The translations under genes were made by a program, and so were the position numbers. Below are positions 1 through 64,000 of a stretch of DNA of 64,000 bases, in pieces. The notes beneath the pieces are model-generated. The model had not been told where the DNA came from and did no database searches. It saw only the letters and a program-made list of their open reading frames with translations. Location of the stretch: positions 199,537 to 263,536 of the forward strand of contig CAZSTS010000003.1 of assembly GCA_964609965.1 (NCBI GenBank). The letters run 5' to 3'. Origin of the DNA: an uncultured Nitrospirales bacterium (GTDB lineage Bacteria > UBA10199 > JADGCS01). Numbering within the stretch: position 1 is the first letter of the stretch; each line of letters begins with the position of its first letter.

Positions 1-87
1 ATAGAAGTAATTTTAAAAAAATCATCAAAAAGTATGGAGTAAAATAAAATCAGTTTTGATTATTGTATTTAGAAAAAGGACTATAAA

Positions 88-264
88 ATGAATCCCGTTA
101 GACCTTGGCACTATACATATGTTTTACTTAATGAGAAGGCAGGTAAATTTTATACAGGAGCTACATCTAATTTAAAAAATCGCCTCCACCCTGTTAGAGG
201 CTTTGCATCTAAGGGTGGTGGAGGCCTTGCCTCTAACGGGGTAAAAGGAGGTCTAACGGGATGA
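88..264 (+). other. 58-aa small ORF with a GIY-YIG-like N-terminal motif (YTYVLLNEKAGKFYTGATSNLKNRL). Possible nuclease remnant. Its stop overlaps the start of the next gene.
   Basis: Manual translation from ATG at 88. It is below the 60-aa cutoff of the ORF track. The motif resembles GIY-YIG/UPF0213 proteins, but the C-terminal half is glycine-rich, unlike the family, and spans a hairpin at 183-224. Confidence 0.25.
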
Positions 265-1634
265 ATAAGCAAACAGTAGTGATATCTGGAGATTGGGACG
301 AAGGGATAGATCTTGTAAAAGAGTGTCTTCAGGGATCAGCGTATGAAGCAATGATTACAGCACCATCAGAGGTGCGGGCGGTCTTAAAGAAGAGACTTTC
401 TGACATGTATATATTTTGCCTCAAAGGTGCCGTTGGAGACGTCTTTTTACGCATTAATGAACTAAGAAGAGCAAACGAATCTGTTCCCATATTTATATTT
501 TCAAAGGTCATTGATATCGAATTTATCGTTGCTAACATTAAAAATAATGTGAACGATTTTTTTGTACGTCCTTTAAATAAAGAAAAACTTTTAAATAAAA
601 TAGGAAGAGAGCTTCATCTTTACCAGCTCACAAAAAAAGTTTTTATGAGCACATCTTCATCTTTGGATGATAGTCATTTTGAGAACATGATAGGCTGTTC
701 TAAACAAATGCAAGACAATTTTCAGATGATCTCTGTTGTGGCAAAATCTAATGCTACTGTTCTTATCACAGGAGAATCTGGTGTTGGAAAAGAGTTGGTT
801 GCCAAAGCTGTGCATCGTTGCTCAGAGAGGGCAGGAAGTCGTTTTGTAGATTTAAACTGTGGCGCTATTCCCAAAGAACTATTAGAAAATGAACTTTTCG
901 GACATGAAAAGGGCGCATTTACGGGCGCGCATAGAAGGTATCAAGGAAGCTTTGAAACGGCACATCAAGGCACGCTTTTTCTAGATGAAATTAGCGAAAT
1001 GGATGTTATGTTGCAGGTTAAATTGTTACGTGTTTTGCAGGAGAGAACTATTACGCGCATTGGAAGTAATGAGAACATTAAGGTCGATGCTAGAATTATT
1101 GCTGCTACCAATCGAAAAATTCATAAACTTATCGAGGATGGCCTTTTTAGAGAAGACCTGTATTATCGTCTCAATGTGGTCAATATAGATATACCTCCTT
1201 TAAAGGAGCGCCGAGATGATGTTCCTTTGTTGGCTATGCATTTTTTGGAGTACTATTCTGCAAAGAATAACCGTATTTTTCTCGATTTTTCAAATGACGC
1301 TATGGAAGCTTTGATCAACTATGATTGGCCAGGCAATGTGAGAGAGTTAGAGAATACTATCGAACGTTTAGTGGTTCTCCATGATAGTTCTCAAGTTAAG
1401 GCTAGTCATTTGCCACCACATATTCAAAATGTGGATTGTGCTATTGGTTATAGTGATGAAGCTCAATCTTTGCAGGGTGATGGTAAGATTATTCCTTTAG
1501 AGGATTTAGAGCGGCAAGCCATTGAAGCGGCTCTTATGAAATTCCAAGGAAATATAACTATAGCGGCAAAAAAACTAAAGATAGGACAAGCAACGCTATA
1601 CCGCAAAGTTAAAAAGTTTGGTTTGCAAGTTTAA
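261..1634 (+). CDS. Sigma-54-dependent transcriptional activator (NtrC/Fis family) with an atypical N-terminal pseudo-receiver domain
   Basis: AAA+ sigma-54 interaction domain with Walker A GESGVGKE, the GAFTGA motif and an ESGVGKE/ELFGHEKGAFTGA region. C-terminal Fis-type HTH (AAKKLKIGQATLYRKVKKFGL). The N-terminal receiver-like fold lacks the canonical phospho-acceptor Asp. RBS AAGGAGG lies upstream. Confidence 0.9.
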   Translation: MNKQTVVISGDWDEGIDLVKECLQGSAYEAMITAPSEVRAVLKKRLSDMYIFCLKGAVGDVFLRINELRRANESVPIFIFSKVIDIEFIVANIKNNVNDFFVRPLNKEKLLNKIGRELHLYQLTKKVFMSTSSSLDDSHFENMIGCSKQMQDNFQMISVVAKSNATVLITGESGVGKELVAKAVHRCSERAGSRFVDLNCGAIPKELLENELFGHEKGAFTGAHRRYQGSFETAHQGTLFLDEISEMDVMLQVKLLRVLQERTITRIGSNENIKVDARIIAATNRKIHKLIEDGLFREDLYYRLNVVNIDIPPLKERRDDVPLLAMHFLEYYSAKNNRIFLDFSNDAMEALINYDWPGNVRELENTIERLVVLHDSSQVKASHLPPHIQNVDCAIGYSDEAQSLQGDGKIIPLEDLERQAIEAALMKFQGNITIAAKKLKIGQATLYRKVKKFGLQV

Positions 1635-1752
1635 CCCGCAGTGCGGACTAGTTAAAATCTTGGCGGCTTGTCTTCTTAAAGAAAGCTTAACTAGGTCGCT
1701 TGTGGTTGAGCAGTTAATTCACTGCAGTATTTTTATTTGAAAGAGGTTACTT

Positions 1753-2091
1753 ATGATTTCAGAAGTCAAAAAACAAAACGATGTTGCTATTGTAACTCTT
1801 AATGGTTCATTAGATGTTTCACATCAAAAAATGCTGAAAGACAAGCTTGTATCAGCATCTGATATACAAGATAATGATATAGTTTTAGATTTTTCCAAGG
1901 TGACATTTATAGATAGCTCTTGTTTGGGAACATTGGTTTCTTTGGCCAAAACTCTTAGAGAGAAAAAAGGAGATATTAAGCTTTCCAATTTGTCAGATGA
2001 TGTAAGATCGATATTTCAGATCACACGCCTTGATAGAGTTTTTGATATTTTTGATAATAATGAAGATGCGGTAACAGGTTTTTATAAGTAA
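1753..2091 (+). CDS. STAS-domain anti-sigma-factor antagonist (SpoIIAA/RsbV-like)
   Basis: 112 aa in a typical STAS layout (LDFSKVTFIDSSCLGTLVSL). Sits immediately upstream of a kinase/phosphatase partner. Confidence 0.8.
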   Translation: MISEVKKQNDVAIVTLNGSLDVSHQKMLKDKLVSASDIQDNDIVLDFSKVTFIDSSCLGTLVSLAKTLREKKGDIKLSNLSDDVRSIFQITRLDRVFDIFDNNEDAVTGFYK

Positions 2092-2096
2092 ATCCT

Positions 2097-3758
2097 ATGC
2101 GAGCAACAGTCCCCTTTAAAATCACCTCAGATAATGACATAATGAGCGTTTTTGAGAATTCATTTCAAAAGCTCCAAAAAGCTCAGGAAAAAATATTTTT
2201 TTCGAGCCGTCTTTGTAATGATATTAAAATAGCCTTTATCGAAGCTGTAGCAAATGCTGTCAAACATGCTGGAGAACTAAAGAAGCACGGTGCTGTCGAG
2301 GGTAAGTTTGTCTTGGATGATAAAGTCATTGGGTTTGAAGTCTACGATCACGGAGCAGGATTCGCTATTGACGAAATTCCCGTGCCCAATCTTAATGATC
2401 TTAAGGCTTCTGGCCGTGGTGTTTTTATGATGAAGCAACTTGGGGATATTGTGACTTATCGGGAGCAAAAAAATCACAACACTTTGCTTTTTAAAAGAAA
2501 TCTTGTTGGTCATCATGGGAGTTCTCGCGAGCTTGATTTACTTTATGATCTTAGCGAAGCCATTATTAGTAATGCGAGCAAAGAAGAAGTTTACCAAATT
2601 GTACTAGGACAGGCCTTAGAGCTGTTTCATGTAGAGAGAGCTTCGATCCTTATTTATGATGAAAAGGAAAAGGTGCTCAAAGTAGCTGCTAGCCGAGGGA
2701 TTCCTCAAAAAGTGCAGAAGCAAACATCGGTGCGCTCAGGTGAAGGCGTGAGTGGTTATGTTTTTCAACACTCAAGACCCTTGCTCATAGAAGATGTTGA
2801 TAGAAATACTCGCGGCATAGAAAAAAAGGAACATTATAAAACATCATCTTTTATTTCAGCTCCTATGATCTGTTCACCACTGAGGTTAGATGAGAAGCCC
2901 ATTGGTGTTATAAATCTCACAGATCGCATTGATGGCAAAAGCTTTACAAAAAAAGACCTCAAATTGCTTTCTACAATAGCCAATCAAGCGATGGCCTGTT
3001 TGTATATTAGGGGGTTGGTAGATGAAATCAAAGAAAAGAACAGGCTTGAACAAGAGATGGAGCAGGTTCGTGTTATTCAAAGTTCTTATTTGCCAATAAA
3101 GCCACCAAAAGTGCCAGGGTATAAAATAGCTGGTCGTTGTGAAATGGCTCAATCAGTTGGTGGAGATTATTTTGATTTTCTGTATTTTGATCCACTGCTG
3201 TATCTTGTTGTGGCCGATGTTTCTGGCCATAATACAAGCAGCGCTGTGACCATGGTCAATTTTCGTTCTCAGCTCAAAGCTTACCTTAATGAGTTGTCAG
3301 ATCCTGCCAATATATTAACTAAACTTAATAAATCCCTTTATCACGATCTCACTCATGCGGAGCAATTTGTATCATGTTTGCTGGTCAAAATTCATACAAA
3401 AACAGGGCAGTTTGAATTAGCTAATGCGGGTCATTATCCTCCTGTCTTTCTAAAAACTCATGTGCCCATTACTGAGGCAGGTATTGTGCTTGGTGTTCAA
3501 GAGAATGAGGAATACAAAACAATAAAAGGTAAGATCAATCAAGACGATGGCATGATTATGTACACAGATGGCGTGATCGAAAGCATGGATGGAGAGTGCA
3601 ATGTATTTGGTTTGAGTCGACTTCATGAGATAGTTTCAAACAAAAGTTCTGATGCCAGTCAGGTTTTAGTGGATCATATTATTGATTCTGTATTAGGCTA
3701 TAGAGCGAGTGCTGGTGTGTTGGATGACATTACTGTTGTGGGAGTGAGAAGAGGTTAA
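2097..3758 (+). CDS. Fused RsbW-like serine kinase (HATPase) / GAF domain / PP2C (SpoIIE/RsbU-like) phosphatase
   Basis: N-terminal N-box (EAVANAVKHAG), G1 (DHGAGF) and G2 (GRGVFMM) boxes. Central GAF-like region. C-terminal PP2C motifs (GDYFDF, ADVSGHN, YTDGV, DDITVVGV). Confidence 0.8.
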   Translation: MRATVPFKITSDNDIMSVFENSFQKLQKAQEKIFFSSRLCNDIKIAFIEAVANAVKHAGELKKHGAVEGKFVLDDKVIGFEVYDHGAGFAIDEIPVPNLNDLKASGRGVFMMKQLGDIVTYREQKNHNTLLFKRNLVGHHGSSRELDLLYDLSEAIISNASKEEVYQIVLGQALELFHVERASILIYDEKEKVLKVAASRGIPQKVQKQTSVRSGEGVSGYVFQHSRPLLIEDVDRNTRGIEKKEHYKTSSFISAPMICSPLRLDEKPIGVINLTDRIDGKSFTKKDLKLLSTIANQAMACLYIRGLVDEIKEKNRLEQEMEQVRVIQSSYLPIKPPKVPGYKIAGRCEMAQSVGGDYFDFLYFDPLLYLVVADVSGHNTSSAVTMVNFRSQLKAYLNELSDPANILTKLNKSLYHDLTHAEQFVSCLLVKIHTKTGQFELANAGHYPPVFLKTHVPITEAGIVLGVQENEEYKTIKGKINQDDGMIMYTDGVIESMDGECNVFGLSRLHEIVSNKSSDASQVLVDHIIDSVLGYRASAGVLDDITVVGVRRG

Positions 3759-3769
3759 GAAAAAAGAGA

Positions 3770-5020
3770 ATGGCAGATAATTTAAAATCTTTTTATCAGC
3801 ATCTTGATAAAATCAGTGACCGTGGTGTGCGGGCAGGTTTAGAACGCATAGAAAAGGCCATGCAGATATTAGGTCATCCTGATCGAAATTATAAAATCAT
3901 ACATATTGCGGGCACAAATGGAAAAGGAACCGTTTGCAGTTTCATTGCACAATTACTAGCGAAAAGTGGGTATAAGGTTGGTTTAACGTTGTCTCCTCAC
4001 GTAGATGACTACCAAGAGCGAATCCAGGTTTCTCATCAAACAAACTCAAAACTAGGTCTTATTCCAGAGCAGGATCTCATAGATACACATGAGGTTCTTC
4101 TGGACAAACTCCCAGATTCATTAGGGCTCACTTATTTTGAATGGGGTGTTTTGTTGGCATTACAATATTTTTCTGATCAATCAGTGGATTTTGCTGTTTT
4201 AGAAACAGGCTTAGGAGGGCGATGGGATGGCTCAAATGTCATCACTCACTCTGTTCTGTCCGGTATTACAAGTATTGGTCTGGATCACATGGATTACCTG
4301 GGTGAGACAACTCAAAAGATACTAATGGAAAAACTACAGATTGTGAGACCAAAATCAGATTTTCTCTTTTTTTCAACTGGTTCCAAAGAGGGGGATTTAT
4401 TAAATACAGCTAAGAAGTTTTGTGAGGAAAGAAATACAAAGATTCATTTTGCAAAAGAGCATTATCATTGCTTTGATCGGGAGCTTCCAAAAGATAATTT
4501 ACCAACGTGTTTTCGTGAAAATCTTTTATATGCCTTAGCAGCAGGCAAGATTTTGGAGAAACAGGGTTTTAATATTCAATACGATGATTTTTTAGAGGGT
4601 GACGTTTCATTGCCTCCAGCCAGGTTAGAAACCATATCAACTCACCCTTTGATCATTCGAGATGGAGCTCATAATGAACCAGCTCTTCGACTCTTAAAAG
4701 CATATCTTGAAGAAAAGCTTCACAATGATTATGATCTTGTTTTTGGTTGTTTGAAAAGTCGTGATTTTTTAAAGCTGGCTAAGATTGTTTTGTCCTCTCA
4801 TCAAAATTACTGGACTGAATTTGAGGCGGGTCCACGGACAGCATCCAAAGAGGTTTATGATAGGGCCAAAGCATTGTATGGAGGAGAGGTTGTATCCATA
4901 GGAAATCATTTAAAAAACCAGCTTCTTTCACGTAAAAAAAGTAGACCTGTACTCGTGTGCGGTTCGTTCTATTTATGTTCACAGTTTAAGGAAATGTGGG
5001 AAACTGGGTCGAAGGTCTAA
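3770..5020 (+). CDS. folC: Folylpolyglutamate synthase / dihydrofolate synthase (Mur ligase family)
   Basis: P-loop GTNGKGT, Mur ligase middle domain (LETGLGGRWD) and C-terminal DGAHN motif. Confidence 0.85.
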   Translation: MADNLKSFYQHLDKISDRGVRAGLERIEKAMQILGHPDRNYKIIHIAGTNGKGTVCSFIAQLLAKSGYKVGLTLSPHVDDYQERIQVSHQTNSKLGLIPEQDLIDTHEVLLDKLPDSLGLTYFEWGVLLALQYFSDQSVDFAVLETGLGGRWDGSNVITHSVLSGITSIGLDHMDYLGETTQKILMEKLQIVRPKSDFLFFSTGSKEGDLLNTAKKFCEERNTKIHFAKEHYHCFDRELPKDNLPTCFRENLLYALAAGKILEKQGFNIQYDDFLEGDVSLPPARLETISTHPLIIRDGAHNEPALRLLKAYLEEKLHNDYDLVFGCLKSRDFLKLAKIVLSSHQNYWTEFEAGPRTASKEVYDRAKALYGGEVVSIGNHLKNQLLSRKKSRPVLVCGSFYLCSQFKEMWETGSKV

Positions 5021-5066
5021 TGAGGGCTCAAGGCTCAGGGCTCAAGGTATAAGGTCAAAATTGGGG
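5008..5066. repeat. Degenerate tandem heptanucleotide array (gagggct caaggct cagggct caaggta taaggtc ...)
   Basis: Visible 7-nt periodicity directly after the folC stop codon. Confidence 0.7.
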
Positions 5067-5071
5067 GTTAA

Positions 5072-6073
5072 ATGAAAAAGATTATTATATTATTAGTGAT
5101 TAGTTTGCTTATTCCTTTTTCTGCTTATGCAGAAGTTTCACAAACTTTATTAGGTGCGGTTCAGCAGCTTTATAATTCTAATTTTAGCTCAGCTAAGAAA
5201 ACCGCTGATAATCATATTGCGGCTCATCCAGATGATCCAGCCGGGTATCTTGTGAGAGGGATGGCCAATGAGTGGTATCAGTTGGCTCGCAACAAAGGAA
5301 AAACCTTAAACAAGAAGATCATGTCTGATTATCAAAAAGCAAGGCGTCTTGCTGATGCAGCTCTTAAAAAGGATAAAAACAATTTAGACAAAAAAGTCAT
5401 GCTTGGGAATGCCTATGTTTATATCTCTAAAAAACAGATTGATACAGGTCATAAGATGCAGGCTGGTTTTAGTCTCAAACAAGCTAAAAATTTGATGAAT
5501 GAAGTTTTAGCATCAAATCCTGGAAATCAAGACGCTAATTTTGCTGTTGGATTGTTTAATTATTTTGCGGCGAGTGTTCCTCCGGGTTTTCGTTGGCTGG
5601 CCAACTTGGTAGGGTTTAAGGGGAATCGAGCCAAAGGTTTGAGTCATTTACAAAAAGCAGTTTCGACAAGAAGCCTCACACAAAACGATGCTCTTTATAT
5701 GTTGTTTTATATTTATGGTCGAAAAGAAGGGGCTTTTTCAACAGGGTTAAACTATGCTAGTCGTTTGTATAAGTCATTTCCTTCAAACAAAGTTTTTCTG
5801 TTCAATTATGCCGAAATGCTTTTCAGAACAAAAAAGATACAAGAGTCACGAGGCAAGTTTCAAGAGTATTTTGATTACTGTGGCTCACATAAAAACTATT
5901 GCAGTCGCAATTTTCTTTTTCTTTCAAATTATTTCATGGCCTGGAGTTATATGGATGAAAAAGACTACGCAGGGGCTAAGGGGTATTTGATTCAGGCTAA
6001 AAAGCTAGACAAAAAGAAATATAAAAGTAGGACTACTGATATTAAAAAGTGGTCAAAGAAGGCAGGGATATAA
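5072..6073 (+). CDS. Secreted TPR-like repeat protein
   Basis: N-terminal signal peptide (MKKIIILLVISLLIPFSAYA) and helical-repeat-like composition. No catalytic motifs. Confidence 0.5.
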   Translation: MKKIIILLVISLLIPFSAYAEVSQTLLGAVQQLYNSNFSSAKKTADNHIAAHPDDPAGYLVRGMANEWYQLARNKGKTLNKKIMSDYQKARRLADAALKKDKNNLDKKVMLGNAYVYISKKQIDTGHKMQAGFSLKQAKNLMNEVLASNPGNQDANFAVGLFNYFAASVPPGFRWLANLVGFKGNRAKGLSHLQKAVSTRSLTQNDALYMLFYIYGRKEGAFSTGLNYASRLYKSFPSNKVFLFNYAEMLFRTKKIQESRGKFQEYFDYCGSHKNYCSRNFLFLSNYFMAWSYMDEKDYAGAKGYLIQAKKLDKKKYKSRTTDIKKWSKKAGI

Positions 6074-6077
6074 TATT

Positions 6078-6225
6078 CGTACAACACTAGTTTTTCTTCA
6101 TTTGCTGCGTTGGCCGTAACCTTAATTTAAGGCAAGAATTAACAAAAAAGCTAATCTATCATAAAGACTAATTCGGGTTCGTTAGGCAGAACTTACAAAT
6201 TCAGAAAAACTAGTATTGTACGAAA
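6078..6225. mobile_element. MITE-like or structured element of about 148 bp bounded by 19-bp inverted repeats (tcgtacaacactagttttt / aaaaactagtattgtacga)
   Basis: Terminal inverted repeats at 6078-6096 and 6207-6225 with one mismatch. Located between convergent genes. Confidence 0.45.
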
Positions 6226-6241
6226 TGGTGTTGTTTGGGGA

Positions 6242-6460
6242 TTATTTATAGATATACTTTTCTTCTTCATCTTCAAAAAAACTTTTGATGTATGTGAGAA
6301 CGTTCTCCCACGCAGAAGCTTTTTCTTCTCCTTGGTCGGTGTATTTTTGTGCCTCAGGGTTTTCGTCTAGGATGTATTGATCGAGTTTTGGGAGAACATA
6401 GTAATGGAGGACGAGAAGACAAACAAAAATGAAAAGTAGCCATTTTTTCATGGCTTTCAC
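6242..6460 (-). CDS. Small exported protein (72 aa) co-transcribed downstream of the metalloprotease
   Basis: Signal-like N-terminus and acidic C-terminus. Its start abuts the stop of the upstream gene. Confidence 0.4.
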   Translation of the reverse strand: MKAMKKWLLFIFVCLLVLHYYVLPKLDQYILDENPEAQKYTDQGEEKASAWENVLTYIKSFFEDEEEKYIYK

Positions 6461-8032
6461 TTACATCGTTTTAGGAGATTCTTCAATTAACTTTCTTCTC
6501 CTTTGCAAGGGAACAAATATCAATAAAAGGCTGAGTAATATAAGAAAGAGAGTGTAATTTTGAGGGGTTGCTTTAGTTTTGAGTGAACAGCTTGATAGGT
6601 TTGTTGTTTCGTCGGTAGAGTTCAGTGAAGCAGAAATATCAATCTCATCAATCAAGCTAACTAGAGCTTTATTATTAAGGGATCCTTCAAGAGGGCAATA
6701 CATGTCATCGTCATCTGCCATGTGAAAATTAGAGTTTTCTTCAAAGTAAGTGTAGCTAATTCTGTCTAGAGAGGCATCAATAGCTGTCCGTGAAGCCAGT
6801 GTGATGTCGATGTTTTGAATGTTGCTACTATTAATTCTCACAAAACTGTAATTGTCATTATCTTCGTTTGACATATCATTTTCATTATAAAATTCAGCTC
6901 TTCCTTGAATGTCTGCTAAAGAAGAATCAAATCTTGCAATGGATGTGGCAAATAATTCCGGAATTTCTTGAACATCCACTGTATAATCTCCTGAATTCAG
7001 AAGGGGAATAATGTAAATCCCTAGGTCATCATCATCTAAACAGTTTTGAATATTAAAATGGCTTGAAGTGCCATTATTTGCTGTCGTGCTCGAATTGCTG
7101 CAGATAATACTAGTGGCTTGCGAATAAGTTTCGCAGAGAGGAGATTCGTTATTTCTGATACTCACAACAAGTGTATCCATGGGAGTTCCATTTGCATCAG
7201 TGACTTCGCCAGATATGCTGTTTTCGATTTCTGCACCGTACATCCATTGCAATGTGGCAATATCGTCAGGGTGAAGGCTAATGAGATGTGCACCAGTTCC
7301 TCTGATAAAGCGAGGAAACATGGTGGGGAGATAGCGAGCATAATGAGTATCGATTGTTCCAGAGAGAATATCCTGATACATTTGGTAATGCGAGAGAGTG
7401 TGATCAAGACCTATGACGTGGCCTAGTTCGTGTACGATGATGGCGAATAGATCTATGAGTTCCAAATCCTGGACAGCGTCTGATTGGTCATTATAGTAGA
7501 GTCCATTAATGAATAGATGGGAGCTGATAATGTACTCGGGATTATTGTAGGATCCTTTGATACCTGTTAAAGATTGAGCTCCAGAAGCTCCTTCACTTCC
7601 TTTGGCTTCCAAAATTTCACCGGTATTATCAAAGCCAATAACGATGTAATTATCTCTTTGTGAGTTTGTGGTGAGGTCTGTATTTGTGGGATTGGCTTCG
7701 GCGTAGATGTGATTGCCTGCGATTGATTCCCAATTATCGATTGTAATTTCTTCTTCTTCTGTTCCAATATATTCAAATTCAATGCCTGTATCAGAAACAC
7801 TTTCCCAGATACTAAAGGCTTCTTGTACGAGGGCGAGTGATTGTTCAAAACTCAATTTGCCTAAACCCTTTGGATCAACTTTGTATTTGATTGTTTTAGA
7901 AGTGTCCCAGACAAGAGGTGTGTCTTGGCTCGCCATGTAAAGAGGATTGCCTGCGTAAACTTTTGGAGTGCCGAGCACTGAAAAGAGTACGATAAAAATC
8001 ATCAATAAGAAAATGTGTGAAAATCGAACCAT
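6461..8032 (-). CDS. Secreted zinc metalloprotease of the metzincin type with a C-terminal hydrophobic anchor and basic tail
   Basis: Signal peptide. HELGHVIGLDH matches HExxHxxGxxH. The C-terminus ends in FLILLSLLLIFVPLQRRRK, which could be a sorting signal. Confidence 0.75.
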   Translation of the reverse strand: MVRFSHIFLLMIFIVLFSVLGTPKVYAGNPLYMASQDTPLVWDTSKTIKYKVDPKGLGKLSFEQSLALVQEAFSIWESVSDTGIEFEYIGTEEEEITIDNWESIAGNHIYAEANPTNTDLTTNSQRDNYIVIGFDNTGEILEAKGSEGASGAQSLTGIKGSYNNPEYIISSHLFINGLYYNDQSDAVQDLELIDLFAIIVHELGHVIGLDHTLSHYQMYQDILSGTIDTHYARYLPTMFPRFIRGTGAHLISLHPDDIATLQWMYGAEIENSISGEVTDANGTPMDTLVVSIRNNESPLCETYSQATSIICSNSSTTANNGTSSHFNIQNCLDDDDLGIYIIPLLNSGDYTVDVQEIPELFATSIARFDSSLADIQGRAEFYNENDMSNEDNDNYSFVRINSSNIQNIDITLASRTAIDASLDRISYTYFEENSNFHMADDDDMYCPLEGSLNNKALVSLIDEIDISASLNSTDETTNLSSCSLKTKATPQNYTLFLILLSLLLIFVPLQRRRKLIEESPKTM

Positions 8033-8195
8033 AGTATTAAAGTCAAACTACCTTAAATATTTAGTTATTAGATAGATACTTATCTTTTCGTCAATTTTCA
8101 CCAAAAGTTGTGTGAAGGACGTGATGTTTATAAAAAATGTGAATAACTATGTAACCAATTGATATTATTAAAATTAACAGGTGTCAATTTCTCGT

Positions 8196-8275
8196 TTTTC
8201 GTAGGGGTAGGCCTTGTGCCTACCCGAATATTATTATCAATTTTACGGGCGCCCACAAGGGACGCCCCTACAGTT
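8196..8275. ncRNA. Structured intergenic element with two adjacent hairpins (gggtaggc-cttgt-gcctaccc and gggcg-cccacaaggga-cgccc) whose loops are complementary (CTTGTG/CACAAG), enclosed by gtagggg/cccctac
   Basis: Base-pairing seen directly in the sequence. Located between the murJ stop and the metalloprotease start. Confidence 0.35.
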
Positions 8276-8304
8276 AATATCCAAGTTTATTCTTTTAATC
8301 TGAT

Positions 8305-9969
8305 TTATCGAGCCAGTTTTTTCAGTATCTTACTTAAGAAAAACTGAGCATCTTTGACTTTGAGAAGGTAGGCTGTTCCAAAATAAACAGGGAGAGCCAC
8401 AGCCATGGGGATGAGGACGTAAATGAATTTTTGAGAAAGCGATTCAGTGCCAAAGTGTTGCTGAAGATATTCCAGACTAAAGTAAACAGCTATTCCCATA
8501 ATAACAGCTGCTAAAACCGTTTTTAAAGTATTGAGCCAAAGGTTCATTGTCCACACGCCTTTCAATTTTTTTCTAAAAAAGAAAGCCTGCAAACTCACAT
8601 CAATAAAAGCCACAATAGCTGTGCAAAGGGCGATGGCCCAATGGTCAAGTCTGAGTACAAAAATAAAAATGCTGTTGATCAGAGCGTTAATCGCAATCGA
8701 CAAAAGTGAGATCTTCATGGGGGTCTTGGCATCATGAAAAGCTAAGTAGGCAGGTTGATAGATTTTGATTAATGCGTATGAAGAAATACCTAAGGCATAG
8801 GCCTTAAGGGCATAAGCTGTTTGGAAGGTGTCGTTTGAATCAAAATGACCATGTCCATAAATAAGAGAAATAATAGCTTGCCCGAGGATAATAAGCCCCA
8901 CCATTGAGGGCAGGGTGAGAAAGAGGCTCATTTGAATAGAGGACGTGATAGATTCACGGAATTTTGTTTCGTTTCTTTGGATGGTCATTTGAGCAAGAAC
9001 AGGGGCAAAGGCTGCGGCAATGGACACTCCAAAGAGTCCTAAGGGAAACTGCATGAGACGAAAAGAAAATTGGAGGTAAGACACAGAACCATCAGCGAGA
9101 AGTGAGGCAAATACTGTGTTAACAAGAACATTCACTTGAACAGCAGCACCAGCAATGATGGCAGGGCCTGTGAGCTTGAGAACTTTGATTAGGGCTGAAT
9201 CTTTAAGTTGAAAATTTAGTTTTGGGAAAAACCCCAATTTTGATGCACTTGGAATTTGAAAAAGAAACTGCCCCAGGCCTCCAAGCAATGTTCCAAAGGC
9301 CATGCCTGATATGGCAGATGATAGCGCAAGGTAGTCAGAGGTTTCAAAGGGAATTCCATTAAATATTCTATCAAAGGTGTTTGAAATGTAATCGGGTGAT
9401 AGCAGATAAGCTAATAGGAGCCCCACTGTAATGGAAATAAAATTACAAAACGTAGAAGCGCTAAAGGGGATAAAGAATTTCTTATTTGAGTTGAGGACTC
9501 CCATGAGAAGCGCTGCTAAAGAAACAAAAAAGATGTAAGGAAAAAGTATGCGCAAAAGATGAACTGTGAGATCAAATTTTTGAGGATCTCTCAGAAATCC
9601 TGCTCCAATTACGCTCACAATCTGTGGGGCGAAGATTTCTCCTAAAATGACGGTAACACCCATCACAAGGACGATGAAGGTAATCGTTTTATTGGCAAGA
9701 AGCCTGGCCTCTTCTTTTTGTCCTGTAGCGAGTTTTTGAGAGAAAATGGTGATAAAACTTTGTGACAAGGCTCCTTCAGCAGCCAGGTCTCTCAAAAGAT
9801 TTGGGATTCGAAAGGCTACATAGAATGCATCGAGCACTGCACCGGCCCCAAAAAAGAAGGCAAAAATCTGTTCACGGACAAGCCCAAGTATGCGACTTCC
9901 AAAAATCGCGATTGTAGCAATAAGAGCTCGTTTTTTTGTTCCTTTAGTATGGTCTGTGTCTATCGACAT
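8305..9969 (-). CDS. murJ: Lipid II flippase MurJ (MviN)
   Basis: 554-aa polytopic membrane protein with characteristic MurJ N-terminal motifs (GSRILGLVREQIFAFFFGAG, FRIPNLLRDL). Confidence 0.85.
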   Translation of the reverse strand: MSIDTDHTKGTKKRALIATIAIFGSRILGLVREQIFAFFFGAGAVLDAFYVAFRIPNLLRDLAAEGALSQSFITIFSQKLATGQKEEARLLANKTITFIVLVMGVTVILGEIFAPQIVSVIGAGFLRDPQKFDLTVHLLRILFPYIFFVSLAALLMGVLNSNKKFFIPFSASTFCNFISITVGLLLAYLLSPDYISNTFDRIFNGIPFETSDYLALSSAISGMAFGTLLGGLGQFLFQIPSASKLGFFPKLNFQLKDSALIKVLKLTGPAIIAGAAVQVNVLVNTVFASLLADGSVSYLQFSFRLMQFPLGLFGVSIAAAFAPVLAQMTIQRNETKFRESITSSIQMSLFLTLPSMVGLIILGQAIISLIYGHGHFDSNDTFQTAYALKAYALGISSYALIKIYQPAYLAFHDAKTPMKISLLSIAINALINSIFIFVLRLDHWAIALCTAIVAFIDVSLQAFFFRKKLKGVWTMNLWLNTLKTVLAAVIMGIAVYFSLEYLQQHFGTESLSQKFIYVLIPMAVALPVYFGTAYLLKVKDAQFFLSKILKKLAR

Positions 9970-10015
9970 GATATGTATTTAATGACTCAAAATTGTAACA
10001 ACGTAAAGTGAAAAT

Positions 10016-10750
10016 TTATTTGTTATTTAGTCGTTTTGGCAGGAAAAGAAGGGCTAGCACAACCATGAGCCAAATAAGATCCACGCTGAGTAATAGCCAT
10101 TGTTTTAAATAGATGGTGATACAGAGACCAAAACCAAAGATGCCAAAATAGAGGCCTAGAGCAAGGAGGTTGTTCAGGCGAGATGTTTTGCATTTTTTAT
10201 CAAAGCCAAGAATATAAACCCCAACAAGATTTATGAGAAGGCTGACTAAAAACCAGCCTGCAAAATTAGCTAATGTGATATCAAAATAAAAACCAGGTTC
10301 AGGATAATAATAAATTTCTCCCAAAAACCATTGTTTTCCCATATGTGTCACAGGGTCGATGATGATATCTAAAATCGTTACGAGTAGTGCCGAAATAATA
10401 ACAACCGTGATTTTGCGCATTGTGGACTTCGAACTCCTCAGTGCATAATTTGCGGCATATAATCCTGCAAAACACATAAACACATAAGAAACCGAGTCCC
10501 AAACAGGCACTCCATTATTGAGCCATTCGCCTTGGAGGTTTTCGTACTTGTAAAAATACCATCCATAGGGAAAACCATAATTAATAGATAAGTATTCACT
10601 GAAAAAAGCTATGGTATAACCAAAGATAAGATAAGAAAACATCCATCGCCAATTGACTGCCTTAGTGGCTATTATCATATAAGATAACAAAAAGAGAATG
10701 ACGTAAGGGCGTTTGATAATGGTTGTGATGAGAAAGTCCATAAAAATCAA
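10016..10750 (-). CDS. Polytopic integral membrane protein of unknown function
   Basis: About 7 predicted TM helices. No recognisable motifs. Confidence 0.5.
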   Translation of the reverse strand: MIFMDFLITTIIKRPYVILFLLSYMIIATKAVNWRWMFSYLIFGYTIAFFSEYLSINYGFPYGWYFYKYENLQGEWLNNGVPVWDSVSYVFMCFAGLYAANYALRSSKSTMRKITVVIISALLVTILDIIIDPVTHMGKQWFLGEIYYYPEPGFYFDITLANFAGWFLVSLLINLVGVYILGFDKKCKTSRLNNLLALGLYFGIFGFGLCITIYLKQWLLLSVDLIWLMVVLALLFLPKRLNNK

Positions 10751-10822
10751 TCCTTAGCAAACAGTTGACGACGTCACAGCTTAACAGGTATCGCATAATA
10801 TAAATATAAACAAAGGTTTTTT

Positions 10823-12367
10823 ATGCACGACAAATTAGAACTATTAAAACAATATAATGAGAAAGCGCTACTTGGGGGCGGACAAGCTCGTATAGACAAA
10901 CAACACGCAGCTGGAAAGATGACAGCACGAGAGCGAATAGAATTTTTGCTCGATGAAGGTTCTTTTGTAGAGGTTGATAAATTTGTGGCTCATAATTGCC
11001 AGGATTTTGGTATGGAAAAAAAGAAGGTTTTGGGTGACGGTGTTGTGACAGGGTATGGAACGGTTAACGGGCGTAAAATATTTGTGTTTGCCCAAGATTT
11101 CACTGCCTTTGGGGGCTCATTAGGTGAGGCTTTTGCTCAGAAAATATGCAAGATCATGGATATGGCAAAAAAGACCAATTCTCCTGTTATTGGTTTGAAT
11201 GATTCAGGTGGTGCTCGTATTCAAGAAGGAGTGGTAAGTTTAGCAGGGTATGCCGATATCTTTTTACGAAATGTCATGTCTTCGGGTGTTGTTCCACAAA
11301 TTTCGGTTATTATGGGGCCTTGTGCAGGTGGTGCTGTGTACAGTCCAGCCATGACTGATTTTATCATCATGGTGAAAAAAAGTTCACATATGTTTATCAC
11401 AGGTCCCGAAGTGATAAAAGCGGTTACCCACGAAGATGTGAATAAAGAAGACTTAGGTGGTGCCGAAGCCCATGCTACAAAAAGTGGTGTGGCACATTTT
11501 GTTGCTGAAGATGAGCAAGATGCCTTGAATATCGTAAAAGATGTTTTGAGTTATTCACCTTCGAGCAACTCAGAGAGAACTCCTGTTAGTGCTACTGATG
11601 ACCCCTGGGATCGTGAAGATGAGAGTTTAAATACGGTCGTCCCAAATAATTCTAAAAGGGCTTACGATGTTAAAGACATCATCACAAAGGTTGTTGATGA
11701 TGGAAGATTTTTAGAAGTCCACAAAAGTTACGCTCAAAACATGGTTGTGGGGTTTGCGCGATTTAAAGGGCGTTCTGTTGGTATTGTGGCAAATCAACCT
11801 TCTTTTTTAGCAGGGTGTTTAGATATTAAAGCTTCGGTGAAAGGGGCTCGTTTTGTTCGTTATTGCGACGCTTTTAATATCCCCTTGGTTACCTTTGTTG
11901 ATGTTCCTGGTTTCTTGCCAGGAATCCAACAAGAAGAGGGAGGTATTATTTTTAACGGTGCTAAACTTCTTTATGCTTTTTGTGAGGCGACAGTTCCCAA
12001 AATTACACTCATTCTTCGCAAGGCCTATGGTGGGGCCTATGATGTGATGAGTTCAAAGCATATTAGAGGCGACATCAATTACGCGTATCCTTCTGCTGAG
12101 ATTGCTGTTATGGGGCCTCAAGGGGCTGTGAATATTATTTTTCGTAAAGAGATAGCTGCTGCAGAGGATCCTGCTAAAACAAAAGAAGAACTCGTTGATC
12201 AGTATTGTGAAAAATTTGCTAATCCTTATAAAGCGGCTGAGCTAGGGTACATTGATGAAGTGATTTACCCTCAAGAAACGAGAAAAAAGATTGTACAGGC
12301 ATTAGAAATGCTAAAAGATAAGGTGGATAGTAATCCCAAGAAGAAACATGGGAATATACCTTTGTAG
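10823..12367 (+). CDS. Acyl-CoA carboxylase carboxyltransferase subunit (propionyl-CoA carboxylase beta / methylmalonyl-CoA carboxyltransferase 12S family)
   Basis: 514 aa with strong family resemblance along the whole length ([40 protein letters not shown]). Confidence 0.9.
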
Positions 12368-12399
12368 TGGGTTGTGGATAGTGGATTGTGGGTCGAGAA
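12365..12399. repeat. Tandem heptanucleotide array (tagtggg ttgtgga tagtgga ttgtggg)
   Basis: 7-nt periodicity starting at the stop codon of the carboxyltransferase gene. Confidence 0.65.
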
Positions 12400-12413
12400 G
12401 TTTAGGAGAAAAA

Positions 12414-12731
12414 ATGAAAAAAATTATTATAACATTATTTTTGATGGCCGTTTTTAGTTTTATCAGTTTTAATGCTTTTTCAAACGAGATTACACACGCT
12501 ATTGGTGATACCGGGTACATGATTCGAGAGGCTATGCACGAAAAAGCTTATATAACAGATTACAAAAAATATAAACTGGCTATAAAATTACAAAAAGAAG
12601 CTAAACAATATTTGCACGGAACCCATAAAAATGGGCGTAGTGTTTCCAAAGCCATGGCCCTAACAAAACAGGCTTATGCTTTAGCTAAGCAGGCTAGAGA
12701 CTCGGCGTTAGTGCAAAAGAAATATTGGTGA
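12414..12731 (+). CDS. Small secreted protein (106 aa from MKKIIITLF)
   Basis: Start moved from the track ORF (12348) to the ATG at 12414, which has an AGGAG RBS and a signal peptide. Confidence 0.5.
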   Translation: MKKIIITLFLMAVFSFISFNAFSNEITHAIGDTGYMIREAMHEKAYITDYKKYKLAIKLQKEAKQYLHGTHKNGRSVSKAMALTKQAYALAKQARDSALVQKKYW

Positions 12732-12735
12732 ATAT

Positions 12736-13635
12736 ATGTATGAATCAAATTTAAAACAGTTTCCTTTATTATTCAGAGGCAAAGTAAGAGATATGTATGA
12801 TTTGGGAGATGATTTGCTTATCATCGCCACAGATAGAATCTCGGCCTTTGATGTCATTCTTCCTAAGCCCATACTTGGAAAGGGTATTGTGCTCACAAAA
12901 CTTACTGAGTTTTGGTTAGAGCACTTTAAAAATATTGTGCCTTCGCATACATCAGAATTAAAACTTAATGATGTGATTTCTGATTCCAAGACTTTTGAAG
13001 AATTAAAAGACCGCACAGTGGTTGTTAAAAAAGCCAAACCTCTTCCTATTGAATGTGTGGTGAGGGGGTATCTCTTGGGTTCTGGTTATAAAGACTATCA
13101 AAACACAGGCACAGTTTGTGGTATTGAGCTTCCTAAAGGACTTAAGTTGGCCGAAAAACTTCCCGAACCTATTTTTACTCCTGCTACAAAGGCTGAACAG
13201 GGTGATCACGATGAAAACATCGATTTTGAAACAGCGAGCCAGCTTGTAGGGCATGCTTTGGCAAATAAGGTGCGAGATATTAGCATCCAGCTTTATAGCG
13301 AGGCAGCCAAGTACGCTGAAGAACGAGGTATTATTATCGCAGACACAAAATTTGAATTTGGCTTATTGGGTGATAAACTTATTATTATTGATGAGGTACT
13401 TACTCCAGATTCTTCACGTTTTTGGGATGCCAAAACCTATCAGGTTGGTGTGAGTCCACCTAGTTTTGACAAACAAATTATTAGAGATTACTTAGAAACA
13501 CTCGATTGGGACAAAAAGGCTCCAGGGCCTGAGTTGCCAGATGAGGTAGTTCAAAAAGCTTCACGAAAATACCAGGAGGTATTAGAAAAACTAACCCACA
13601 GTGTGGGTTTTATGCCCCGTCATTTGGAGCGTTGA
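12736..13635 (+). CDS. purC: SAICAR synthetase, long (ADE1-like) form
   Basis: LFRGKVRDMYDLGDDLLIIATDRISAFD and other conserved PurC motifs. Confidence 0.9.
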   Translation: MYESNLKQFPLLFRGKVRDMYDLGDDLLIIATDRISAFDVILPKPILGKGIVLTKLTEFWLEHFKNIVPSHTSELKLNDVISDSKTFEELKDRTVVVKKAKPLPIECVVRGYLLGSGYKDYQNTGTVCGIELPKGLKLAEKLPEPIFTPATKAEQGDHDENIDFETASQLVGHALANKVRDISIQLYSEAAKYAEERGIIIADTKFEFGLLGDKLIIIDEVLTPDSSRFWDAKTYQVGVSPPSFDKQIIRDYLETLDWDKKAPGPELPDEVVQKASRKYQEVLEKLTHSVGFMPRHLER

Positions 13636-13703
13636 CGTATTTTTTTTCAGATTGATACCCTGTAATTTATTGCGGGGTTATTTATTAACTAATAGGAGGC
13701 AAT

Positions 13704-14186
13704 ATGACAACAGAACCACAAGTCGTTATTCTCATGGGAAGCCAGTCAGATGAAGAAGTTATGGCGAAGGCCGCAGAGGTCTTGAGTAAATTTGATGTAT
13801 CCCATGAAGAAAAAATCATGTCAGCCCACCGTTTGCCAGAGCCTGTTGCTGAATACGCCACTCAGGCAAAAAGCAAAGGGGTCAAAATTTTTATCGCTGG
13901 AGCAGGACTTGCTGCCCATTTAGCAGGTGCAGTCGCCGCTCACACAACATTACCTGTCATTGGAGTTCCTTTAGATTCTGGAAAGGGTTTAGGCGGGCTC
14001 GATGCTTTGTTATCCACAATGCAAATGCCAAAGGGCGTTCCTGTAGCTACAGTAGCTATTGATGGAGCTGCCAATGCGGCTTTTCTCGCTATTCAAATTT
14101 TATCTCTCCAAGATGAGGCGCTTGCTGAAAGGTTTGAACATTATAGATCAGTACAAGCAGGAAAGCTTCTGAGAAACACCGGATAA
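13704..14186 (+). CDS. purE: N5-carboxyaminoimidazole ribonucleotide mutase
   Basis: VVILMGSQSD ... AGAGLAAHLAGAVAAHTTLPVIGVP is the classic PurE signature. Confidence 0.9.
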   Translation: MTTEPQVVILMGSQSDEEVMAKAAEVLSKFDVSHEEKIMSAHRLPEPVAEYATQAKSKGVKIFIAGAGLAAHLAGAVAAHTTLPVIGVPLDSGKGLGGLDALLSTMQMPKGVPVATVAIDGAANAAFLAIQILSLQDEALAERFEHYRSVQAGKLLRNTG

Positions 14187-14219
14187 GGATTCGCCAGCTC
14201 TTTAAAGTGTAAGAATCTT

Positions 14220-15314
14220 TCAAATAATTCCAAAAACGAGCATGATGATCAAGAGCATAGGTGCGGAAAGCAGAGGCATGACGAGGTTGTCGTCTAGCTT
14301 TTTGAATGAGGATTCAGCTATAGCACCAGCCAATCCAGCCATGATAGAAAAAGGAAGAGCGTAAAGAGGTTGTAGTGTGTTGCTAAATATAAAGGTGCTG
14401 CAGAGAGCAGCGAGCGAAGAACAGGCTATAAAGCATGCAAGAAACCCTTCTAAACTAACATGGGTTTTGATTTTTATTTTACCCCAGGTTGAACCAATTA
14501 TGCCTGCAATAGGATCAGCAACAGCGATGAAGAGCATGGTGAGTGTGGCTGTTTCTAGAGGGAAAACATAGTAAACAATTGCCATAGAAACAATGTAATG
14601 AGTAGCCGCTGTGACGCGCGTTTTTTCGTGTTCCCGCATGAGTGGTCCAAAAAAACGCCAAACGATTTTTTTTACAGTTTTGTTATTATGACGTAAAACT
14701 TCGACTGATAGACTGAGCGTGATAAAAAAAGTAGCGATAATATTTTTTACTAATGGAGGAAGTCCTGCATAAACAAAAAGAAAGAGAAAAGAGAGGCCCA
14801 TGAGAGTGTGAAAGATTTTTCTGCGCCATTGGAGGTTTGTGCGACACGAAAAAACAGCTTCTCCGCGCATGATTTTTTTGATTAAGGTATGTTCTTCGAG
14901 TTCAGACGTTTTATTGGCAATGTATTTGAGTTGGTCGTGAAATCGATTGATCTGGCTATCTAATTCTTGAAAATGACGATTAAGTGTTTGGCTAATGTCT
15001 GAAAAGGAAATATTTTTGATTTCAGACACAAAAGACTTCATTTCTGTGTCAAAACGGTCAAGGTCATTCAGAATGGATTTAATGATCTCGCGTTTGCGCA
15101 GGCCTTTTGGCATATTTTGCAGCGATACTCTATAACTAGCCATGACTTCGGGCCAATTAGCTCTCCACGAAGTCAGTATTTTTTGGCGATAATTTTGAAA
15201 AGTCTCTGAGGAGCCAATCGATAACCCCTTGATGTCCTTTTTTAATTGATCAAGAAGCTCTGCAAAATTAAGGCTCGCTTTTGGAAAGGTTGTTGTCATA
15301 AGGCTTTTTGACAT
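14220..15314 (-). CDS. Membrane protein with an N-terminal cytoplasmic coiled-coil domain and a C-terminal polytopic domain resembling the CTP-dependent lipid kinase / cytidylyltransferase family (dolichol-kinase-like)
   Basis: Composition and TM pattern only. The family call is weak. Confidence 0.35.
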   Translation of the reverse strand: MSKSLMTTTFPKASLNFAELLDQLKKDIKGLSIGSSETFQNYRQKILTSWRANWPEVMASYRVSLQNMPKGLRKREIIKSILNDLDRFDTEMKSFVSEIKNISFSDISQTLNRHFQELDSQINRFHDQLKYIANKTSELEEHTLIKKIMRGEAVFSCRTNLQWRRKIFHTLMGLSFLFLFVYAGLPPLVKNIIATFFITLSLSVEVLRHNNKTVKKIVWRFFGPLMREHEKTRVTAATHYIVSMAIVYYVFPLETATLTMLFIAVADPIAGIIGSTWGKIKIKTHVSLEGFLACFIACSSLAALCSTFIFSNTLQPLYALPFSIMAGLAGAIAESSFKKLDDNLVMPLLSAPMLLIIMLVFGII

Positions 15315-15414
15315 GTTAGTCTGGTAGCAGATGAGGGGGGTTTAAACAAAGGGAAAAGGACAAAGGGAAAGCTCTTTGTCTTTTCTGTAGAAAAAACAAA
15401 AGGTTATCAAGTTT

Positions 15415-16122
15415 ATGAAAAATGTTAAATTAAAATTCGAAGACTGTGAATGGGCCTCAAATCCTATTTTTGAGAAACTTCTTCCCAGTGAAATTCAACT
15501 TATTGAAGAAAACAAAGTTTGTAATATCTATAAGAAAAGTCAGGCGATTTTTCATGAAGGAAATCCCCCTTTGGGTTTGTATTGTGTTCATGAGGGAAAT
15601 GTAAAAGTTTTTAAAACTGGAGTGGATGGACGTGAACAAATTGTGCGAATGGCCAAAAAGGGTGACATCATTGGTTACCGTGCTTTGATAGGAAAGGAGA
15701 TTTACACTGCCACTGCTTCGGCTATTGTTGATTCAAAAATTTGTTTTATTGAAAAGCAGGTATTTTTTGATATTATTAATTCTAATCAAGAAATGCTTTG
15801 GGCTATGATGCGTTTACTCGCTCACGAGTTACATGCTGCAGAAGATTTTTTGGCTGACATGGCTCAAAAAACAGTGCGTGAAAGACTTGCCGAAGTTCTC
15901 ATCCTTCTCAAAAACAAATATGGTTGCCAAGAGGTAGATGATGAAACATTGAATGTGATTTTATCACGCGATGAGCTCGCGAGTATTGTGGGTACAGCTA
16001 CTGAGACTCTTATCCGGCATCTATCAGATTTCAAGGATGAAGGTGTGATTCAAGTGAAGGGTCGCAAAATCAAAATTGTCGATTCAGAAAAGCTTATTGG
16101 TATAGCTAATATTAGTTTGTGA
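15415..16122 (+). CDS. Crp/Fnr-family transcriptional regulator
   Basis: cNMP-binding beta-roll (FHEGNPPLGLYCVHEGNVKV ... DIIGYRAL) plus a C-terminal HTH (RDELASIVGTATETLIRHLSDF). Confidence 0.85.
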   Translation: MKNVKLKFEDCEWASNPIFEKLLPSEIQLIEENKVCNIYKKSQAIFHEGNPPLGLYCVHEGNVKVFKTGVDGREQIVRMAKKGDIIGYRALIGKEIYTATASAIVDSKICFIEKQVFFDIINSNQEMLWAMMRLLAHELHAAEDFLADMAQKTVRERLAEVLILLKNKYGCQEVDDETLNVILSRDELASIVGTATETLIRHLSDFKDEGVIQVKGRKIKIVDSEKLIGIANISL

Positions 16123-16165
16123 GGACGTCTAGAGTCTTGCGTCTAGTGTCTAGCGTCTGGCGTGA
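16123..16165. repeat. Tandem heptanucleotide array (gtctaga gtcttgc gtctagt gtctagc gtctggc)
   Basis: 7-nt periodicity immediately after the Crp stop. Confidence 0.7.
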
Positions 16166-16189
16166 AAAGCTATCTAGTATTCCAAGACG

Positions 16190-17692
16190 TTATTTCTTCG
16201 CTTCTTTTTCCAACAACTCGTTAATCGCTTTAGCAGCTCTTCGACCCTCACCCATAGCGAGAATGACAGTAGCTGCTCCTAAAACGATATCGCCACCAGC
16301 GTAGACTTTTTCGACTTTTGTTTTCTGCGTATCATCTACAAGAATATTGCCCCATTTATTAGTCTCAATTTCTGGGGTTGTAGCAGCAATAAGAGGATTG
16401 CTGTTATTGCCAATAGCCACGATCACTGTATCAACGTCCAAAATAAATTCACTGCCAGGGATAACAACAGGGCGACGTCGTCCTGATTCGTCTGGCTCTC
16501 CTAGTTCGTACTTTAAACATTCCATGGCTTTGACATGGGTTTTTTCGTCACCCAAAATCCGCTTCGCATTATTGAGGAAGTGAAAAATAATGCCTTCTTC
16601 TTTAGCATGTGCCACTTCTTCGACTCGGGCAGGCATTTCCTTCTCAGTTCTACGGTAAACAACAAAGACTTCTTCGGCCCCAAGACGCTTTGCCATACGT
16701 GCAGAATCCATGGCAACATTACCACCACCCAAAACAGCCACACGTTTTGATTTAAAGATAGGTGTGTCAGCTTTTTCTTTGTCAAAGGCTCGCATGAGAT
16801 TGGCTCGAGTTAGATACTCGTTAGCAGAAAAAACGCCCACGAGATTTTCACCCTCAATACCCATGAACATAGGAAGACCAGCGCCTGTGCCTACAAAAAC
16901 AGCATCAAAGCCGTCTTTTTTCATAAGATCTTTGAGTTTGCGCGTGCGACCAACAACGTAATTCATTTTAAATTCCACACCCATAGCGTGTAATGTCTCA
17001 ATCTCTTGATCAACTATGCTGTTTGGGAGTCGAAATTCGGGAATACCATAGACCATGACCCCGCCCATTTTATGAAAGGCTTCAAAAATAGTAACTGAAT
17101 GACCTTCACGTCTTACGTCGGCAGCCACAACTAAACCAGCAGGTCCACTTCCAACAATAGCGACTTTTTTACCTGTTTCGGGTTTAACCTGAGGTGTTTC
17201 GATTGTGCCTTGTCCTCTTTCCCAGTCAGCAACAAAGCGTTCGAGTCGACCAATAGAAACAGCTTTATCAACACTCTTGAGAGATTTTCCAATGGTGCAT
17301 GTTTCTTGGCATTGGGTTTCTTGTGGGCAGACACGACCACAAATAGCAGGGAGCAAGCTGTTTTCTTTGATGGTGTTAATGGCGGCTTGAAAATCACCGT
17401 CTGCAATTTCTTTAATGAACCGAGGGATATCGATTTGAACGGGACAACCATCAATGCATGGTTTATTTTTACACTCAATGCAACGCATGGCTTCGACCAC
17501 GGCCTGAAGAGGTGTGTAGCCTAGGGCAACTTCTTCGAGATTTGTGGCTCTTACCTTAGGGTCTTGAGAAGGCATGTCTTGCGAAGGAATTTTGAGACGA
17601 TCTTTAGGCTTGAGCTCGTCTTTTTTGTCCTTGAGTTCGTTGTAAATTGATTCAGCTTCTTTTGTGATTTGTTCTGCTGTTTTATGAGTCAT
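16190..17692 (-). CDS. GltD-family NAD(P)H oxidoreductase: glutamate synthase small-subunit-like (NfnB / SudA-type)
   Basis: N-terminal Cys clusters (CIECKNKPC, CPVQ). Two dinucleotide-binding motifs (VAIVGSGPAG, VAVLGGGNVAMD). Confidence 0.8.
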   Translation of the reverse strand: MTHKTAEQITKEAESIYNELKDKKDELKPKDRLKIPSQDMPSQDPKVRATNLEEVALGYTPLQAVVEAMRCIECKNKPCIDGCPVQIDIPRFIKEIADGDFQAAINTIKENSLLPAICGRVCPQETQCQETCTIGKSLKSVDKAVSIGRLERFVADWERGQGTIETPQVKPETGKKVAIVGSGPAGLVVAADVRREGHSVTIFEAFHKMGGVMVYGIPEFRLPNSIVDQEIETLHAMGVEFKMNYVVGRTRKLKDLMKKDGFDAVFVGTGAGLPMFMGIEGENLVGVFSANEYLTRANLMRAFDKEKADTPIFKSKRVAVLGGGNVAMDSARMAKRLGAEEVFVVYRRTEKEMPARVEEVAHAKEEGIIFHFLNNAKRILGDEKTHVKAMECLKYELGEPDESGRRRPVVIPGSEFILDVDTVIVAIGNNSNPLIAATTPEIETNKWGNILVDDTQKTKVEKVYAGGDIVLGAATVILAMGEGRRAAKAINELLEKEAKK

Positions 17693-18546
17693 TATTTTTT
17701 CTCCTTAGCATCTTCCACTTGTTTATCGAGATTGCAGGAATGTTTTTCTTCTTCGATATCTTTGTATGAATTCAATCTGGCCATCATATTATCAAAATCC
17801 ACAAGATGACCATCAAACTCTGGTCCATCTACACAGACAAATTTTACATCATCTCCAATATTAACACGACACCCGCCACACATACCGGTTCCATCAACCA
17901 TGATCGTGTTTAAAGAGACTTGGGTAAAAACTTTGTATGGCCTGGTTGTTTCAGCACAAAACTTCATCATAATGGGAGGGCCAATAGCTATAGCCATTTC
18001 TGGTTTGGGGGATCTTTCACAGATTTCTTTAAGAGGTTCTGTGACAAGAGCTTTTCTTCCATATGAACCATCGTCTGTGCAGACAATGAGTTCATCTGCA
18101 ATAGCCTTCATTTCTTCTTCTAATATAATAAGATCTTTTGTCCGTGCTCCAATAATCGTGATAACGTGATTCCCGGCCTTTTTTAGGGCTTGAGCAATAG
18201 GATGAAGGGGGGCCACGCCAATACCACCGCCCACGCAGACCACAGTGCCTATTTTTTCGATATGCGTTGGGTTGCCCAAAGGGCCAACAACTGTGTTGAT
18301 GTCGTCTCCCACATTCATTTTAGAAAGATCTGTTGTGGTTTTACCAACAACCTGAAAAATAATGGTAATAGTACCTTCTTTTTCATTAGCATCAGCTATG
18401 GTGAGCGGGATGCGCTCGCCAAATTCATCATCAAGTTGTAAAATAACAAACTGACCTGGTTGTCTTTCTTCGGCAATAAGAGGTGTATCAAGTGTCATGA
18501 GATAGACATCTTTAGATAACTGCTTTTTAGTGATGATTTTACTCAT
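17692..18546 (-). CDS. PyrK-like FAD/NAD-binding [2Fe-2S] electron-transfer subunit (NfnA / SudB-type)
   Basis: Ferredoxin-NADP-reductase fold motifs and a C-terminal Cys cluster (GMCGGCRV ... C...C). Start overlaps the stop of the GltD-like gene. Confidence 0.75.
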   Translation of the reverse strand: MSKIITKKQLSKDVYLMTLDTPLIAEERQPGQFVILQLDDEFGERIPLTIADANEKEGTITIIFQVVGKTTTDLSKMNVGDDINTVVGPLGNPTHIEKIGTVVCVGGGIGVAPLHPIAQALKKAGNHVITIIGARTKDLIILEEEMKAIADELIVCTDDGSYGRKALVTEPLKEICERSPKPEMAIAIGPPIMMKFCAETTRPYKVFTQVSLNTIMVDGTGMCGGCRVNIGDDVKFVCVDGPEFDGHLVDFDNMMARLNSYKDIEEEKHSCNLDKQVEDAKEKK

Positions 18547-18733
18547 TTTTTACCCTTTTTGTGATTGAAGGTTATGTTAGGGTGCTTTAGCTAACATACC
18601 CAATATTCAGTTGGCAACCGTGACGTATGAAAGTTTTTCAATTTCTAGACTTGTCTCGATGAATAGTTTAATATAGTAAAATAACTCAGAAATTTATTAT
18701 TTTTTCCAATAATGAATTACAAAAGGGTATTTT

Positions 18734-19117
18734 ATGGCAGACAAAAGAAAAGTTTTAGTTGTTGATGATGATGTAGACCTTGTTGGGCTCATTCGCGAAT
18801 ATCTTGAAGCCTGTGGATACGAAACCTTTGAAGCCTTTGAAGGGGTTCGTGCTATCGAATTGGTGCGTAAAATTAAACCCGACGTTATTCTTTTAGATAT
18901 CATGATGCCAGCAGGAAGGGGCGATGAGGTCATGCATAATCTTCATCACCATTACGAAACGTCAAACATACCAGTGATTATCATTTCTGGGGTCACTGAT
19001 GCTGTCTTGCAAGAAAAGGTCATGTCTGAAGGGGCAAAAATCTTTTTGAAAAAGCCTTTTGAATTAGATGAGGTTGTTGAGGCTATTGAAAAGGTTATTG
19101 GAAAACCCGTCGACTAA
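18734..19117 (+). CDS. Single-domain CheY-like response regulator
   Basis: VLVVDDD ... LDIMMP ... a canonical receiver of 127 aa with no output domain. Confidence 0.85.
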   Translation: MADKRKVLVVDDDVDLVGLIREYLEACGYETFEAFEGVRAIELVRKIKPDVILLDIMMPAGRGDEVMHNLHHHYETSNIPVIIISGVTDAVLQEKVMSEGAKIFLKKPFELDEVVEAIEKVIGKPVD

Positions 19118-19123
19118 TTTTTT

Positions 19124-20089
19124 CTATTCCATATCTGCAATTCCCGTACCTTCTGTGTTAGAAGCTTGTCTGTTATCGCTAATAGGATGTTTTCCAAAAA
19201 CAGTGTGGCGTGTTCGTGATTTTCCTGATTCTCGTTGTGGAGAATCTAGAACATTAAGAGTTGGACCGTTTCGTGTTTGATACGTGGTGAGGCTTTGGCC
19301 AAGTGTTCCATCAATCCCTTCGGTCAATTCATCGAGTTCCATTGCAAGAGCTAATGTTTCGGGACGATATTCAGTGTTCGAAAGATTTTCATAGGGTTCT
19401 TCGAGTTCAATTGATTCAGCACCAGGAAAATCTGCAAAGGCATCAAAGGGTTCTACATCAGTAGCATCTGCGAGGGCATCAAGGGGTTCAGCATCAGGAA
19501 CAGCCAAACCGCGAGCTTCAACCAGCGCATCATGGGATGTGTAAAACGAAAGTGAACCTGTGAGATATTCAAATCCTTCGTTTTCTCCGTTTCCTTTGTT
19601 TGGTTTTTGAATAATATAAGCAGCAGCGCCGTATTCTTCAGTGTTTCTTCCCAGATCTCTTTCTAAAACACCTAGGAGGCCTTCTGCTGGAATGGTTGTT
19701 GCGGTTAAAGTATAGCCTCCATCCTCTGGTTGATAATCTGCAAATCTTGTTAATTCGAGATCCATGAAGTTAGATATATCATCGGCAAAAATAGTTGTGT
19801 TGAAGGGCCTGTCTAGATTTGAAAATTCACCATCAGTTCGGGTCATTGTGACAGTTGCGCCTTCTTTGAGTGATTTTTGTCTAGCGCCGTTTGAGTCAGT
19901 GTACCATGTGTAGGCATCTGAGTTTGCTGATAAGGTACTGGGATCAACACCGTTTAATTCGGCAAGTCTTTCAAGGCTTGAATAATCCCAAGCCAAATTA
20001 GCTACGCTTTCAGCAGTAACTTCTTGATCACTATCTCTGACCATGTCTTCAAACTGTTCTCTAGTTGGTATTGTAAATTCTATTTGCAT
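19124..20089 (-). CDS. Hypothetical acidic protein (321 aa); distal gene of the unknown cluster
   Basis: ORF only, no recognisable domains. Convergent with the response regulator, with a 6-bp gap. Confidence 0.45.
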   Translation of the reverse strand: MQIEFTIPTREQFEDMVRDSDQEVTAESVANLAWDYSSLERLAELNGVDPSTLSANSDAYTWYTDSNGARQKSLKEGATVTMTRTDGEFSNLDRPFNTTIFADDISNFMDLELTRFADYQPEDGGYTLTATTIPAEGLLGVLERDLGRNTEEYGAAAYIIQKPNKGNGENEGFEYLTGSLSFYTSHDALVEARGLAVPDAEPLDALADATDVEPFDAFADFPGAESIELEEPYENLSNTEYRPETLALAMELDELTEGIDGTLGQSLTTYQTRNGPTLNVLDSPQRESGKSRTRHTVFGKHPISDNRQASNTEGTGIADME

Positions 20090-20319
20090 AATATCTCCTA
20101 ATCCTGTTTTTTAGCCCTGATTTTATGCCCTGTAGCGCTTGTTCTAAACAAGCTGTCACTATTTATATAAGCAAGATGCGTGCCAAAGTGACAAGTTTTA
20201 AGTTACTGTAATTACTTGTTAATTAATGTGGTGATTTGTTAAGAGATGTCTAAAGACCCCAAATTACAGAAAAAGAGGAGAAAATTGTCTGCAGGGTGTT
20301 GAAAATGTATATCTACGCG

Positions 20320-21807
20320 TCAGTAGTAGAGATAGGCTTTATTTTCATACGATTTAATGATGTCACCAAAGCAGTGTTGCTCAGAGAAGTAGGGTGTGAA
20401 ATGATTTGCCATGTCTTTTAAAAAACGACCATCGTAATATTCCTGGGCAGCATCAATTCCTTCTAAGTAAAATATTAGACAAAGGGCATTCATGCGATCA
20501 GTCATGTATTGATTTGCTTCTTTCATGGAACAGAACTCAGGTTTTTTATTGCCAGAGATTTTGGGCTCTGTTTTTTTCCACTCTTCTGCTGCCAATTCTT
20601 GAAAACGCTCGTCTCCATATAATTGACGTTGTTTCTCAAACAGGTAAACAGTATTTTCTATTAAATCTTGTGTTATGTCTAAAACATTTGAATAGCTGAA
20701 TTCGGATAAGGCTCTTTGACGTAGCTTCTTTGCTGGTTTTCCGCTGTGCAATTCTCTCCAGGCTATTTGATACATGCGTGGCTGATAAGGTTTGGGCATA
20801 TGCCTTGATTGAGAATCATAAAACACTCTCATGGGTGTATTGAAAAGAGGGCTTTCTTGAAAATTTTGATAGGAATTTTCGCTTAAGGTTTCTTGTCTAG
20901 CAAAGTCTCCTCTAAATTCATAAAAATCAGCATCTCTAAAGCCTTTGGTCATGATGTATACTTTAGTGCATAGAATTTCGGCATCAACTTCAGCTTGCAT
21001 GAGATTAGTTTCAGCTCCAGTTTCTGACATTTGGTATTCGTGATAACATTCATGGGCAAAAGCTGGAATAAAAGGGATGAGCGTTAATTCAGGATCGAAT
21101 GCCTTTAAAGGGTCAGTGAAATAAGGTTTTGGAAAATCAATGCGTCTTTGATGAGGGTTATAACTTGATTGGACAGCGATTACCCGGTGTGAGTCTTCGT
21201 CATAAGCAATTTTACCATCGAGAGCTCCAAAATTAAAGCGTCCTGACTCTATCCACTGTAATGTATAATCAAGAAAAGAATCGAATTCTCCATCAGGGAG
21301 GATGGCTTTGTTTCCTTGGGCTACCCAATGATCGTGAGTTTCTTTCACATTATTCATGGCCAGCCATGCAAGAGCAACAACTTGGGCTCCATTTTGATTG
21401 ATGCCGTGATAAGTGAGGAGAACAGGGATAAGTCTTTCTACAAGGTTTACAATATTGGAAATGCCTTCTGACGTTTTTTCGATGACTTGTGCGAGTGTGC
21501 CTAAGTCAAAATCTTCCCAACGTTCAAGTAAGGGATCAACTTGTCTTTTGAGAATTTTTTCTATGATTTCTAATCGCCAATTTCTAAAAGTGGGAGGGCC
21601 TGTTGGAGAACCTGATAATTCGTTAAGAATAGGGTTCCTATAATCACCCATATTCTTAAAATCATCCATCTCAAAGATGATGTCACCGTCATTCAACCTT
21701 GAAATTTCCAAGGCGGCCATCTCAATAGGAGATGCAATATTGCCAGCTTCTAGCGTAGCTTCAACATAGCCAAGATCTATGGATAATAAGTCTGAAGAAT
21801 ATGTCAT
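20320..21807 (-). CDS. Hypothetical 495-aa protein with a single HExxH motif (AHECYHEYQ); possible metallopeptidase-like
   Basis: ORF plus motif only. No signal peptide. Confidence 0.45.
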   Translation of the reverse strand: MTYSSDLLSIDLGYVEATLEAGNIASPIEMAALEISRLNDGDIIFEMDDFKNMGDYRNPILNELSGSPTGPPTFRNWRLEIIEKILKRQVDPLLERWEDFDLGTLAQVIEKTSEGISNIVNLVERLIPVLLTYHGINQNGAQVVALAWLAMNNVKETHDHWVAQGNKAILPDGEFDSFLDYTLQWIESGRFNFGALDGKIAYDEDSHRVIAVQSSYNPHQRRIDFPKPYFTDPLKAFDPELTLIPFIPAFAHECYHEYQMSETGAETNLMQAEVDAEILCTKVYIMTKGFRDADFYEFRGDFARQETLSENSYQNFQESPLFNTPMRVFYDSQSRHMPKPYQPRMYQIAWRELHSGKPAKKLRQRALSEFSYSNVLDITQDLIENTVYLFEKQRQLYGDERFQELAAEEWKKTEPKISGNKKPEFCSMKEANQYMTDRMNALCLIFYLEGIDAAQEYYDGRFLKDMANHFTPYFSEQHCFGDIIKSYENKAYLYY

Positions 21808-21933
21808 GTTTGTATACCCTGTATTTAGCCCCTGAGTAAAACCTGTATCGGGAGAGGGTTTGAGAAGTTGTGTGTTTTTTACAAGGTGCGTAAAAATATG
21901 GTTTTACTACATTTTTGGGATAGTTGGAGGGGG

Positions 21934-22398
21934 TTAGGCAGCTTTCTTAAAAACAATGTCTACAGTGCAATCCAGTGCTGAAAGTAATTTAATCATCTGA
22001 TCGATAGATTTGTTGTAAAAGGTTTGATCCAAAAGACGGTAGAATTGTGTGGGTGATGTTTGCATGCGTCTAATGATTTCGCGTTTATTGACTTTGTTTT
22101 TCTTAATAAGCTGTTGTGCTTTGAGAGTAAGCTTATAGAGAAGCATATTTGTTAAATAATCTAGGTCTGCATTATAGTCTAGTACCTGATCGATATGAAT
22201 CGTGTCTTCCTTTCCTGATTCTAAGGTATATGTAAAAGCCTCGTTTCCTAATTCGCTGTCAACGTATACATCACTAATTTTATTAGTAAGAGTAGGTTTT
22301 AATTTTAGACGAGAATAGGGGAATACGTATTCTTTGCTACTTGTTGTTAATTCGAAATGTTTTTTTTTGTTATTATATGTGATATTTTTAATCTTCAT
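21934..22398 (-). CDS. DUF2442-like N-terminal domain fused to a C-terminal HTH-like region
   Basis: N-terminal pattern (VDSELGNEAFTYTLESGKEDTIHIDQVLDY) resembles DUF2442. C-terminal region (REIIRRMQTSPTQFYRLLD...) is HTH-like. 4-nt ATGA overlap with the upstream DUF4160 gene. Confidence 0.5.
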   Translation of the reverse strand: MKIKNITYNNKKKHFELTTSSKEYVFPYSRLKLKPTLTNKISDVYVDSELGNEAFTYTLESGKEDTIHIDQVLDYNADLDYLTNMLLYKLTLKAQQLIKKNKVNKREIIRRMQTSPTQFYRLLDQTFYNKSIDQMIKLLSALDCTVDIVFKKAA

Positions 22399-22598
22399 AA
22401 TAAACCTTCTTTTTGTAATTCTACTATAATTTTTAATACACGTTTTGATGGGGTTCCGACCATGGCTTTGTTTTCATCAAGATCCCATTTGAGAATCAGT
22501 TTCTTATTATGATAAACATGAACATGGTTCCCATGATCGCCAATCCAACTTAGGAAAATGTAATTTCCTCTTTTTATTTTGCCCATAAATAGTACCAT
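22395..22598 (-). CDS. DUF4160-family small protein
   Basis: GKIKRGNYIFLSWIGDHGNHVHVYHNK closely matches the DUF4160 signature (..DHNPPHFH..). An alternative start lies at the second Met. Confidence 0.6.
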   Translation of the reverse strand: MVLFMGKIKRGNYIFLSWIGDHGNHVHVYHNKKLILKWDLDENKAMVGTPSKRVLKIIVELQKEGLL

Positions 22599-22786
22599 AT
22601 ATGTAACTATTTGTCAAAATAGTTCTTGTTGATATTCCTGCTGGTAGAGTGTTTTGCAAGGATGATGCCAAGAGATGAATATAATTAAAATCAATTAAAA
22701 CAACATTTTAAAGCGCTGGGTCATTTGAGTGAGTCTCATGAGATTGGGCGAGTCCCATTTTTGGGACTGATGGGACTAAAGTGGGA

Positions 22787-23614
22787 CTAATATAAAATCA
22801 AATATCCAGCTATAAATAGCCATGCCAGAAGATCAAATAGTCCTAAGGTAAGAAAAATAATAGACCAGATCACAGCAGATGTGCCTCTAAAGATGTTTGT
22901 TTCCCATTCACCAGGGATTCTAATTTCTTTTTTAAGGAAACCAATCAGAGCATAAAGAAAAAACCATGCATGAAGACCGATGAGCATGATACTAAAACTG
23001 AATCCAAAAAGTTTTAGTGCCAAAGGAGAGGTGAAAAAGAAAAAGAAGGCTGCCATGATAAGAAACAAAACAATTCCACAAAGAGATGCTTTTCTAAAAA
23101 TCAATTTTAAGTTTTGAAGTCTTGTGATTTTATTCTTTGAGGCAAGGGGTTTTAATTTATCAAGTCGTTTCAGTTCTCGTTCTTTATAGGCTTGTAGATC
23201 AAAGGTTCTAATGGCATCCCATTTTCTATCACTAATTTTCTTTATGTATTTAAGATCAGTTTTTCTCAAAAATCCTAAAACTTCAAAAAGCACAGATTCT
23301 CTGATTTTGTCTTCTGTGCTCAAAGGTGTTGTCTTGTTTTTGACCATCATGCCACAGCCAATAAAGATGCTGGCTAGAAACAGACCAAAGAAGAGGGCGA
23401 TTATTAAATAGATGAGACTGTCTGCTTTGTCTTGATAGCCAGTAAAGCCAAGATAGAGGCAAAAGAAGAAAACCAGTCCACCAAATAATAAACCAGTCCA
23501 ATACGCGTGTTTTCCAAAGCGTGTTTCTGCCCAGGCTACATATTTTTCGACTTCCACGTTTTGATTTTCTAAAATGGTTTGGGCTTGTTTTGAAAAAAGA
23601 TTTTTTAAGGACAT
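22787..23614 (-). CDS. Integral membrane protein (275 aa, about 5 TM helices with a basic cytoplasmic loop)
   Basis: Hydropathy pattern only. Confidence 0.5.
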   Translation of the reverse strand: MSLKNLFSKQAQTILENQNVEVEKYVAWAETRFGKHAYWTGLLFGGLVFFFCLYLGFTGYQDKADSLIYLIIALFFGLFLASIFIGCGMMVKNKTTPLSTEDKIRESVLFEVLGFLRKTDLKYIKKISDRKWDAIRTFDLQAYKERELKRLDKLKPLASKNKITRLQNLKLIFRKASLCGIVLFLIMAAFFFFFTSPLALKLFGFSFSIMLIGLHAWFFLYALIGFLKKEIRIPGEWETNIFRGTSAVIWSIIFLTLGLFDLLAWLFIAGYLILY

Positions 23615-23637
23615 GGTATTGTTTAATCAGAGATACA

Positions 23638-24669
23638 TTAGTCTTCGAAGAAAGTATCAATCCAAGGTGATTCTGGTTTTGAATTATCCCAAGGTCTCAG
23701 GCCTAAAAACTCTTCAGTAAAAGCCCAGGGGTTAATGCTAGAACCTGTTATCCCGTCTATCCAAAACTCTGTTACTTTATCACCTGCTTCTGGTACTGTG
23801 GCCATTTCAAGTGTAGGGTCCATGTCATCATCTTCAAGTGTAGGTACTCGAGTTGTTGGTGCAATCATAGATACATTGGTTGGAGTATGTCTGAAGCGCA
23901 TTTTGTCTCCAAATTGGACAATATCTCCTGTTTTAAGAGTCCATGCATAATACCCAGTTACTTCCTTAATCACAGATGCTGTCATCGTATATGGGTCAAT
24001 TTGAGTAATTCTAATATGATCGTTTAGCATTTCTTCCACGCTAGCTGGCTTATCGCGCGTTCTTTCATATTCTATCACATATATTTCAGTTGGTCTTGAG
24101 CGGCTTTTTAAATTGCGGATAATGTAAATAGGGATATTTTTGCTGAAAGTAGTTATACTGAATTCATCTTTTTTCTCCTCATATTGCATTGCCAATAAAT
24201 TACCTGAGCGTTGGAAGGAATAGCCCCCACGTTTTCTGAGATATCTAAAAATGGATTGTTTAAGAGGACCTACATCAGGTGTTAACAGGATGGGCACATA
24301 GCCTTTTTGTAAAGCCCTAGTTGTGAAAGCGCTAGAAGCCAGGTCTTTTATTTCAATTTGTGTGGGGAGAGTTGCGTGCCATGTACCAGCGGCGATGGCG
24401 CCAGCTGGTTCGGGGACAGCATGAGCTGATGACGCGACACCACGTTTGCTAGCGTCAGCTGCTAAACCTGGTGCGTCCGGGACAGCGCGAGCGGGACCTG
24501 ATCCACTGGGACCTACTAAAACAAAACCATCACTGTCTTCGTTGCACAAATTCGTTGATCCGTATTGGAGCAACCATTGCATTTTGGTGGGCATAGTTTG
24601 AAATACATCAGCTCCTGGCAAAGCAGTATTTCCAAAACCAAGAGTAGGATTTAAAGTTAAATAACTCAT
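23638..24669 (-). CDS. Hypothetical cytoplasmic protein (343 aa) with an internal Gly/Ala/Pro-rich linker encoded by a GC-rich patch
   Basis: No signal peptide. Degenerate P-loop-like string VLVGPSGSGPARA. Lies 23 bp upstream of the membrane protein gene. Confidence 0.5.
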   Translation of the reverse strand: MSYLTLNPTLGFGNTALPGADVFQTMPTKMQWLLQYGSTNLCNEDSDGFVLVGPSGSGPARAVPDAPGLAADASKRGVASSAHAVPEPAGAIAAGTWHATLPTQIEIKDLASSAFTTRALQKGYVPILLTPDVGPLKQSIFRYLRKRGGYSFQRSGNLLAMQYEEKKDEFSITTFSKNIPIYIIRNLKSRSRPTEIYVIEYERTRDKPASVEEMLNDHIRITQIDPYTMTASVIKEVTGYYAWTLKTGDIVQFGDKMRFRHTPTNVSMIAPTTRVPTLEDDDMDPTLEMATVPEAGDKVTEFWIDGITGSSINPWAFTEEFLGLRPWDNSKPESPWIDTFFED

Positions 24670-24671
24670 AA

Positions 24672-25331
24672 TTAAATAAATGTAGGCAGAACAAACGCTA
24701 CTACTTTTCCGTCATTTCTATTTTGTTTTAATTTGATTCTCTCTCCAGGAAATAAAGCAATGCTTTGTCCAGGTGTGAGTGGGAGCCATGTGCCAAGGTC
24801 ATCCATGAAATAAAAGATAAGATCACCCGAACGGTTTGTATTATGGTCTGTGTTAGTGAGGATCCATCTTGCTTTTCTTGTTCCTTTTGCTCTGTGTGGA
24901 TCGAGTTCAAAACTCACATCAAATTCTCTAAGAGAATTAAAGTCTGTTTTTAGAAGACGTTGACCAGTTCGTTCTGATTTTCTTCTTCTCGCTCTTATTT
25001 CTGTAGTGAGTAAGCCAATGAGTTGTTCACTCAATGTCATTCTTATTTCTGGTTCTAGATCCCAATACGAAGTTCCTCCAGAAGCATCAGGTCCTTGTTC
25101 TCCATATCTTTGCCTTACTCCAAAATCTAAATCATTTTCTGTATCCTCACATACAAATGAATCAAGACAGGCAAGTGGTAGTCTTGTTTGAGGTGTGTCT
25201 TGAAATAGAGCAGGATCAACTAATTGAAAGGCCTGTACGGTTTGTTCTCCTGTGCCTAGCCATTGAGCCATGTTAAGATAAAATAAACTCCCAGTGGCTT
25301 CGGGTCTAAAATTGGACATGTAACTGGACAT
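24672..25331 (-). CDS. Hypothetical cytoplasmic protein (219 aa), translationally coupled to the 343-aa protein
   Basis: 2-bp gap to the downstream gene. No known motifs. Confidence 0.5.
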   Translation of the reverse strand: MSSYMSNFRPEATGSLFYLNMAQWLGTGEQTVQAFQLVDPALFQDTPQTRLPLACLDSFVCEDTENDLDFGVRQRYGEQGPDASGGTSYWDLEPEIRMTLSEQLIGLLTTEIRARRRKSERTGQRLLKTDFNSLREFDVSFELDPHRAKGTRKARWILTNTDHNTNRSGDLIFYFMDDLGTWLPLTPGQSIALFPGERIKLKQNRNDGKVVAFVLPTFI

Positions 25332-25443
25332 TTTTCTCTAAAATTCCTTAGCTAACAAATTATTAACGGGTACACCTTGAACACAAATGATTTAGTCAAC
25401 TTATCGGTATATTAAACCATTTGTTTCGATGGGAAGGGAGATT

Positions 25444-25463
25444 TCGTGTCCTTGGGGACACGA
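25444..25463. promoter_or_regulatory. Perfect palindrome TCGTGTCC-TTGG-GGACACGA; candidate operator or UAS (internal copy)
   Basis: 8-bp perfect arms with a 4-bp spacer, about 115 bp upstream of the start of the 24672-25331 gene. Same motif as 27626-27645 and 27658-27677. Confidence 0.6.
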
Positions 25464-25465
25464 AG

Positions 25466-25505
25466 GAGTTTGGAGTGATGAGTAATGAGCGATGAGAAAT
25501 GACAT
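25466..25505. repeat. Tandem heptanucleotide array (ggagttt ggagtga tgagtaa tgagcga tgagaaa tgacata)
   Basis: 7-nt periodicity directly adjoining the palindrome. Confidence 0.6.
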
Positions 25506-25519
25506 AAGGCATATGTCTT

Positions 25520-26062
25520 TTATATCAATTCATAATAGAAATAACATGTCGAGTAAGTATTAGAAGGTTCGCAGACGCATTCAATGGATTCATCTGAGTG
25601 TTCTATGTTATAAATTTCACATTCACAGGGAAAAATAACAGAAGGGTGGCCATACCAGTCTAGGTAATTTGTTTCGAATTCAAATGTGTCGTCAGAATAA
25701 ATCACCGCATTCCATATGAGTTGGCCTGAGCTTGTTTCAAAGTCCATCATGTCATCATAGGAATAAACATCTAAGTATGTTGGTAATTCCAAATCAGGAT
25801 CATCATACCCGTAGTCATCGCATGTAGAATAATATTCATTAAGCTCATACGATCCAAAAAAGCTACGAGATGAACCCTTATAATAACTAGACCAATAGTC
25901 TAGGCCGCCTGAGGGATCATCTTCATCACAATCATCGTATTCCTCGTAGATGTACTCTGTTTCGGTGTATGAATAGACTTCATCATCATGCCAGTACTCA
26001 TGACAAGATGTGAGCATAAAAAATGAGATCAAACAGAAGCTTAATAATATATTTTTCATCAT
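25520..26062 (-). CDS. Extremely acidic Tyr/Asp/Glu/Cys-rich lipoprotein (180 aa)
   Basis: Lipoprotein signal (LTSC). The mature part is dominated by Y, D, E and 9 Cys (ECVCE, CEC). Confidence 0.55.
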   Translation of the reverse strand: MMKNILLSFCLISFFMLTSCHEYWHDDEVYSYTETEYIYEEYDDCDEDDPSGGLDYWSSYYKGSSRSFFGSYELNEYYSTCDDYGYDDPDLELPTYLDVYSYDDMMDFETSSGQLIWNAVIYSDDTFEFETNYLDWYGHPSVIFPCECEIYNIEHSDESIECVCEPSNTYSTCYFYYELI

Positions 26063-26086
26063 ATTTCCCTCACCTTGGAATCATGG

Positions 26087-26386
26087 TTACAAAATGATGT
26101 GCAAAAATCCAAACAACCCACAGTTTCTGTGGTGGTGTCGATTATAGCAGGGGTAAGAGCAACCATGTCCATGGCAACAACTTCTGTGGGAGTAGCGTGA
26201 GTAATGACGATGGTGTGATTTGTAATGTTTGACGTGTTTGGTTACATGTTTGTGGACATGTTTTTTATGGACGACGTGACTTTTATGGCTATGTTTGTGG
26301 TGTTTTTTAGCATAGCTGTCTGGGCTATGAAGCATGAGCATCGAAAAAACGACTATAACACTAATAATGAGTAGTACTTTCTGCAT
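26087..26386 (-). CDS. Hpn-like His-rich, Cys-containing secreted protein (99 aa)
   Basis: Signal peptide, then KKHHKHSHKSHVVHKKHVHKHVTKHVKHYKSHHRHY ... SCCHGHGCSYPC. Resembles His-rich Ni/Zn-binding proteins such as Hpn, including the CC-HGH element. Confidence 0.55.
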   Translation of the reverse strand: MQKVLLIISVIVVFSMLMLHSPDSYAKKHHKHSHKSHVVHKKHVHKHVTKHVKHYKSHHRHYSRYSHRSCCHGHGCSYPCYNRHHHRNCGLFGFLHIIL

Positions 26387-26577
26387 GATTCCCTCCTATT
26401 GTTAAAATCCCCTTAATTTCTGTGTTCTGAAAAGGTTAATCGATGGGAGGGCTGAAATAGTTTTAATTAATTGAGATTGATGTATTTATAGCGGAATATC
26501 GTAAATTATGCGAAGTTGTTGCTTGAGTGAGAAGTTAGCGCGGTTCTTTTTTCAACAAAAGAGATCCTTAAACAAGA

Positions 26578-27015
26578 TTAAAACTTCTTACCAGGTCCAC
26601 CGTGAATTTCAGGATATTTGGTTTTTTGAGTTTCTGAAGCAGCTTCTTCAGCTGGAAAAAATTCTGCGCCACCATTTGCTTTAAAGGCTCTTCGAGCACG
26701 CCAGTCTAGAATCCTGGTCACGTAATCTTGAGCAACTGATCTGGATTTTGTTTTTAATACAGCAGCTAGGTCTTGAGAGGCTCTGGCTAAACACTCAGCT
26801 TGTGAGGGATCTGCTTCAGGATCCTCTTTCACTAATTTACTACGACCATAATCAATGAATTCTTTTTTTTCTACATCTTCGTTGATGCCCCAGGTAGTAA
26901 AACCTTTTCCATTGTCAAAGAGTATAAGCTCAGGATGTAGGTCGTAATAATCGGTTTCTTTACTAGCTGCTGTTTCAAACGAAGCAAAGTTTACACATGG
27001 AAATTGGTCATACAT
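26578..27015 (-). CDS. Hypothetical 145-aa protein, paralog B of a tandem pair
   Basis: Shares blocks YYD..P.L..FDNG.G.TWG.N.DVEK.E...YGR, ARASQDLA.VL.TK..SVA.DYVTRILD and FKANGGA.FFPAEEAA with the neighbour. Confidence 0.55.
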   Translation of the reverse strand: MYDQFPCVNFASFETAASKETDYYDLHPELILFDNGKGFTTWGINEDVEKKEFIDYGRSKLVKEDPEADPSQAECLARASQDLAAVLKTKSRSVAQDYVTRILDWRARRAFKANGGAEFFPAEEAASETQKTKYPEIHGGPGKKF

Positions 27016-27083
27016 GGCATTTTTCCTTTACAATTTAGGAGATTGTTTTTTTGTTTAAAAACAAAAAGATGTCTAATAATATT

Positions 27084-27539
27084 TTACCATTTACGTGAGT
27101 TTTGTGGTGCAAAAAGTTCTGTGCCAGAATGACTAGGTTCGTCAGCTGCTTCTTCAGCAGGAAAAAACGCTGCACCACCATTTGCTTTAAATACTGTGGC
27201 TGCGTCTTTGTCTAGAATTCTGGTAACATAATCAGTGGCAACGCTTTTAGGTTTAGTTTGCAAAACCAGAGCCAGATCTTGAGAGGCCCTTGCTAAAGCT
27301 TCGGCATCTGTGACTTCTTTATCAGAATCACTAGCTTGCAATGCTTTTCTTCCGTATGCGGTAAGTTCACGCTTTTCTACATCACTATTGAGACCCCAGG
27401 TAAAAGCACCATCACCATTATCAAAGGGTTTGAGGTCAGGATTTTGGTCGTAATAACTAAGTTGCTTTTCAGCAGGGTTGTTAGCGACTTCAGGTGCAGT
27501 TTCATTTCTATATTGTGCGGATAGGGCTTCATCTAACAT
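27084..27539 (-). CDS. Hypothetical 151-aa protein, paralog A of a tandem pair; first gene of the cluster
   Basis: See paralog B. No signal peptide. Confidence 0.55.
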   Translation of the reverse strand: MLDEALSAQYRNETAPEVANNPAEKQLSYYDQNPDLKPFDNGDGAFTWGLNSDVEKRELTAYGRKALQASDSDKEVTDAEALARASQDLALVLQTKPKSVATDYVTRILDKDAATVFKANGGAAFFPAEEAADEPSHSGTELFAPQNSRKW

Positions 27540-27625
27540 AGTATTTCTCCTTCTAACGGGCTGACATTAATACAAGTGCCTTACTAGTATATTTATCGCA
27601 TGAAAAAAACTGAAGTTACGCGGGT

Positions 27626-27645
27626 GATGCAATTTTCGTGTCCTT
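27626..27645. promoter_or_regulatory. Palindrome TCGTGTCC-TTTG-GGACACAA; candidate operator or UAS (proximal copy)
   Basis: About 95 bp upstream of the start of the first cluster gene. One mismatch in the right arm. Confidence 0.55.
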
Positions 27646-27657
27646 TGGGACACAAGA

Positions 27658-27677
27658 TTTGAAGAAATCGTGTCCTC
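27658..27677. promoter_or_regulatory. Palindrome TCGTGTCC-TCAA-GGACACGC; candidate operator or UAS (distal copy)
   Basis: 32 bp centre-to-centre from the proximal copy, which is three helical turns. Confidence 0.55.
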
Positions 27678-27915
27678 AAGGACACGCCTGATAGCGTTAA
27701 AGCTGTTAAATATTGTTGTATCTTGTTGAAATATTATGCTGATTTCCTATTGCCATTACGACAAATTCTGTTTTTTGACGCCCAAAATTTATGATTTAAT
27801 AAGCAACACAGATGAAATATAAGCCGATAAATAAAGTATAACGAAGAGTGAAGAAAGCGATACATTAGCATATAGGGTGCCAAAAATCGCAACAATTTAA
27901 AGCATATAGGATACC

Positions 27916-28839
27916 ATGAATAAGCAAAAATCACTTAAAACGCTTAATGTGTTTCAATATGATGATTACCGCCAATTTTTAGCTGATTTTTATGAGCTGA
28001 AAAAGAAGGAAATGCCCACTAAGTTCTCATATCGTTTTTTGAGTCAAAAAGCTGGGTTTCAAACATCTACTTTTTTTCATCGTGTTATTATTGGTAAACG
28101 TAATCTCACTTTAGAGAGTATACGTAAAATCGCTGCTATTATTCCTCTTACTGGACGTCCTTATCAATATTTTGAAACACTTGTTCTCTTTAATCAGGCC
28201 AAAACAGAAGAAGAGAGAATGATTCATTTTGATGCTCTTAAAGAATTTAAAGAATTCATAGCTCTCAGACTCATTAACGAAGATCAATCGACTTACTTAT
28301 TAAAATGGTATTACCCAGTTGTGAGAGAGATGATTAAATGGGATGGTTTTAAACCTGATGCTAGTTGGATAGCCAACAAGATTAGACCTAGAATATTTGT
28401 TAAGCAGGCTGAAGAAGCTATGGAAGTTTTGCTTAAACTTAAATTAGCAACAGTTTTAGCTGATGGTACGTGGGAACAATCTTATCCAAAAATTATGACT
28501 GAAGAAGAAGGTTTAGGCCAAGAAGCCATTAGCTATCATAAAAATGCAATTCACTTAGGCCAACAGGCTCTGACTTTACCAGCCAAAGATAGACATGTAA
28601 GTGCCATGACTATTTCCATGTCTCCTGCGTTGTTTGAATTGATGCGCCAGAAAATTTACATCTTTCATAAAGAGATGTCTGGTCTTATTTCAAAAAAACT
28701 CGATAAAACACTTTTAAGAAAAAACAATATTGATGAAGAAATGATTAACTCTAAGGGATTTTTAGATGTCTCAGAGGTTTGTCAGTTTAATATGCAAATG
28801 TTTAAGGTGGCTAAAACAGGGAGAAAAGATGAAGAATAA
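27916..28839 (+). CDS. Putative HTH transcriptional regulator (TIGR02147-like family), divergent from the unknown operon
   Basis: N-terminal YRQFLADFYE...FSYRFLSQKAGFQTSTFFHRVIIGKRNLT pattern. The family assignment is from memory and is weak. Confidence 0.4.
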   Translation: MNKQKSLKTLNVFQYDDYRQFLADFYELKKKEMPTKFSYRFLSQKAGFQTSTFFHRVIIGKRNLTLESIRKIAAIIPLTGRPYQYFETLVLFNQAKTEEERMIHFDALKEFKEFIALRLINEDQSTYLLKWYYPVVREMIKWDGFKPDASWIANKIRPRIFVKQAEEAMEVLLKLKLATVLADGTWEQSYPKIMTEEEGLGQEAISYHKNAIHLGQQALTLPAKDRHVSAMTISMSPALFELMRQKIYIFHKEMSGLISKKLDKTLLRKNNIDEEMINSKGFLDVSEVCQFNMQMFKVAKTGRKDEE

Positions 28840-30922
28840 ATTATATACGATCATGGGTGTCCTCATTACTGTATTTTGTGTTTCTTGCTTTGGATCAGGC
28901 ATGTCTGATTCTTTAGACACAGGCACAGGTCTTGATGATGAAGGTTCAACAACAAGTATTACGGTCATTGGTAATCCTTCGCTCAAAGTGAATAACACAG
29001 GGACTGTTTATCTTATTGATAACCTAGACTCAGACAATTTTAAGTTCTTTAGCGATACAAGTATTGAAAGTGTTTTGAGTCTCACAGTAGCAAATACAGA
29101 TTTAGCTGAAGACGCGATTCTTGACACTCCTGTTCCAGCTATTGATGGTTTTGTTCTTAGTCCAAACAATGAAACTGAAATGGTTTTTGTTCTTGAGGCG
29201 TCATTCGTAGTTAATGACCAAAATTGCTTTGTTGTTTTTGTTGATAGCGCAGAAGAAAAATGTATTCACGAAGCTAAAATTCAAGACAAACCTCAGTTTG
29301 ATGCAAATGGAAATGTGTATTTCTATGATAATAATTTAGAATTAGGTACAGAGGGGCTTGTAAAGTGGGCTAAGGCCACTGGCGAAAAAATCTACATTAC
29401 TAATCCTAATTTTGAACTTGCACAGCAGATGGTACACGCTGATGGCACAGTCTATCTGACTGATACAGCGGGATCTTTAAGAACAGTGAGCCCTGATAAT
29501 ATACTCAGTAATCGTCTTTCGGGTGATCGTGTTGATTCATTTAATATTGTAGATGCCAATATTCTCTTGCTTCAAGGTGAGATTACTTTTGAAGAAGAAC
29601 AGAGCTATGGGTATTATTTTTATGATCATACGGAGAAAGAAATTATCGCGGTTTTAGATTACAATGGCAATGCTGACCTTTCATCCTCTATGTATGTTGA
29701 TGGTGAAAATAGGATCTTGGTTCAAGATGGTGACAGTATAATCAAGATTTATCCTGGTGTGTCTGAAATAATTGAGCTTGGTTTAACTCAAATTAATTTT
29801 AGCATAGTTCATGATAATACCCTTTTTGCCTCTGGTAGGGTAGAAGGCACGCAAAAGTTTGTTAAACTTGACTTAAGTGATGAAGAGGCTGCTCCTGTGA
29901 CAGTGCTCAGTGGTCACGAAGTGTATAATGCAGAACTCGGTTCTAACTCTAATCTATACTATGATGCGCAGAACTTTAATACTAATCAGTACTATCTTGG
30001 TATTTTAGACGTCACAACCAATGATGTGATTTTTACTGAAGAGGTTTTAGATGGTTCTGTTGTTAATATTGATTCTGTTTATTCAATCAATAATAATTCA
30101 TTTTCTGAAATCACGTTTGAAACAAATACACCTTACGCTCTTGTGAGAGCTGCCACTGCGCAACGTGGGGAATTTGTTAAAGGCAGACTATTAGAAGATG
30201 TTGATCTCACAATTGATTTTGATGCTGAAATCTATCGCAAAAGATTTCAGAATGGTAAGCTACGCTTCACTGTTGACAGTGCTGCTAGTATAAGAGTGAT
30301 TAAGCCAAGATTGAACTGGGTTTATGAAGTAGAATCAGATGCAACCGACACTCAGGACTTAAGCCATTTGAATATTGATAAAATCACATTGTTATCTGCT
30401 TCAGAAAACCTCGTTGGTATTTTGGCAACAAGAAAAATCTATGGCGATCAAGTGTTTAAAATCTACTCTTATGAGGTTAATGAGTCTGAGAGATCTGTGA
30501 GCTTTACTTTTGAAAAATCTATCATGCTAGATGATAGGGTGTATAATGTTAAAGCAAGCGAAACTGCTGATCGTATCCATTTAGTAAGTCGTCGTGGTGA
30601 TATTACGATGTATAATTTTGATCTAGAATTATTGGCTGAATCGCGTGTGTTTTTTGGACGAGGTAATGTGAGTATTGTTTCTGATACAAATGGTTTCTTA
30701 TTACTCAGAAGCAGCTTCATGACTTCGGCAAATATCTTAAGATCAAAACTATTGATTTTAGATGTGAGCGCTGGTGACTACAATCACATTCAAACAATCA
30801 GAGTAAAAGCAAACAGACACTTACTAAATGCTTCACTGTATGACTCTGAAACAATGGCTATAAAGACTTACTCGCGAACCACTGATATGATCGAATATTA
30901 TATTCTAGAAGAAAACGAGTAG
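28829..30922 (+). CDS. Large lipoprotein (698 aa from MKNKLYT), possibly a beta-rich or propeller-like surface protein
   Basis: Start moved to the ATG at 28829, which has a GGGAGAAAAG RBS. Lipobox VSCFGSG. No catalytic motifs. Confidence 0.5.
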   Translation: MKNKLYTIMGVLITVFCVSCFGSGMSDSLDTGTGLDDEGSTTSITVIGNPSLKVNNTGTVYLIDNLDSDNFKFFSDTSIESVLSLTVANTDLAEDAILDTPVPAIDGFVLSPNNETEMVFVLEASFVVNDQNCFVVFVDSAEEKCIHEAKIQDKPQFDANGNVYFYDNNLELGTEGLVKWAKATGEKIYITNPNFELAQQMVHADGTVYLTDTAGSLRTVSPDNILSNRLSGDRVDSFNIVDANILLLQGEITFEEEQSYGYYFYDHTEKEIIAVLDYNGNADLSSSMYVDGENRILVQDGDSIIKIYPGVSEIIELGLTQINFSIVHDNTLFASGRVEGTQKFVKLDLSDEEAAPVTVLSGHEVYNAELGSNSNLYYDAQNFNTNQYYLGILDVTTNDVIFTEEVLDGSVVNIDSVYSINNNSFSEITFETNTPYALVRAATAQRGEFVKGRLLEDVDLTIDFDAEIYRKRFQNGKLRFTVDSAASIRVIKPRLNWVYEVESDATDTQDLSHLNIDKITLLSASENLVGILATRKIYGDQVFKIYSYEVNESERSVSFTFEKSIMLDDRVYNVKASETADRIHLVSRRGDITMYNFDLELLAESRVFFGRGNVSIVSDTNGFLLLRSSFMTSANILRSKLLILDVSAGDYNHIQTIRVKANRHLLNASLYDSETMAIKTYSRTTDMIEYYILEENE

Positions 30923-30927
30923 GATCT

Positions 30928-30975
30928 ACCTCTCCCCCCCTTCGGGTACCCTCTCCTTACAAAGGAGAGGGGGTA
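30928..30975 (+). terminator. GC-rich stem-loop (cctctccccccc / taccctctcc ... ggagagggggta) after the lipoprotein gene
   Basis: Strong complementarity with no clear U-tract. Confidence 0.45.
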
Positions 30976-31038
30976 TAACTAATCTCTCTTGCTAACTTCT
31001 CCCTCTTATTCTATCACCTGTGAAAGCAGGTAATTCTT

Positions 31039-31656
31039 ATGAAAAATATCTACATCGATTTTGATGATGTTCTTTGCGAAACAGCGAATGCTATTATTGA
31101 ATTAGTTGAGAAAGAGTTTGGTATTAAGCGTCAATTTGAGAACATTTCTGATTTTAATCTTCAAAAATCTTTTGGCCTGTCTGATACACAGTTTAAGCAA
31201 CTTCTCGATTTTGCCCATGACCCCGATGTGGTGTATAATATGCAACCTATTGAAGGCGCTGTTGAAGCTATAAAAAAACTCAAGGGCATGGGGTATGGTA
31301 TTTCGATCATGACAGGGCGTCCGCCTTCTACACGTGAGGATTCCATAAAATGGTTAAAAGATTATCAGGTCCCGTATGATAGTCTCACCTTTGTCGATAA
31401 ATATTCACGTTTTATTTCTGGTTTAGATAAAGATGTTGCGATTACTTTAGATCAGTTACAAGAATTAGAGTTTGCTTTTGCTATAGAAGATTCTGGGCAC
31501 ATGGCTTTGTGTTTGGCCAATCAAATGAATGTACCAGTCTTTCTCCATGACCGACCTTGGAATCGTTTTATTGAAGAACACGAGGAATTAAAATCCGATA
31601 AGATTCACCGTTGTTCAGATTGGAAGGAAATTCTTAATAAGCTTCAATCTCTATAG
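31039..31656 (+). CDS. HAD-superfamily 5'(3')-deoxyribonucleotidase-like protein (NT5C family)
   Basis: N-terminal DxDxV motif (IDFDDVLCE) with HAD-like spacing. Confidence 0.6.
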   Translation: MKNIYIDFDDVLCETANAIIELVEKEFGIKRQFENISDFNLQKSFGLSDTQFKQLLDFAHDPDVVYNMQPIEGAVEAIKKLKGMGYGISIMTGRPPSTREDSIKWLKDYQVPYDSLTFVDKYSRFISGLDKDVAITLDQLQELEFAFAIEDSGHMALCLANQMNVPVFLHDRPWNRFIEEHEELKSDKIHRCSDWKEILNKLQSL

Positions 31657-32353
31657 AATGGATTCTGACTCTTGCATCTTCGGTATACAAACCAATTGTA
31701 CCTGCTTGATCTAAAACAGGGATGGCTTCTTCATCTCCATCATAGGTGAATGCAAAAATACCGTCGATAGTCACGCTTACAATCTGTCCGATTTTTTCTA
31801 AAATGATTTCATGTTGAGTGTTGATGAAAGCAAAAGCTTCTGAACCAGTATACAAAAAGGTTTCGCCAACAACATCGTCCGAAATGGCTAACTGAGTGCC
31901 ATTAGTTTTTAAAATAAAATAGTTTGTGAGTTCTGCATTATTTTCATCAAATGTAGCATTAAAGAATAACCAAAAAACTTCCCATTCGTTTGGAATAGGG
32001 GTTCTGAGTTGTTCTTCGTTGGTCACTGCGATTGTGACTTTAAAGTCTGAGATAGGATTTTCTTGGGTGGGGATGTGTGTGACTAAGGAAGAATGTGTTT
32101 CGCTGAGAACGGTTGAAGCCATGGGCTCTAGGACAATGCCCGTTTCTTCAAAGTCTACAGATCCGTAGCCAGTCCACTTTACTTCCCAGTCTTCTTCAGC
32201 AATGGAATTCCAAACCGTGCCAGTGGTTTCAGTTTCAGCTTCTGATTCAGATTCAGATTCAACCCCAGGACTACTTTCAAAAGTGCTTGAGCTGCAGGCT
32301 ATGAATAGAAAACAAATAAGGGTGATGTATGTGAGATGTCTTTTCATGTTCAA
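31634..32353 (-). CDS. Secreted or lipoprotein of unknown function (239 aa)
   Basis: Lipoprotein-like signal (FIACSSS). Its 3' end overlaps the convergent gene by 23 bp. Confidence 0.5.
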   Translation of the reverse strand: MNMKRHLTYITLICFLFIACSSSTFESSPGVESESESEAETETTGTVWNSIAEEDWEVKWTGYGSVDFEETGIVLEPMASTVLSETHSSLVTHIPTQENPISDFKVTIAVTNEEQLRTPIPNEWEVFWLFFNATFDENNAELTNYFILKTNGTQLAISDDVVGETFLYTGSEAFAFINTQHEIILEKIGQIVSVTIDGIFAFTYDGDEEAIPVLDQAGTIGLYTEDARVRIHSIEIEAY

Positions 32354-32457
32354 GTACCTTCTATTACTAGTATCGGGTGCTTCCTACAGAAAGTTGTTCT
32401 AAAAAGAAATTTTGCTGAATTCTTTGTACACGCTGATTAGTGTATAAAATCGAATGG

Positions 32458-33522
32458 TTAAGAAGATGGTTTTTTGATATGGATATGTTTTTTTGATTTC
32501 TTTCTGAGTTCCCATTGCTCAAGGGCGAATTTTCGCATGTCTTCCACCGAATCAAATTCATCTACAATCTCAACACCCAGCAATGTTTCGATCACATCCT
32601 CTAGCGTAATAATACCAGCTGTTCCCCCGTGTGATTCATTTACAATAAATATATGTTCACGTTTTTTAATAAATTCGTCGAGGATAGTTGCTACAGGTTT
32701 TTCTTCTAAAACAGTGTGAATGGGCATGATGAGGTCTTCGATTTTGCAGTCATGACAATCATGGGCTGACATTTCGATGATCTTAAAACGCAAGACCATG
32801 CCAATGATGTCGTCGATGTCTTTGTCATAAACTGGAATGCGTGAAAAAAGAATGGGAGAATTATTTTTAAGTATTTGACCAACTGTCATGTCTTTTTGAA
32901 GAGCAAAGACAACAGATCGTGGTGTCATAACATCTTCGGCAAGAATCAAATTCAGCCGGAGAAGATTTTTTATAATGCGAGATTCTTTGTCGACAAGCAC
33001 GCCTTCTTCAGCGCCTGTTTCTGCAGCGACTATCATTTCTTCGCGGGACATTGTTTCTTCTTGAGATTTATTTGGTACAATGAGTTTAGAAATCACTTCA
33101 AATAAAAGTCCAAAGGGATACGTGATGTAAATAAGATAGTTTGTGAGATACGCACAAAAGGGTGCGAGTTTTTTCCAGTAAACAGCACCCAGATTTTTTG
33201 GGATTATTTCAGAAAAAATCAGAATAGCTAAAGTCAGTAAAATACTTGCAAGAGCTACCCATTTGTTTCCGTAAATTTTGAGAACTTGAGCGCCCACACC
33301 AGCTGCGCCTATTGTGTGGGCAATAGTGTTGAGGGTGAGGATGGCAGCTAATGGTTTATCGATATTTTCTTTTAGATTTTTGAGTGATCTTCCACCGCGC
33401 TTGTTTTCTTTAATGAGTAAATTTACATGAGAGTGTGTGACAGATAAAATAACGGATTCAAGTAAGGAACAAAGAAAAGAAACAAAGAGTGCGAGAAATA
33501 AATATAGAAATAAGAGAGTCAT
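32458..33522 (-). CDS. CNNM / CorC-HlyC family transporter (DUF21 TM domain, CBS pair, CorC_HlyC domain)
   Basis: Domain order, and the conserved ILAEDVMTPR motif at the start of the CBS pair. Confidence 0.85.
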   Translation of the reverse strand: MTLLFLYLFLALFVSFLCSLLESVILSVTHSHVNLLIKENKRGGRSLKNLKENIDKPLAAILTLNTIAHTIGAAGVGAQVLKIYGNKWVALASILLTLAILIFSEIIPKNLGAVYWKKLAPFCAYLTNYLIYITYPFGLLFEVISKLIVPNKSQEETMSREEMIVAAETGAEEGVLVDKESRIIKNLLRLNLILAEDVMTPRSVVFALQKDMTVGQILKNNSPILFSRIPVYDKDIDDIIGMVLRFKIIEMSAHDCHDCKIEDLIMPIHTVLEEKPVATILDEFIKKREHIFIVNESHGGTAGIITLEDVIETLLGVEIVDEFDSVEDMRKFALEQWELRKKSKKHIHIKKPSS

Positions 33523-33523
33523 A

Positions 33524-33560
33524 AATTGTGGGTCGTGTGTTGTGGGTCGTGATTCGATCT
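33524..33560. repeat. Tandem heptanucleotide array (ttgtggg tcgtgtg ttgtggg tcgtgat)
   Basis: Immediately upstream of the corC-like start codon. Confidence 0.6.
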
Positions 33561-33664
33561 AATGAATACACGGAATTAACAATAAAAAAACTTATATCTA
33601 AATAGCAAAAAATAATCCAATATTTTCTTAGAGTTAGGGGAGGGGGTTTGTGAGAATCAAAAAA

Positions 33665-33676
33665 TGAGAATTCTCA
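33665..33676. promoter_or_regulatory. Perfect 12-bp palindrome TGAGAATTCTCA upstream of fadA/fadN; candidate operator
   Basis: A TGAGAAT half-site is repeated again 7 bp upstream. About 150 bp before the thiolase start. Confidence 0.35.
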
Positions 33677-33821
33677 ATAAATCAGTCATTGATCATAGAG
33701 AAAATGTATGACACAGAATGTTAAATGAATGAGTATTCATAAGATAGATTTTGCTAATAGCGCGAAACTATTGTTCTATTACAAGGGTTTTTTGAATTAT
33801 TAATTAAAGAAAGGGTATTTT

Positions 33822-34979
33822 ATGAAAGAAGTAGTCATTGTATCCGCAGTTCGTTCACCAATGGGACGTGCTCACAAAGGTAATTATGTTTTTACGAGAG
33901 CTGATGACCTCGCTGCTGATGTTATCAAGGGTTGTTTAGCACAAGCTCCAAAGCTCAAACCTGAAGATATCGAATATCTCTATTTGGGTTGTGCTATGCC
34001 AGAAGGTGAGCAAGGAATGAATGTGGCTCGTAATGTTGTTTTCTTATCAGGGCTTCCCATCACTGTTCCGGCAGCAACCGTAAATAATTTTTGTTCATCT
34101 TCTTTGGTAACAATCATGATGGCGGCTCAAGCCATTATGGCTGGTCAGGGCGATGTCTATCTTTCAGCTGGTGTAGAATCTATGACTCACGTTCCCATGG
34201 GTGGTTATAATCCAAGTCTTAATCCAAAACTCATGAAGGACGGTGCCCCTCAAGCTTATGTTTCTATGGGAGTCACAGCAGAAAATCTTGCTGACAAATA
34301 CAAAATCTCTCGCACGGAACAGGATGAGTTTGCATATAATTCTCATCAAAAAGCAGTCAAAGCTCAAAAAGAAGGTTTGTTTAAAGATGAGATTGTTCCT
34401 GTCACTGCTTATGCCAAAGATGGCAGTAGGGCAACAGTCGATACAGACCAAGGGCCCAGAGCTGAGTCCACATTAGAAAAACTCGCTACATTAAAACCAG
34501 TTTTTAAAGAAGGTGGTTCAGTGACTGCGGGTAATTCCAGTCCTCTCACAGATGGGGCTTCGGCAACATTAATCATGTCTGCTGACAAAGCAAAAGAACT
34601 AGGTCTTAAGCCTCTTGCCAAAATAGTTGGTATGGCTGCTGCTGGTTGTGCACCAGAGATTATGGGAATTGGTCCCGTACCTGCGATTCAAAAGGTTCTG
34701 AAAAAAACAGGTATGACAATAGATCAAATCGATATTTTTGAACTTAACGAAGCCTTTGCTGCACAATCCTTGGCTGTGATTAAGGAACTTAAATTAGATC
34801 TAAATAAAGTGAATCCCAAAGGTGGAGCCGTGGCTCTAGGACATCCTTTAGGTGGTACAGGTGGTCGCATTATGGCAACCCTTGTGCATGGTCTTCATAA
34901 ATTCGACAAGAAGTACGGATTAGAAACCATGTGCGTTGGTGGTGGCCAGGGCGCTGCTATGATTATTGAAAAAATGTAA
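33822..34979 (+). CDS. fadA: Acetyl-CoA C-acyltransferase (thiolase)
   Basis: Thiolase signatures (catalytic Cys region NNFCSSSL, C-terminal GHPLGGTGGRI, CVGGGQG). Confidence 0.9.
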   Translation: MKEVVIVSAVRSPMGRAHKGNYVFTRADDLAADVIKGCLAQAPKLKPEDIEYLYLGCAMPEGEQGMNVARNVVFLSGLPITVPAATVNNFCSSSLVTIMMAAQAIMAGQGDVYLSAGVESMTHVPMGGYNPSLNPKLMKDGAPQAYVSMGVTAENLADKYKISRTEQDEFAYNSHQKAVKAQKEGLFKDEIVPVTAYAKDGSRATVDTDQGPRAESTLEKLATLKPVFKEGGSVTAGNSSPLTDGASATLIMSADKAKELGLKPLAKIVGMAAAGCAPEIMGIGPVPAIQKVLKKTGMTIDQIDIFELNEAFAAQSLAVIKELKLDLNKVNPKGGAVALGHPLGGTGGRIMATLVHGLHKFDKKYGLETMCVGGGQGAAMIIEKM

Positions 34980-35007
34980 GGATGTTAACACAAATAGGAG
35001 AAACACT

Positions 35008-37449
35008 ATGCAAATTAAAAAAGCTGCTGTATTAGGCTCTGGTGTCATGGGCGCTGCTATTGCTGCCCACCTTGCTAATGCAGGGATTCCCTCGATTCTG
35101 CTCGATATTGTGCCACCTAAATTTACAGATGAAGATAAAAAAGCTGGTTTGACTGAAGATTCACCAGGATTTCGCAACAAGTTTGCTTTGAATGCTATCA
35201 ACAATGGTTTGCCCAAACAAAAGCCTTCGCCCATCTTTGATAAACGCGTTTTAAAATTAATGACGGCAGGCAATTTTGAAGACGACATGGATAAACTTAA
35301 AGATTGTGATTGGGTGATCGAGGTTGTTGTCGAGCGTTTAGACATCAAACAAAAAGTGTTTACGAATGTCGAAAAACACATGAAGCCCGGTGCCATTATT
35401 TCATCTAACACTTCAGGGATTAAATTAGTTGATATGATTGAAGGCCGTAGTGAAGAGTTTGCAAAAAACTTTATCATCACACATTTTTTCAACCCTGTTC
35501 GTTACATGAAGCTTGTCGAAATCATCACATCTGACAAAACAAATCCAGAAGTCACATCATTTATGGCTGAGTTTTTGGAAGACACACTTGGCAAAGGTGT
35601 TGTGTATGCCAAAGATACTACGAGTTTTATTGCTAACCGCATTGGTATTTACGGTTTTATGGCCATCATGCATGAGGCCATTAAAGCGGGTTTAAGTGTT
35701 GAAGCTGTTGATAAAATCACAGGCCCAGCAACGGGCAAACCAAAGTCAGCTACGTTTCGTACAGGCGATTTGGTTGGTCTTGATACCTTGGCGCATGTGG
35801 CAAATAATAGTTATGAACAGTTGCCTGATGATGAAGGGCGCGAGATTTTTAAACTGCCTGAGATTGTGAAGCAATTGATCAAAAAGAATTGGCTTGGCGA
35901 TAAAACCAAGCAGGGCTTTTATCAAAAATCGCGTGATGCAGAAGGCAAGCGGTTGATTCTTTCTGTTGATCTCAAAACATGTGAGTACACGCCTCAAGAA
36001 AAAGTTCGCTATGACAGCCTTGGTCTTGCCAAAAATACTGAGAATGTCGGAGAGCGCATCAAGATGATGGTAAATGCTGAGGATGAAGCAGGTAAGTTTG
36101 CTTGGGTAACCACGCGCGCGGCGTTAACTTATTCGGCCAATCGCATTCCAGAAATTGCTGACGATGTTGTTAATATCGACAATGCCATGAAATGGGGTTT
36201 TAATTGGGATCTGGGTCCTTTTGAAATCCTTGATGCCATTGGTGTTAAAGAGTTTGCTAGTCGTCTAGAAATTGATGGCGTGAAAGTGCCTCCTATTATT
36301 TCTTCAGTTCTTACAGATGGCGAAGGTGTTTTTTACAAATCAGAAAAAGGTGTTCGCTATTACTTTGATATAGCTTCCAAGGCCTATCAACCTGTAAAAA
36401 CCAGATCTACTTCGCTTGTGATTAAATCACTCAAAGATCAGGACAAAGTATTAAAGTCTAATGATGGGGCTTCAATCGTCGATCTCGGTGATGGTGTTGT
36501 GAACGTAGAGTTTCACAGCAAGATGAATGCCATTGATAATGACATTGGTGAGATGATCAATGCAGCCATTGATTTGGTTGAAACAGATGATGCGTACAAG
36601 GGTATTGTTATTTCAAACGATGCTCAGCATTTTTCTGTTGGAGCAAATCTCATGTTGATTTGGATGGAATCGCAACAAAAAAATTGGGAAGGCATTGAAG
36701 CCATGATCAAAGGGTTTCAAGATGTTTGCATGCGTCTCAAGTATTCAAAAAAACCAGTTGTCGCAGCACCCGCAGGCATGGCGCTTGGTGGTGGTTGTGA
36801 AATTGTTTTAGGTTGTGATGCTGTTCGGGCATATTCTGAAACCTACATTGGTCTTGTAGAGTTTGGCGCTGGTCTTATTCCCGGTGGTGGCGGCAATAAA
36901 AACTTGCTGCTTAACCTCGAAGCCAATCTTAAAGAAAAGGGACCCAAAGGTTGGGCAGGTAAATCAGATGGTGGGCCATTTCCAAAAGTGCAACAAACGT
37001 TCGAAAAAATTGGCTTTGCCAAAGTGGCTACAAGTGCTTCTGAGGCCATGACATTTGGTTATCTTCCAGGACAAAAGAAAACAAAGGTGACTTTATCTCG
37101 TGATCGCTTGCTTTATGATGCCAAGCAAGACGTTTTAGAGCTCGCTAAAAATTACGAGCAACCTGTTCAACGAGAAGATATTCTTGTTCCTGGTATGGGT
37201 GGTAAGATGGCCATGTATTCAGCGATAGATGGTTATTTATTGCAAGGCTTGATTTCTGCACATGATGCTAAGATTGCCAAAAAATTAGCCCATGTTTTAG
37301 CGGGTGGTGATTTGCCAACGCAAGGTTACGTGACCGAACAAGAACTTTTAGACATTGAACGCGAGGCTTTTATCAGTCTTTGCGGCGAAGAAAAAACTCA
37401 AGCCAGAATGCAGCACCTGCTCATGAAGGGAAAGCCTTTGCGTAATTAA
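35008..37449 (+). CDS. Fused 3-hydroxyacyl-CoA dehydrogenase (N-terminal) / enoyl-CoA hydratase (C-terminal), FadN-type
   Basis: Start moved to the ATG at 35008 (RBS AGGAG). N-terminal Rossmann motif AAVLGSGVMGAAIA. C-terminal crotonase fold. Confidence 0.85.
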   Translation: MQIKKAAVLGSGVMGAAIAAHLANAGIPSILLDIVPPKFTDEDKKAGLTEDSPGFRNKFALNAINNGLPKQKPSPIFDKRVLKLMTAGNFEDDMDKLKDCDWVIEVVVERLDIKQKVFTNVEKHMKPGAIISSNTSGIKLVDMIEGRSEEFAKNFIITHFFNPVRYMKLVEIITSDKTNPEVTSFMAEFLEDTLGKGVVYAKDTTSFIANRIGIYGFMAIMHEAIKAGLSVEAVDKITGPATGKPKSATFRTGDLVGLDTLAHVANNSYEQLPDDEGREIFKLPEIVKQLIKKNWLGDKTKQGFYQKSRDAEGKRLILSVDLKTCEYTPQEKVRYDSLGLAKNTENVGERIKMMVNAEDEAGKFAWVTTRAALTYSANRIPEIADDVVNIDNAMKWGFNWDLGPFEILDAIGVKEFASRLEIDGVKVPPIISSVLTDGEGVFYKSEKGVRYYFDIASKAYQPVKTRSTSLVIKSLKDQDKVLKSNDGASIVDLGDGVVNVEFHSKMNAIDNDIGEMINAAIDLVETDDAYKGIVISNDAQHFSVGANLMLIWMESQQKNWEGIEAMIKGFQDVCMRLKYSKKPVVAAPAGMALGGGCEIVLGCDAVRAYSETYIGLVEFGAGLIPGGGGNKNLLLNLEANLKEKGPKGWAGKSDGGPFPKVQQTFEKIGFAKVATSASEAMTFGYLPGQKKTKVTLSRDRLLYDAKQDVLELAKNYEQPVQREDILVPGMGGKMAMYSAIDGYLLQGLISAHDAKIAKKLAHVLAGGDLPTQGYVTEQELLDIEREAFISLCGEEKTQARMQHLLMKGKPLRN

Positions 37450-37453
37450 TGGG

Positions 37454-37488
37454 GCGTGGATCGTGGGTCGTAGGTCGTGGATAGAGGT
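37454..37488. repeat. Tandem heptanucleotide array (gcgtgga tcgtggg tcgtagg tcgtgga tagaggt)
   Basis: Directly after the fadN stop. Runs into a terminator hairpin. Confidence 0.65.
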
Positions 37489-37520
37489 AGGGGCGACCCC
37501 CTGTGGTCGCCCGTTTATTG
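37489..37520 (+). terminator. Rho-independent terminator (gggcgacc-ccctgt-ggtcgccc then gtttattg)
   Basis: 8-bp GC stem followed by a T-rich tract. Confidence 0.6.
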
Positions 37521-37657
37521 CTGGATCAATAATCCTGGTAGGACCTGTCGGACATATATTTCAAAGAAAATCAAGGGTTACCCTTGTCAGTACAAAATAG
37601 TCCCCCCTCACAACTTCCCTTGCCTTCTATAGAGCAATTCAATAGAGAAAAGCTGCC

Positions 37658-38311
37658 ATGGTCATGGAAAAGGTAAAATATATCGCTGTAGATGGTCCAA
37701 TAGGGGTGGGAAAAACCAGTCTCACCCAGATGCTTGCTTCTGATTTTGATGGCAAAATCATTTATGAAAATCCAGATGAGAATCCCTTTATTCAAAATTT
37801 TTACGATGATACAAATCGTTATGCTTTTCAAACGCAGCTTTTTTTCCTTTTGTCACGTTACCGTCAACAAATGGAACTCAAACAACAAGATCTTTTTGAG
37901 CAAAAGATTGTTTGTGATTATGTTTTTTCAAAAGACTTAGTTTTTGCAAGACTTAATTTATCTGATGATGAATACGCATTGTATTCTCAAATTTACACTT
38001 TATTAGATCAACGTCTGCCAAAACCAGATGTTGTGATTTTTTTGCAAGCCAGTCCCGAGATTTTGATGAAGCGAATCAAAAAACGCAGCAAAGATTATGA
38101 GCGCCATATTTCTCCAGACTATATTTTAAAGGTGTCACAGGCTTATAGTCAGTTTTATTTTCAATACACCGAAACACCACTTTTGGTTGTGAATACTTCG
38201 GGATTAGATTTTGTAAAGCATCCAAAAGATTATGAATTGTTTAAAAAGGAACTTTTTTTCTTATTAAAGACTGGTAAAGATAAGCACTATGTAACCATTG
38301 CACCGAGGTAA
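37658..38311 (+). CDS. Deoxynucleoside kinase (dCK/dGK family)
   Basis: P-loop VDGPIGVGKTS plus ERS-like and Arg-rich motifs of the dNK family. Confidence 0.8.
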   Translation: MVMEKVKYIAVDGPIGVGKTSLTQMLASDFDGKIIYENPDENPFIQNFYDDTNRYAFQTQLFFLLSRYRQQMELKQQDLFEQKIVCDYVFSKDLVFARLNLSDDEYALYSQIYTLLDQRLPKPDVVIFLQASPEILMKRIKKRSKDYERHISPDYILKVSQAYSQFYFQYTETPLLVVNTSGLDFVKHPKDYELFKKELFFLLKTGKDKHYVTIAPR

Positions 38312-38314
38312 GTT

Positions 38315-39157
38315 TTGAACACAGAAAAACTCACAATCAATGACCTTCGTGATTTGTACCACAAAGGGGAGAAGATCACATCCATAACAGCCTACGATTA
38401 TACTATGGCACGTATGTTTGATAGTGCTGAGATCGATGTTATTCTTGTAGGTGATTCACTTGGCATGGTGGTTCAAGGAGAAGAAAACACTTTACCAGTT
38501 AATATTGAGCATATCGAATACCACACGCGCTGTGTGGTCAAAGGTGTTAAGCGCGCGCACGTGATGGCAGACATGCCTTTTATGTCGTATCAATCAAGTC
38601 TAGAAACTGCAGTGAGTAACGCTGGAAAATTAATCAAAGCAGGTGCTGAATCAATAAAGCTTGAGGGCGGCGAAGAAATGTCAGATCTCATCTGGTATTT
38701 GCAAAAGATAGGCATCCCCGCTGTGGCACACATCGGTCTCAAACCACAATCGATTCATCAGATGGGTGGATATAAGATTCAAGGGAAATCAAAATTAGCT
38801 GCCGAGGAAATTATTTCCGAAGCTAAAATATTAGAAGAGGCTGGAGCATTTGCTCTTTTACTCGAAGGCATTCCCATGGAAGTGGCAAAAGAAATTACAG
38901 ATTCAGTTTCTATCCCTACTATTGGGATTAGCAGTGGGCCTTATTGCAGTGGGCAAATATTGGTCAGCTATGATTTATTGGGTGCAAATCCAGATTTTAG
39001 TCCTAAGTTTGTTAAAAAGTACATGGATCTCAATGATTCTATTCAAAATGCTGTGAGATCTTATTGCCAAGATGTTAAATCCGAGGACTTTCCTACCGAA
39101 GAATACAGCTTTCACCGAAATCTTGTTGAGGTGAAGCAGTTCACGCAGAAGAGTTAG
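38315..39157 (+). CDS. panB: 3-methyl-2-oxobutanoate hydroxymethyltransferase
   Basis: ITAYDYTMARMFD ... VILVGDSLGMVVQG is the PanB signature. TTG start, 4 nt after the dNK stop, with a GAGGT RBS. Confidence 0.85.
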   Translation: MNTEKLTINDLRDLYHKGEKITSITAYDYTMARMFDSAEIDVILVGDSLGMVVQGEENTLPVNIEHIEYHTRCVVKGVKRAHVMADMPFMSYQSSLETAVSNAGKLIKAGAESIKLEGGEEMSDLIWYLQKIGIPAVAHIGLKPQSIHQMGGYKIQGKSKLAAEEIISEAKILEEAGAFALLLEGIPMEVAKEITDSVSIPTIGISSGPYCSGQILVSYDLLGANPDFSPKFVKKYMDLNDSIQNAVRSYCQDVKSEDFPTEEYSFHRNLVEVKQFTQKS

Positions 39158-39175
39158 ATTTCTATTAATTTCATC

Positions 39176-40150
39176 CTACTCAGAATTCACTAGATCCTTA
39201 AGATCCTGAATCTCTTTTTCGAGTTTAATATTCGTTTTGAGAAGATCGTTGTGCTTCTTTTTAAGGGCCATGTGTTCTTTTTGAAGTTTTCTGAACTCTT
39301 CATCAGCTTTTTGGATGCTCTCAAGATAAGGGCCAGACGAGGTTTGCTCGGGTTTGTCTTGAGTTTTTGATTCGATCTTCTTTTTTGGTGGGGTCTTTTT
39401 TTCGACAACAACAGTTTCTGTTTTGATAACTTCTTTTGGTTTTTTGCTGTCTCTTACTTGTTTGTCTACGCTCTTATTCTTATCGGTCTTTGTGTCATTT
39501 TCTTTCTTATCTGTTTCTGATCCATCCAATATTTTAATGCCTTCATGAAGTGTTGCTTTGATTGGTGTGTCATTTGATTTTTGCAATAAATAGCCTTGTT
39601 GTGGAAAGAATTTTGTAATGAAGGATGTATCAAAACTCGAATTAAAACCGCTATAGATTAATAAACCAACAATGAGAGTGTTGAGAAACACCAAAAGCCA
39701 AGAGATAAGAAGGATGAGGCGATTAAACTTTTTGAGAGGGCTGATGAGATAGGGGGCAAGGTATACAACAATGGGGACAATCCATGGCCACACAGGAAAC
39801 CCAGTGAGGAACTGAAGGCTAAACGCGATAGCAGCACAGAGGATGAGATAGCCAAAGAGTTTAAAAAATCTTGAGTTAATATGGTTTTCGATCTTCAGGG
39901 GATCAAGAAGAATAAACAGCGCTATCACCAAGGTTACAAGACTAATAAAAAGACTTATGGGCACGCGGTAATAGAGGATTCCAAAAACACCAACATGAAA
40001 AGTCATGGCTCCGATTGTTTCGATAACTTTGCGTGTTTTATCTGAAAATTTAAACCCTAAGATGATAATAAAAAAACCAGCGATTATAAATACTGAAAAT
40101 AGAATTAGATTTTGTTCCAACACTTGACCTCCTTTTATGGGTTTGTCCAA
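39176..40150 (-). CDS. Membrane protein with a C-terminal Lys/Glu-rich coiled-coil tail
   Basis: N-terminal polytopic region. C-terminal low-complexity K/E-rich segment. Confidence 0.4.
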   Translation of the reverse strand: MDKPIKGGQVLEQNLILFSVFIIAGFFIIILGFKFSDKTRKVIETIGAMTFHVGVFGILYYRVPISLFISLVTLVIALFILLDPLKIENHINSRFFKLFGYLILCAAIAFSLQFLTGFPVWPWIVPIVVYLAPYLISPLKKFNRLILLISWLLVFLNTLIVGLLIYSGFNSSFDTSFITKFFPQQGYLLQKSNDTPIKATLHEGIKILDGSETDKKENDTKTDKNKSVDKQVRDSKKPKEVIKTETVVVEKKTPPKKKIESKTQDKPEQTSSGPYLESIQKADEEFRKLQKEHMALKKKHNDLLKTNIKLEKEIQDLKDLVNSE

Positions 40151-40170
40151 AAATGCACATCTACTGCGTT

Positions 40171-40231
40171 GGATATAAAATTTAATTCAATTACGTACTC
40201 TACGTACGCGCATTCATTAAATTTTATATCC
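40171..40231. promoter_or_regulatory. Perfect 16-bp inverted repeat (ggatataaaatttaat ... attaaattttatatcc) with a 29-nt spacer, in the 5' region of the membrane/coiled-coil gene
   Basis: Seen directly in the sequence. Confidence 0.4.
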
Positions 40232-40343
40232 GCCTTGTATCTGCTACTTTTTTGAACAAACCCTAGTGGTTCTGTTTTTCAACAGTCACTTTTTCGAGGA
40301 ATTATTTACAAAGAATCGAGGAAAATGGCAATTCTATTTAAAA

Positions 40344-40462
40344 GGTTACGGTTAGGGTCACGAGGCCCGTTTCGTCTTTCGGTTACGGTTACGTGTTCAT
40401 GCTCTGACGTAACCCATACCGCTAAACGATACGGGCTTCGTAACCGATACACGCTACCTGTA
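40344..40462. repeat. Extended heptad-periodic array rich in ggttacg/cgtaacc units
   Basis: 7-nt periodicity. Partly palindromic (ggttacg vs cgtaacc). Confidence 0.45.
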
Positions 40463-40538
40463 CTAGTAATCAGATGAATGAATTGACGTAGGAAGGGGGC
40501 GATGATAACCAAACTTCGCGATTTTATGAGACCAAATC

Positions 40539-41537
40539 ATGAATTTTAATAAGATAAAAAGTAAACTTTCCCTCATTTTTTTCATTATTGGTATTGTCCT
40601 GCTTATTTCCTTAATCAAAAAAGTGGGGTGGCACGAGGTCTTGTCTTATTTTAAAAAATTAGATTACAAGATAATCTATGTTTTTCTCTTTCCCATGACT
40701 TGGTATTCCATTCAAAGTTTTGCCTGGTGGCGGGTTCTCACTGATGATGGTGTTAAGGTTTCTCTAATTCATGTCTTTCTGACAAAAATAACAGGCGAAG
40801 CTGTAAACACGGTTACTCCTTTGAGTTTTTTTGGAGGAGACCCTTATCGCATTTATCTTTTACAGAAAAAGATTTCAAAAACAGATAGTGCCTCATCAGT
40901 GGTCATTGATCGGACAATGTATTTTTTGGGCGTGTTTTTATTGCTTTTCGTTACGTTTTTTGTAGCCTGGTTTAGGTTGCCATTGCCTGGTCATTGGAGG
41001 GTTTTATTCCCAGCCATTATTGTTTTATTTTTTATTATTTTTTTCCTATTAATAAAGATTCAGAAGAAGGGAATGTTTACGTTTATCAGTCGTCTTGTCC
41101 TGAAAACAGGTATTCAAAGAGATCGCATTGAATCGTATTCGGATAAAATAGCTGATTTAGACCAGCAGATAGGGGGGTTTTATAAAAAACATAAGCTGCA
41201 TTTTTTTGAAATCTTGGGTCTTCATTTTTCAGGGCGTATCTTAGGAGCTTTCGAAATCCTCATTATTGCAAATCTTTTGGGGCTCCCAATTGAATTCTAT
41301 CATTGTCTCTACTTGGCTTCACTCACTGTGCTTATCAACGTCATGTTTGTTTTTATTCCAGGGAGCATGGGTGTGATGGAAAGTGGTTATGGAGCTCTTT
41401 TTTATCTTCTCAACATTGCTTGGGAACACGGCGTTGCGCTTCAACTCGTTCGTCGTATCCGTGCCTTTTTCTGGATCGGCATTGGGCTTCTCATCATATT
41501 GTTTTATAAACCAAAGAAAGACAGTTTGGGCGTCTAG
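40539..41537 (+). CDS. UPF0104 / lysylphosphatidylglycerol-synthase-TM-like flippase-family membrane protein
   Basis: The N-terminal KLSLIFFIIGIVLLISLIKKVGWHEV motif is typical of this family. Lies upstream of plsB. Confidence 0.55.
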   Translation: MNFNKIKSKLSLIFFIIGIVLLISLIKKVGWHEVLSYFKKLDYKIIYVFLFPMTWYSIQSFAWWRVLTDDGVKVSLIHVFLTKITGEAVNTVTPLSFFGGDPYRIYLLQKKISKTDSASSVVIDRTMYFLGVFLLLFVTFFVAWFRLPLPGHWRVLFPAIIVLFFIIFFLLIKIQKKGMFTFISRLVLKTGIQRDRIESYSDKIADLDQQIGGFYKKHKLHFFEILGLHFSGRILGAFEILIIANLLGLPIEFYHCLYLASLTVLINVMFVFIPGSMGVMESGYGALFYLLNIAWEHGVALQLVRRIRAFFWIGIGLLIILFYKPKKDSLGV

Positions 41538-41610
41538 AGTCTAGCGTCTAGCGTATTGACCTATCAGTTATCGCCTATCGTGTCTTGTAACCTGCGTCCT
41601 GTAACCCCCT
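41530..41610. repeat. Tandem heptanucleotide array (gtctaga gtctagc gtctagc gtattga cctatca gttatcg cctatcg ...)
   Basis: Spans the stop codon and the whole spacer before plsB. Confidence 0.7.
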
Positions 41611-41649
41611 CAAATCATTCAACTTTGCGTCAAAAACCTGGTATAACGC

Positions 41650-44445
41650 TTGTCTGAATGGGCTTCATACAGTATATTAGTGGATATGAAAAAGGTAATA
41701 TATGTCATTGGAAAGAATATCCTCATTCTTTTGAGAAAGCCTCTTACATGGCTATTATTGCGTAATAGAGAGCGTGTTGAACAGTATGGCACGCAGGTTA
41801 AGAATAAAACGCTTTCGGGCATGGTATTAGAGTTCAATTTTTGGCACAGAATCATCTTTTTGCCCTTTTTTCGAAGAGTCCAAGTTCTTTCCTCAGATAT
41901 TAGCACGATCAAATCTCTCAATGGGCCTGTTGTTTTTGTCATGAAAAACAGAGGACAACTTGAGTATCATTATTTTAATTATCTTTTCCTCAAAGAAAAA
42001 ATCTCACCTATTCACTTTGCCAATGGTTGCCTGACCGTTCACTGGTTGCCTTTTAAGAAATTATGGCAACACCTTGTTTGCCGTCTTGATCGTTTTTACA
42101 AAGAACTCAAAGAGGACAGTGTAGAAGAAAAAACTTACCTTACAGAATTGTTTCAAGAAGGAAAAAATACCCTGGTCAATTTAAGCATTTCTCGCGATTA
42201 CCTATTTGGATTGATCAAAACTAACCCCATAGATGCTCTCACGCCTCTGACAAGCATTCAAAGTCAAATTAAACAACCTATCCACGTTGTGACTCTTCAA
42301 TTTCACTTTGATAAGCATCCGGGTAAAACAGAGCTGTCTTATTTTGATCTTCTTTTTGGCGAAAAGTCTCAACCAGGGGCGATCCGAAAAATCCTTCTCT
42401 TCCTCATGAATTATAGGAGAAAGCCTAGAGTAAAATTTGGAAAGCCTATTAATTTACAAGAATACTTGAATGATAAATCTAATCTATCAGAAGACAAACA
42501 AACCGAATCTCTTTTTCACGTGATCGAAGATGACTTACGCATAGAGCACGCCAGAATTACAGGGCCAAAGCTTAGGTCAAAAGAGAATTTTATTACCGAG
42601 ATCATGGCTGATGAGGCTTTTTTGGAAAGCATTCATTCTCATGCAGATAGAAACAACAAAAAATTTGTAGATTGTAAAAATCAGGTTTTGCGCTATCTGA
42701 ACGAAATAGGGGCTGATGTAAATTACAGTTATATTCATTTTGCGCACATTACGCTCAGACATGTGTGGGAAAAAATCTTCAATGGTCTTGTGGTCAAGCA
42801 TGATCAGCTCAACCAGGTTAGAGAGGTCGCAGGGAAAAATCCTATTGTCCTTGTTCCCATGCACCGTTCCCACATTGATTACCTGCTCATCTCAGATCTG
42901 TTTTATGAATACAATATTACGTTTCCTTATATTTGTGCAGGCATAAACCTCAATTTTTGGCCAGTGGGCAAACTCATTCGAAAATGTGGCGGATTTTTCA
43001 TCCGTCGTAGATTCCGTGGCAATTATCTGTATAAAGAATCACTTTATGCTTATGTGAAATCATTGATTAGCAAGCAACATGGACTCGAATTTTTTATCGA
43101 AGGCACGCGCTCACGCACAGGCAAGCAATTAAAGCCCAAGATGGGTATTTTGAGCATGGTGATGAGGGCCTATCTTGAGGGCGCTTGTGATGATATTTAC
43201 TTTGTTCCCATAGCTGTTAATTATGATCACATACTCGAGCAAAGGGAATACCAAAAAGAGACTAAAGGTGATGAGAAAAAGAAGGAAAATGCTGGAGAAT
43301 TATTTAGAGTTCGCAAAATATTTAAAAGAAAATACGGAAAGGTGTATGTAGAGTTTGCTAAACCTCTTTCTCTCAAACAATACTGTGCAGACAATAAGAT
43401 TAAAACAGCGCCAATAGATACGTTAAAGAAAGAAGTCGCTGTTTTTGCCAATCACCTTACTCATCGCATGACCGATGTGGCAATAGTCACACCTATTTCT
43501 CTCGCTTCTTTGGCGATTCTGTCTATGAATAAGAAGGCCTTTAACTTTGATCAGCTCGAAAAGCGTATCCACGTCTTAAAGGATTATCTTGAGCACAAAG
43601 AAGCAGTGTTCTCTGACCTTATTAATTACAATGAGAGCTATGCTTATCATGAGGCGGTCAAAAAACTCTCTGGCAGGGGCATGCTTAAAGAAGTGGAATC
43701 TTTTGAAGAGACCTTTTTCTCATTTGATGACCGTCGTCGACAGGATTTTGATTATTATAAGAATAACATCGTTCATTTCTATGTCCTTCTCACATGTTTT
43801 TGTAAGGTTGTCGGCCAAATACCCAATCAGGCTAAAATCACTGTAGATGAACTTCTCAAGAGATTCGGTATTCTCAAAAATCTCTTTTCACATGATTTTA
43901 TTTTTAGTGAAGATGAGGCTATAAAAAATGAGTTTATTGAGGTCATTCATTATGCGGTGACAAAAGAGTTTGTGGCTTATGATGAAAAGACTCAAACTAT
44001 CACAAAGAGTATTACAGAACAGAATTATAGTGACTTTTTGACCTTTTATTCATTGTTAGACAATTTCCTAGAATCTCACCTCATTGCTTTGCGTTATCTC
44101 AAATACAATAAGGTAGAGGCAAGTGATGCCAAGTCGCTCACAAAAGACATACTTGTCAAAGCCAAGCCCATGTATCTCAGAGATGATCTCGCGCATCCAG
44201 AATCTTTGTCGCGCTTTAATCTCGAAAGCTCGTACAAGGTGTTGGCTGATCTAGGTATTCTCAATATCCAAAGAAAAGAAGGGCAGAGAGGTGTTTATTC
44301 CTCAAACCAAGATCTCGAACAAATCAATCAATGGATTAATTCCATTTCACAGTTTCTCAAAGTTTCACCTACTATTGGCGGAGCGCCCGTCAGCCTGATC
44401 GACTCACCTGAGGTTGTTAAAGAATCCCAAGATTGGCAGCATTGA
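41650..44445 (+). CDS. plsB: Glycerol-3-phosphate acyltransferase
   Basis: HRSHIDYLL, FFIRR, EGTRSRTG and IPI motifs collinear with E. coli PlsB. The start may instead be at 41686. Confidence 0.9.
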   Translation: MSEWASYSILVDMKKVIYVIGKNILILLRKPLTWLLLRNRERVEQYGTQVKNKTLSGMVLEFNFWHRIIFLPFFRRVQVLSSDISTIKSLNGPVVFVMKNRGQLEYHYFNYLFLKEKISPIHFANGCLTVHWLPFKKLWQHLVCRLDRFYKELKEDSVEEKTYLTELFQEGKNTLVNLSISRDYLFGLIKTNPIDALTPLTSIQSQIKQPIHVVTLQFHFDKHPGKTELSYFDLLFGEKSQPGAIRKILLFLMNYRRKPRVKFGKPINLQEYLNDKSNLSEDKQTESLFHVIEDDLRIEHARITGPKLRSKENFITEIMADEAFLESIHSHADRNNKKFVDCKNQVLRYLNEIGADVNYSYIHFAHITLRHVWEKIFNGLVVKHDQLNQVREVAGKNPIVLVPMHRSHIDYLLISDLFYEYNITFPYICAGINLNFWPVGKLIRKCGGFFIRRRFRGNYLYKESLYAYVKSLISKQHGLEFFIEGTRSRTGKQLKPKMGILSMVMRAYLEGACDDIYFVPIAVNYDHILEQREYQKETKGDEKKKENAGELFRVRKIFKRKYGKVYVEFAKPLSLKQYCADNKIKTAPIDTLKKEVAVFANHLTHRMTDVAIVTPISLASLAILSMNKKAFNFDQLEKRIHVLKDYLEHKEAVFSDLINYNESYAYHEAVKKLSGRGMLKEVESFEETFFSFDDRRRQDFDYYKNNIVHFYVLLTCFCKVVGQIPNQAKITVDELLKRFGILKNLFSHDFIFSEDEAIKNEFIEVIHYAVTKEFVAYDEKTQTITKSITEQNYSDFLTFYSLLDNFLESHLIALRYLKYNKVEASDAKSLTKDILVKAKPMYLRDDLAHPESLSRFNLESSYKVLADLGILNIQRKEGQRGVYSSNQDLEQINQWINSISQFLKVSPTIGGAPVSLIDSPEVVKESQDWQH

Positions 44446-44503
44446 GGGTTGGTCGAAGGTCAAAAGTCTAAGGTCAGGGGAGCTGATGGGAAGGGTTAAG
44501 CTG
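44446..44503. repeat. Tandem heptanucleotide array (ggtcgaa ggtcaaa agtctaa ggtcagg ...)
   Basis: Between convergent plsB and the XRE gene. Confidence 0.65.
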
Positions 44504-44798
44504 TTTTTTCAATCATATTTATGCGTTTTCGAATGGCTTCGAGCTTTGATTTGAGTTTTGGTCTTTCAAAACCATTTGGGAAGAGAATAAACTGAGGTTT
44601 GATGCCTAGGGCTTCGGCGATAAGAATAGCACGTTCTTCTCCAAGCTGAGAGCGTTCGTTTTCGATATTCGAAATATTAGCCACAGCAATACCTGTGATC
44701 ATTGATAGTGTTGCTTGTGTCCAGCCTTTCTTGATTCTTAATTCTTTAACAACCTCTCCTGGGGTTAATGTTATTTGTTTTATTCTTCTTTTTTTCAT
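44496..44798 (-). CDS. XRE-family HTH DNA-binding protein (100 aa)
   Basis: WTQATLSMITGIAVANISNIENERSQ is an HTH_3 signature. Confidence 0.7.
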   Translation of the reverse strand: MKKRRIKQITLTPGEVVKELRIKKGWTQATLSMITGIAVANISNIENERSQLGEERAILIAEALGIKPQFILFPNGFERPKLKSKLEAIRKRINMIEKTA

Positions 44799-45051
44799 GG
44801 TCTTTTAGCTCTAAAACGCTTAAGTTATAGTATAGTATAACTTATACTGTGATATAAGTCAAAAAATATCAGAATTATTTTAACTTATTCAAGACACAAA
44901 AAAATCCCCGAAAGGGGATTAATAAAATAGCCCAGGGTTAAGAAAGCCTGAAAGGCTTTTCCTACCCTGGGATTGAAGATAATTTATAACATCTGATTAG
45001 ACATAAAGCTCCAAGTATTCGCTTTATGTTTTCATATTACTATCGCGCTGA

Positions 45052-45076
45052 TCTGGGCTCGTAAAACTCACCCATG
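45052..45076. repeat. Copy of the 25-nt motif CTGGGCTCGTAAA(A/G)CTC(A/G)CCCA(T/C)GC; second copy at 57500-57524
   Basis: 22/25 identity between the two intergenic copies. Confidence 0.5.
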
Positions 45077-45081
45077 CTTAA

Positions 45082-45636
45082 TTAAAAGTGATAATTAAAA
45101 TTTACGCGGACATTTGGAGTGATGAGGTGACCGCTTGCTATATAAGTGTAATTCACACCTACTTGTGGGGCTACAGTCCAGTTATCAGTAATGTAGTATT
45201 CATAACCAAGACCGCCGTCTCCACAAAAACCATGGTACCAACTAGAACCAGTAATGGTGAGGCCTGCAGCTGTGACACCGCCCCAAGCATACATACCAGC
45301 ATAACCACCACCAGCATAAAAGTACAATGTTTCATAAACATTTACTTTTAATGTGGGCATAAAGTTGGAAGCCAAGAAATTAATACCACTATCATTTGTG
45401 TAGTAGGCATCTGATTGAACATAAAGGGCTAGGTATTCATTTAGCTTGTAACCAGCTTGCCAGGTAAGTCCACCGCCAATGGCTCTGAGTTCATTGACTT
45501 CGTAACCTCCAACAAGACCACCAACACCCAGGAACCAACCTGTGTCTTGAGTGTGACCAATCTCTGCTTTAGCAGGAGTGCTAACAAAGAAACCTAAGCA
45601 AATTATCAGACAAATTAAGAGTGTAATTTTTTTCAT
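45082..45636 (-). CDS. Small outer-membrane beta-barrel protein (OmpA-N/OmpW-like)
   Basis: Signal peptide, alternating amphipathic strands and a C-terminal aromatic residue (..NYHF). Confidence 0.6.
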   Translation of the reverse strand: MKKITLLICLIICLGFFVSTPAKAEIGHTQDTGWFLGVGGLVGGYEVNELRAIGGGLTWQAGYKLNEYLALYVQSDAYYTNDSGINFLASNFMPTLKVNVYETLYFYAGGGYAGMYAWGGVTAAGLTITGSSWYHGFCGDGGLGYEYYITDNWTVAPQVGVNYTYIASGHLITPNVRVNFNYHF

Positions 45637-45748
45637 GAAACTCTCCTTTTATAAGGTTTGGGGTAGAGTAATTAAGGGGGGGGTGGAATGCAAGAGATTT
45701 TGGAGGGAGGGCCTTAGGGCCTTGGTGTCTTGGAATATTATTCTGCAC

Positions 45749-45764
45749 GGACACATTTGTGTCC
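45749..45764. promoter_or_regulatory. Palindrome GGACACA-TT-TGTGTCC between the divergent OMP gene and a hypothetical gene
   Basis: Same GTGTCC/GGACAC half-site as the operon palindromes, but in the everted arrangement. Confidence 0.4.
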
Positions 45765-45855
45765 ATTTTATGCTTAGAAACGCAACAAAAGCTGTATTAA
45801 TTTCGATAATGGAGTCAAATGATATTCATGAATCATTACGAATAGGAGTTGCTAG

Positions 45856-46512
45856 ATGATGAGGCCAGTTTTAGGTTTAAGCTCATTTTCAAGATTATAC
45901 TCTACACTCATAGCGGGCGCAGAAACGCCAACAGTGAGAGTAGGTAGTCCTAGAATACATGATTTCTCAAAGACTGTTGGGCTTGATAGTTTTTGTAATA
46001 CTGCTATTGAGGATTATTGGTCTTCACTAGGAGGCGCTCCTGTTCAAAGAGATTCCCAGGTCATAATGCTACAAGAAGCGCCTTGGCAATTGAGCGTTCT
46101 TGATCCTTCTGAATTTCAAGCAGGGCAAAGACAACCAAGTTTTGTTTCTGTCACACTACCTCATACGCCTATGGTGGAAGCCAGAAAACCATTTGTTGTT
46201 CAAAGAGAAGAGCGCAATCGTGATGTGCGAATTGAAGATTTTTTAATCGCTACTAGAGATCTGAGATTTGCCACTATTATGCGTGAGTTACTCACAGTAG
46301 CTCGTCAACATGGTCATGCTTTTATTTCTGGTAGAACGTTTAGGTATAAGCAAACTGTTCCATTTCGTGAAAGGGTTACATTAGCTCAAATAGAACATGC
46401 CCTTGATCGAGAACATGTACCAGGTTCCACGTACACCTTAGAAGCTCAGTATCATAGGTATGATTTTTATGATTTAGCTAATTGTGAAGTGGGGCATCCC
46501 AGGGTTTCTTGA
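45856..46512 (+). CDS. Hypothetical protein (218 aa)
   Basis: ORF only. Arg-rich, no motifs. Confidence 0.4.
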   Translation: MMRPVLGLSSFSRLYSTLIAGAETPTVRVGSPRIHDFSKTVGLDSFCNTAIEDYWSSLGGAPVQRDSQVIMLQEAPWQLSVLDPSEFQAGQRQPSFVSVTLPHTPMVEARKPFVVQREERNRDVRIEDFLIATRDLRFATIMRELLTVARQHGHAFISGRTFRYKQTVPFRERVTLAQIEHALDREHVPGSTYTLEAQYHRYDFYDLANCEVGHPRVS

Positions 46513-46729
46513 TAAATCTTGGTAAAATTACAGGATCAAATTTTTCCCTCCCTTGCGACAGGATAAATCCTTCAAGTTTGTTTAAAGCAGATGGAAGCCT
46601 TTCAAATCATTAATGTTTTTATGTATGTCTGGGCACAAAAGTGCCCAAAAAGATTTTAAACTGGCAACAGTGGGTGTCTTATTGCCGAAAAATAGAACAT
46701 AAATAGAAAAGAATATTAAAGGAGTTTTT

Positions 46730-47236
46730 ATGGCAGAAACCAGCTTTGATCCTAATCAAACAAGAGATGTTCAGTATCCTGAAACAGCACCTGCTTCTGA
46801 ACTAGCAGTTACTTCTGAACTAGGAGTTACTTTTGAACTAGCGCCTGCTTCTGAAGCAGTACCTGCTTCTGAACCAGAGGTTGATAATGCGGTTAATAAT
46901 CCAGATGTATCAGAGTATGGTAGTTATGACGTGTCACAGTCTTTGAGTGAATGGCCTAATGGTTTTTCTTTTCCCATGCAGCTGGGGTGTGCTGCGTCTG
47001 AAAGAAATTCTACTTCCGAGCAACACTTTGCTAAAGCTCAGCTTATTTCAGTAGGTCTTGGTTATTTGGACATTAATGCAGCGAGTATTATACGTGGTGA
47101 AACGACTGTAGAGTTTAGTTCATGTTCAGGCTCAGCATTTAGTATTGATACTTATACTGGGGCGGTAAGCAAAAATGTTGCGTTGCTGCCGCTAATAGAA
47201 GTGGATCGATTGGTTGTAATTCTTGGAGAAGAGTAG
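46730..47236 (+). CDS. Hypothetical protein (168 aa) with N-terminal PASE/TSEL mini-repeats
   Basis: ORF with an AGGAG-like RBS. Internal repeat APASELAVTSELGVTFELAPASEAVPASEPEV. Confidence 0.4.
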   Translation: MAETSFDPNQTRDVQYPETAPASELAVTSELGVTFELAPASEAVPASEPEVDNAVNNPDVSEYGSYDVSQSLSEWPNGFSFPMQLGCAASERNSTSEQHFAKAQLISVGLGYLDINAASIIRGETTVEFSSCSGSAFSIDTYTGAVSKNVALLPLIEVDRLVVILGEE

Positions 47237-47270
47237 GGGCGCAGGTTATGAATCTAGCATGTTATTAGGT

Positions 47271-47690
47271 TTATTCACTACCACGCTCACCAGTGCTCTG
47301 TTGGCCTTCATAGTCAGATACAAGGATGACTCCATATTTCGTGTCAGAATAATCATTTCGGGTGGCTTTTGCTTCTTCGGCAATCCTTCCTTTTGTTACA
47401 CATATCCACCAATTTAAGTACATTTCCATAATGCCCGCGTTTTCCTTTTGATCAACAACATGATATCGTTTCACCAAAGAACTGTTTGCATTAGCGGGTA
47501 CAAGTAGGGTGCCGTTAATGACGACACCTTTGTATTTTTTTGATAGAGTGCTTTTTTTATATCCGAGTGATGTCAATGTACCGCAGATAGGAAGCTGTGA
47601 TTTTGCAAATAACTGAACAGGTAAAGATATGGAGATAATCAAACATAATCCAAATAATAAATGAAGCTGAAATAATCTAAAAATATTCAT
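47271..47690 (-). CDS. Hypothetical secreted protein (139 aa)
   Basis: Signal peptide. Confidence 0.4.
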   Translation of the reverse strand: MNIFRLFQLHLLFGLCLIISISLPVQLFAKSQLPICGTLTSLGYKKSTLSKKYKGVVINGTLLVPANANSSLVKRYHVVDQKENAGIMEMYLNWWICVTKGRIAEEAKATRNDYSDTKYGVILVSDYEGQQSTGERGSE

Positions 47691-47809
47691 AGTGTTATCT
47701 TAAACAAGTCTCCATCACTTTTTGCTTCTAATCCCATACAATAAAGGGTTCAATTTAAAAAAGATGATGGCATAGAGAGGACGCGTCGGACAGGGTGTAG
47801 GTCGGAAGA

Positions 47810-49276
47810 CTAAAACAACGGCGTAGCAGCAATCTTAGCCAGTTTGACAAAGGCATCAGGGGCAACGCCTAAGAAGATAACGAGGAAGGCACAGATAGTC
47901 ATGGAAATGCAGGCGGTGAGAGGGATTTCGTTTACAGGGGTTGGTGCATTCTCATCTTTAGCAAAAAACATATACACAGAAGGTCTTAAGTAATAATAAG
48001 CAGAAACAACCGACATGAGAACCGCAACGACCGAAAGAAGAATGTGACCGTTGTGTACGGCCATGGAAATAATGTTGAATTTAGCAGCAAAACCCACTGT
48101 GCCTGGAATCCCAATCAGCGAAATCATGAAAAGCGTGAACACCCCAGCCAAGACAGGATGCTTCTTTGCAAGCCCACGCATGTCAGTGAGCTGATCTGCC
48201 TCAGACTTTTCGCGTATCAATAATGATAAAACAGCAAATGCCCCCAACGTCATGAGGAGATAGCCGAGTAGGTAAAAAAGAACCACATGCGATGAAAAGG
48301 GCATGTACGTGCCTTTCACATACCCTGCAATGATTCCAAACAAAAGAAAACCAGCGTGTGAGATAGATGAATACGCGAGCATCCTCTTTACGTTATCTTG
48401 CACGAGAGCCAAGAGATTTCCAACCAAGAACGTGGCAATAACTAATGTGTTAAGTAAGAAATAAACCTGTTTTAAATCCAAAACATTCAGACTAATGAAA
48501 AGTCGCAATGCAAATCCAAACGCCGCAATCTTCACACCTGTTGCCATAAAACCTGTGACCGGTGCTGGTGCGCCTTCATAAACATCAGGTGCCCAAAAAT
48601 GAAAAGGCACGATGGCTAGTTTGAAAAACACACCTACTAATATGAGGGAAACAGCGATTTTTGGGAGATAGGCAAGGCTTGGTGTTGAAAGCATGGTGCC
48701 AAGCTGGCTGAGCTTGAATGTGCCAAAAGCCCCGTAAAACAGAGCAATACCGTAGAGTAAAATCGCCGAAGCCACACCACCGATGATAAAGTATTTGATG
48801 GCTGCTTCGTTGCTCTTATAGCTTTTCTTGTGTGAGGCCACGAGCACATAAATAGAAAGAGACATGGTCTCAAGGCCGATAAAGTTCACAAAGAGATGGT
48901 CAGAGGCAAACAAGAACACCATGCCTGTGATCGAAAAAAGGACGAGTGAACAAAACTCAGCAGTGAGAGTCTTGTGGATCTTCATGTAGCCCAAGGCATT
49001 GAAGAGTGTGATGATGCCCACAGCAATAACCAAGAACAAAAAGAAGAGAGTAAGGAGGTCAATCACTAATAGGCTTTGCGTGAGGGTGGTTGTAAAAGAA
49101 GCCCATTGTTTAAACCCTGTGAAGAGCGAAGCAAAAAGAGTTAAGATGCCTACGGCATACACAAGAGAGGTCATCTTTTTTGGCCAGATACAGTCGATGA
49201 GTAGGCAAAGAATGGCACCGCCAAATAAGATCCAAATCGCAATTCCTGCAGATAAAATGTTCATTAATTCGGTCAT
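47810..49276 (-). CDS. nuoN: NADH-quinone oxidoreductase subunit N
   Basis: Polytopic antiporter-like subunit. Its position after nuoM. Confidence 0.9.
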   Translation of the reverse strand: MTELMNILSAGIAIWILFGGAILCLLIDCIWPKKMTSLVYAVGILTLFASLFTGFKQWASFTTTLTQSLLVIDLLTLFFLFLVIAVGIITLFNALGYMKIHKTLTAEFCSLVLFSITGMVFLFASDHLFVNFIGLETMSLSIYVLVASHKKSYKSNEAAIKYFIIGGVASAILLYGIALFYGAFGTFKLSQLGTMLSTPSLAYLPKIAVSLILVGVFFKLAIVPFHFWAPDVYEGAPAPVTGFMATGVKIAAFGFALRLFISLNVLDLKQVYFLLNTLVIATFLVGNLLALVQDNVKRMLAYSSISHAGFLLFGIIAGYVKGTYMPFSSHVVLFYLLGYLLMTLGAFAVLSLLIREKSEADQLTDMRGLAKKHPVLAGVFTLFMISLIGIPGTVGFAAKFNIISMAVHNGHILLSVVAVLMSVVSAYYYLRPSVYMFFAKDENAPTPVNEIPLTACISMTICAFLVIFLGVAPDAFVKLAKIAATPLF

Positions 49277-49277
49277 A

Positions 49278-50828
49278 TTATTTTTCCAATGCTACTACGT
49301 CTTCAGCTTTTATCACTTCGTTCGTGTCTTCAAACTTTGCCATTGTTCTCTCATCATCTAATTTAAGTAAAATCGTTTCAGCTGATCTTTCAATCTTGTT
49401 CAAGAAAGGTTTTGGGTAAATGCCAAGCCAGAAGATAAAGATCACAATCACAGCCATCACAAGACATTCTCTCAAGTTGAGATCTTTTCCAAGTCCCTTT
49501 GTTTCTTTTGGTTTTCCAAAAAACACACGTTCAACAAGCCAGAGCATGTAAATAGCTCCTAAAACCACTCCAGTTGCCCCGAGAATCGCGAACACGGGTT
49601 TTGTTTGATAAGTTCCGAGTAAAGTGAGGAATTCGCCAACAAAACCGTTTGTGAGCGGCACACCAATGGATGAGAGGGTCACAATAATAAAAAACACAGT
49701 GTACACAGGCATGGCCTTAGCAAGTCCTGAATAATCTTTGATCATGCGCGTGTGCGTTCTGTCGTAAAGCATTCCAATGAGAAGAAAGAGGGCGCCAGTT
49801 GAAATACCATGATTAAAAATTTGATACAGGCCACCTGTCATCCCTGTTTTATTCAGCGAGAACAAACCAATCATCACAAGTCCCATGTGCGACACAGATG
49901 AATAAGCGATAAGCTTTTTCATATCAGGCTGCACCATGGCAACAAGGGCACCGTAGATGACCCCAATGGCAGCGAGAATCATGAGATAGTTTTGAAGGTA
50001 TTGCATGGCATCAGGAAAAAGAGGAATACCAAAGCGAAAGAAACCATACGTTCCCATTTTAAGCAAAATACCTGCTAGGATTACGGAACCTGCTGTGGGT
50101 GCTTGAACATGAGCGTCGGGCAACCACGTGTGAAAAGGAAACATAGGCACTTTAATCGCAAAGGCTAAAGCCATGGCCAAAAAGACCCAACACTGCGCAC
50201 CAAAAGTGAGTCGGTAATTATAGAGTTCTAAGAGGTTAAAACTCTGTCCTGCTCTAAAATAGAGATACAAAATAGCCACCAGCATGATCACAGAACCAAG
50301 CATGGTGTAGAGAAAGAATTTGAGAGAGGCATAAATACGGTTTTCACCACCCCAGACCCCAATGAGAAAATACATGGGGATGAGCATGATCTCCCAAAAG
50401 ACATAGAATAAGAAGAGATCAAGCGCGCAAAAAACACCAATCATGCCAGTGAGCAGGAACATTAGGCAGAGGAGGTAGAATTTGAGGTTGTTTTGAACAG
50501 AGTTCCAGGTGCCTAAGAGAACAAGGGGCATGGTGATGGTTGTGAGCATGATGAGTAAAAGACTCACACCATCGATTCCCAAAAGATAATGGATGTTCCA
50601 TTGCTCTATCCAAGGGATGTCGATCATGAACTGGTCGATCACACCCGTATTATTAAAGTTAAAGTAGAGTTTAAGTGAGATAAGTACTTCTAAACCAAAG
50701 ACAATAAGAGCTATTGCTTTTAACAGTACAGGACGATTTTTTGGGATAAATGCCAAGACAAGGACCCCCAAGAGAGGGAGAAAGATCAAAAGTGTGAGTA
50801 GGGGCTGATTAACGAGTTGAGTTATCAT
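49278..50828 (-). CDS. nuoM: NADH-quinone oxidoreductase subunit M
   Basis: Antiporter-like complex I subunit motifs. Confidence 0.9.
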   Translation of the reverse strand: MITQLVNQPLLTLLIFLPLLGVLVLAFIPKNRPVLLKAIALIVFGLEVLISLKLYFNFNNTGVIDQFMIDIPWIEQWNIHYLLGIDGVSLLLIMLTTITMPLVLLGTWNSVQNNLKFYLLCLMFLLTGMIGVFCALDLFLFYVFWEIMLIPMYFLIGVWGGENRIYASLKFFLYTMLGSVIMLVAILYLYFRAGQSFNLLELYNYRLTFGAQCWVFLAMALAFAIKVPMFPFHTWLPDAHVQAPTAGSVILAGILLKMGTYGFFRFGIPLFPDAMQYLQNYLMILAAIGVIYGALVAMVQPDMKKLIAYSSVSHMGLVMIGLFSLNKTGMTGGLYQIFNHGISTGALFLLIGMLYDRTHTRMIKDYSGLAKAMPVYTVFFIIVTLSSIGVPLTNGFVGEFLTLLGTYQTKPVFAILGATGVVLGAIYMLWLVERVFFGKPKETKGLGKDLNLRECLVMAVIVIFIFWLGIYPKPFLNKIERSAETILLKLDDERTMAKFEDTNEVIKAEDVVALEK

Positions 50829-50843
50829 ATTCTAATATTTTTC

Positions 50844-52802
50844 TTAGGTTAGTACCAATGTAATCAGAACCAACCAAAGTCCTATTAATAAATAAAAAAC
50901 ATAATGGTTAATATAGCCTGTTTGAATAATCGAGAGCGAACGGGCAAAAAACCGTGAAGCATGGGCCAAACCATTGACCATGAGACCATCGATAATTTTA
51001 GCGTCAAAAATCTTATTTAAGAAACAATCAGAAATCACTTTTATGGGGGTGATGATCAGGGCATTGTAGAGTTCATCAACTTTAAATTTGTTATAAACTA
51101 AATTGTAGAGAAAGCTTAAGCTCTTCTTAATGGGGGCTGTAAAGTTAAGGTTCTTAGTGTAGAGGCGATAGGCCATATAAAGACAGAAAACAGCCCAAGC
51201 AGTCGAGATAAGCATGAGGTGGCCTTCTTGTAAGAACGAACCGTCAATGTGATGAGGTGTGTGTTGTCCTAAAGAGTTAAGCCAATGTCCAAACCAATTA
51301 TGACCAAAGATATGGGGGAGTCCAATAAAACCAACGAGTGACGCAAACACAGCTAATATGATGAGAGGGTAAGTCATCACAGCAGGTGATTCATGGATTT
51401 TTTCTGGGTGTTTGTAGCGAGTCTCACCCATGAATGTATAGACGAAAGCGCGCATCATATAAAAGGCAGTGATGCCAGCAGTGAGCAATCCTAACCAATA
51501 GTAAATGGGGTGCTGGCCATTGGCGTACGTCATGTAAAGGATCTCATCCTTACTAAAAAAACCAGAAAACGGAGGAATGCCAGAGATAGCCAAAGTGAAG
51601 AGCAAAAACGTGATAGCTGTTATTGGCATCTTCTTCCACAGCCCACCCATTTGTCTTATATCTTGTTCATGATGGAGAGAGTTAATCACAGAACCAGCGC
51701 AAAGGAAAAGTCCTGCTTTAAAGAAGGCGTGTGTAAAGACGTGAAAGATGGCTCCCGAAAAAGCACCCACACCTAGGGCCAAGAACATATAACCCAGCTG
51801 ACTTACAGTCGAGTAGGCCAGGACTTTTTTAATATCGTACTGTGTGAGACCAATGAGCGCGGCAATAAAGGCTGTTGAGACTCCCACAATAGCAATGACG
51901 TGCAGGGTAATGGGGGCTAAGACAAAGAGAAAACTCAATTTGGCGATCATGTAAATGCCTGCTGTGACCATTGTGGCAGCGTGGATGAGAGCTGATACAG
52001 GAGTAGGGCCTGCCATGGCATCGGGGAGCCATATATAGAGAGGGATTTGAGCAGACTTTCCTGTGGCGCCAAAGAAAAGACAAAGCGTGATCAGTGTGAT
52101 ACCTGGGCCAAGTAAGTGGGCGTTTTGTGAGAGAGTGGCAATGTCCAAGAAATTCGTACTGGTTGGACTAGCATCGCCTTGGATTCCCACTAAGGTGGCC
52201 ACGATCATGAACATGCCAAGCAAAAAACCAAAATCACCAATGCGGTTCACAATAAAGGCTTTTTTACCTGCCACGGCTTTTTCTTTATCGGTAAACCAAA
52301 AGCCAATGAGAAGATAAGAACAAAGCCCAACGCCTTCCCAACCCACAAAGAGAAAAACAAGAGAGTCGGCCAGAACAAGAATAAGCATGAAAAAGAGAAA
52401 GAGATTTAAGTACGCCATGTATCTGGCATAAGCTTCGTCTTCTTTCATATAACCGATCGAATACACATGGATGAGGAATCCAACTCCAGTAATGAAAAGA
52501 AGCATGATGCTTGTGAGGTGGTCGATACAGAAGCCAAAGGAAAGAGAGAATTCTTCTAAGATCATCCAGTCTAAAAGATTGCTGGCTTTGAGGGAGACAA
52601 GATCAGGGTTTTGAAAAAGGGTTATGAATGCAAAAACTGATATGAGAAAGGCCAGAAAAGTTGAAGAACAGGCAATGAAAGATGTGATCTTAGTGCTAAA
52701 AAAGCCTTTGCCCCGAGATTGTTGAAAGGCAATGATCCCGTTCATGAAAAAACCGAGTAGAGGAAGAAGGGGGATGAGGGTTATGTATAAGCTGTTAGTC
52801 AT
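50844..52802 (-). CDS. nuoL: NADH-quinone oxidoreductase subunit L
   Basis: 652 aa with a long C-terminal extension typical of NuoL. Confidence 0.9.
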   Translation of the reverse strand: MTNSLYITLIPLLPLLGFFMNGIIAFQQSRGKGFFSTKITSFIACSSTFLAFLISVFAFITLFQNPDLVSLKASNLLDWMILEEFSLSFGFCIDHLTSIMLLFITGVGFLIHVYSIGYMKEDEAYARYMAYLNLFLFFMLILVLADSLVFLFVGWEGVGLCSYLLIGFWFTDKEKAVAGKKAFIVNRIGDFGFLLGMFMIVATLVGIQGDASPTSTNFLDIATLSQNAHLLGPGITLITLCLFFGATGKSAQIPLYIWLPDAMAGPTPVSALIHAATMVTAGIYMIAKLSFLFVLAPITLHVIAIVGVSTAFIAALIGLTQYDIKKVLAYSTVSQLGYMFLALGVGAFSGAIFHVFTHAFFKAGLFLCAGSVINSLHHEQDIRQMGGLWKKMPITAITFLLFTLAISGIPPFSGFFSKDEILYMTYANGQHPIYYWLGLLTAGITAFYMMRAFVYTFMGETRYKHPEKIHESPAVMTYPLIILAVFASLVGFIGLPHIFGHNWFGHWLNSLGQHTPHHIDGSFLQEGHLMLISTAWAVFCLYMAYRLYTKNLNFTAPIKKSLSFLYNLVYNKFKVDELYNALIITPIKVISDCFLNKIFDAKIIDGLMVNGLAHASRFFARSLSIIQTGYINHYVFYLLIGLWLVLITLVLT

Positions 52803-52897
52803 AGGTTACAGGTTACAGGCTTCAGGTTACAAGTCACGGGATACGATAATCGATAGGTTTTCAGTCGACCCACAATTCACTATCTACGATCCACTAG
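52803..52897. repeat. Heptanucleotide array filling the entire nuoK-nuoL spacer (gttacag gttacag gcttcag gttacaa gtcacgg gatacga ...)
   Basis: About 13 consecutive 7-nt units. Confidence 0.75.
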
Positions 52898-53206
52898 TCA
52901 TCCTTTCATAGCCTTTAAATCATCTGTTTTAATCGTCTCTCTATTTCTAAAAAGCGCGATCACAATACCAAGTCCAATGGCTGCCTCCACAGCAGCAATA
53001 GCCATCACAAAAATAGAAATCACATGCCCATCTATATTATTATAATAACGCGCGAGGGCAATAAAGGTGAGATTAACTGCATTCATGAGCACTTCGATGC
53101 ACATGAGTACAATAAGAATATTTCTTCTGATAATAATGCCAATAAGACCCAAGCAAAATAACAATGCTGATAAAATGAGGTAATGATGTATCGAAATAGA
53201 AGTCAT
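52898..53206 (-). CDS. nuoK: NADH-quinone oxidoreductase subunit K
   Basis: 102 aa, three TM helices, NuoK-like. Confidence 0.9.
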   Translation of the reverse strand: MTSISIHHYLILSALLFCLGLIGIIIRRNILIVLMCIEVLMNAVNLTFIALARYYNNIDGHVISIFVMAIAAVEAAIGLGIVIALFRNRETIKTDDLKAMKG

Positions 53207-53220
53207 AAAAAAAAGTACCT

Positions 53221-53715
53221 CTACGATTCCTTTCTTCCTAATAAGACAGCCCCCACAATACCCACGAGGAGCAAGACTCCAATGAGTTCAAAGGGGATGA
53301 CATATTTTGTAAACATGAGTTCGCCTATTTGCTCAGCTGTGCCAAACTCTGGTGCTAGTTCTGGAAGGTGTATTAATGGCAATAAGAGAAATTCAATGGC
53401 AAAAAAGGCAAATAACCCAAGGCCTATGAGTATGGCTATGATTCGGCCTAGGTTAAGCTTATCGCGAATATAATCATTCTTTTTGAGATTAAGGAGCATG
53501 ATAACAAAAACAAATAAGACCATGACAGCGCCTGCGTAGACGAGGATTTGTAAAACAGCTACAAAATGAGCGCTGAGTAATGCGTAGAGTGCTGCCAGTG
53601 AGAAGAAGGAAATAATAAGACAAAAGGCGCTTGAGATAGGGTTCTTTTGAAGAATCATTAAGATGACAGTGGAAACCGTGATAAAAGAAAATATGTAGAA
53701 TAGATACACGTCCAT
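53221..53715 (-). CDS. nuoJ: NADH-quinone oxidoreductase subunit J
   Basis: 164 aa, NuoJ-like TM pattern. Confidence 0.85.
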   Translation of the reverse strand: MDVYLFYIFSFITVSTVILMILQKNPISSAFCLIISFFSLAALYALLSAHFVAVLQILVYAGAVMVLFVFVIMLLNLKKNDYIRDKLNLGRIIAILIGLGLFAFFAIEFLLLPLIHLPELAPEFGTAEQIGELMFTKYVIPFELIGVLLLVGIVGAVLLGRKES

Positions 53716-53756
53716 ATAATTTGGTCAAAGGTCTAAGGTCAAAAGTCAAATGTCAG
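53716..53756. repeat. Heptanucleotide array filling the nuoH-nuoJ spacer (ggtcaaa ggtctaa ggtcaaa agtcaaa tgtcaga)
   Basis: Seen directly. It occupies the position where nuoI would normally be. Confidence 0.75.
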
Positions 53757-55006
53757 AGGGCCATTCGTAAGGCCGTAATCACAATATTTACCATAGCCAA
53801 AGGTAATAAAACTTTCCAACCCAGGTTCATGAGTTGGTCATATCTAATTCGGGGTACTGTCCAGCGGATCCAAATAAAAACCCAACACATGAAAAGAGTT
53901 TTTGCTAAAAAGATACCTGCTTGAATGAGTGCTGTGATCCACAGGCCAGCACTTTGGGGTAAAGGTATTTTACCAAAGAAGATGATTGCGATGATGAGGG
54001 CAACACCAACAAAGAGTGCAGGGAGTCCCCAAACGAGAACCTCATAATCACGTTTGTCTCCGTAATGCCCTTTTTTGAATTTAAGACTTAAGTAAATCCC
54101 TACAATGATGGCAATCAAAGCTGTGCCAGATAAAAGGGCGAATAATACTTGGCTCGCGTTGCTGCGCATGAACTCGGTTGAGATAAAGGGAACCTGCCAG
54201 CCACCAAAGAACAAAGTAACGATTAAAGCTGAGGCAATAACCATGTTCACGTATTCAGCCATAAAGAACATAGAGAATTTGAGAGAAGAATATTCCACAT
54301 GATAGCCAGCTACAAGTTCGGATTCGCCTTCTGGGAGGTCAAAGGGGGTTCTGTTAGTTTCGGCAAAGGCTGATATAATAAAGATAATACAGGCTATGGG
54401 ATCAAAAAAGCAGTGCCAGCGCCAAACATTGGCGGTTTGGGTGAGGACCATATCATTTAAGGAGAGAGATCCCGTCCACATGACGATTGAAATGATGGCC
54501 AGTCCCATGGAGAGCTCATAACTGATCATTTGGGCGCTTGATCTTAAGCCCCCCAAAAGAGCGTATTTATTATTAGAGGACCATCCAGCCAACATAATGC
54601 CATATACACCCAGGCTAGTGATCGCTAATATATATAAGACACCGACATTGAGGTTAGCAGCCTGGAAATGGAAGAAATTGCCAGTAAATTCAGCAGGTTC
54701 GGCAAAAGGGATGACCATAAAGGTCACACAGGCCACAAAGAGGGCGATAAAGGGAGCAATTGTATAGTAGAACTTGTTTGCCTGGGAGGGGATGATGTCT
54801 TCCTTAAAGATGAGTTTGACCACATCGGCTATGGGGTGAACAAGGCCTCCAAGACGGACCCCTAATACAGCGGCTCTATTTGGCCCACGACGATCTTGAA
54901 TATAGGCAGATCCTTTGCGCTCTAGCCAGACGAGTAAAGGCACAAATGAGAAAATGATGGCAAAGGGAATGAGGATTTTGAGTAGGACTATGAGTATTTC
55001 AGACAT
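53753..55006 (-). CDS. nuoH: NADH-quinone oxidoreductase subunit H
   Basis: NuoH/ND1 signatures (...GWSSNNKYALLGGLR...). Confidence 0.9.
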   Translation of the reverse strand: MSEILIVLLKILIPFAIIFSFVPLLVWLERKGSAYIQDRRGPNRAAVLGVRLGGLVHPIADVVKLIFKEDIIPSQANKFYYTIAPFIALFVACVTFMVIPFAEPAEFTGNFFHFQAANLNVGVLYILAITSLGVYGIMLAGWSSNNKYALLGGLRSSAQMISYELSMGLAIISIVMWTGSLSLNDMVLTQTANVWRWHCFFDPIACIIFIISAFAETNRTPFDLPEGESELVAGYHVEYSSLKFSMFFMAEYVNMVIASALIVTLFFGGWQVPFISTEFMRSNASQVLFALLSGTALIAIIVGIYLSLKFKKGHYGDKRDYEVLVWGLPALFVGVALIIAIIFFGKIPLPQSAGLWITALIQAGIFLAKTLFMCWVFIWIRWTVPRIRYDQLMNLGWKVLLPLAMVNIVITALRMAL

Positions 55007-55089
55007 AGATCTCTATATATATACTTCTGGTTTTCGTATTCTGTACTCTAACAGGGCGGTTCATAACTAATAATATATATGATGACAAT

Positions 55090-55185
55090 TAAAAAAGAGG
55101 TCAAAGGTCTAAGGTCGAAAGTCGAAAGTCAAAGGTCATGGGGATTTCTTCTGACATTTGACCTTAGACTTTAGACTTTTGACCA
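55090..55185. repeat. Long imperfect palindrome made of two opposed heptanucleotide arrays (ggtcaaa ggtctaa ggtcgaa agtcgaa agtcaaa ggtcatg ... catttga ccttaga ctttaga cttttga cc)
   Basis: The arms are reverse-complementary over about 35 nt. Located upstream of nuoH. Confidence 0.75.
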
Positions 55186-55186
55186 A

Positions 55187-55744
55187 CTACAACTTATGCT
55201 TCTGCAATTCTTCACCCATGTATTTATCAAAAAGAATATGCCATTCAGCTGTACCAGGTACCACGTTCTTTTTAAGAGTCGCGATTTTCTTTATCACCAC
55301 ATCTTCTAGTCGGTCCCGGGTTGTCACAAATTCATTAATATCCTTTTGTATTTGACTCAATGCTTCTTCTTCATCTGTATAATTTACATCTTCATCCAAA
55401 TAGAGCTTATCATGAATCTTAAGCGCAATTGATTTAATATGGTCTTCGGAATAATTTATTTCGCTGTGATGGAGGCCTTCTTGTTTAAGGAGCTGAGTTT
55501 TGATCATTGAGAACATCTTTTGATAGTCAATTTCGCCAGACTCGATTTTATCGCGATACTGTTCTGTCATTTCTTTTGCCTTTTTGTTTATGGCATCAAA
55601 TTTAGCTGAATCAGCTAGAAAAACAGACTCAATCTTCTTTTTTATCTCAGCATCTGTTGAGATCAGCTTGATGAGCTTGTGGCCTACAAGAGAATTAAAA
55701 ATAATTTGAGAGAGTTTGACAAAGTGTTCTTTTTTGTATTTCAT
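55187..55744 (-). CDS. Hypothetical cytoplasmic helical protein (185 aa)
   Basis: ORF only. Confidence 0.4.
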   Translation of the reverse strand: MKYKKEHFVKLSQIIFNSLVGHKLIKLISTDAEIKKKIESVFLADSAKFDAINKKAKEMTEQYRDKIESGEIDYQKMFSMIKTQLLKQEGLHHSEINYSEDHIKSIALKIHDKLYLDEDVNYTDEEEALSQIQKDINEFVTTRDRLEDVVIKKIATLKKNVVPGTAEWHILFDKYMGEELQKHKL

Positions 55745-55814
55745 AAATATTCCTTTTCAAGCTCTAAGGCGTAAGATATAAGTATTAAAGATCGCAGAAC
55801 ACATAGGAGATTAC

Positions 55815-56834
55815 ATGATAGTTGTCATGCAAAAAGGGGTGAGCAAAGCCCAGGTTAAAAAGGTCGAAAAAAAGGTACAAGAGTTTGGTTTTACACCTCA
55901 TCCAATATTTGGTGAAGAACGAACTGTTGTGGCTTGTGTGGGCACAGGTAATCGCAAAGATCTCGAAGCGCTGCGTCTCATTGATGGTGTTTCTGATCTT
56001 GTGGCTATATCCAAACCATATAAACTAGCGAGTACTGAGGTAAGACAACAACGCACACTGATAACCCTCTTGGATGGAAAAATAACAATAGGAGGAAAAG
56101 AGATTGTTGTTATTGCAGGTCCTTGTTCTGTAGAGTCTGAAGAACAGATTCTCACAACGGCTCGAGCAGCAAAAAAAGCTGGTGCTCAAATTTTACGAGG
56201 AGGAGCTTGGAAGCCACGCACAAGTCCGTATAGTTTTCAGGGGCTCGCTGAAGATGGGTTAAAGCTATTAGATTTAGCTAGAAAAGAAACAGGCTTAGCA
56301 GTGATCACAGAAGTGATGAATCCTAGAGATATCGAGTTAGTCGAAAAATACTCTGATATTATGCAAGTAGGGGCTCGTAATGTGCAAAACTTTGCCATGT
56401 TAAAGGAATTAGGCCAATGTCAAAAGCCTGTGTTCCTAAAACGGGGTATGGCCACCACAATTCAAGAGTGGTTGATGAGTGCTGAATATATTATTTCTTC
56501 TGGAAACCCAGATGTTATTCTTTGTGAAAGAGGTATTCGGACTTTCGAAACAGCCACAAGAAACACATTAGATTTAAATGCTGTTCCTGTTCTTAAAGAA
56601 CAAACTCATCTACCTATCTTTGTTGATCCCGCACATGGAACAGGTTACTGGCAATACGTATCGCCTATGGCATGCGCTGCTGTTGCTGCTGGGGCCGATG
56701 GTCTTATGATCGAAGTTCATCCCGATCCTGCAAATGCATGGAGTGACGGTGGACAATCACTAAAATTTGAAACTTTTTCAACGCTCATGAAAAAAATTCG
56801 TCAAGTTGCGAGGGCAATAAATAGAGAACTATAA
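55815..56834 (+). CDS. 3-deoxy-7-phosphoheptulonate (DAHP) synthase, type I-beta with an N-terminal ACT/ferredoxin-like regulatory domain
   Basis: Resembles Thermotoga-type DAHPS (KDO8PS-like TIM barrel; ...GARNVQNF..., KRG...) with an extra N-terminal domain of about 90 aa. Confidence 0.8.
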
Positions 56835-57082
56835 TTATAAAATGAACATTTAGATAGAAAATTGAAAAAAAAATTAAAAAATTTTTTTCTGCGTTAAAAA
56901 AAACAAAAAGGGATCAAATTTTAGAAAAATATATTGAAGCAAGCTTTTGAGTATGGATATGATCCAAGTTTGCCAAGTGTTTGGCGATGTCAATAAAAAA
57001 ATATCACACCTAGTTTGACAGCTCTGTTTAAGCAAAAAAACACATCGAAACTGCCAAGTCTTTGAAAACTAATAAAATTAAT

Positions 57083-57112
57083 TTGACACAACAAAAAAAA
57101 ACCAAATATAAT
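57083..57112 (+). promoter_or_regulatory. Near-consensus sigma-70 promoter (TTGACA-N18-TATAAT) for the histone-like gene
   Basis: TTGACA at 57083-57088 and TATAAT at 57107-57112. An A-rich UP-like region lies upstream. Confidence 0.55.
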
Positions 57113-57171
57113 TAGATTATGAAGTTAAATCTAGATTTAACTTGAACAACCCACACCAAAAAGGAGGCGTA

Positions 57172-57387
57172 ATGGCCGTTAAAAAGAAAAAAAAGGTAGT
57201 AAGAAAGAAAAAAGCAACTAAGAAAAAAGCAGCTCCTAAAAAAAGAAAAACAGCAAAAAGAAAACCAGCTAAAAAGAAAAAAGCTGCTAAGAAAAAACCA
57301 GCTAAAAAGAAAAAAGCTGCTAAGAAAAAACCAGCTAAAAAGAAAAAAGCTGCTAAGAAAAAACCAGCAAAAAAGAAAAAGAAATAA
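57172..57387 (+). CDS. Histone H1-like Lys/Ala-rich DNA-binding protein (71 aa)
   Basis: Start set to the ATG at 57172, which has a perfect AGGAGG RBS. Composed of KKKPAKKKKAA repeats, comparable to Hc1/BpH1-type bacterial histone-like proteins. Confidence 0.7.
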   Translation: MAVKKKKKVVRKKKATKKKAAPKKRKTAKRKPAKKKKAAKKKPAKKKKAAKKKPAKKKKAAKKKPAKKKKK

Positions 57388-57412
57388 CAAAGCAATTGTT
57401 GGTAAAAAAATT

Positions 57413-57456
57413 AAAAAAAGCTCCGGGGTTTACGCCTTTAGGAGCTTTTTTTTTGG
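57413..57456 (+). terminator. Rho-independent terminator (agctcc ... ggagct then TTTTTTTTT)
   Basis: Stem-loop followed by a 9-T run. Confidence 0.8.
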
Positions 57457-57486
57457 CACAAGGCTCGCGCCTTGTGTTTTGTTTTA
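57455..57486 (+). terminator. Second tandem terminator hairpin (cacaaggc-tcgc-gccttgtg then ttttgtttt)
   Basis: 8-bp stem plus a T-tract. Confidence 0.65.
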
Positions 57487-57499
57487 ACTAACGCGCTTA

Positions 57500-57524
57500 C
57501 CTGGGCTCGTAAAGCTCGCCCACG
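57500..57524. repeat. Copy of the 25-nt motif CTGGGCTCGTAAAGCTCGCCCACGC (see 45052-45076)
   Basis: Sequence identity to the other copy. Confidence 0.5.
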
Positions 57525-57594
57525 CTTTTTTTTTACCCTACAATATGAGTAAGGCCTTAAATTAGTTATTGCTCCTGTCTCCACTTGTCGTTAT

Positions 57595-58767
57595 TTGACG
57601 GACATGAGTCATTCCCTACCTTTAAAAGGCATTCAGATACTCGATTTCTCCAGGCTTGTTCCTGGCCCATTCTGTACAAAAATCCTTTCTGATTTTGGAG
57701 CCACTGTTATTAAAATAGAGGATTTGTTTAAGGGCGATTATCTCAGTCAATGGGGCTCTCGTATCGGTAATAAAGAAAGCCTCTTAGATGTGTATTTTAA
57801 TAAAAACAAAAAGCGATTGGCTTTGGACTGTTTTTCTGCAGAAGGTCTTAAGGTTATTTATGACTTGGTAAAAAAATCTGATGTATTTATCGAATCAAGC
57901 AGACCAGGTATTTTGGCTAAAAAAGGTTTAGGATCTCCCAAGCTTCATCAAATTAATTCTAAACTCATCTACGTTTCTTTAACTGGCTACGGAAAAGACA
58001 AAAAAAGAAGTCAAAAAGCAGGGCACGATATCAACTTTATGGCGACTTCGGGTATTTTGTCGCATTTTATCCCAGAGCCTTCCCAAGTATCATCAAAAAA
58101 AGCAGAGCTTTCTATGCCAAAGTATCCCTTAGCTGATTTTGTAGGAGGAGGGCTTTTTTCCGCCATGATGATTATGGTGCAACTTACGAATCCAGATAGA
58201 AAAAACATCAAATGTGACGTTTCAATGGTAGAAGCGTTAGCGTATCTCAATCATCACAACTTGTTTTATAAAGAAGCACGAGACTTGAGTATGATTGAGG
58301 GCGATCTGGCTCGTTATCGTCTCTATATCACAAAAGATAATCAATGGGTGGCTTTAGGGGCCTTGGAAGACAAGTTTTGGTCTCAGTTTTGTGATGTGGT
58401 GAGTTTGCCACGTCTTAAAGGTATTGGCTTTAATCTTAATAAGAATAAGAAGGCTATTCTCATTCTGAAGAAGCTGTTTCAAAGTAAAACACGTCGTTAT
58501 TGGGAAAAATTCAGCATGAAGCACGATGTGTGCTTGAGCGTTCTCTCTCATAAGCAAGATTTGGTTCAAGAAGGTTATTTAAGTCCTCAGGCATTATCTC
58601 TGGGTAAAAGAGAGATAAAAACCCATGAGCTGAATTCACTGAAATCTCAAAAAAAGCAATATTATCATACAAAAGGACAAGACACTGTTGCCATTTTAAA
58701 AGGTCTTGGTTACAGCAGCCAAAAAATCAAACATCTGATACAAAAGGGTGTTCTCAAAACAGGGTAA
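57595..58767 (+). CDS. Family III CoA-transferase (CaiB/BaiF / alpha-methylacyl-CoA racemase-like)
   Basis: N-terminal LKGIQILDFSRLVPGPFCTKILSDFGA is the CoA_transf_3 signature. Confidence 0.8.
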   Translation: MTDMSHSLPLKGIQILDFSRLVPGPFCTKILSDFGATVIKIEDLFKGDYLSQWGSRIGNKESLLDVYFNKNKKRLALDCFSAEGLKVIYDLVKKSDVFIESSRPGILAKKGLGSPKLHQINSKLIYVSLTGYGKDKKRSQKAGHDINFMATSGILSHFIPEPSQVSSKKAELSMPKYPLADFVGGGLFSAMMIMVQLTNPDRKNIKCDVSMVEALAYLNHHNLFYKEARDLSMIEGDLARYRLYITKDNQWVALGALEDKFWSQFCDVVSLPRLKGIGFNLNKNKKAILILKKLFQSKTRRYWEKFSMKHDVCLSVLSHKQDLVQEGYLSPQALSLGKREIKTHELNSLKSQKKQYYHTKGQDTVAILKGLGYSSQKIKHLIQKGVLKTG

Positions 58768-58771
58768 TTCA

Positions 58772-59452
58772 ATGGAACCTGGATCATTATACATAGTAGC
58801 GACTCCAATAGGAAACCTGGGCGATATGACTCAGAGAGCCTCAGATATCCTTAAGTTGGTTGATTATGTTCTCGCTGAAGATACGCGTGTGACCTTAAAA
58901 TTAACCAACCACTTAGGTCTTAAAAAAAGGATGTTTGCCTATACAGATCATGCCTCAGAAGCTCAGGAAGAAAAGATTATTCAAGAACTTCAGTCAGGAA
59001 AAAACATTGCTCTGGTTTCAGATGCAGGGACCCCTTGTATTTCGGACCCCGGAGCTCAGTTACTCAAAAAGGTTTTGGCTGAGGATATCGAAGTCATACC
59101 CGTGAGTGGGCCAAGTTCGGTATCAACACTGATCTCTGTGTTTGGTGCGCCGAGTTTGTCTTATCACTTTTGGGGTTTTTTCCCGATCAAAAGAAAGAAA
59201 CAGCGCGATCTCATGGATCGCATAGATTCAATTCCCGGAATTCATGTTTTCTTTGAATCTCCTTATAGGATATTAAAGACCTTAGATAAGTTTTTTCTTA
59301 CAAAGGATAATTACCATATGGTGATTGGGCGAGAGATGACAAAATTACACGAGACCTATTACAGAGGGACGCCTAAAGAAGTTTTAGATCAGCTGGGTCG
59401 CGATAAAGTCAAAGGTGAGTTTTGTGTTGGTGTGATGAAGGGGGAAAAGTAA
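58772..59452 (+). CDS. rsmI: 16S rRNA (cytidine1402-2'-O)-methyltransferase
   Basis: Starts LYIVATPIGNLGDMTQRA, followed by the tetrapyrrole-methylase-like fold. Start placed after the upstream stop. Confidence 0.85.
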   Translation: MEPGSLYIVATPIGNLGDMTQRASDILKLVDYVLAEDTRVTLKLTNHLGLKKRMFAYTDHASEAQEEKIIQELQSGKNIALVSDAGTPCISDPGAQLLKKVLAEDIEVIPVSGPSSVSTLISVFGAPSLSYHFWGFFPIKRKKQRDLMDRIDSIPGIHVFFESPYRILKTLDKFFLTKDNYHMVIGREMTKLHETYYRGTPKEVLDQLGRDKVKGEFCVGVMKGEK

Positions 59453-60352
59453 ATGGAATATAAGTGGAGAGTAAAAAAGAGCGAGCGTGGAATTAGTCTC
59501 GAAAACTTTATCTACAAAAAACTCGGTGATTGGTCTCATAAGCAGGTCAAAACTTCTATCGATAATAAGCGGGCTTTTATCAATGGTCGCAATGTCTTTA
59601 TTTCAAAGTGGAATCTTAAACCAAATGACTTGGTTCTTTTTGCACCTGCCAAAGGAGATCTTCAAAAGACGCAAAAAGGCCGTTATCGCTTTATTGATGT
59701 TTTGTATGAAGATTCTTACCTTATTTCTACAAACAAGCCAGCTTACGCCGAGTTTGAGGAATACGCAGGGGCTGTGCAAGATTATTTAAAGCGAAAAAAC
59801 AAAGTAAAAAGCTATCCTTATTTGGGGCAGATGCATCGCTTGGACAAAGAAACCACAGGTGTGATGATTTATACTAAGAAGAAGTCTGCTAATTCATTGG
59901 CAGATCAATTCCGAGCGCATAAGATTAGTAAAAGTTATCTGGCTTTGGTTGATGGGCGTGTTTCAAAGGAGCAGGGCACAATCAAAAAGTTTCTTGAAAA
60001 GGGTGATTTTGAAGAAGGGAAAAAGGTGCGTATTGCCCAGAAGCCTTCAAAGGGTTTGTCAGCTGTGACGATTTTTCAAGTTGTTGAGCGGTATGCAAAT
60101 GCGACCTTGTTGCAGGTTGAGATTCTCACAGGGAGGACTCACCAGATTCGAGTTCACTTAAGTGATATGGGGCACCCTATTGTGGGAGATAAGCTGTATG
60201 GCAACCCAGAGGGGATAGATTTTAGAAGGCAGGCTTTGCATGCTGAGAAACTTGCTTTTAAGCACCCTGTGACACATCAAAAAACAAAAATCATAGCTCC
60301 AGTTGCTGAAGATATGGCTAAACTTATAGATGAATTGAGAGATGCGGCGTAG
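59453..60352 (+). CDS. RluA-family pseudouridine synthase with an N-terminal S4-like domain
   Basis: HRLDKETTGV catalytic motif. GRTHQIRVHL motif. Confidence 0.85.
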   Translation: MEYKWRVKKSERGISLENFIYKKLGDWSHKQVKTSIDNKRAFINGRNVFISKWNLKPNDLVLFAPAKGDLQKTQKGRYRFIDVLYEDSYLISTNKPAYAEFEEYAGAVQDYLKRKNKVKSYPYLGQMHRLDKETTGVMIYTKKKSANSLADQFRAHKISKSYLALVDGRVSKEQGTIKKFLEKGDFEEGKKVRIAQKPSKGLSAVTIFQVVERYANATLLQVEILTGRTHQIRVHLSDMGHPIVGDKLYGNPEGIDFRRQALHAEKLAFKHPVTHQKTKIIAPVAEDMAKLIDELRDAA

Positions 60353-60372
60353 AGTCTTGTGTCGAAGGGCAT

Positions 60373-60406
60373 AAAAAAAACGCTCATCAATGATGAGCGC
60401 TTTTTG
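60373..60406. terminator. Bidirectional rho-independent terminator (A-run, gcgctcatc-aat-gatgagcgc, T-run)
   Basis: 9-bp perfect stem flanked by A and T tracts between convergent genes. Confidence 0.8.
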
Positions 60407-60455
60407 GGGTTTGGGAGTTAAGGGTTTACTTCATATTTAACGATGTAAGAAAAAC

Positions 60456-62003
60456 TTACATAGTAGGCAATACATACCCTGAATCATCAATAGTCTCTTC
60501 AATGGTTTCTATTGTATCCGAGTCAGTATCAATACCAACTTCAAGATCCATGGTTCCTGAGGCAATTGTGATGTCTAAAGTAGTCACTTCGTCTGTTAAA
60601 AGACCATCAGCATCAGTATCAAAGAGGAAGCTGCCAGTTCCGTCATATTCACAGCTTACTGTTGGTGCATAGGTTATGTAGGCTAGGTCTGAAGATACTA
60701 CACCAGTAGTGCTTACGCTCATTTCTTGATATTGAGCATATTCTACTATTGTGTGGTTAGAATTTGGTCCCGCCCAGTTACAGATAAAGCCATCGATACT
60801 ACCGTCAGTAGTCTCAACATCTTCACCATAACCATAGAAGGCAAATGCTGATGCGCCACTGTTTTCAAGCGCAAGGTTAAAGACACGAGAATTGCCATCG
60901 TGATGACCAGCTTGCCATGAAAAGGCATAGGTTCCTACTAAATCAGCAGGGTCAAAGTTTCCTGTAAAGATACTGAAGTTGTCGCCCCAGCCAGTTGGAG
61001 TAGTTGCTGAATATTTCAGACTTGGATCAACAAGTTGTGTAACAGTATCGCGACCATCTGAATCATGTTCACAGAAAACTGCGCTTCTGACTTCTTGGGC
61101 CATGTCTGTTGATGATGCGGCATCATATTCAATCGAACCGTTGTGAGTTACGTCAGAGGCAGGGCAATTTCCACCGGTGAATGAATCATTCACGAGAAAA
61201 GAGGCCACTCCTGAGTAAACAGCGGGATTAGATGTAGGAACGTGTTCCATATCAACAACAATATCATAAGAATCAGCAAGAGGTGCGTATGTGAATTCTA
61301 AATTATATGAATAAACATCATAACTGCCAACTGATGCATAACTCATGATAGCTGCTGTAAACGTTGTATCAGTGATACCAAGTGCGTTCATTTCGGTTAA
61401 GAGATTCACACTGGGATTAGTAGCGCTAGGGAGTGAAAGGCCATTGGCAATAGCTGTGCAGACCATGCTAGCTAAGCCTGATAAAGTTGCATTGGATTTA
61501 TCTTGTGCGCTAGTCATACGTGCATTGAGTTGCGCGGCCGAACAGGCATTTAAAGTAGTAGGGTCAGTTTCGAGCCAAATACCGACATCGCCAGTTGGTA
61601 ATGTTCCCGAATTTGGTATGCTTGAGCCATCAGGGTGATCTTCATAAGCAACTAAAGGGCCATAGCAATCAGCATCGGCTTCTAAAGTGAGAAAATCCGC
61701 GGGATCAAAAGTACAGGAAGCAATGCTTCCAGCAGTGAGTAGATTATTTATCTCTTCAGACACTTGTTGGTATGTAGGAACAAATGCACTTGAAGTGGCA
61801 TACTTGACACTTGAAGAAACGCTAGCAGATGTGCTTTCTGTGAGAGACAGAGGTGAAGATACTGCTAAAGTACTTGGAAAAATTGAGGACCCAGCAGAAC
61901 TTGATGTAGAACTGTCAGTAGTATTACATGCAACACAAACCATAGGTATGAGAACTATTGAGAATAGTGTTTTTAGGTATTTTTTGATGTTAAATTTTTT
62001 CAT
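60456..62003 (-). CDS. Ser/Thr-rich secreted lipoprotein (515 aa) with an Asp/Thr-rich C-terminus
   Basis: Lipobox (MVCVAC). Low-complexity S/T-rich N-terminal third. Confidence 0.45.
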   Translation of the reverse strand: MKKFNIKKYLKTLFSIVLIPMVCVACNTTDSSTSSSAGSSIFPSTLAVSSPLSLTESTSASVSSSVKYATSSAFVPTYQQVSEEINNLLTAGSIASCTFDPADFLTLEADADCYGPLVAYEDHPDGSSIPNSGTLPTGDVGIWLETDPTTLNACSAAQLNARMTSAQDKSNATLSGLASMVCTAIANGLSLPSATNPSVNLLTEMNALGITDTTFTAAIMSYASVGSYDVYSYNLEFTYAPLADSYDIVVDMEHVPTSNPAVYSGVASFLVNDSFTGGNCPASDVTHNGSIEYDAASSTDMAQEVRSAVFCEHDSDGRDTVTQLVDPSLKYSATTPTGWGDNFSIFTGNFDPADLVGTYAFSWQAGHHDGNSRVFNLALENSGASAFAFYGYGEDVETTDGSIDGFICNWAGPNSNHTIVEYAQYQEMSVSTTGVVSSDLAYITYAPTVSCEYDGTGSFLFDTDADGLLTDEVTTLDITIASGTMDLEVGIDTDSDTIETIEETIDDSGYVLPTM

Positions 62004-62204
62004 ATCTTTCTCCTTTTATTATGTTCATTAAGTGTACATGCAAATTGCCTGCCATAAGGCCAATAAAATTATATACAATTGAAATAATTGATGTTTTATC
62101 TGACTTGATATTAACACGCAGACCATTCAATCCCGTTTAAATACATTTAAATGAGATTCTCTGTGTACATAATCGGTTAAATGTGTATTCGAGAGAGAAG
62201 GAAA

Positions 62205-63605
62205 TTAGAGGCTATTCATGGCTATTTTTGAGCTCAGAACAGCTGATTCAATCGTGGGCGGGAGGTTTGTTTGGGTCCAATCACCGACGATACTGAAATT
62301 CTCGAGGACCTTTTGCCTTGGTCTGATCTCATCAATTTCAGGACTACAGTTTATGGTCGCATCTCTTTCAATATTAACAAGTGAATGTGTGAGTTTTGCT
62401 TCTTTCACTTTCGGATAAATTCTTTCCAGGTCCTTCATGGCAAGGGCAACAATTTCTTCTTTGCTTTTATCTAGAAAATCATAGGCGCCACTGATGGTGC
62501 CTACTACGTGCCTCGTGCTTCGTTCTTCGTTCCTCGTGCTTCGTCCCTCGTCGGACTTATTAAAGAACCAGTGGACTGTTGTAGAGGAGCTGCCGATAAA
62601 GAAATCTGTCATCACAGGACGGTCAAAGAAAAGGTTTAAGGAAACAATAGGAGAGCCTGTGAGTTGTTCGAGATTTTTAAAGGATTCATCTGTGTCGACA
62701 ATGGTTCGAGGGAGGGCATTCAAGAGAGCTCTCGGTGGCAAAGCAGATATATAGAGAGACGCCTTGAGTTCTGTGTTGTCCGCAAGATGAAAGGCCTGCA
62801 CTTTGTTGTCTAAAATACGGATTTCTTTAAGCCCAAGGTCTGTAATGATTTTATGACCACGGAGTTCAAGATACTTTCTTATAGGGTTGGCAAAAACATT
62901 TGAGAGACCTTCTTTTGGAAAGATCAAAAAACCATCTCTTTTCTGGGCAAAAAAACTGTTTATGAGGACTTGAACCAAAGAATTGGCTGAGGCAGCTTCC
63001 ACGCTGTTATTCAGGGTGGCCATTGTGAATGGTTCCCAAAAGCTGTTTATGGCTTTCTCCCCTTGCGCGTGTTTTTGGAGCCATTTTGACACTGTGAGGT
63101 TTAGGGGAGGATCTGATTTACCTGTATTAATTTTTTTGAGTTCTCGAGAAAGACCTATCAATCCAAATTTTTCTTTTATACTCATGCCGCCAAAAAACAA
63201 AATTGCTAAAGCGAGATTTAAAGGAGCGGGTAATAATCTCAGACAGAAAACATTTCTTTTAAACTTTGAGTCTAATAAAGGGACGATAGTTGGGATTTGG
63301 TATTTGATCTTGTGTTTTGCTCCTACGCGTTCAAGAAGCTTAATGGTTTCGTGGTAAGCTCCGATCATGAGGTGTTGTCCATTGTCGATTGTCTTCCCAG
63401 TTTTTTTATCTGTAAATGAGTATGTTCTTCCGCCCAAAATAGATTTTCGTTCAATCAATGTTACTTTGTAACCCAATTCATCGAGCATGACAGCTGCAGC
63501 AAGGCCTGCCAGACCTCCTCCAGCAATGAGGGCAGAGTTAGGGTGTGCCTCGTGGATCGTGCCTCGTTCTTCGTGGGGTGAGGGTTGTGGATCGGAGTGT
63601 TGCAT
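62205..63605 (-). CDS. FAD-dependent amine-oxidase/phytoene-desaturase family oxidoreductase (HpnE-like squalene-associated desaturase) carrying two repeat-derived insertions
   Basis: GxGxxG (IAGGGLAGLAAA). Family similarity and its position next to a squalene/phytoene synthase gene. Confidence 0.75.
   Translation of the reverse strand: MQHSDPQPSPHEERGTIHEAHPNSALIAGGGLAGLAAAVMLDELGYKVTLIERKSILGGRTYSFTDKKTGKTIDNGQHLMIGAYHETIKLLERVGAKHKIKYQIPTIVPLLDSKFKRNVFCLRLLPAPLNLALAILFFGGMSIKEKFGLIGLSRELKKINTGKSDPPLNLTVSKWLQKHAQGEKAINSFWEPFTMATLNNSVEAASANSLVQVLINSFFAQKRDGFLIFPKEGLSNVFANPIRKYLELRGHKIITDLGLKEIRILDNKVQAFHLADNTELKASLYISALPPRALLNALPRTIVDTDESFKNLEQLTGSPIVSLNLFFDRPVMTDFFIGSSSTTVHWFFNKSDEGRSTRNEERSTRHVVGTISGAYDFLDKSKEEIVALAMKDLERIYPKVKEAKLTHSLVNIERDATINCSPEIDEIRPRQKVLENFSIVGDWTQTNLPPTIESAVLSSKIAMNSL
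62508..62556. repeat. Heptanucleotide array (gtgcctc gtgcttc gttcttc gttcctc gtgcttc gtccctc gtcggac) inside the hpnE-like CDS
   Basis: 7 in-frame units that encode SDEGRSTRNEERSTRH. Confidence 0.7.
63545..63602. repeat. Heptanucleotide array (gtgcctc gtggatc gtgcctc gttcttc gtggggt gagggtt gtggatc) encoding the N-terminal 20 aa of the hpnE-like ORF
   Basis: The annotated N-terminus MQHSDPQPSPHEERGTIHEAH maps onto the repeat. Confidence 0.65.
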
Positions 63606-63610
63606 TCTAT

Positions 63611-64000
63611 TTAGTTCCTGGATCGTTTGAAAAACAGAGGAATGATAATCAAAGCCTTTTCAAAGTAATTCAAGGAGACTTTTTTTCTCAAAACAGGAAA
63701 GTTCTGCTTTTTCATTTTTTTGAAAATCTTAAAATAAGTCTTTGCCATCACTTTGGCAGCAATGAGTTTGCCTTCTTTATCTCGAGCAAATTCCTCAAAA
63801 GCGCTCTTGTAGTACTCCAGAGCTCTGCTGTAATAAAGCTTCATCAACTCTTTGAAGGCCTCATTATCTGTAAGATTTAAAAGCTCTTCTTCTGAATACC
63901 CAAATTTCTCTATGTCTTCCTGAGGGAGATAAACCCGGTTAAGTTTAATGTCATCCCTAATGTCTCTCATGATGTTAGTCAGTTGAAAGGCTAGACCAAG
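63611..64000 (-). CDS. Squalene/phytoene synthase family protein (HpnD/CrtB-like), 5'-truncated by the window edge
   Basis: The reading frame continues to the window edge. The conserved motif LGLAFQLTNIMRDIRDD...RVYLPQED matches the second Asp-rich region of squalene/phytoene synthases. Confidence 0.8.
   Translation of the reverse strand, partial: LGLAFQLTNIMRDIRDDIKLNRVYLPQEDIEKFGYSEEELLNLTDNEAFKELMKLYYSRALEYYKSAFEEFARDKEGKLIAAKVMAKTYFKIFKKMKKQNFPVLRKKVSLNYFEKALIIIPLFFKRSRN

Follow-up and report, generated by a model that had tools for sequence, protein, structure and literature searches.

Two adjacent minus-strand genes at 25520-26386 form a conserved two-gene module, in which the gene for a small basic His-rich protein precedes that for an acidic lipoprotein; the module recurs in nine uncultured bacteria, beyond what would be expected by chance. 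The window (the whole 64,000-nucleotide stretch of DNA that was analyzed) contains both open reading frames where the initial annotation had placed them, separated by the 24-nt intergenic gap (26063-26086) that it had described. Its broader suggestion, that the products are an oppositely charged and genetically linked pair of envelope proteins, is supported by a gene order and tight spacing that are kept in 9 of 9 loci, by a common promoter, and by flanking genes that are unrelated between loci. The features of the module in the window are as follows.

26438-26466, minus strand: ECF-sigma-type promoter-like element, consisting of TTAAAAC (26466-26460), a 17-nt spacer, and CGATT (26442-26438), recognized from the pattern in relatives
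26392-26397, minus strand: Shine-Dalgarno sequence AGGAGG, 5 nt 5' of the start codon (ATG) of the His-rich protein, read from the sequence
26087-26386, minus strand: 99 codons and a stop, encoding the small basic His-rich protein, read as an open reading frame and conserved in 8 other loci
26309-26386, minus strand: predicted Sec signal peptide, residues 1 to 26 (MQK, a 16-residue hydrophobic core, and SPDSYA / KKHH), based on c-region conservation
26207-26308, minus strand: polycationic low-complexity segment, residues 27 to 60, with 13 His, 11 Lys+Arg, 0 acidic residues, and 0 Cys, based on composition
26117-26206, minus strand: His/Tyr/Cys block, residues 61 to 90, HYSRYSHRSCCHGHGCSYPCYNRHHHRNCG, with 7 His, 5 Cys, and 4 Tyr, based on composition
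26090-26116, minus strand: C-terminal hydrophobic strand motif LFGFLHIIL-COOH, based on cross-locus conservation
25520-26062, minus strand: 180 codons and a stop, encoding the acidic lipoprotein and placed 24 nt 3' of the basic gene, read as an open reading frame and supported by homologues
26003-26062, minus strand: lipoprotein signal peptide ending in the lipobox L-T-S-C, in which residue 20 is the Cys to be lipidated, read from the sequence
25913-26002, minus strand: acidic Tyr-rich linker, residues 21 to 50, HEYWHDDEVYSYTETEYIYEEYDDCDEDDP, with a net charge of -14 and 20% Tyr, based on composition and conservation
25523-25912, minus strand: C-terminal domain of approximately 130 aa with a predicted 8-stranded up-and-down beta structure, from an AF2 model

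Pairing of the genes and their shared promoter

The locus set comprised 24 loci, one of which (L007) was also fetched as L012. Each of the 9 loci of the close lipoprotein subfamily (the window and 8 independent loci) has a basic open reading frame immediately 5' of its lipoprotein gene, and the gap between the two genes ranges from 12 to 82 nt in the five loci measured. The basic partner is absent from all three examined loci that encode distant members of the lipoprotein family. A genome scan and a metagenome contig scan each contributed one further locus. The hosts belong to uncultured lineages of the former Deltaproteobacteria and include a marine metagenome bacterium, for which sample names suggest low-oxygen water, and a magnetotactic UBA10199 genome; the host of L007 is magnetotactic. 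A magnetosome link was rejected, as no recognizable mam gene adjoins the pair and scans of the window returned no magnetosome gene. The pair is found amid housekeeping genes in several loci.

The pattern TTTAAACC-N17-CGTTG is present exactly, and once each, in L007, L008, L011, and L023 and is absent elsewhere in the 24 loci; the exact 13-base pattern is placed 47 to 131 nt upstream of the basic gene. The window contains a degenerate copy that begins 56 nt 5' of the basic-gene ATG, and L024 contains a one-base variant, TTTAAAACC-N16-CGTTG. Because a loose form of the pattern is encountered only about 5 times per 128 kb of searched strand, its presence in 6 of 6 loci, on the correct strand and no more than about 130 nt upstream, far exceeds chance. 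Promoters of ECF sigma factors have AAC at -35 and CGT at -10 as their hallmarks (PMC5758882). The conserved element displays these hallmarks (AAC, CGT, and a spacer of approximately 16 to 17 nt), with CGA in place of CGT in the window copy, and its assignment as a putative ECF-sigma-type promoter is made on this resemblance. It is located 5' of the basic gene and not of the lipoprotein gene. No Sigma70_r2 or Sigma70_r4 proteins were found among the approximately 50 larger open reading frames of the window (at least 100 aa) that were scanned, and comparison of the leader with Rfam returned no riboswitch or other RNA element, even at E <= 1. A scan for sigma-70 promoters gave nothing exceeding shuffled expectation, and a terminator scan gave two terminator-like matches, both within coding sequence.

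Architecture of the basic protein and the lipoprotein

The predicted mature basic protein (73 aa) contains 21 His (29%), 15 Lys+Arg (21%), 5 Cys, and no Asp or Glu, and the most frequent dipeptides of the protein are KH, HH, HK, SH, and HV. Histidine makes up 22% of the full-length sequence, the next highest value among the 72 window open reading frames of at least 80 aa being 5%. The partner proteins have an overall identity of just 26 to 46% yet retain the signal c-region, the invariant Cys, and the C-terminal motif; the residues invariant across relatives are Ala26, Cys76, Gly93, Ile97, and Leu99. At the N terminus a single Lys stands ahead of the hydrophobic core, and a signal c-region of the form [ST][DV][SAC][YFW]A followed by K/R is kept in 7 of 7 full-length relatives, with Ala invariant at -1 of an A-x-A-type site. 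The protein is thus probably exported and cleaved after Ala26. Lys or Arg at +1 and a basic early mature region disfavor Sec export, and both are found here, so that the topology is uncertain; because a very basic early mature region is atypical of a Sec substrate, an uncleaved anchor with its N terminus outside and its C terminus inside is an alternative.

The polycationic segment of the relatives spans 20 to 51 aa and contains 8 to 21 Lys+Arg and 2 to 13 His; in L010 it includes an 18-nt tandem repeat, present in approximately 3.7 copies, that encodes KRHHTV. The 30-aa block just N-terminal of the tail contains 6 to 13 His, 1 to 5 Cys, and 1 to 7 Tyr in every partner, all partner Cys residues are confined to it (7 of 7 full-length proteins), and one Cys is invariant, making it a candidate metal-binding or disulfide segment. 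The number of Cys residues is odd in 6 of 7 partners, an unusual parity for a protein that is exported and held by disulfides. An intermolecular disulfide between the odd Cys and an extra Cys of the lipoprotein was rejected, as the parity fits only three pairs (those of the window, L007, and L010). The sequence CCHGHGCSYPC, which had been taken for the end of the protein, spans residues 70 to 80 and is followed by YNRHHHRNCGLFGFLHIIL. The tail pattern [ILVFY]-G-x-[IL]-x-I-x-L is found in 8 of 9 loci, the tail of L013 being GGYIHIGIGF. The longest His run is 3 residues in the window protein and 1 to 5 in relatives. The share of His among relatives varies threefold (12 to 35%), and it is the positive charge that is conserved instead: the partners carry a Lys/Arg charge of +9 to +21, plus 10 to 25 His, and 4 of the 7 full-length proteins contain no acidic residue.

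Close homologues of the lipoprotein fall into 9 clusters at 53 to 72% identity, within a wider, uncurated family of approximately 63 clusters whose members share a lipobox, an acidic linker, and a confidently predicted 8-stranded beta domain. The window protein has a lipobox of the form [LVI][ASTVI][GAS]C, and Cys20 is nearly invariant among 51 family members. Its mature part (161 aa) has a net charge of -39. The strong enrichment in Asp, Glu, and Tyr reported by the initial annotation is evident, although the measured share is 41% and not about 45%, and the CxC/CEC clusters that it had noted are seen as CEC and CVC. Tyr makes up 15 to 28% of the linker in the close subfamily, where the linker core Y-x-Y-E-E-Y is kept, versus a mean of 1% in distant members. 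Of the approximately 55 distant members, P0011 does have a Tyr-rich linker, and a basic partner and the promoter would be expected with it. In the AF2 model, which was built from a 51-sequence alignment, confidence is low over the linker (block means of 59 to 61), consistent with disorder, whereas the mean pLDDT is 89 and the means of 10-residue blocks across the C-terminal domain are 88 to 98. This domain is modeled as eight sequential strands, its fold being known here as strand order. It contains six invariant Cys residues (81, 146, 148, 162, 164, and 173 in the 180-aa numbering), at least five of which sit in predicted beta strands. Because of this placement, and because these residues are invariant in the wider family, described as partner-less on the basis of three distant loci, disulfides are a more natural reading for them than a metal cluster.

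Facing the basic partners, the lipoproteins have charges of -14 to -17 in the linker and of -27 to -39 over the whole protein. Acidity is a trait of the entire lipoprotein family, and its interpretation as a partner-specific adaptation was for that reason rejected; what sets the close subfamily apart is the Tyr-rich linker together with the basic partner and its promoter. Stoichiometric matching of partner and linker charges was also rejected, since the two do not covary across five pairs.

Neither protein belongs to a known family, as judged by sequence and profile searches against Pfam, NCBIfam, PHROGs, and PDB. The basic protein gave only subthreshold noise against Pfam and NCBIfam (the best model was CopL, with 13.8 bits and E = 0.07 against a cutoff of 40) and no match in a profile search of PDB, and a Pfam scan of the 51 lipoprotein family members gave zero matches. 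A Foldseek search with the C-terminal domain against PDB and BFVD returned zero matches at E <= 0.001. Two protein families outside all curated libraries are defined here, of which the lipoprotein family has a confidently predicted beta domain with no significant structural neighbor.

Candidate functions of the pair

Metal handling at the cell envelope is plausible solely from composition, and the 30-aa His/Tyr/Cys block is compatible with a metal site. In the loci whose flanks were sequenced, no metal transporter or metal regulator proved to be conserved; the metal-type gene closest to the pair in the window encodes a CNNM/CBS protein, is 6 kb away, and is unconserved. The best explanation, which is offered tentatively, is a tethered polycation that buffers divalent metals as part of an ECF-induced envelope operon. 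The two genes would form a self-contained envelope operon transcribed from the ECF-sigma-type promoter. The first product would be exported by Sec and would consist of a disordered Lys/Arg/His stretch, the 30-residue His/Tyr/Cys block, and the C-terminal beta-strand motif. The second would be a membrane-anchored lipoprotein with a flexible acidic Tyr-rich linker and a disulfide-stabilized 8-stranded beta domain. The lipoprotein would bind and tether the basic protein by pairing its acidic Tyr-rich linker with the cationic chain rich in His and Arg, and the basic protein may dock on the beta domain by means of its C-terminal strand. Upon activation of an envelope-signaling sigma factor, the tethered His/Cys block could capture or buffer periplasmic Zn, Ni, Cu, or Co. 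In favor of this explanation, the Y-x-Y-E-E-Y linker occurs only where the partner occurs, and the charges of the two proteins are of matching magnitude. Against it are the lack of similarity to any metal family, the absence of a metal transporter, regulator, or riboswitch near any locus, the threefold variation in His, and the presence of the acidity and six Cys residues in lipoproteins without a partner. The failure of linker and partner charges to track one another, the features unfavorable for Sec export, and the odd Cys number in 6 of 7 partners also count against it.

A somewhat unlikely alternative is that the basic protein is a polycation that, like histatin or clavanin, is membrane-active or antimicrobial, perhaps upon activation by pH or metal, with the acidic lipoprotein acting as a sequestering immunity factor or carrier; the hydrophobic C terminus would then, with the same low likelihood, engage membranes or mimic the beta-signal of outer membrane proteins. 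Compact two-gene modules in unrelated contexts are typical of effector-immunity pairs, the cationic part evolves rapidly by repeat expansion between conserved ends, the C terminus, a Gly followed by alternating hydrophobic residues, resembles a beta-signal, and the acidic region of LbpB is known to neutralize cationic peptides (PMC3896470, PMC11022072). However, no genes for a route past the periplasm accompany the pair, the basic protein ends in Leu at 8 of 9 loci and not in the canonical Phe or Trp, and neither protein is similar to a bacteriocin or immunity family. Because the examined distant homologues stand alone, the lipoprotein fold is not intrinsically that of an immunity protein. It is rather unlikely that the pair has a structural role, forming a disordered complex or condensate that alters envelope charge, adhesion, or surface material, with His, Tyr, and Arg serving as stickers and not as ligands. 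Such a polyelectrolyte pair would be consistent with the large opposite charges, with the absence of acidic residues from 4 of the 7 full-length partners, with a Tyr enrichment of the linker that is specific to the paired subfamily, and with the low complexity and predicted disorder of both interacting segments, and an ECF-type promoter is consistent with envelope remodeling; left unexplained are the invariant Cys, the Cys cluster, and the conserved C-terminal strand, and charge covariation is absent across pairs. A further reading, which we consider doubtful to a similar degree, is a self-encoded polycation/polyanion envelope system in which an ECF-induced exported chain would be caught with very high affinity by the lipoprotein tether. 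Within this equally doubtful scheme, the two would form a disordered complex or condensate, and the C-terminal strand would complete or dock on the beta domain or, if released, would serve as a beta-signal mimic or membrane-active weapon. If true, this system would be a bacterial counterpart of the interaction of histone H1 with prothymosin-alpha or of LbpB with lactoferricin, hard-wired as an operon.

Other readings change the topology, the reality, or the origin of the pair. It is improbable that the basic protein is an uncleaved N-out/C-in anchor whose cytoplasmic His/Cys domain serves as a tethered metal store or chaperone, Hpn-like in function, with the lipoprotein merely coregulated. This topology would obey the positive-inside rule (PMC9360617), as the hydrophobic segment has 1 to 3 positive charges ahead of it and many behind it; the hydrophobic core of 16 to 18 residues is long for a signal peptide, and the odd Cys counts and CC/CxC motifs would suit reduced metal-binding thiols. 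The same core is short for a transmembrane helix, the c-region bears the marks of a signal peptidase I site, of which an anchor has no need (position -1 is Ala, -3 is Ser, Ala, or Cys, and -5 or -6 is a helix breaker), and the gene is probably cotranscribed with that of a lipoprotein from an ECF-type promoter. That the 99-codon frame is a chance or antisense artefact, the lipoprotein gene alone being real, has next to no probability. It is uncalled as a gene in the examined public assemblies of the source organism, the exact protein has no record as a called gene, and a word-based homologue search with the basic His-rich protein as the query gave zero candidates. Gene callers often skip the basic gene, selecting the antisense strand instead in L009 and L023, and low-complexity composition depresses coding scores. 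These habits of gene callers, which miss the gene or call the wrong strand, largely hide the basic partner from protein databases and show in practice that His-rich genes of low complexity are underannotated. The frame nevertheless has a strong Shine-Dalgarno sequence and a conserved promoter upstream, and 8 diverged loci share its position and orientation, N-terminal signal, invariant Cys, and C-terminal motif; this cross-locus conservation effectively refutes the artefact. A phage spanin-like pair (an i-spanin of the inner membrane and a lipoprotein o-spanin of the outer membrane), left as the remnant of a prophage lysis cassette, is likewise extremely improbable. An N-terminally hydrophobic protein followed by a lipoprotein resembles the Rz/Rz1 order, and distant homologues of the lipoprotein lie amid small genes of phage-like character, one of them in an IMG/VR viral contig without a partner, but the window neighborhood (10 neighboring proteins) contains no holin, endolysin, or PHROG match, and a tblastn search of 50,697 phage records gave no match. 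The basic protein is a polycation free of acidic residues, with neither a coiled coil nor a mixed-charge periplasmic domain, the lipoprotein is much bigger than typical o-spanins, and in several loci the module lies amid housekeeping genes. Metal buffering, a cationic effector with its immunity protein, and an envelope polyelectrolyte complex are thus the candidate functions, and the strict pairing and common ECF-type promoter make function testable.

Comparison with known systems

The initial annotation had drawn a likeness between the basic protein and the Hpn-type proteins. Hpn and Hpn-like of Helicobacter pylori, which store Ni, are also small and very His-rich with CC/GCC-type Cys motifs, and metal binding would be expected from the composition of both Hpn and the window protein. 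Hpn is cytoplasmic, lacks a signal peptide, has runs of 6 to 7 His, and contains Glu and Gln in place of Lys and Arg. The window protein differs in its N-terminal signal, His runs of at most 3, 21% Lys+Arg, conserved hydrophobic C terminus, and lipoprotein partner. A BLASTP comparison of the mature protein with an approximate Hpn sequence, which is indicative only, gave no alignment at E <= 100. Given also the absence of a family match, the signal peptide, and the short His runs, the echo is one of composition alone.

SilE and PcoE provide a precedent as disordered His-rich periplasmic metal sponges, and sponges of this type would be the nearest functional analogy for the tethered metal buffer favored here. 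Together with ZraP and CopL, they are small, His-rich, disordered, exported by Sec, and induced by envelope or metal signals, properties that may also apply to the window protein. Unlike this group, the window protein has no profile match, no Met-rich motifs, and no metal-resistance operon, and its features include a lipoprotein partner of its own and a conserved strand at the C terminus. That strand recalls the beta-signal of outer membrane proteins in that the last nine residues are hydrophobic at positions 0, -2, and -4, with polar residues between and a Gly 5 to 6 residues from the end. The terminal residue is, however, Leu in 8 of 9 loci and not Phe, Trp, or Tyr, and the protein falls far short of the size needed for a barrel and is too polar for one; the window's own outer membrane protein (45082-45636) ends in NFNYHF.

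The lipoprotein resembles the lipocalin Blc, TP0751 of T. pallidum, the C-domain of Neisseria NHBA, and HpuA, bipartite lipoproteins that join a disordered tether to an 8-stranded beta-barrel, in having a lipid anchor, a linker with predicted disorder, and a predicted C-terminal 8-stranded up-and-down beta domain. The top Foldseek matches were weak (best E of 0.065, TM of at most 0.49) and included lipocalins, avidins, NHBA, HpuA, and the hot-dog-fold FabZ and thioesterases; the best lipocalin, 2hlv, was not significant (E = 0.13, TM 0.34/0.40), and none of the 51 family members matched the lipocalin Pfam. Unlike those bipartite lipoproteins, the window protein has six invariant Cys residues (C...CxC...CxC...C) and an extremely acidic linker. 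LbpB, whose anionic domain traps lactoferricin in condensates (PMC3896470, PMC11022072), offers a parallel as a lipoprotein in which a strongly anionic stretch of low complexity can sequester polycationic peptides, as the window linker may do. It is a large, bilobed receptor of the TbpB type and takes a host peptide as its ligand, whereas the window lipoprotein, which has no detectable homology to LbpB, has a single small beta domain as its folded part and is paired with a polycation from its own operon.

A conserved two-gene operon with an ECF-type promoter

The basic His-rich ORF and the lipoprotein gene are arranged head to tail on the minus strand.

Features of the gene pair and its upstream region
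26466-26438, minus strand: promoter-like element, TTAAAAC-N17-CGATT, a variant of the element found in relatives
26087-26386, minus strand: basic His-rich ORF, 99 aa, MQKVLLIISVIVVFSMLMLHSPDSYA then KKHHKHSHKSHVVHKKHVHKHVTKHVKHYKSHHRHYSRYSHRSCCHGHGCSYPCYNRHHHRNCGLFGFLHIIL
25520-26062, minus strand: lipoprotein gene, 180 aa, lipobox LTSC, 24 nt after the basic gene

The basic gene has a Shine-Dalgarno sequence, AGGAGG, 5 nt 5' of its ATG, and its product is predicted to be exported and cleaved after Ala26. The mature protein (73 aa) contains 21 His (29%), 15 Lys plus Arg, 5 Cys, and no Asp or Glu, and at full length it is the compositional extreme of the window, with 22% His versus 5% for the next of 72 ORFs of at least 80 aa. 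The mature lipoprotein consists of 41% Asp, Glu, and Tyr, has a net charge of -39, and carries CEC and CVC motifs. The initial annotation described the coordinates and composition of the pair correctly from the window sequence, except that the motif CCHGHGCSYPC, said to end the basic protein, is internal (residues 70 to 80) and that the fraction of Asp, Glu, and Tyr had been placed at about 45%.

Public assemblies of the same organism (marine metagenome scaffolds named SUTE22-1 and SCRA20-1, JGI samples, and contigs of up to 271 kb) were checked at six loci, and the DNA was identical in each; the lipoprotein gene was called in all six, and the His-rich ORF was called in none. The His-rich protein itself gave no match in a word-based search. 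Close homologues of the lipoprotein formed nine clusters (53 to 72% identity), and every such locus with upstream sequence carried a small basic ORF directly upstream on the same strand, the arrangement being present in 9 of 9 loci with the window counted. Full-length partner ORFs came from six loci (L007, L008, L009/L010, L011, L023, and L024), and those of L013 and L016 were truncated by the contig end. Gene callers annotated the antisense strand over the basic gene in L009 (15-296, minus) and L023 (327-548, minus) and called no gene over the basic ORF in L008 (about 270-545) or in the window (26087-26386). Low-complexity His-rich genes of this class are systematically under-annotated, and this consistent omission by gene callers is a useful practical lesson.

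The full-length partners (n = 7) have just 26 to 46% identity to the window protein yet share a common design with three conserved modules. The N terminus is signal-peptide-like and closes with [ST][DV][SAC][YFW]A, in which Ala is invariant, followed by Lys or Arg. The polycationic segment (20 to 51 aa, with 8 to 21 Lys plus Arg, 2 to 13 His, and no Cys) arose partly by repeat expansion, as in L010, where an 18-nt unit encoding KRHHTV is present in approximately 3.7 copies. A 30-aa block contains 6 to 13 His, 1 to 7 Tyr, and every Cys of the protein (1 to 5, one of them invariant), and this His/Cys block is the sole compositional feature kept in every partner. The C-terminal tail has the form [ILVFY]-G-x-[IL]-x-I-x-L-COOH; the L013 protein instead ends with GGYIHIGIGF.

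The regions 5' of the basic genes could not be aligned apart from a single shared element, TTTAAACC-N17-CGTTG, whose distance from the ATG is 46 to 131 nt. Among the 24 loci searched, L007 (fetched a second time as L012), L008, L011, and L023 each carry one exact copy of the 13-base pattern, and no further copy was found; L024 has the variant TTTAAAACC-N16-CGTTG. A looser pattern, AAAC-N17/18-CGWTK, has a frequency of about 5 per 128 kb of strand searched, in line with chance expectation; its occurrence in each of six loci at a position no more than about 130 nt upstream and on the correct strand is therefore not due to chance. Even the loose pattern was absent from three loci of distant lipoprotein homologues (L014, L015, and L022). 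An AAC in the -35 region and a CGT in the -10 region are hallmarks of ECF sigma factor promoters (PMC5758882), and because of this conserved AAC/CGT element we interpret the two genes as an operon whose first gene encodes the basic protein and whose transcription would depend on an ECF-type sigma factor. No sigma factor was found among the approximately 50 larger window ORFs (at least 100 aa) scanned, and the leader contained no Rfam element. Given partner conservation, the Shine-Dalgarno site, and the promoter, a chance ORF is hardly plausible, and an artefactual basic gene is exceedingly improbable.

Genomic surroundings of the pair

The window is ordinary chromosome, with genes for MurJ, purine biosynthesis, acyl-CoA metabolism, DAHP synthase, and an outer membrane protein ending in NFNYHF. 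The pair is located within a block of approximately 12 kb (19124-30922) that is flanked by housekeeping genes and may be a lineage-specific island. Block ORFs of 321, 495, 275, 343, 219, 145, 151, and 718 aa had no match in Pfam, NCBIfam, or PHROG, and the TIGR02147/DUF4423 and HTH proteins listed below were the sole exceptions.

Other features of the window
21934-22398, minus strand: Cro/C1-type HTH protein, a family match within the block
26578-27015 and 27084-27539, minus strand: two tandem paralogues (145 and 151 aa) immediately 5' of the pair
27916-28839, plus strand: TIGR02147/DUF4423 protein, a family match within the block
261-1634, plus strand: sigma-54 activator
1753-2091, plus strand: STAS protein, following the sigma-54 activator
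2097-3758, plus strand: protein with HATPase_c_2, GAF, and SpoIIE phosphatase domains, following the STAS protein
45082-45636, minus strand: small OMP_b-brl outer membrane protein ending in the canonical beta-signal ...VRVNFNYHF

The tandem paralogues (62% identity over 112 aa, no family match) were not found beside the pair in other organisms. Neighboring genes are unrelated among the loci, including those for PriA, Def, and short-chain dehydrogenases in L007, FG-GAP proteins in L008, a serpin and a CGGC-domain protein in L011, and a radical SAM enzyme in L016, and no recurring metal transporter or metal regulator was present around the loci compared. The only species-representative genome with the pair is MAG nXX_bin1 (L007/L012; GCA_015228875.1, contig JADGCS010000030.1), a magnetotactic member of the phylum UBA10199 for which magnetite- and greigite-type magnetosome clusters have been reported (PMC7602337); no recognizable magnetosome genes adjoin the pair in L007.

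Elsewhere in the window, the genes at 261-3758 form a partner-switching regulatory module. The OMP_b-brl protein, used as a native comparator for the partner C-terminal motif, shows that the organism is diderm. In L003, which represents a strain variant (scaffold_6024 of SCRA20-1), the 219-aa gene that lies 3' of the pair (window 24672-25331) is split into calls of 48 and 169 aa (L003 4090-4711), which suggests a frameshift or other disruption.

The acidic lipoprotein and its tyrosine-rich linker

A search of 1.84 billion proteins with a profile of the close homologues identified 63 cluster representatives. Each family member examined combines a lipobox with an acidic low-complexity linker and, at the C terminus, a domain of approximately 125 aa with six invariant Cys (C...CxC...CxC...C); none of 51 members matched Pfam, and a PDB profile search was empty. 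AlphaFold2, using a 51-sequence alignment, gave a mean pLDDT of 89 (block means of 88 to 98 for the domain against about 60 for the linker) and eight consecutive beta strands. Foldseek returned nothing at an E value of ≤0.001 against PDB and BFVD; many of the weak top matches were eight-stranded up-and-down barrels (lipocalins, avidins, the Neisseria NHBA C-domain, and HpuA; TM-scores of ≤0.49), and others were hot-dog-fold proteins. The predicted combination of lipid anchor, disordered tether, and small beta domain is thus a familiar architecture. The family itself could not be assigned. At least five of the six Cys lie within predicted strands and all are invariant family-wide, so three disulfides would be a better fit than a metal centre. 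A second lipoprotein-like ORF in the window (31634-32347, minus) has a lipobox-like FIAC, an acidic Ser/Glu-rich stretch, and the ending IHSIEIEAY, with no Pfam match.

Acidity is not specific to the paired subfamily, as linker and domain net charges are alike in close and distant members. The paired-subfamily linker is short (about 30 to 44 aa), with 15 to 28% Tyr and a conserved Y-x-Y-E-E-Y core, whereas Tyr averages 1% in the linkers of distant members. Besides this linker, the basic partner gene and the ECF-type promoter are specific to the paired subfamily. This subfamily is rare, being represented by about ten of the 5.8 billion clusters in one collection. Between disordered chains, Tyr classically contacts Arg or His, and Asp or Glu contacts Lys or Arg. 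Because of its specificity to the paired subfamily, the Tyr-rich acidic linker is the best candidate for a partner-binding element.

All three distant members with genomic context (L014 1301-1897, L015 1012-1560, and L022 4001-4558) had no partner. Those of L014 and L015 are among small same-strand genes, and that of L022 is inside a 41.7-kb viral contig (IMG/VR UViG 3300025325_000056), beside an HNH-like ORF, suggesting that mobile elements also spread the lipoprotein fold, unaccompanied by the basic partner or the promoter. A WYL_2 gene was observed near another of these three distant members.

Possible functions and relation to known systems

The lipoprotein may hold the basic protein through contacts between the linker and the polycation, perhaps aided by docking of the C-terminal strand of the basic protein, whose His/Cys/Tyr block would bind divalent metals. 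Among disordered His-rich proteins known to be exported, those studied so far, such as SilE and PcoE, typically bind metals. This analogy and the retention of the His/Cys block in every partner led us to favor, if tentatively, metal capture or buffering at the envelope over the other explanations; the initial annotation had likewise proposed a metal-binding, storage, or delivery pair.

A pair in which the basic protein is a cationic effector and the lipoprotein its immunity factor or carrier, for which LbpB and lactoferricin provide a precedent (PMC3896470, PMC11022072), is conceivable though on the unlikely side, and a purely structural polyelectrolyte complex, which the opposite charges of the two proteins would allow, we consider unlikely. 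The basic protein could also stay uncleaved as an N-out/C-in anchor whose metal-storage domain is cytoplasmic, as the positive-inside rule (PMC9360617) and the odd Cys counts of the partners would favor, but the signal peptidase I-type site is conserved, and this topology is improbable.

Neither protein could be placed among the lipocalins, in the curated periplasmic metal-binding families, or with Hpn, to which the basic protein had been likened; its tail does not qualify as an OMP beta-signal; and the pair could not be placed among the spanins, a spanin pair being a highly improbable reading. Defining features were found only for the lipoprotein class and, at the sequence level, for ECF-type promoters. 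The operon is self-contained, is built from two uncurated protein families, and is classed as an ECF-controlled envelope small-protein/lipoprotein operon with a probably metal-binding His-rich component, the nearest functional analogies being periplasmic His-rich metal sponges and anionic-lipoprotein/cationic-peptide pairs.

Follow-up and report, generated by a model that had tools for sequence, protein, structure and literature searches.

Why are the spacers between complex I genes of an uncultured bacterium built of tandem heptanucleotides, and do these arrays serve the operon in which they stand or belong to a repeat class that reaches far beyond it? The question is raised by a 64-kb window, the whole stretch of DNA that was analysed, from an uncultured marine bacterium that is kin of 'Deltaproteobacteria bacterium' MAGs, some of them UBA10199-type. 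The window has a coding share of 89.4%, and what had been described as its complex I operon is a nuoHJKLMN cluster, while nuoI and nuoA-G were not found within the window. The genes concerned, the nuo genes being assigned by Pfam, are:

47810-49276, minus strand: nuoN
49278-50828, minus strand: nuoM
50844-52802, minus strand: nuoL
52898-53206, minus strand: nuoK
53221-53715, minus strand: nuoJ
53753-55006, minus strand: nuoH
55187-55744: gene for a DUF507 protein, upstream of nuoH

The lengths initially given for the nuoK-nuoL (K-L) spacer (95 bp, 52803-52897) and the nuoH-nuoJ (H-J) spacer (37 bp, 53716-53752) are exact, and the period of seven is evident in both: the fraction of identical positions at lag 7 is 0.58 for K-L, 0.63 for H-J and 0.80 and 0.73 for the two arms of a hairpin upstream of nuoH, with 0.05-0.38 at other lags in the same sequences and shuffle p values of 2e-4 to 4e-4 per feature. 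That the spacers consist entirely of heptamer units, as the initial annotation had it, requires qualification. The K-L spacer is 7-periodic throughout, but not a single clean array, as about four good AGGTTAC units (52803-52831) give way to two unit types of greater degeneracy; over the degenerate half (52845-52897) the fraction at lag 7 is still 0.50 (p = 4e-4). The H-J spacer is likewise 7-periodic, but its array proper extends over 53721-53757 and leaves five non-array bases before the nuoJ ATG. The array features of this region, with the motifs that accompany the hairpin, are:

52803-52858, minus strand: module Y of the K-L spacer, CCTATCG-type then CCTGTAA-type units (AGGTTAC on the plus strand), reaching the nuoL ATG; TRF period 7
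52865-52897, minus strand: module X of the K-L spacer, TAGTGGA-type units, directly 3' of the nuoK stop codon
53716-53757, minus strand: H-J spacer array, about five TTTGACC-type units (mRNA sense), overlapping the nuoH TGA stop codon
55060-55088, minus strand: promoter-like nuoH motif, TTGTCA-17 nt-TATGAA (alignment A1)
55091-55096, minus strand: run of six U (A6 on the plus strand), a U-tract a few nucleotides past the stem
55099-55138, minus strand: 3' arm of the hairpin, TTTGACC-type units (mRNA sense); TRF period 7, 5.9 copies
55150-55186, minus strand: 5' arm of the hairpin, TTGGTCAAAAGTCTAAAGTCTAAGGTCAAATGTCAGA in mRNA sense, GGTCNAA-type units, 1 nt after the DUF507 stop codon

Neither intra-operon spacer is more structured than its shuffles (z = +0.2 for K-L and -0.6 for H-J), and no Shine-Dalgarno sequence precedes nuoJ (duplex energy +0.5 kcal/mol) or nuoL (-0.2 kcal/mol), the median being -4.5 kcal/mol. 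A role of these arrays in mRNA processing, stability or translation coupling, as had been suggested, received no positive support, the spacers being unstructured and their units differing between congeners. Long-range RNA pairing of 55150-55186 with the H-J array, to which it is 89% complementary at a distance of 1.4 kb, was considered; as the conserved nuoH promoter lies between the two, they would be present on one transcript only upon read-through.

The palindrome upstream of nuoH was recovered with arms at 55099-55131 and 55152-55184, each of 33 nt, 82% complementary and 20 nt apart. The RNA folds with -33.7 kcal/mol (z = -4.7; 0 of 200 shuffles fold as well), and in the mRNA the hairpin is followed by CUCUUUUUU. 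A stable stem-loop (55099-55184) at the end of the DUF507 gene thus leads directly into a U-tract, with a separate promoter motif downstream, whose -35 hexamer TTGTCA (55083-55088) and -10 hexamer TATGAA (55060-55065) contain TTG and TAT, invariant and at fixed spacing, in six genomes (the window, L004, L008, L005, L006 and L007; alignment A1). As the U-run follows and a conserved -35/-10 pair lies downstream, the hairpin is, judged by its sequence, a plausible candidate terminator for the DUF507 gene. With an intrinsic terminator it shares the location directly past a stop codon, the U-run and the next promoter downstream, while it differs in its long, A/U- and G-U-rich stem of about 33 bp, which is built of repeats and internally mismatched, in its 13-nt loop, and in not being conserved in congeners. 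A simple consensus scan passed over it, as the scan admits loops of up to 8 nt. The same scan found promoter and terminator sites no more numerous than in shuffles and missed TTGTCA-17-TATGAA because the -10 hexamer has no T at position 6, so that the case for the promoter rests on alignment A1. Rfam 15 yielded nothing at gathering score in the window, and at the E-value threshold gave sub-threshold, chance-level matches only over 52780-55200. The terminator proposal is therefore reasonable with respect to stop codon, U-run and promoter motif, but does not extend to the genus: the hairpin is absent at this junction in both congeners, whose single arrays form none, which marks it as an accident of this lineage, with no conserved device behind it.

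The arrays are not a nuo-specific feature, as had been implied, but are found across the whole window. Thirteen arrays of period 7 were counted, as compared with 0-2 at other periods; TRF agrees, with 3.4-6.4 copies and imperfect matches of 70-92%. A strict search at lag 7 gives nine arrays, whereas shuffled sequence yields about 0.05 and every other lag tested 0-1, save for the harmonic at lag 14 (three); chance is thereby ruled out for the window as a whole. Despite the high coding share, 11 of the 13 arrays are intergenic, and 9 of these 11 touch or overlap a stop codon, an association that exceeds the one with start codons. Some arrays supply the stop codon themselves (GGG TCG AAG GTC TAA; GGC GTC TAG). 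Outside the nuo cluster, the following were located:

5006-5049: array filling the 51-bp spacer between two plus-strand genes; the upstream gene has its last codons and its TAA stop within two of the GGTCNAA units
12364-12396: TAGTGGA/TTGTGGA array between a carboxyltransferase stop codon and the following gene's Shine-Dalgarno sequence
16123-16165: GCGTCTA array directly 3' of the stop codon of a Crp-family gene, between convergent genes
25465-25502: GAGTGAT-type array, 17 nt past the stop codon of the minus-strand gene 25520-26062
33523-33555: TGTGGGTCG-type array in a divergent spacer, adjoining the start codon of the minus-strand gene 32458-33522
37450-37485: TGGGTCG array directly 3' of a stop codon; a GC-rich hairpin with a T-run, distinct from the array, comes next
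40343-40460: second long hairpin, with partly 7-periodic opposed arms of GGTTACG type, in a divergent spacer (-55.7 kcal/mol, z = -5.5)
41528-41606: composite element, a GCGTCTA array giving the TAG stop of the upstream gene, then module Y (CCTATC units plus GTAACCT units)
44446-44480: GGTCNAA-family array directly 3' of a plsB-like stop codon, between convergent genes
62504-62552: CGTGCCT-type array in an amine-oxidase-family coding sequence (45 nt, 15 codons), in a variable loop
63545-63597: CGTGCCT-family array in the same amine-oxidase-family gene, making up most of its first 20 codons, upstream of the Rossmann motif

Canonical GC-rich terminators occur in the window as well, for example after 37485 and at 60370-60400. 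The coding array at 62504-62552 was rejected as a clean insertion, as it falls in a variable loop and adds only four residues compared with the L007 homolog. CRISPR was rejected on account of the 7-nt period and the lack of spacers, and G-quadruplexes because the units are without runs of G-tracts. The arrays are a genome-wide repeat class, for which the census covered these 64 kb only.

At least eight unrelated unit families coexist within the window, and 45 arrays comprise 31 canonical units. Several families recur at separate loci: GGTCAAA has four, TGGGTCG-like units have three or more, and GCGTCTA, TAGTGGA and GTAACCT/CCTATCG have two each. Tandem repetition of at least three copies above chance, the bias for non-coding DNA and the recurrence of families at separate loci are together what heptanucleotide simple repeats of the STRR kind display, as are positions common to related species despite variable length and sequence. 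The recurring material includes whole modules: 32 nt of module X are an 88% inverted copy of 12365-12396, which also follows a stop codon and has the same orientation to transcription, and 48 nt of module Y (52811-52858) are a 79% inverted copy of 41559-41606. Both modules keep their orientation relative to transcription at both their loci. The H-J array (53721-53757) is an 89% inverted match of 55150-55186, non-periodic ends included; it copies both hairpin arms and also matches 44444-44480. In addition, 16123-16174 matches 41528-41565. Within the GGTCAAA, GCGTCTA and TGGGTCG families, both orientations to transcription are found.

Two congeners, L004 and L008 (NuoH 78% identical to that of the window), show which of these properties persist. 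Between the two, coding DNA is about 84% identical, and the alignment breaks at the DUF507-nuoH, H-J and J-K spacers. In the window and in both congeners, arrays occupy the DUF507-nuoH, H-J and K-L junctions with unrelated units, one congener array even being of period 8, while the K-L arrays of L004 and L008 have a GTCGCNC unit in common. At 65-71% NuoH identity, on the other hand, the H-J and K-L spacers of relatives measure 0-19 bp, and over the three junctions the range in more distant relatives is 0-20 bp. Of 70 relatives, the majority leave 0-30 bp behind nuoH; where the gap is longer, it consists in several cases of a heptamer array with yet other units. As for conservation of the spacers, neither sequence nor structure is conserved, and presence at the three junctions alone is shared. 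By the refuting condition set in the initial annotation, a lack of spacer conservation in relatives, a sequence-specific role fails: units differ between congeners, and distant relatives do without such spacers. Hairpins from opposed arrays do arise inside the nuo operon of relatives (L004 H-J, z = -4.3; L004 K-L, z = -3.2; L013 H-J, -42.4 kcal/mol, z = -7.3), and in L007 (2137-2171/2315-2348) and L008 (2364-2390/3290-3321) short segments lie between paired inverted arrays.

At strain level, six near-clonal contigs from four samples (0-2 SNPs), found via NuoH and NuoK look-ups, showed no change in array copy number, while a nearby 33-nt repeat varies by one unit across the same contigs. As the contigs are nearly clonal, invariant arrays are weak evidence on slippage either way. 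A gapped pattern that has its anchors in nuoH and nuoJ and allows for plus or minus two units matches the window and the six strain contigs, with a 42-nt gap in all, and had no match in the JGI metagenome collection, which on this account lacks the species.

Cumulatively, it is probable, though by no means assured, that the arrays are STRR-like heptanucleotide simple repeats that populate non-coding spacers genome-wide and have incidental local effects, a kind of repeat with earlier examples in cyanobacteria, Xanthomonas and sulfur bacteria, for which this lineage is a new host. Replication slippage would create the arrays and keep their units homogeneous, and copying by recombination or gene conversion may spread them locally and between loci; spread by copying is suggested by the reappearance of entire multi-unit modules, non-periodic ends included, at other loci. 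Arrays would grow until they meet something under selection, and a halt of expansion at selected sequence would account for arrays that abut or supply stop codons and reach start codons. Past the DUF507 gene, two opposed copies would have generated the long hairpin with its U-run, which probably terminates or insulates DUF507 transcription, a short distance before the conserved promoter of nuoH itself. The single-orientation H-J and K-L arrays would be transcribed as unstructured spacers devoid of Shine-Dalgarno sequences, standing in for the tight or overlapping junctions of distant relatives; with these replaced, nuoJ and nuoL would have to start translation unaided by Shine-Dalgarno pairing or by stop-start coupling. 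Selection would not act on the sequences of the arrays.

One observation that sits uneasily with STRR-like repeats of incidental effect is that three species carry arrays at one and the same set of three nuo junctions, which could mean selection for the spacer itself instead of neutral persistence. The spacers would then be maintained in the genus as cheap, self-renewing gaps that uncouple translation of polytopic membrane proteins, being unstructured and free of Shine-Dalgarno sequences, or hairpins when two copies oppose each other, with stop codons supplied, and going along with a dedicated copying mechanism that targets DNA proximal to stop codons. The nuoL/M and nuoM/N junctions stay tight while array content at the three other junctions turns over completely; we hold selected spacers to be improbable. 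Arrays might alternatively act in cis, as RNA on which a protein (S1, Csp, CsrA or HutP-like) recognises a periodic single-stranded motif and controls the translation of genes without Shine-Dalgarno sequences, as has been proposed in print for other bacteria (PMC4679880; bioRxiv 10.1101/2022.06.06.494920), among them for the TAACTGA repeats of Beggiatoaceae. The adjoining nuoJ and nuoL start codons without Shine-Dalgarno pairing, the lack of structure and the constant orientation of modules X and Y to transcription are in line with such sites, but one window with at least eight unrelated families, three of them in both orientations, unrelated units at orthologous junctions of congeners and a preference for stop over start codons leave this proposal with little likelihood. 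Intercistronic structures of REP/BIME type, which would shield upstream mRNA from 3' exonucleases or mark processing and thereby set nuo subunit ratios, are called to mind by the significant opposed-array hairpins in L004 and L013 and by the window's own hairpin 3' of the DUF507 gene; they are just as doubtful, as the two intra-operon spacers of the window lack significant structure, junction structure is not conserved between congeners, and most arrays of the window are non-palindromic, have no inverted partner nearby and differ in their units.

Dispersal itself can be read in another way, namely as MITE-like mobile or dispersed elements that insert beside gene ends without local slippage, similar to cyanobacterial elements with heptamer-built inverted ends. 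Multi-unit modules with common non-periodic ends at distant loci, two long palindromes of opposed arrays, inverted array pairs around short segments in L007 and L008 and the preference for stop codons all speak for mobility. Still, the flanks of the palindromes show no target-site duplication, neither palindrome has a full-length second copy within the 64 kb, and partial Pfam scans found no linked transposase in the window; most arrays have a single orientation and no inverted ends, and copy number and units vary continuously (31 units in 45 arrays). The combination of terminal inverted repeats, target duplication and near-identical full copies that would define a MITE was not found in the 64 kb, and we regard such elements as unlikely, if worth retaining. 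Contingency loci, at which gain or loss of units switches expression of neighbouring genes (phase variation), are hardly credible: tandem short repeats do stand at gene boundaries and two arrays lie inside a coding sequence, but the arrays are imperfect and identical in six contigs from four samples in which the neighbouring 33-nt repeat varies, the neighbours are housekeeping genes of diverse function, and a 7-nt change in the coding arrays would frameshift a metabolic enzyme.

With respect to known systems, heptamers have been described as the most abundant unit of long simple sequence repeats in bacteria, with polymerase slippage as the proposed cause (Mrazek 2007, as related in PMC4679880), and three tandem heptanucleotides have been attributed to Calothrix PCC7601 (Mazel et al. 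1990, as related in PMC4692102). Nostoc carries GGGGA(C/T)T arrays, one of them inside the pecE-pecF operon, and in Xanthomonas and Nostoc arrays are intergenic, near ORF ends and partly in inverted pairs (PMC4692102). The window resembles the cyanobacterial STRRs, the short tandemly repeated repetitive sequences of Calothrix/Anabaena and Nostoc, in its tandem 7-nt units, several families per genome, many non-coding loci near ORF ends and inverted pairs, but differs in phylum and units, in short (3-6 units) and imperfect arrays that are not of the G-tract or G-quadruplex type, and in the recurrence of composite multi-family modules. One STRR unit, TTGGTCA, resembles, but does not equal, the GGTCAAA family of the window. 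A literature search with STRR unit strings returned unrelated papers only. Palindromes of the REP class are conserved, imperfect, about 35 nt long and linked to RAYT transposases in enterobacteria. Like REP/BIME elements, the arrays include repetitive extragenic palindromes in operon spacers and at 3' ends and may similarly protect mRNA 3' ends, but REPs are not tandem heptamers and have no sequence in common with the arrays of the window. The Xanthomonas GGGAATC repeat (Rehm et al. 2015, PMC4692102) shares the preference for ORF ends, the lack of a link to gene function classes and the inverted repeats; it is, however, a single G-rich, G-quadruplex-forming unit with a preferred copy number of four, whereas the window holds many unrelated units without G-quadruplex potential. 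The Beggiatoaceae TAACTGA repeat (MacGregor 2015, PMC4679880) likewise stands immediately upstream of starts without Shine-Dalgarno sequences, also in essential operons, but involves a single unit that mostly keeps to one orientation and to the vicinity of start codons, in contrast to the many units, both orientations and stronger stop-codon association in the window.

For complex I biology these results bring no change, as the nuo genes are intact and the arrays look incidental to it. The lineage adds a dense, multi-family example of heptamer repeats outside cyanobacteria, Xanthomonas and Beggiatoaceae, and its comparative features, the same junctions filled with unrelated units in three congeners, stop codons supplied by arrays, Shine-Dalgarno regions replaced and modules copied, could help to separate neutral slippage from selected spacer function.

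The spacers belong to a cluster on the minus strand whose nuo genes were assigned by Pfam and whose period-7 arrays were delineated by Tandem Repeats Finder.

Genes of the nuo cluster and period-7 arrays in its spacers
47810-49276, minus strand, nuoN
49278-50828, minus strand, nuoM
50844-52802, minus strand, nuoL
52803-52831, array in the nuoK-nuoL (K-L) spacer
52898-53206, minus strand, nuoK
53221-53715, minus strand, nuoJ
53723-53759, array in the nuoH-nuoJ (H-J) spacer
53753-55006, minus strand, nuoH
55098-55138, array in a hairpin arm
55160-55183, array in a hairpin arm
55187-55744, minus strand, DUF507 gene upstream of nuoH

The spacer sizes initially given, 95 bp for K-L and 37 bp for H-J, are correct, and the heptamer periodicity is borne out, with identical-base fractions at lag 7 of 0.58 (K-L), 0.63 (H-J), 0.80 and 0.73 (hairpin arms) compared with 0.05-0.38 at other lags (shuffle p = 2e-4 to 4e-4 per feature); even the degenerate half of K-L (52845-52897) retains 0.50 (p = 4e-4). 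The initial annotation placed these spacers in a complex I operon; a nuo cluster is present, but as nuoI and nuoA-G are missing from the 64-kb window it represents the membrane arm and not the full operon. In the window (47810-55744, minus strand) as in loci L004-L008 of related genomes, nuoI is absent between nuoH and nuoJ, nuoA-G are absent nearby and a DUF507 gene usually precedes the cluster; the gene order nuoH-J-K-L-M-N persists in relatives with NuoH identities as low as 65%. The window NuoH has 417 aa, and its Pfam match is split into two stretches, which suggests an insertion.

The palindrome proposed upstream of nuoH is confirmed, with arms of 33 nt (55099-55131 and 55152-55184) that are 82% complementary and an RNA (gene sense) folding at -33.7 kcal/mol (z = -4.7; 0 of 200 shuffles fold as well). 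On the 3' side of the hairpin a run of six U is followed by a TTGTCA-17 nt-TATGAA motif, a probable nuoH promoter. In alignment A1, which compares the window with five related genomes, its TTG, its TAT and the spacing are invariant. The hairpin thus has the DUF507 gene end on one side and this probable promoter on the other, a location that fits a terminator or insulator, and the opposed array pair would probably terminate the DUF507 transcript. At the same position in the congeners L004 and L008 this hairpin is not formed; single arrays are found there.

The arrays, initially presented as a feature of the nuo spacers, occur throughout the window. A strict scan recovered nine arrays at lag 7 and 0-1 at each other lag from 3 to 15 except lag 14, where the three arrays reflect the second harmonic of 7, while shuffled sequence gave about 0.05; a relaxed scan gave 13 arrays at lag 7 versus 0-2 at lags 5-10. 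Of these 13 arrays, 11 are intergenic, though the window is 89.4% coding. The other two lie within the coding sequence of an amine-oxidase/FAD-family gene (62205-63605, minus strand), where the 45-nt array at 62504-62552 falls on a variable loop of the protein and the array at 63545-63597 makes up most of the first 20 codons, before the Rossmann motif. A stop codon is touched or overlapped by nine of the 11 intergenic arrays and is in several cases part of the first repeat unit.

Arrays supplying a stop codon
5006-5020, GGG TCG AAG GTC TAA
41529-41537, GGC GTC TAG
end of nuoH, TGA as part of the first TGAC of a TTTGACC-type array

At least eight unit families are represented (GGTCAAA, GCGTCTA, TGGGTCG, TAGTGGA, AGGTTAC, CCTATCG, GAGTGAT, CGTGCCT), and members of one family occur in both orientations relative to transcription. 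Opposed arrays form a second long hairpin at ~40343-40460 (-55.7 kcal/mol, z = -5.5). This long imperfect palindrome in a divergent intergenic region is partly 7-periodic with GGTTACG-type units, has no Rfam match at gathering score and may represent either a structured RNA or a MITE-like element.

Among the longest inverted repeats of the 64-kb window are several that involve these spacers. As K-L 52811-52858 copies 41559-41606 over 48 nt (79%) and K-L 52865-52896 copies 12365-12396 over 32 nt (88%), the K-L spacer consists of two dispersed modules placed one after the other. The H-J array (53721-53757) copies hairpin arm 55150-55186 in inverted orientation over 37 nt (89%), the match taking in the non-periodic ends (TTGGTC...GTCAAATGTCAGA). 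It also copies the other arm in direct orientation and is similar to 44444-44480. The three GGTCAAA-family arrays around nuoH form a local cluster. Elsewhere, 16123-16174 matches 41528-41565.

Repeats of other kinds are a 60-nt intergenic direct repeat (45020-45079 and 57468-57527, 80% identical) holding a small hairpin (CTGGGCTCGTAAAGCTCGCCCA), with only sub-threshold Rfam matches around the second copy; adjacent small ORFs at 26578-27015 and 27084-27539 (minus strand), tandem paralogs sharing 57-84 nt segments of 76-84% identity at a 506-nt offset; and an 18-nt coding tandem repeat of 4.9 copies (46786-46874, plus strand) in ORF 46730-47236, whose protein has no Pfam match.

The same NuoH protein is found on contigs from at least four metagenome samples, which match the window at 99.95-100% identity across the nuo region, with every array unchanged. 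Among these contigs one unit was gained or lost in a 33-nt coding repeat (57204-57380, 5.3 copies) of a small ORF (57142-57387, plus strand); its product is lysine/alanine-rich with a composition like histone H1, and its called length is 82 aa in L001, 60 aa in L002 and 71 aa in L003, three contigs of the same strain.

The nearest other genomes, L004 and L008 ('MAG: bacterium isolate Modern_marine.mb.68'), have a 78% identical NuoH; between the two, coding DNA identity is ~84%. Their BLAST alignment breaks at the DUF507-nuoH, H-J and J-K spacers and bridges only K-L, the length of which differs by 16 nt. At the three junctions occupied in the window both genomes likewise have arrays, but built of other units, and L008 has an extra array in J-K.

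Arrays of the two congeners
Upstream of nuoH, L004: (CCCATCGA)6.4, period 8
Upstream of nuoH, L008: CCTGAGA-like
H-J, L004: opposed GTTCCAG/CTGGAAC
H-J, L008: GCGTCTA
K-L, L004: GTCGCAC plus GACCAGC
K-L, L008: GTCGCTC plus TAGACGC

Comparison with related genomes, suggested by the initial annotation, thus shows junction positions to be shared in L004 and L008, but not units and structure to be conserved. GCGTCTA is the only unit common to the window and a congener, and 45 arrays of the window and all related loci comprise 31 canonical units. Relatives at 65-71% NuoH identity have no H-J or K-L arrays (spacers 0-19 bp). In most of 70 genomes spanning many phyla, nuoH is followed by a gap of 0-30 bp, and several longer gaps (L008, L009, L013, L053) are heptamer arrays with yet other units. 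In the pooled relatives period 7 is commonest, with 44 arrays (12 from L001-L003) versus 16-17 each for periods 6, 8 and 9.

In L053, a Thermoanaerobaculia MAG of a distant phylum, a GGTCCAA/GGTCGAA array (11036-11200) directly 3' of nuoH, with an opposed copy ~100 nt further on, resembles the GGTCAAA family of the window, probably by convergence. In L007, inverted AGTCAGG/CTGACTC arrays (2137-2171 and 2315-2348) enclose ~145 nt at both edges of one intergenic spacer, each adjoining a gene end. Among the more distantly related genomes, the nuoM-nuoN junctions of L006 (15744-15941, 198 bp) and L007 (15575-15695, 121 bp) hold long palindromic insertions and not heptamer arrays, showing that nuo junctions are colonised by different repeat types per lineage.

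With respect to function within the operon, neither H-J (z = -0.6) nor K-L (z = +0.2) of the window is structured beyond shuffles, and Rfam has no family matching the arrays, these spacers or the hairpins. The arrays reach the start codons of nuoJ and nuoL, which lack Shine-Dalgarno pairing (+0.5 and -0.2 kcal/mol; window median -4.5). These intra-operon arrays would probably serve only as unstructured spacers lacking Shine-Dalgarno sites. Opposed arrays form significant hairpins in H-J of L004 (z = -4.3) and L013 (-42.4 kcal/mol, z = -7.3, with a U-run) and in K-L of L004 (z = -3.2), while K-L of L008 has no significant structure (z = -1.35); as hairpins differ between genomes at a given junction, structure per junction is not conserved.

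In most bacterial genomes the commonest unit of long simple-sequence repeats is the heptanucleotide, for which polymerase slippage was proposed (Mrazek et al. 2007, as cited in PMC4679880). The GGGAATC arrays of Xanthomonas and the GGGGA(C/T)T arrays of Nostoc are intergenic, near ORF ends and in inverted pairs, one Nostoc array residing inside an operon, pecE-pecF (PMC4692102). TAACTGA arrays directly upstream of start codons without ribosome-binding sites were proposed to act in translation (PMC4679880), and in a Nostoc preprint heptamer arrays gave modest reporter effects, with a binding protein speculated. The window arrays share all descriptive features of this class, but differ in lineage, in their many unit families, in the stop codon association and in recurring composite modules.

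Cumulatively, the arrays and the hairpin are real and are one local view of a repeat class that is dispersed across this genome and resembles the short tandemly repeated repetitive (STRR) sequences of cyanobacteria. Most likely, such arrays would arise and stay homogeneous through slippage, be copied between nearby and distant spacers and be tolerated wherever no gene is damaged. A single feature could lend the arrays more significance: the same three junctions are array-filled in three species, with their content replaced. This persistence is compatible with selection for the spacer as such, an improbable reading.

Follow-up and report, generated by a model that had tools for sequence, protein, structure and literature searches.

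The hpnE Locus

At one end of the window, i.e., the whole 64,000-nt stretch of DNA that was analyzed, an open reading frame (ORF) of the HpnE type lies immediately downstream of hpnD, which is itself cut by the window end.

62205..63605, minus strand: hpnE, coding for a hydroxysqualene dehydroxylase-like FAD enzyme of 466 aa (TIGR03467, Pfam, AlphaFold model)
63603..63605, minus strand: ATG start codon of hpnE (ORF listing and sequence)
63611..64000, minus strand: 3′ portion of hpnD, presqualene diphosphate synthase-like and truncated at the window edge, with its stop codon at 63611-63613 (NCBIfam HpnD, Pfam SQS_PSY)

The ORF at 62205-63605 scores 321.9 bits against the NCBIfam profile of HpnE, TIGR03467 (cut-off 283.05), with its residues 26-464 aligned to profile positions 2-426 of 430, and bears the Pfam domains Amino_oxidase and NAD_binding_8. 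In a 27-sequence alignment, the protein has the family residue at all 39 invariant columns, among them G29, G31, and G34 of the GxGxxG FAD-binding Rossmann motif. Its AlphaFold (AF2) model reaches a mean pLDDT of 89.9 and adopts the amine-oxidase/phytoene-desaturase fold (Foldseek TM 0.85 vs. rice phytoene desaturase, 5MOG). Judged by its sequence, the ORF is a bona fide HpnE, with the conversion of hydroxysqualene to squalene as its predicted activity, and the description of an hpnE-like FAD-dependent desaturase given in an earlier note on this DNA was apt.

Only 5 nt separate the stop codon of hpnD from the ATG of hpnE (63605-63603), which is the first ATG, GTG, or TTG past the upstream in-frame stop and the sole canonical start before the Rossmann motif. 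The next in-frame canonical start is M40, already beyond GxGxxG, as the earlier note had recognized in stating that no alternative start exists downstream. The hpnC-hpnD-hpnE operon is complete in loci L001-L004, where two SQS_PSY genes directly precede hpnE, and a similar hpnC/hpnD-like SQS_PSY pair lies upstream of hpnE in the relatives L088-L093. Elsewhere in the window, one large unassigned ORF (718 aa), checked with a squalene-hopene cyclase in mind, has no NCBIfam match, and Rfam returned zero matches at the gathering threshold for the whole window. MurJ homologs at 65-67% identity come from “Deltaproteobacteria bacterium” MAGs and “bacterium K02(2017)” and give the organism a rough placement near these.

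Two Heptamer Arrays within hpnE

Two stretches of the gene are built from tandem 7-nt units.

62507..62552, minus strand: internal heptamer array of about 6.5 units NACGARG (gene strand), encoding S351-H366, SDEGRSTRNEERSTRH (Tandem Repeats Finder, lag-7 match)
63545..63600, minus strand: N-terminal heptamer array of eight degenerate units, encoding residues 3-21, HSDPQPSPHEERGTIHEAH (Tandem Repeats Finder, lag-7 match)

For the internal array, Tandem Repeats Finder (TRF) reports period 7 at 62507-62551, with 6.4 copies and 81% matches; period 14 scores as well, and period 21 gives 2.1 copies with 87% matches. The lag-7 match fraction is 0.82, a value attained by none of 5000 shuffles; the remaining lags up to 13 give 0.14-0.47, and lag 14, twice the unit length, gives 0.78. 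Residues S351-H366 correspond to 62508-62555, i.e., 48 nt and about 6.5 units, so that the seven in-frame units (49 nt, 62508-62556) counted in the earlier note are correct as to period and slightly too many as to number. Variation is restricted to positions 1 and 6 of the unit, and the ACGA core is unchanged in all six units while it passes through every codon phase. The array is open in all six frames, and perfect tandem repetition within it extends over no more than 15 nt (2.1 units).

In the AlphaFold model, this segment forms the loop between strands 346-349 and 365-372, with a pLDDT of 54 for residues 351-360. Every one of 26 HpnE homologs has a variable loop at this place, of 8-25 residues (median 13), compared with 17 here, and rice phytoene desaturase aligns over it without a gap. 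On this alignment, the internal segment is no net insertion and overlays a variable loop; the claim that it had been inserted, which the earlier note made dependent on homologs lacking an equivalent segment, is contradicted by the presence of such a loop in all of them. The DNA encoding the loop has a non-triplet periodicity in three related genomes (7 nt in this one, 8 nt in L088 and L091).

The N-terminal array begins about 10 nt past the hpnD stop codon. TRF detects period 7 at 63545-63575 (4.4 copies, 70% matches), and the register goes on more weakly to 63600, giving eight degenerate units over codons 3-21, with a lag-7 match of 0.57 over the extended register (p = 6e-4, shuffles) and a longest perfect tandem tract of 12 nt. 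A second array supplying about the first 20 codons ahead of GxGxxG had been noticed before and is borne out. Here the case for an insertion holds: 28 residues precede the first glycine of the motif, as against 7-23 (median 12) in the 26 homologs, and by this comparison the array is a real extension of about 16 residues. Since M40 lies after GxGxxG and the first predicted β-strand runs from residue 24, the N-terminal array is necessarily translated if the enzyme is made. Residues 1-20 have a pLDDT of 47-49, and the lowest means of 10-residue blocks are 49 and 47 (residues 1-20) and 54 (351-360), the next lowest being 77; as modeled, low confidence is largely restricted to the two array segments, the rest of the structure being predicted confidently.

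Both arrays belong to one family with the unit NACGARG on the gene strand, being 88% identical to each other over 24 nt at an offset of 1044 nt and in the same codon phase. Among the arrays of the window, only these two lack a stop codon in all three gene-strand frames. A 7-nt unit is read in all three codon phases within each 21 nt, so that inside genes only units that are stop-free in every frame can survive, and this filter explains which arrays can stay within genes. NACGARG encodes hydrophilic residues only (R, E, S, T, N, H, G, and D). Antisense ORFs at 62494-62754 and 63545-63880 were considered as genes and rejected, their openness being explained by an array unit that is stop-free on both strands. 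RNA folding of the hpnE arrays revealed nothing beyond shuffles (z = 0.34, -0.30, 0.75, and -1.12).

Heptamer Arrays across the Window and Scaffold

The arrays of hpnE are not isolated cases. Five further loci illustrate the setting in which their relatives occur.

12365..12396, plus strand: related intergenic array of TAGTGGA/TTGTGGG type, overlapping the stop codon of a carboxyltransferase gene (D3, I4)
33527..33559, plus strand: intergenic CGTG-type array, 4 nt from a gene start (D3, gene map)
37450..37487, plus strand: intergenic CGTG-type array right after the stop of a fadB-like gene, having GTGGATCGTG in common with the hpnE N-terminal array (D3, D6)
52803..52896, no strand assigned: composite chain of heptamer arrays in the nuo operon, intergenic, from just past one stop to the next start codon (I1, I4)
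55098..55183, minus strand: inverted pair of GGTCAAA-type arrays giving a hairpin followed by a U-tract (TRF, RNA fold)

Heptamer arrays are genome-wide dispersed families found mostly at stop codons in short intergenic spacers. TRF, our own scan, and a repeat search together identify about 16 of them in the window. Nine strong period-7 runs were counted, whereas thirty dinucleotide-preserving shuffles averaged 0.2 and never exceeded 2, and each of the other periods from 4 to 12 yields 0-2 runs in the window. The density of arrays is about 10 times that of 1.34 Mb from other HpnE-bearing genomes (relatives among the matches listed, with a best-segment tblastn identity of 38% or less), and the same scaffold contains four further arrays in 17 kb past the window ends. 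All 14 arrays of the window outside hpnE are intergenic or overlap gene ends, and 10 of these 14 overlap a stop codon or begin at most 17 nt after one. The array at 12365-12391 was examined as a candidate for a location inside coding sequence and rejected: the likely start is the ATG at 12413, which is preceded by AGGAG and from which a signal-peptide-like sequence is read, and this places the array in intergenic DNA. In the operon itself, an array lies 4 nt past the hpnC stop, within the N-terminus of hpnD (L002 7144-7176), whose Pfam domain begins at residue 37 and not earlier.

Units recur within the window as direct families (D3, D5, D6, and D11) and as inverted pairs (I1, I2, I4, and I7), and the repeat search found copies at distant loci to be 79-90% identical. 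The hpnE arrays are grouped by this search with intergenic copies at 12359, 33527, and 37455 (D3 and D6), and GTGGATCGTG, with at most one mismatch, occurs 9 times when 1.8 occurrences are expected. Other units of the window are GGTCAAA, CGTCTAG, CGTGCCT, AGGTTAC, GAGTGAT, and GGCTCAA. The array at 12365 is 88% complementary to a reverse-strand copy at 52865-52896 (I4). The inverted pair at 55098-55183 folds with -32.6 kcal/mol (z = -4.18, equalled by none of 200 shuffles) and looks like a terminator.

Origin and Role of the hpnE Arrays

The two hpnE segments are probably copies of the genome-wide degenerate 7-nt array family that came to lie at tolerant sites and are now fixed passengers without any switching function. 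Arrays populate short intergenic spacers and mostly start at or just past a stop codon; the N-terminal array would be a junction array, situated past the hpnD stop and ahead of the conserved core of HpnE. Because the sole ATG that can be used precedes this array, it would be translated as a disordered extension of about 16 residues, and capture of a gene-junction array by the ORF is its most likely origin. The internal array would have overwritten, or arisen in, an ancestral β-hairpin surface loop, which varies in length and sequence throughout the HpnE/phytoene-desaturase fold, leaving the net length normal. Persistence of both would be favored by a unit that is stop-free in every frame and by hydrophilic residues that suit exposed, flexible segments. 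Their present role would be that of tolerated, selectively neutral passengers that do not turn hpnE on and off. Read in this manner, they offer clean cases of arrays turned into protein, one array having been captured at a cistron junction so as to extend the N-terminus and the other having replaced a variable surface loop. Two observations count against passengers. A repeat decaying under pure neutrality would not be expected to keep its ACGA core invariant, and this hints that the DNA or RNA is constrained or that a degenerate template was copied recently. Also, about 81 kb contain four arrays within coding sequence, three of which fall in the hpnCDE operon.

A much less probable account is that the arrays are products of active copy-and-paste or gene conversion, i.e., very small mobile or templated elements. 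Such events would place arrays at intergenic junctions and could, in addition, replace tolerant stretches of coding sequence in frame. This account draws on the 79-90% identity of distant copies, the 88% identity of the same-phase hpnE pair, the ACGA core that is kept independently of codon phase, and the non-triplet periodic loop DNA of three related genomes. If it were true, proteins of this lineage would repeatedly acquire new disordered segments by this process. In a weaker variant of this account, the arrays at the 5′ ends of hpnD and hpnE would be putative binding sites of a regulatory protein.

Also improbable is a cis-regulatory role, in which, as proposed for Beggiatoa, a putative multimerising protein of the Csp, S1, or CsrA type would bind the arrays on mRNA or single-stranded DNA and, at cistron junctions, modulate either translation or the stability of the mRNA. 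The relative amounts of the three squalene-pathway enzymes would then be determined by the copies at the 5′ ends of hpnD and hpnE, the encoded peptide being incidental. The position of arrays at cistron junctions fits such a role, particularly that at 52803-52831, which abuts the ATG at 52802 and leaves no room for a Shine-Dalgarno sequence, as do the recurrence of unit families at many loci and the retention of the ACGA core regardless of codon phase. The hpnE arrays are moreover unstructured and purine-rich, and hence accessible as single strands (z = 0.34, -0.30, and 0.75), the terminator-like hairpin of the inverted pair makes a role at the RNA level plausible for some arrays, and a similar function was suggested for the TAACTGA repeats (MacGregor, 2015; PMC4679880). 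However, the diversity of the units (GGTCAAA, CGTCTAG, CGTGCCT, AGGTTAC, and others) argues against one specific binder, the internal loop array lies 1 kb from any junction, and close relatives have no arrays at the 5′ end of hpnE. Should the arrays be mobile or regulatory, the hpnCDE operon, in which three arrays are translated, would lend itself well to study.

Sequence Stability and Phase Variation

The first of two possibilities raised in the earlier note was that hpnE is a classic contingency locus, in which the gain or loss of a unit would render squalene or hopanoid modification potentially phase-variable. Slipped-strand mispairing would then shift the hpnE frame and switch synthesis of squalene, and possibly of hopanoids, in sub-populations. 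The period-7 arrays are indeed non-triplet repeats inside a coding sequence, one of them near its 5′ end, and heptamer tracts are phase-variable in some pathogens: in Haemophilus influenzae, ATCTTTC heptanucleotide simple sequence repeats (SSRs) lie upstream of hmw1A and hmw2A (PMC8262952, PMC12721329). Their unit is likewise of 7 nt, with the array situated within or close to the 5′ part of a gene, and the closest relative has a perfect (CGCACAA)x4.3 tract in the N-terminus of hpnD (L088 2268-2297) that could slip. In contrast, the hmw1A tract, whose phase variation is experimentally established, has 11-24 copies and differs in length between isolates (PMC8262952), whereas perfect repetition in the hpnE arrays does not exceed 2.1 units, matches are 81% and 70%, and no variation was seen.

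Of 32 index blocks, 24 contigs from JGI, ENA, and Logan samples were read, and each of them encodes the identical 466-aa HpnE, which is alone in its 90%-identity cluster. Among the best 120 matches listed, there is no near-identical HpnE with a truncation or a frameshift. Seven DNA loci were compared and no heptamer array, coding or intergenic, had changed, even though the same loci differ by a 33-nt repeat, a 12-nt indel, one SNP, and a 1-nt deletion; the contigs sampled are near-clonal (99.7-100% identical), so that the invariance of the arrays and of their unit number spans little evolutionary time and describes consensus assemblies, in which minority length variants are invisible. The repeats are also not specific to a switched gene, arrays of the family being present at no fewer than four intergenic sites of the window, and like arrays are common in intergenic DNA, where frame is irrelevant. 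Finally, HpnE is a housekeeping enzyme of a lipid pathway and neither a surface nor a restriction-modification gene product. We consider a contingency locus very improbable and retain instead the other possibility raised in the earlier note, that of tolerated surface loops, which is essentially right for segments of low pLDDT at a variable loop and at the N-terminus, save that the internal one adds no net length.

That the arrays are mis-assembled, or that hpnE is a decaying pseudogene kept open by chance, has a negligible probability: short repeats can be mis-assembled and no other part of the protein is as poorly conserved as the two segments, but the same sequence was recovered in independent JGI, ENA, and Logan assemblies, and the full-length ORF scores above the curated HpnE cut-off, keeps every invariant family residue, and is modeled with high mean confidence.

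A non-triplet tandem repeat in a bacterial gene is not automatically a phase-variation switch, and its perfection, its variation in the population, and its genome-wide distribution should be checked first.

Comparison with Known Systems

A close parallel is provided by the TAACTGA heptamer repeats of marine Beggiatoaceae, some Cyanobacteria, and Bacteroidetes, which are mostly intergenic, the rare intragenic copies lying at the extreme termini of proteins or, in an RpoC-like protein, in a surface loop that is variable (MacGregor, 2015; PMC4679880). As in the Beggiatoaceae, tandem 7-nt units are scattered here over the genome, mainly in intergenic DNA, often adjoin start codons or overlap stop codons, also within operons, and persist at places and in orientations decided by the stop-codon content of the unit. 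On the other hand, several unit families coexist here (CGTG-type, GGTCAAA, CGTCTAG, AGGTTAC, and others) and none is the single one, degeneracy of the arrays is greater, the uncultured host belongs to an unrelated lineage labelled “Deltaproteobacteria,” and one copy sits in the middle of a conserved enzyme domain.

Tandem repeats of Borg extrachromosomal elements, described as rapidly evolving and recently formed, are reported to create intrinsically disordered protein regions (PMC9879509). Both systems put hydrophilic disordered segments into folded proteins by means of DNA tandem repeats, whereas the hpnE arrays differ in being degenerate and in having 7-nt units that are in frame only as 21-nt blocks.

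The heptamer repeats GGGAATC of Xanthomonas and GGGGAYT of Nostoc PCC 7120 cluster at distances of 0-50 bp from stop codons, with inverted pairs among them (Rehm et al., 2015; PMC4692102). Heptamers were over-represented in a 2007 survey, in the wording of the article citing it (PMC4692102). As with the heptameric SSRs or short tandemly repeated repetitive sequences (STRRs) of Xanthomonas, Nostoc, and Calothrix, period 7 is enriched here above other periods, and the arrays share with the Xanthomonas and Nostoc repeats an intergenic location near or over stop codons, inverted pairs with possible stem-loops, and an intragenic minority. Unlike those G-rich units, which form G-quadruplexes, the hpnE unit NACGARG/CYTCGTN has no G-runs, and repeat length varies there between related strains, whereas no variation was seen here among contigs that are near-clonal only.

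All features of a dispersed heptameric SSR/STRR-like family are present in this DNA, namely enrichment of period 7, intergenic positions near stop or start codons, and recurrent units. The units of STRR1-3 are CCCCAGT, TTGGTCA, and CAACAGT, and the NACGARG units of hpnE differ from these as well as from TAACTGA. The arrays behave like the STRR and TAACTGA families without being members of them, and they add an uncultured marine lineage to the short list of bacteria whose genomes are full of heptamer arrays.

The hpnE gene and its two heptamer arrays

The minus-strand ORF 62205-63605 codes for a 466-aa hydroxysqualene dehydroxylase (HpnE), which passes the curated NCBIfam equivalog model with 321.9 bits (cut-off 283). 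Ahead of it is an HpnD-like gene, with 5 nt between the stop codon of that gene and hpnE. Two heptamer arrays, i.e., short degenerate tandem runs of 7-nt units, were delineated in this gene by Tandem Repeats Finder (TRF):

62507-62551, (-), in the gene: internal array, period 7, 6.4 copies, 81% matches
63545-63575, (-), in the gene: N-terminal array, period 7, 4.4 copies, 70% matches

The internal array, which TRF also scores as period 21 (2.1 copies, 87% matches), reads GACGAGG GACGAAG CACGAGG AACGAAG AACGAAG CACGAGG CACG on the gene strand and codes for S351-H366, SDEGRSTRNEERSTRH. In the N-terminal array, eight degenerate units in register extend to two bases from the ATG and span codons 3-21. 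Lag-7 match fractions reach 0.82 for the internal (p < 2e-4) and 0.57 for the N-terminal array (p = 6e-4), as judged against composition-preserving shuffles scored by their maximum over lags 4-12. The hpnE repeats are real, statistically solid and translated. Both TRF and the lag-7 test confirm the period-7 DNA that the earlier note had described in an hpnE-like frame, although its internal count of seven units (49 nt) was slightly too high; it was also right that there is no alternative canonical start between the N-terminal array and the GxGxxG motif, the next in-frame ATG, GTG or TTG after the ATG at 63605 being M40, past the motif. Directly downstream of hpnE, 60456-62003 (-) codes for a protein of 515 aa that is rich in Ser/Thr and matches no family; relatives carry one of similar size at this position too. 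Elsewhere in the window, a PF04240 (Caroten_synth) family gene at 10016-10750 (-), 19756-20481 on L094, a contig of the same scaffold, adjoins murJ. Among the ORFs examined, none was identified as a squalene-hopene cyclase.

Heptamer arrays across the window

Period 7 is the sole enriched period in the window, with 9 strong runs versus 0-2 for each other period from 4 to 12, and versus a mean of 0.2 (maximum 2) in 30 dinucleotide-preserving shuffles. In a control of 1.34 Mb around hpnE from 80 unrelated genomes, runs of this kind have roughly a tenth of the density. Pooling TRF, our own scan and a repeat search gives about 16 heptamer arrays, which the repeat search groups into dispersed sequence families:

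Heptamer arrays of the window and their families
Array starts, first half: 5025, 12365, 16126, 25473, 33527, 37450, 41530, 41559
Array starts, second half: 44444, 52803, 52865, 53723, 55098, 55152, 62507, 63545
CGTG-type family: both hpnE arrays; intergenic 12359, 33527, 37455; reverse-strand copy 52865
GGTCAAA family: 44444, 53723, 55099; reverse-strand copy 55150
CGTCTAG family: 16123, 41528
Composite element: 41559-41606, 79% complementary to 52811-52858

The 10-mer GTGGATCGTG occurs 9 times with at most one mismatch, against 1.8 expected. Outside hpnE, all arrays of the window are intergenic or overlap gene ends; 10 of the 14 either overlap a stop codon or begin no more than 17 nt past one, and array 52803-52831 directly abuts a start codon. 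Spacers 41528-41606 and 52803-52896 are filled by chains of differing heptamer arrays; the stretches 12365-12396 and 52865-52896 show 88% complementarity. Given such chains and complementary distant stretches, the arrays act like dispersed mosaic elements and not like products of local slippage. Directly after the stop of a DUF507 gene, the inverted GGTCAAA-type pair 55098-55183 is predicted to form a hairpin (-32.6 kcal/mol, z = -4.18); since a UUUUUU tract follows the hairpin (region 55085-55195, minus strand), the predicted structure looks like an intrinsic terminator built of heptamer arrays.

Repeats of other kinds were also observed:

45020-45079 and 57468-57527: 60-nt non-coding duplicate (CGCYTTRTGTTTT...GGGCTCGTAAARCTCRCCCAYGCTT), 80% identity, neither copy matching an Rfam family at gathering threshold
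26578-27015 and 27084-27539 (-): two small neighbouring ORFs (146 and 152 aa) that are tandem paralogs; their matching blocks, spaced 506 nt apart, share 76-84% DNA identity
46786-46874 (+): 18-nt tandem repeat (a period that is a multiple of three), 4.9 copies, 77% matches, in the 169-aa ORF 46730-47236

Protein setting and relatives

The two arrays occupy different contexts in the protein. In an alignment of HpnE with 26 homologs (32-59% identity), the internal array falls between invariant W346/F348 and the conserved H-x-x-G-V-I-S-G-A strand, where every aligned member has a non-conserved loop of 8-25 residues (median 13; 17 in the query). Since every homolog has this loop and the rice phytoene desaturase structure 5MOG aligns across the stretch without a gap, the internal array is not a net insertion; it occupies an ancestral variable loop. 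On the other hand, 28 residues precede the first Gly of GxGxxG in the query, versus a homolog median of 12 and maximum of 23, so that the N-terminal array is, by the same alignment, a genuine extension, with an excess of 16 residues corresponding to about seven heptamers. The suggestion that both segments are insertions thus holds for the N-terminal one only. An AlphaFold2 model built on the alignment (mean pLDDT 89.9, pTM 0.88; TM 0.85 to 5MOG) has its lowest block means at residues 1-20 (49 and 47) and 351-360 (54), the next lowest being 77, and the internal segment joins strands 346-349 and 365-372.

Among the matches listed, the closest relative is L088, a syntenic locus with 59% HpnE identity; among named organisms, 'Deltaproteobacteria bacterium' MAGs and 'bacterium K02(2017)' come nearest to the host. 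The same HpnE loop carries a period-8 array in L088 (4145-4174, GCYCCCYC x4; lag-8 match 0.75, 0/5000 shuffles) and a weaker one in L091 (about 4728-4768, TCGCNNNN x5; match 0.52, p = 0.02), both encoding Pro/Ser-rich peptides, while loops are non-periodic and N-termini short in L089, L090, L092 and L093. The heptad periodicity that the earlier note had pointed out in both segments is therefore specific to this genome, being absent at both sites in L088-L093, and the HpnE loop seems to host non-triplet repeats repeatedly in this clade. L088 also has two heptamer arrays in inverted orientation beyond the downstream gene (6277-6341), like the window pair at 55085-55195, and a perfect (CGCACAA)x4.3 tract in the N-terminal coding region of hpnD (2268-2297). 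The latter is a better slippage candidate than any window array; the hpnE protein next to it is found on just 3 contigs.

Stop-codon filter and proposed capture of junction arrays

Because 7-nt units take up each of the three codon phases in turn, with one full cycle per 21 nt, a unit with a stop in any phase is untranslatable. Among window arrays, the two in hpnE alone are open in all three gene-strand frames, and the internal array is open in all six, hence the spurious antisense ORFs in hpnE. Its NACGARG unit codes for hydrophilic residues only, and such products suit an exposed loop or tail. The N-terminal array starts about 10 nt after the hpnD stop, the usual place of intergenic arrays in this genome. 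Just past the window end, on contig L002 of the same scaffold, the array ACTAGCT ACTAACT ACCAGCT ACCAGCT ACCAG (ACYARCT x4.7; 7144-7176) begins 4 nt past the stop of hpnC, inside an N-terminal extension of hpnD, whose Pfam domain begins at residue 37; it has a single open frame, with the only ATG upstream and no start codon below. About 8-9.7 kb beyond the window start, a threonine-aldolase-like (Beta_elim_lyase) ORF has a TGTAACC array (L094 1907-1924) in its C-terminal tail, past the end of its Pfam domain. This ORF continues past the array into a hydrophobic 20-residue tail; the tail may represent read-through of a former intergenic array. We infer that junction arrays would have been captured by adjoining ORFs at the hpnE N-terminus, the hpnD N-terminus and the L094 tail.

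Preferred and alternative readings

The hpnE arrays are most readily understood as tolerated members of a dispersed, genome-wide heptamer family, one in a variable surface loop and the other in an N-terminal extension gained by capture. The arrays are unlikely to be very small mobile or templated elements which reshape coding loops, or regulatory binding sites. Within the internal array only unit positions 1 and 6 vary; all six units share an unchanged ACGA core whatever the codon phase. This pattern leaves room for constraint at the DNA or RNA level, or for recent templated copying. It is owing to this invariance that a function of the hpnE arrays as regulatory elements was retained as an alternative, albeit a quite improbable one; the predicted folding of the arrays and of the sequence around them does not exceed that of shuffles (z = 0.34, -0.30, 0.75 and -1.12), and Rfam gives no match anywhere in the window.

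The longest perfect tandem tracts measure 15 nt (2.1 units) in the internal and 12 nt in the N-terminal array, at most 2.1 perfect units, in contrast to the 11-24 copies of the experimentally phase-variable hmw1A heptamer tract of H. influenzae (PMC8262952). The 466-aa HpnE was identical on 24/24 contigs read (of 32 index blocks; JGI, ENA and Logan), its 90% cluster has a single member, and the best 120 homology matches listed include no near-identical truncated HpnE. The sample consisted of near-clonal consensus contigs, to which metagenome scans for more variants added none. Seven loci that share 99.7-100% identity with the window across 6.7-11.8 kb were compared at the DNA level; they cover at least seven heptamer arrays, and in these near-clonal consensus loci no such array changed length. 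The complete list of differences comprises one SNP, one 1-nt deletion splitting a CoA-transferase gene (L003, near window position 58264), one 12-nt in-frame deletion in hpnC (L004, at L002 position 6326) and one 33-nt unit near 57261, inside the perfect 33-nt repeat of a gene for a Lys/Ala-rich basic protein, so polymorphism in repeat length can be detected in these contigs. That gene, 57171-57392 (+), codes for a small protein with MAVKKKKKVV...PAKKKKAAKKK repeats, and its near-perfect 33-nt tandem repeat is the sole repeat-length polymorphism seen, a one-unit difference between otherwise identical contigs. The view of hpnE as a contingency locus thus fails on three of four defining tests (tract perfection, invariance among contigs and genome-wide occurrence of arrays), and a phase-variation switch is very unlikely given the short perfect tracts, identical protein and constant array lengths in these near-clonal contigs.

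Comparison with known heptamer systems

According to literature cited in two studies (PMC4692102, PMC4679880), heptamers are the over-represented class of long SSRs in many bacteria, and polymerase slippage has been put forward as a hypothesis. Heptamer repeats of Xanthomonas and Nostoc are intergenic, lie 0-50 bp from stop codons or overlap them, at times form inverted pairs, and are intragenic in a minority of cases (PMC4692102). TAACTGA repeats of Beggiatoaceae mostly lie close upstream of start codons; the rare copies inside genes map to protein termini or, in an RpoC-like protein, to a variable surface loop, and their tolerated orientation is set by stop-codon content (PMC4679880). The window arrays behave like the repeats of both systems but belong to different, multiple unit families and reside in an uncultured lineage. 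They are an analogue of these repeats, not a member by sequence.
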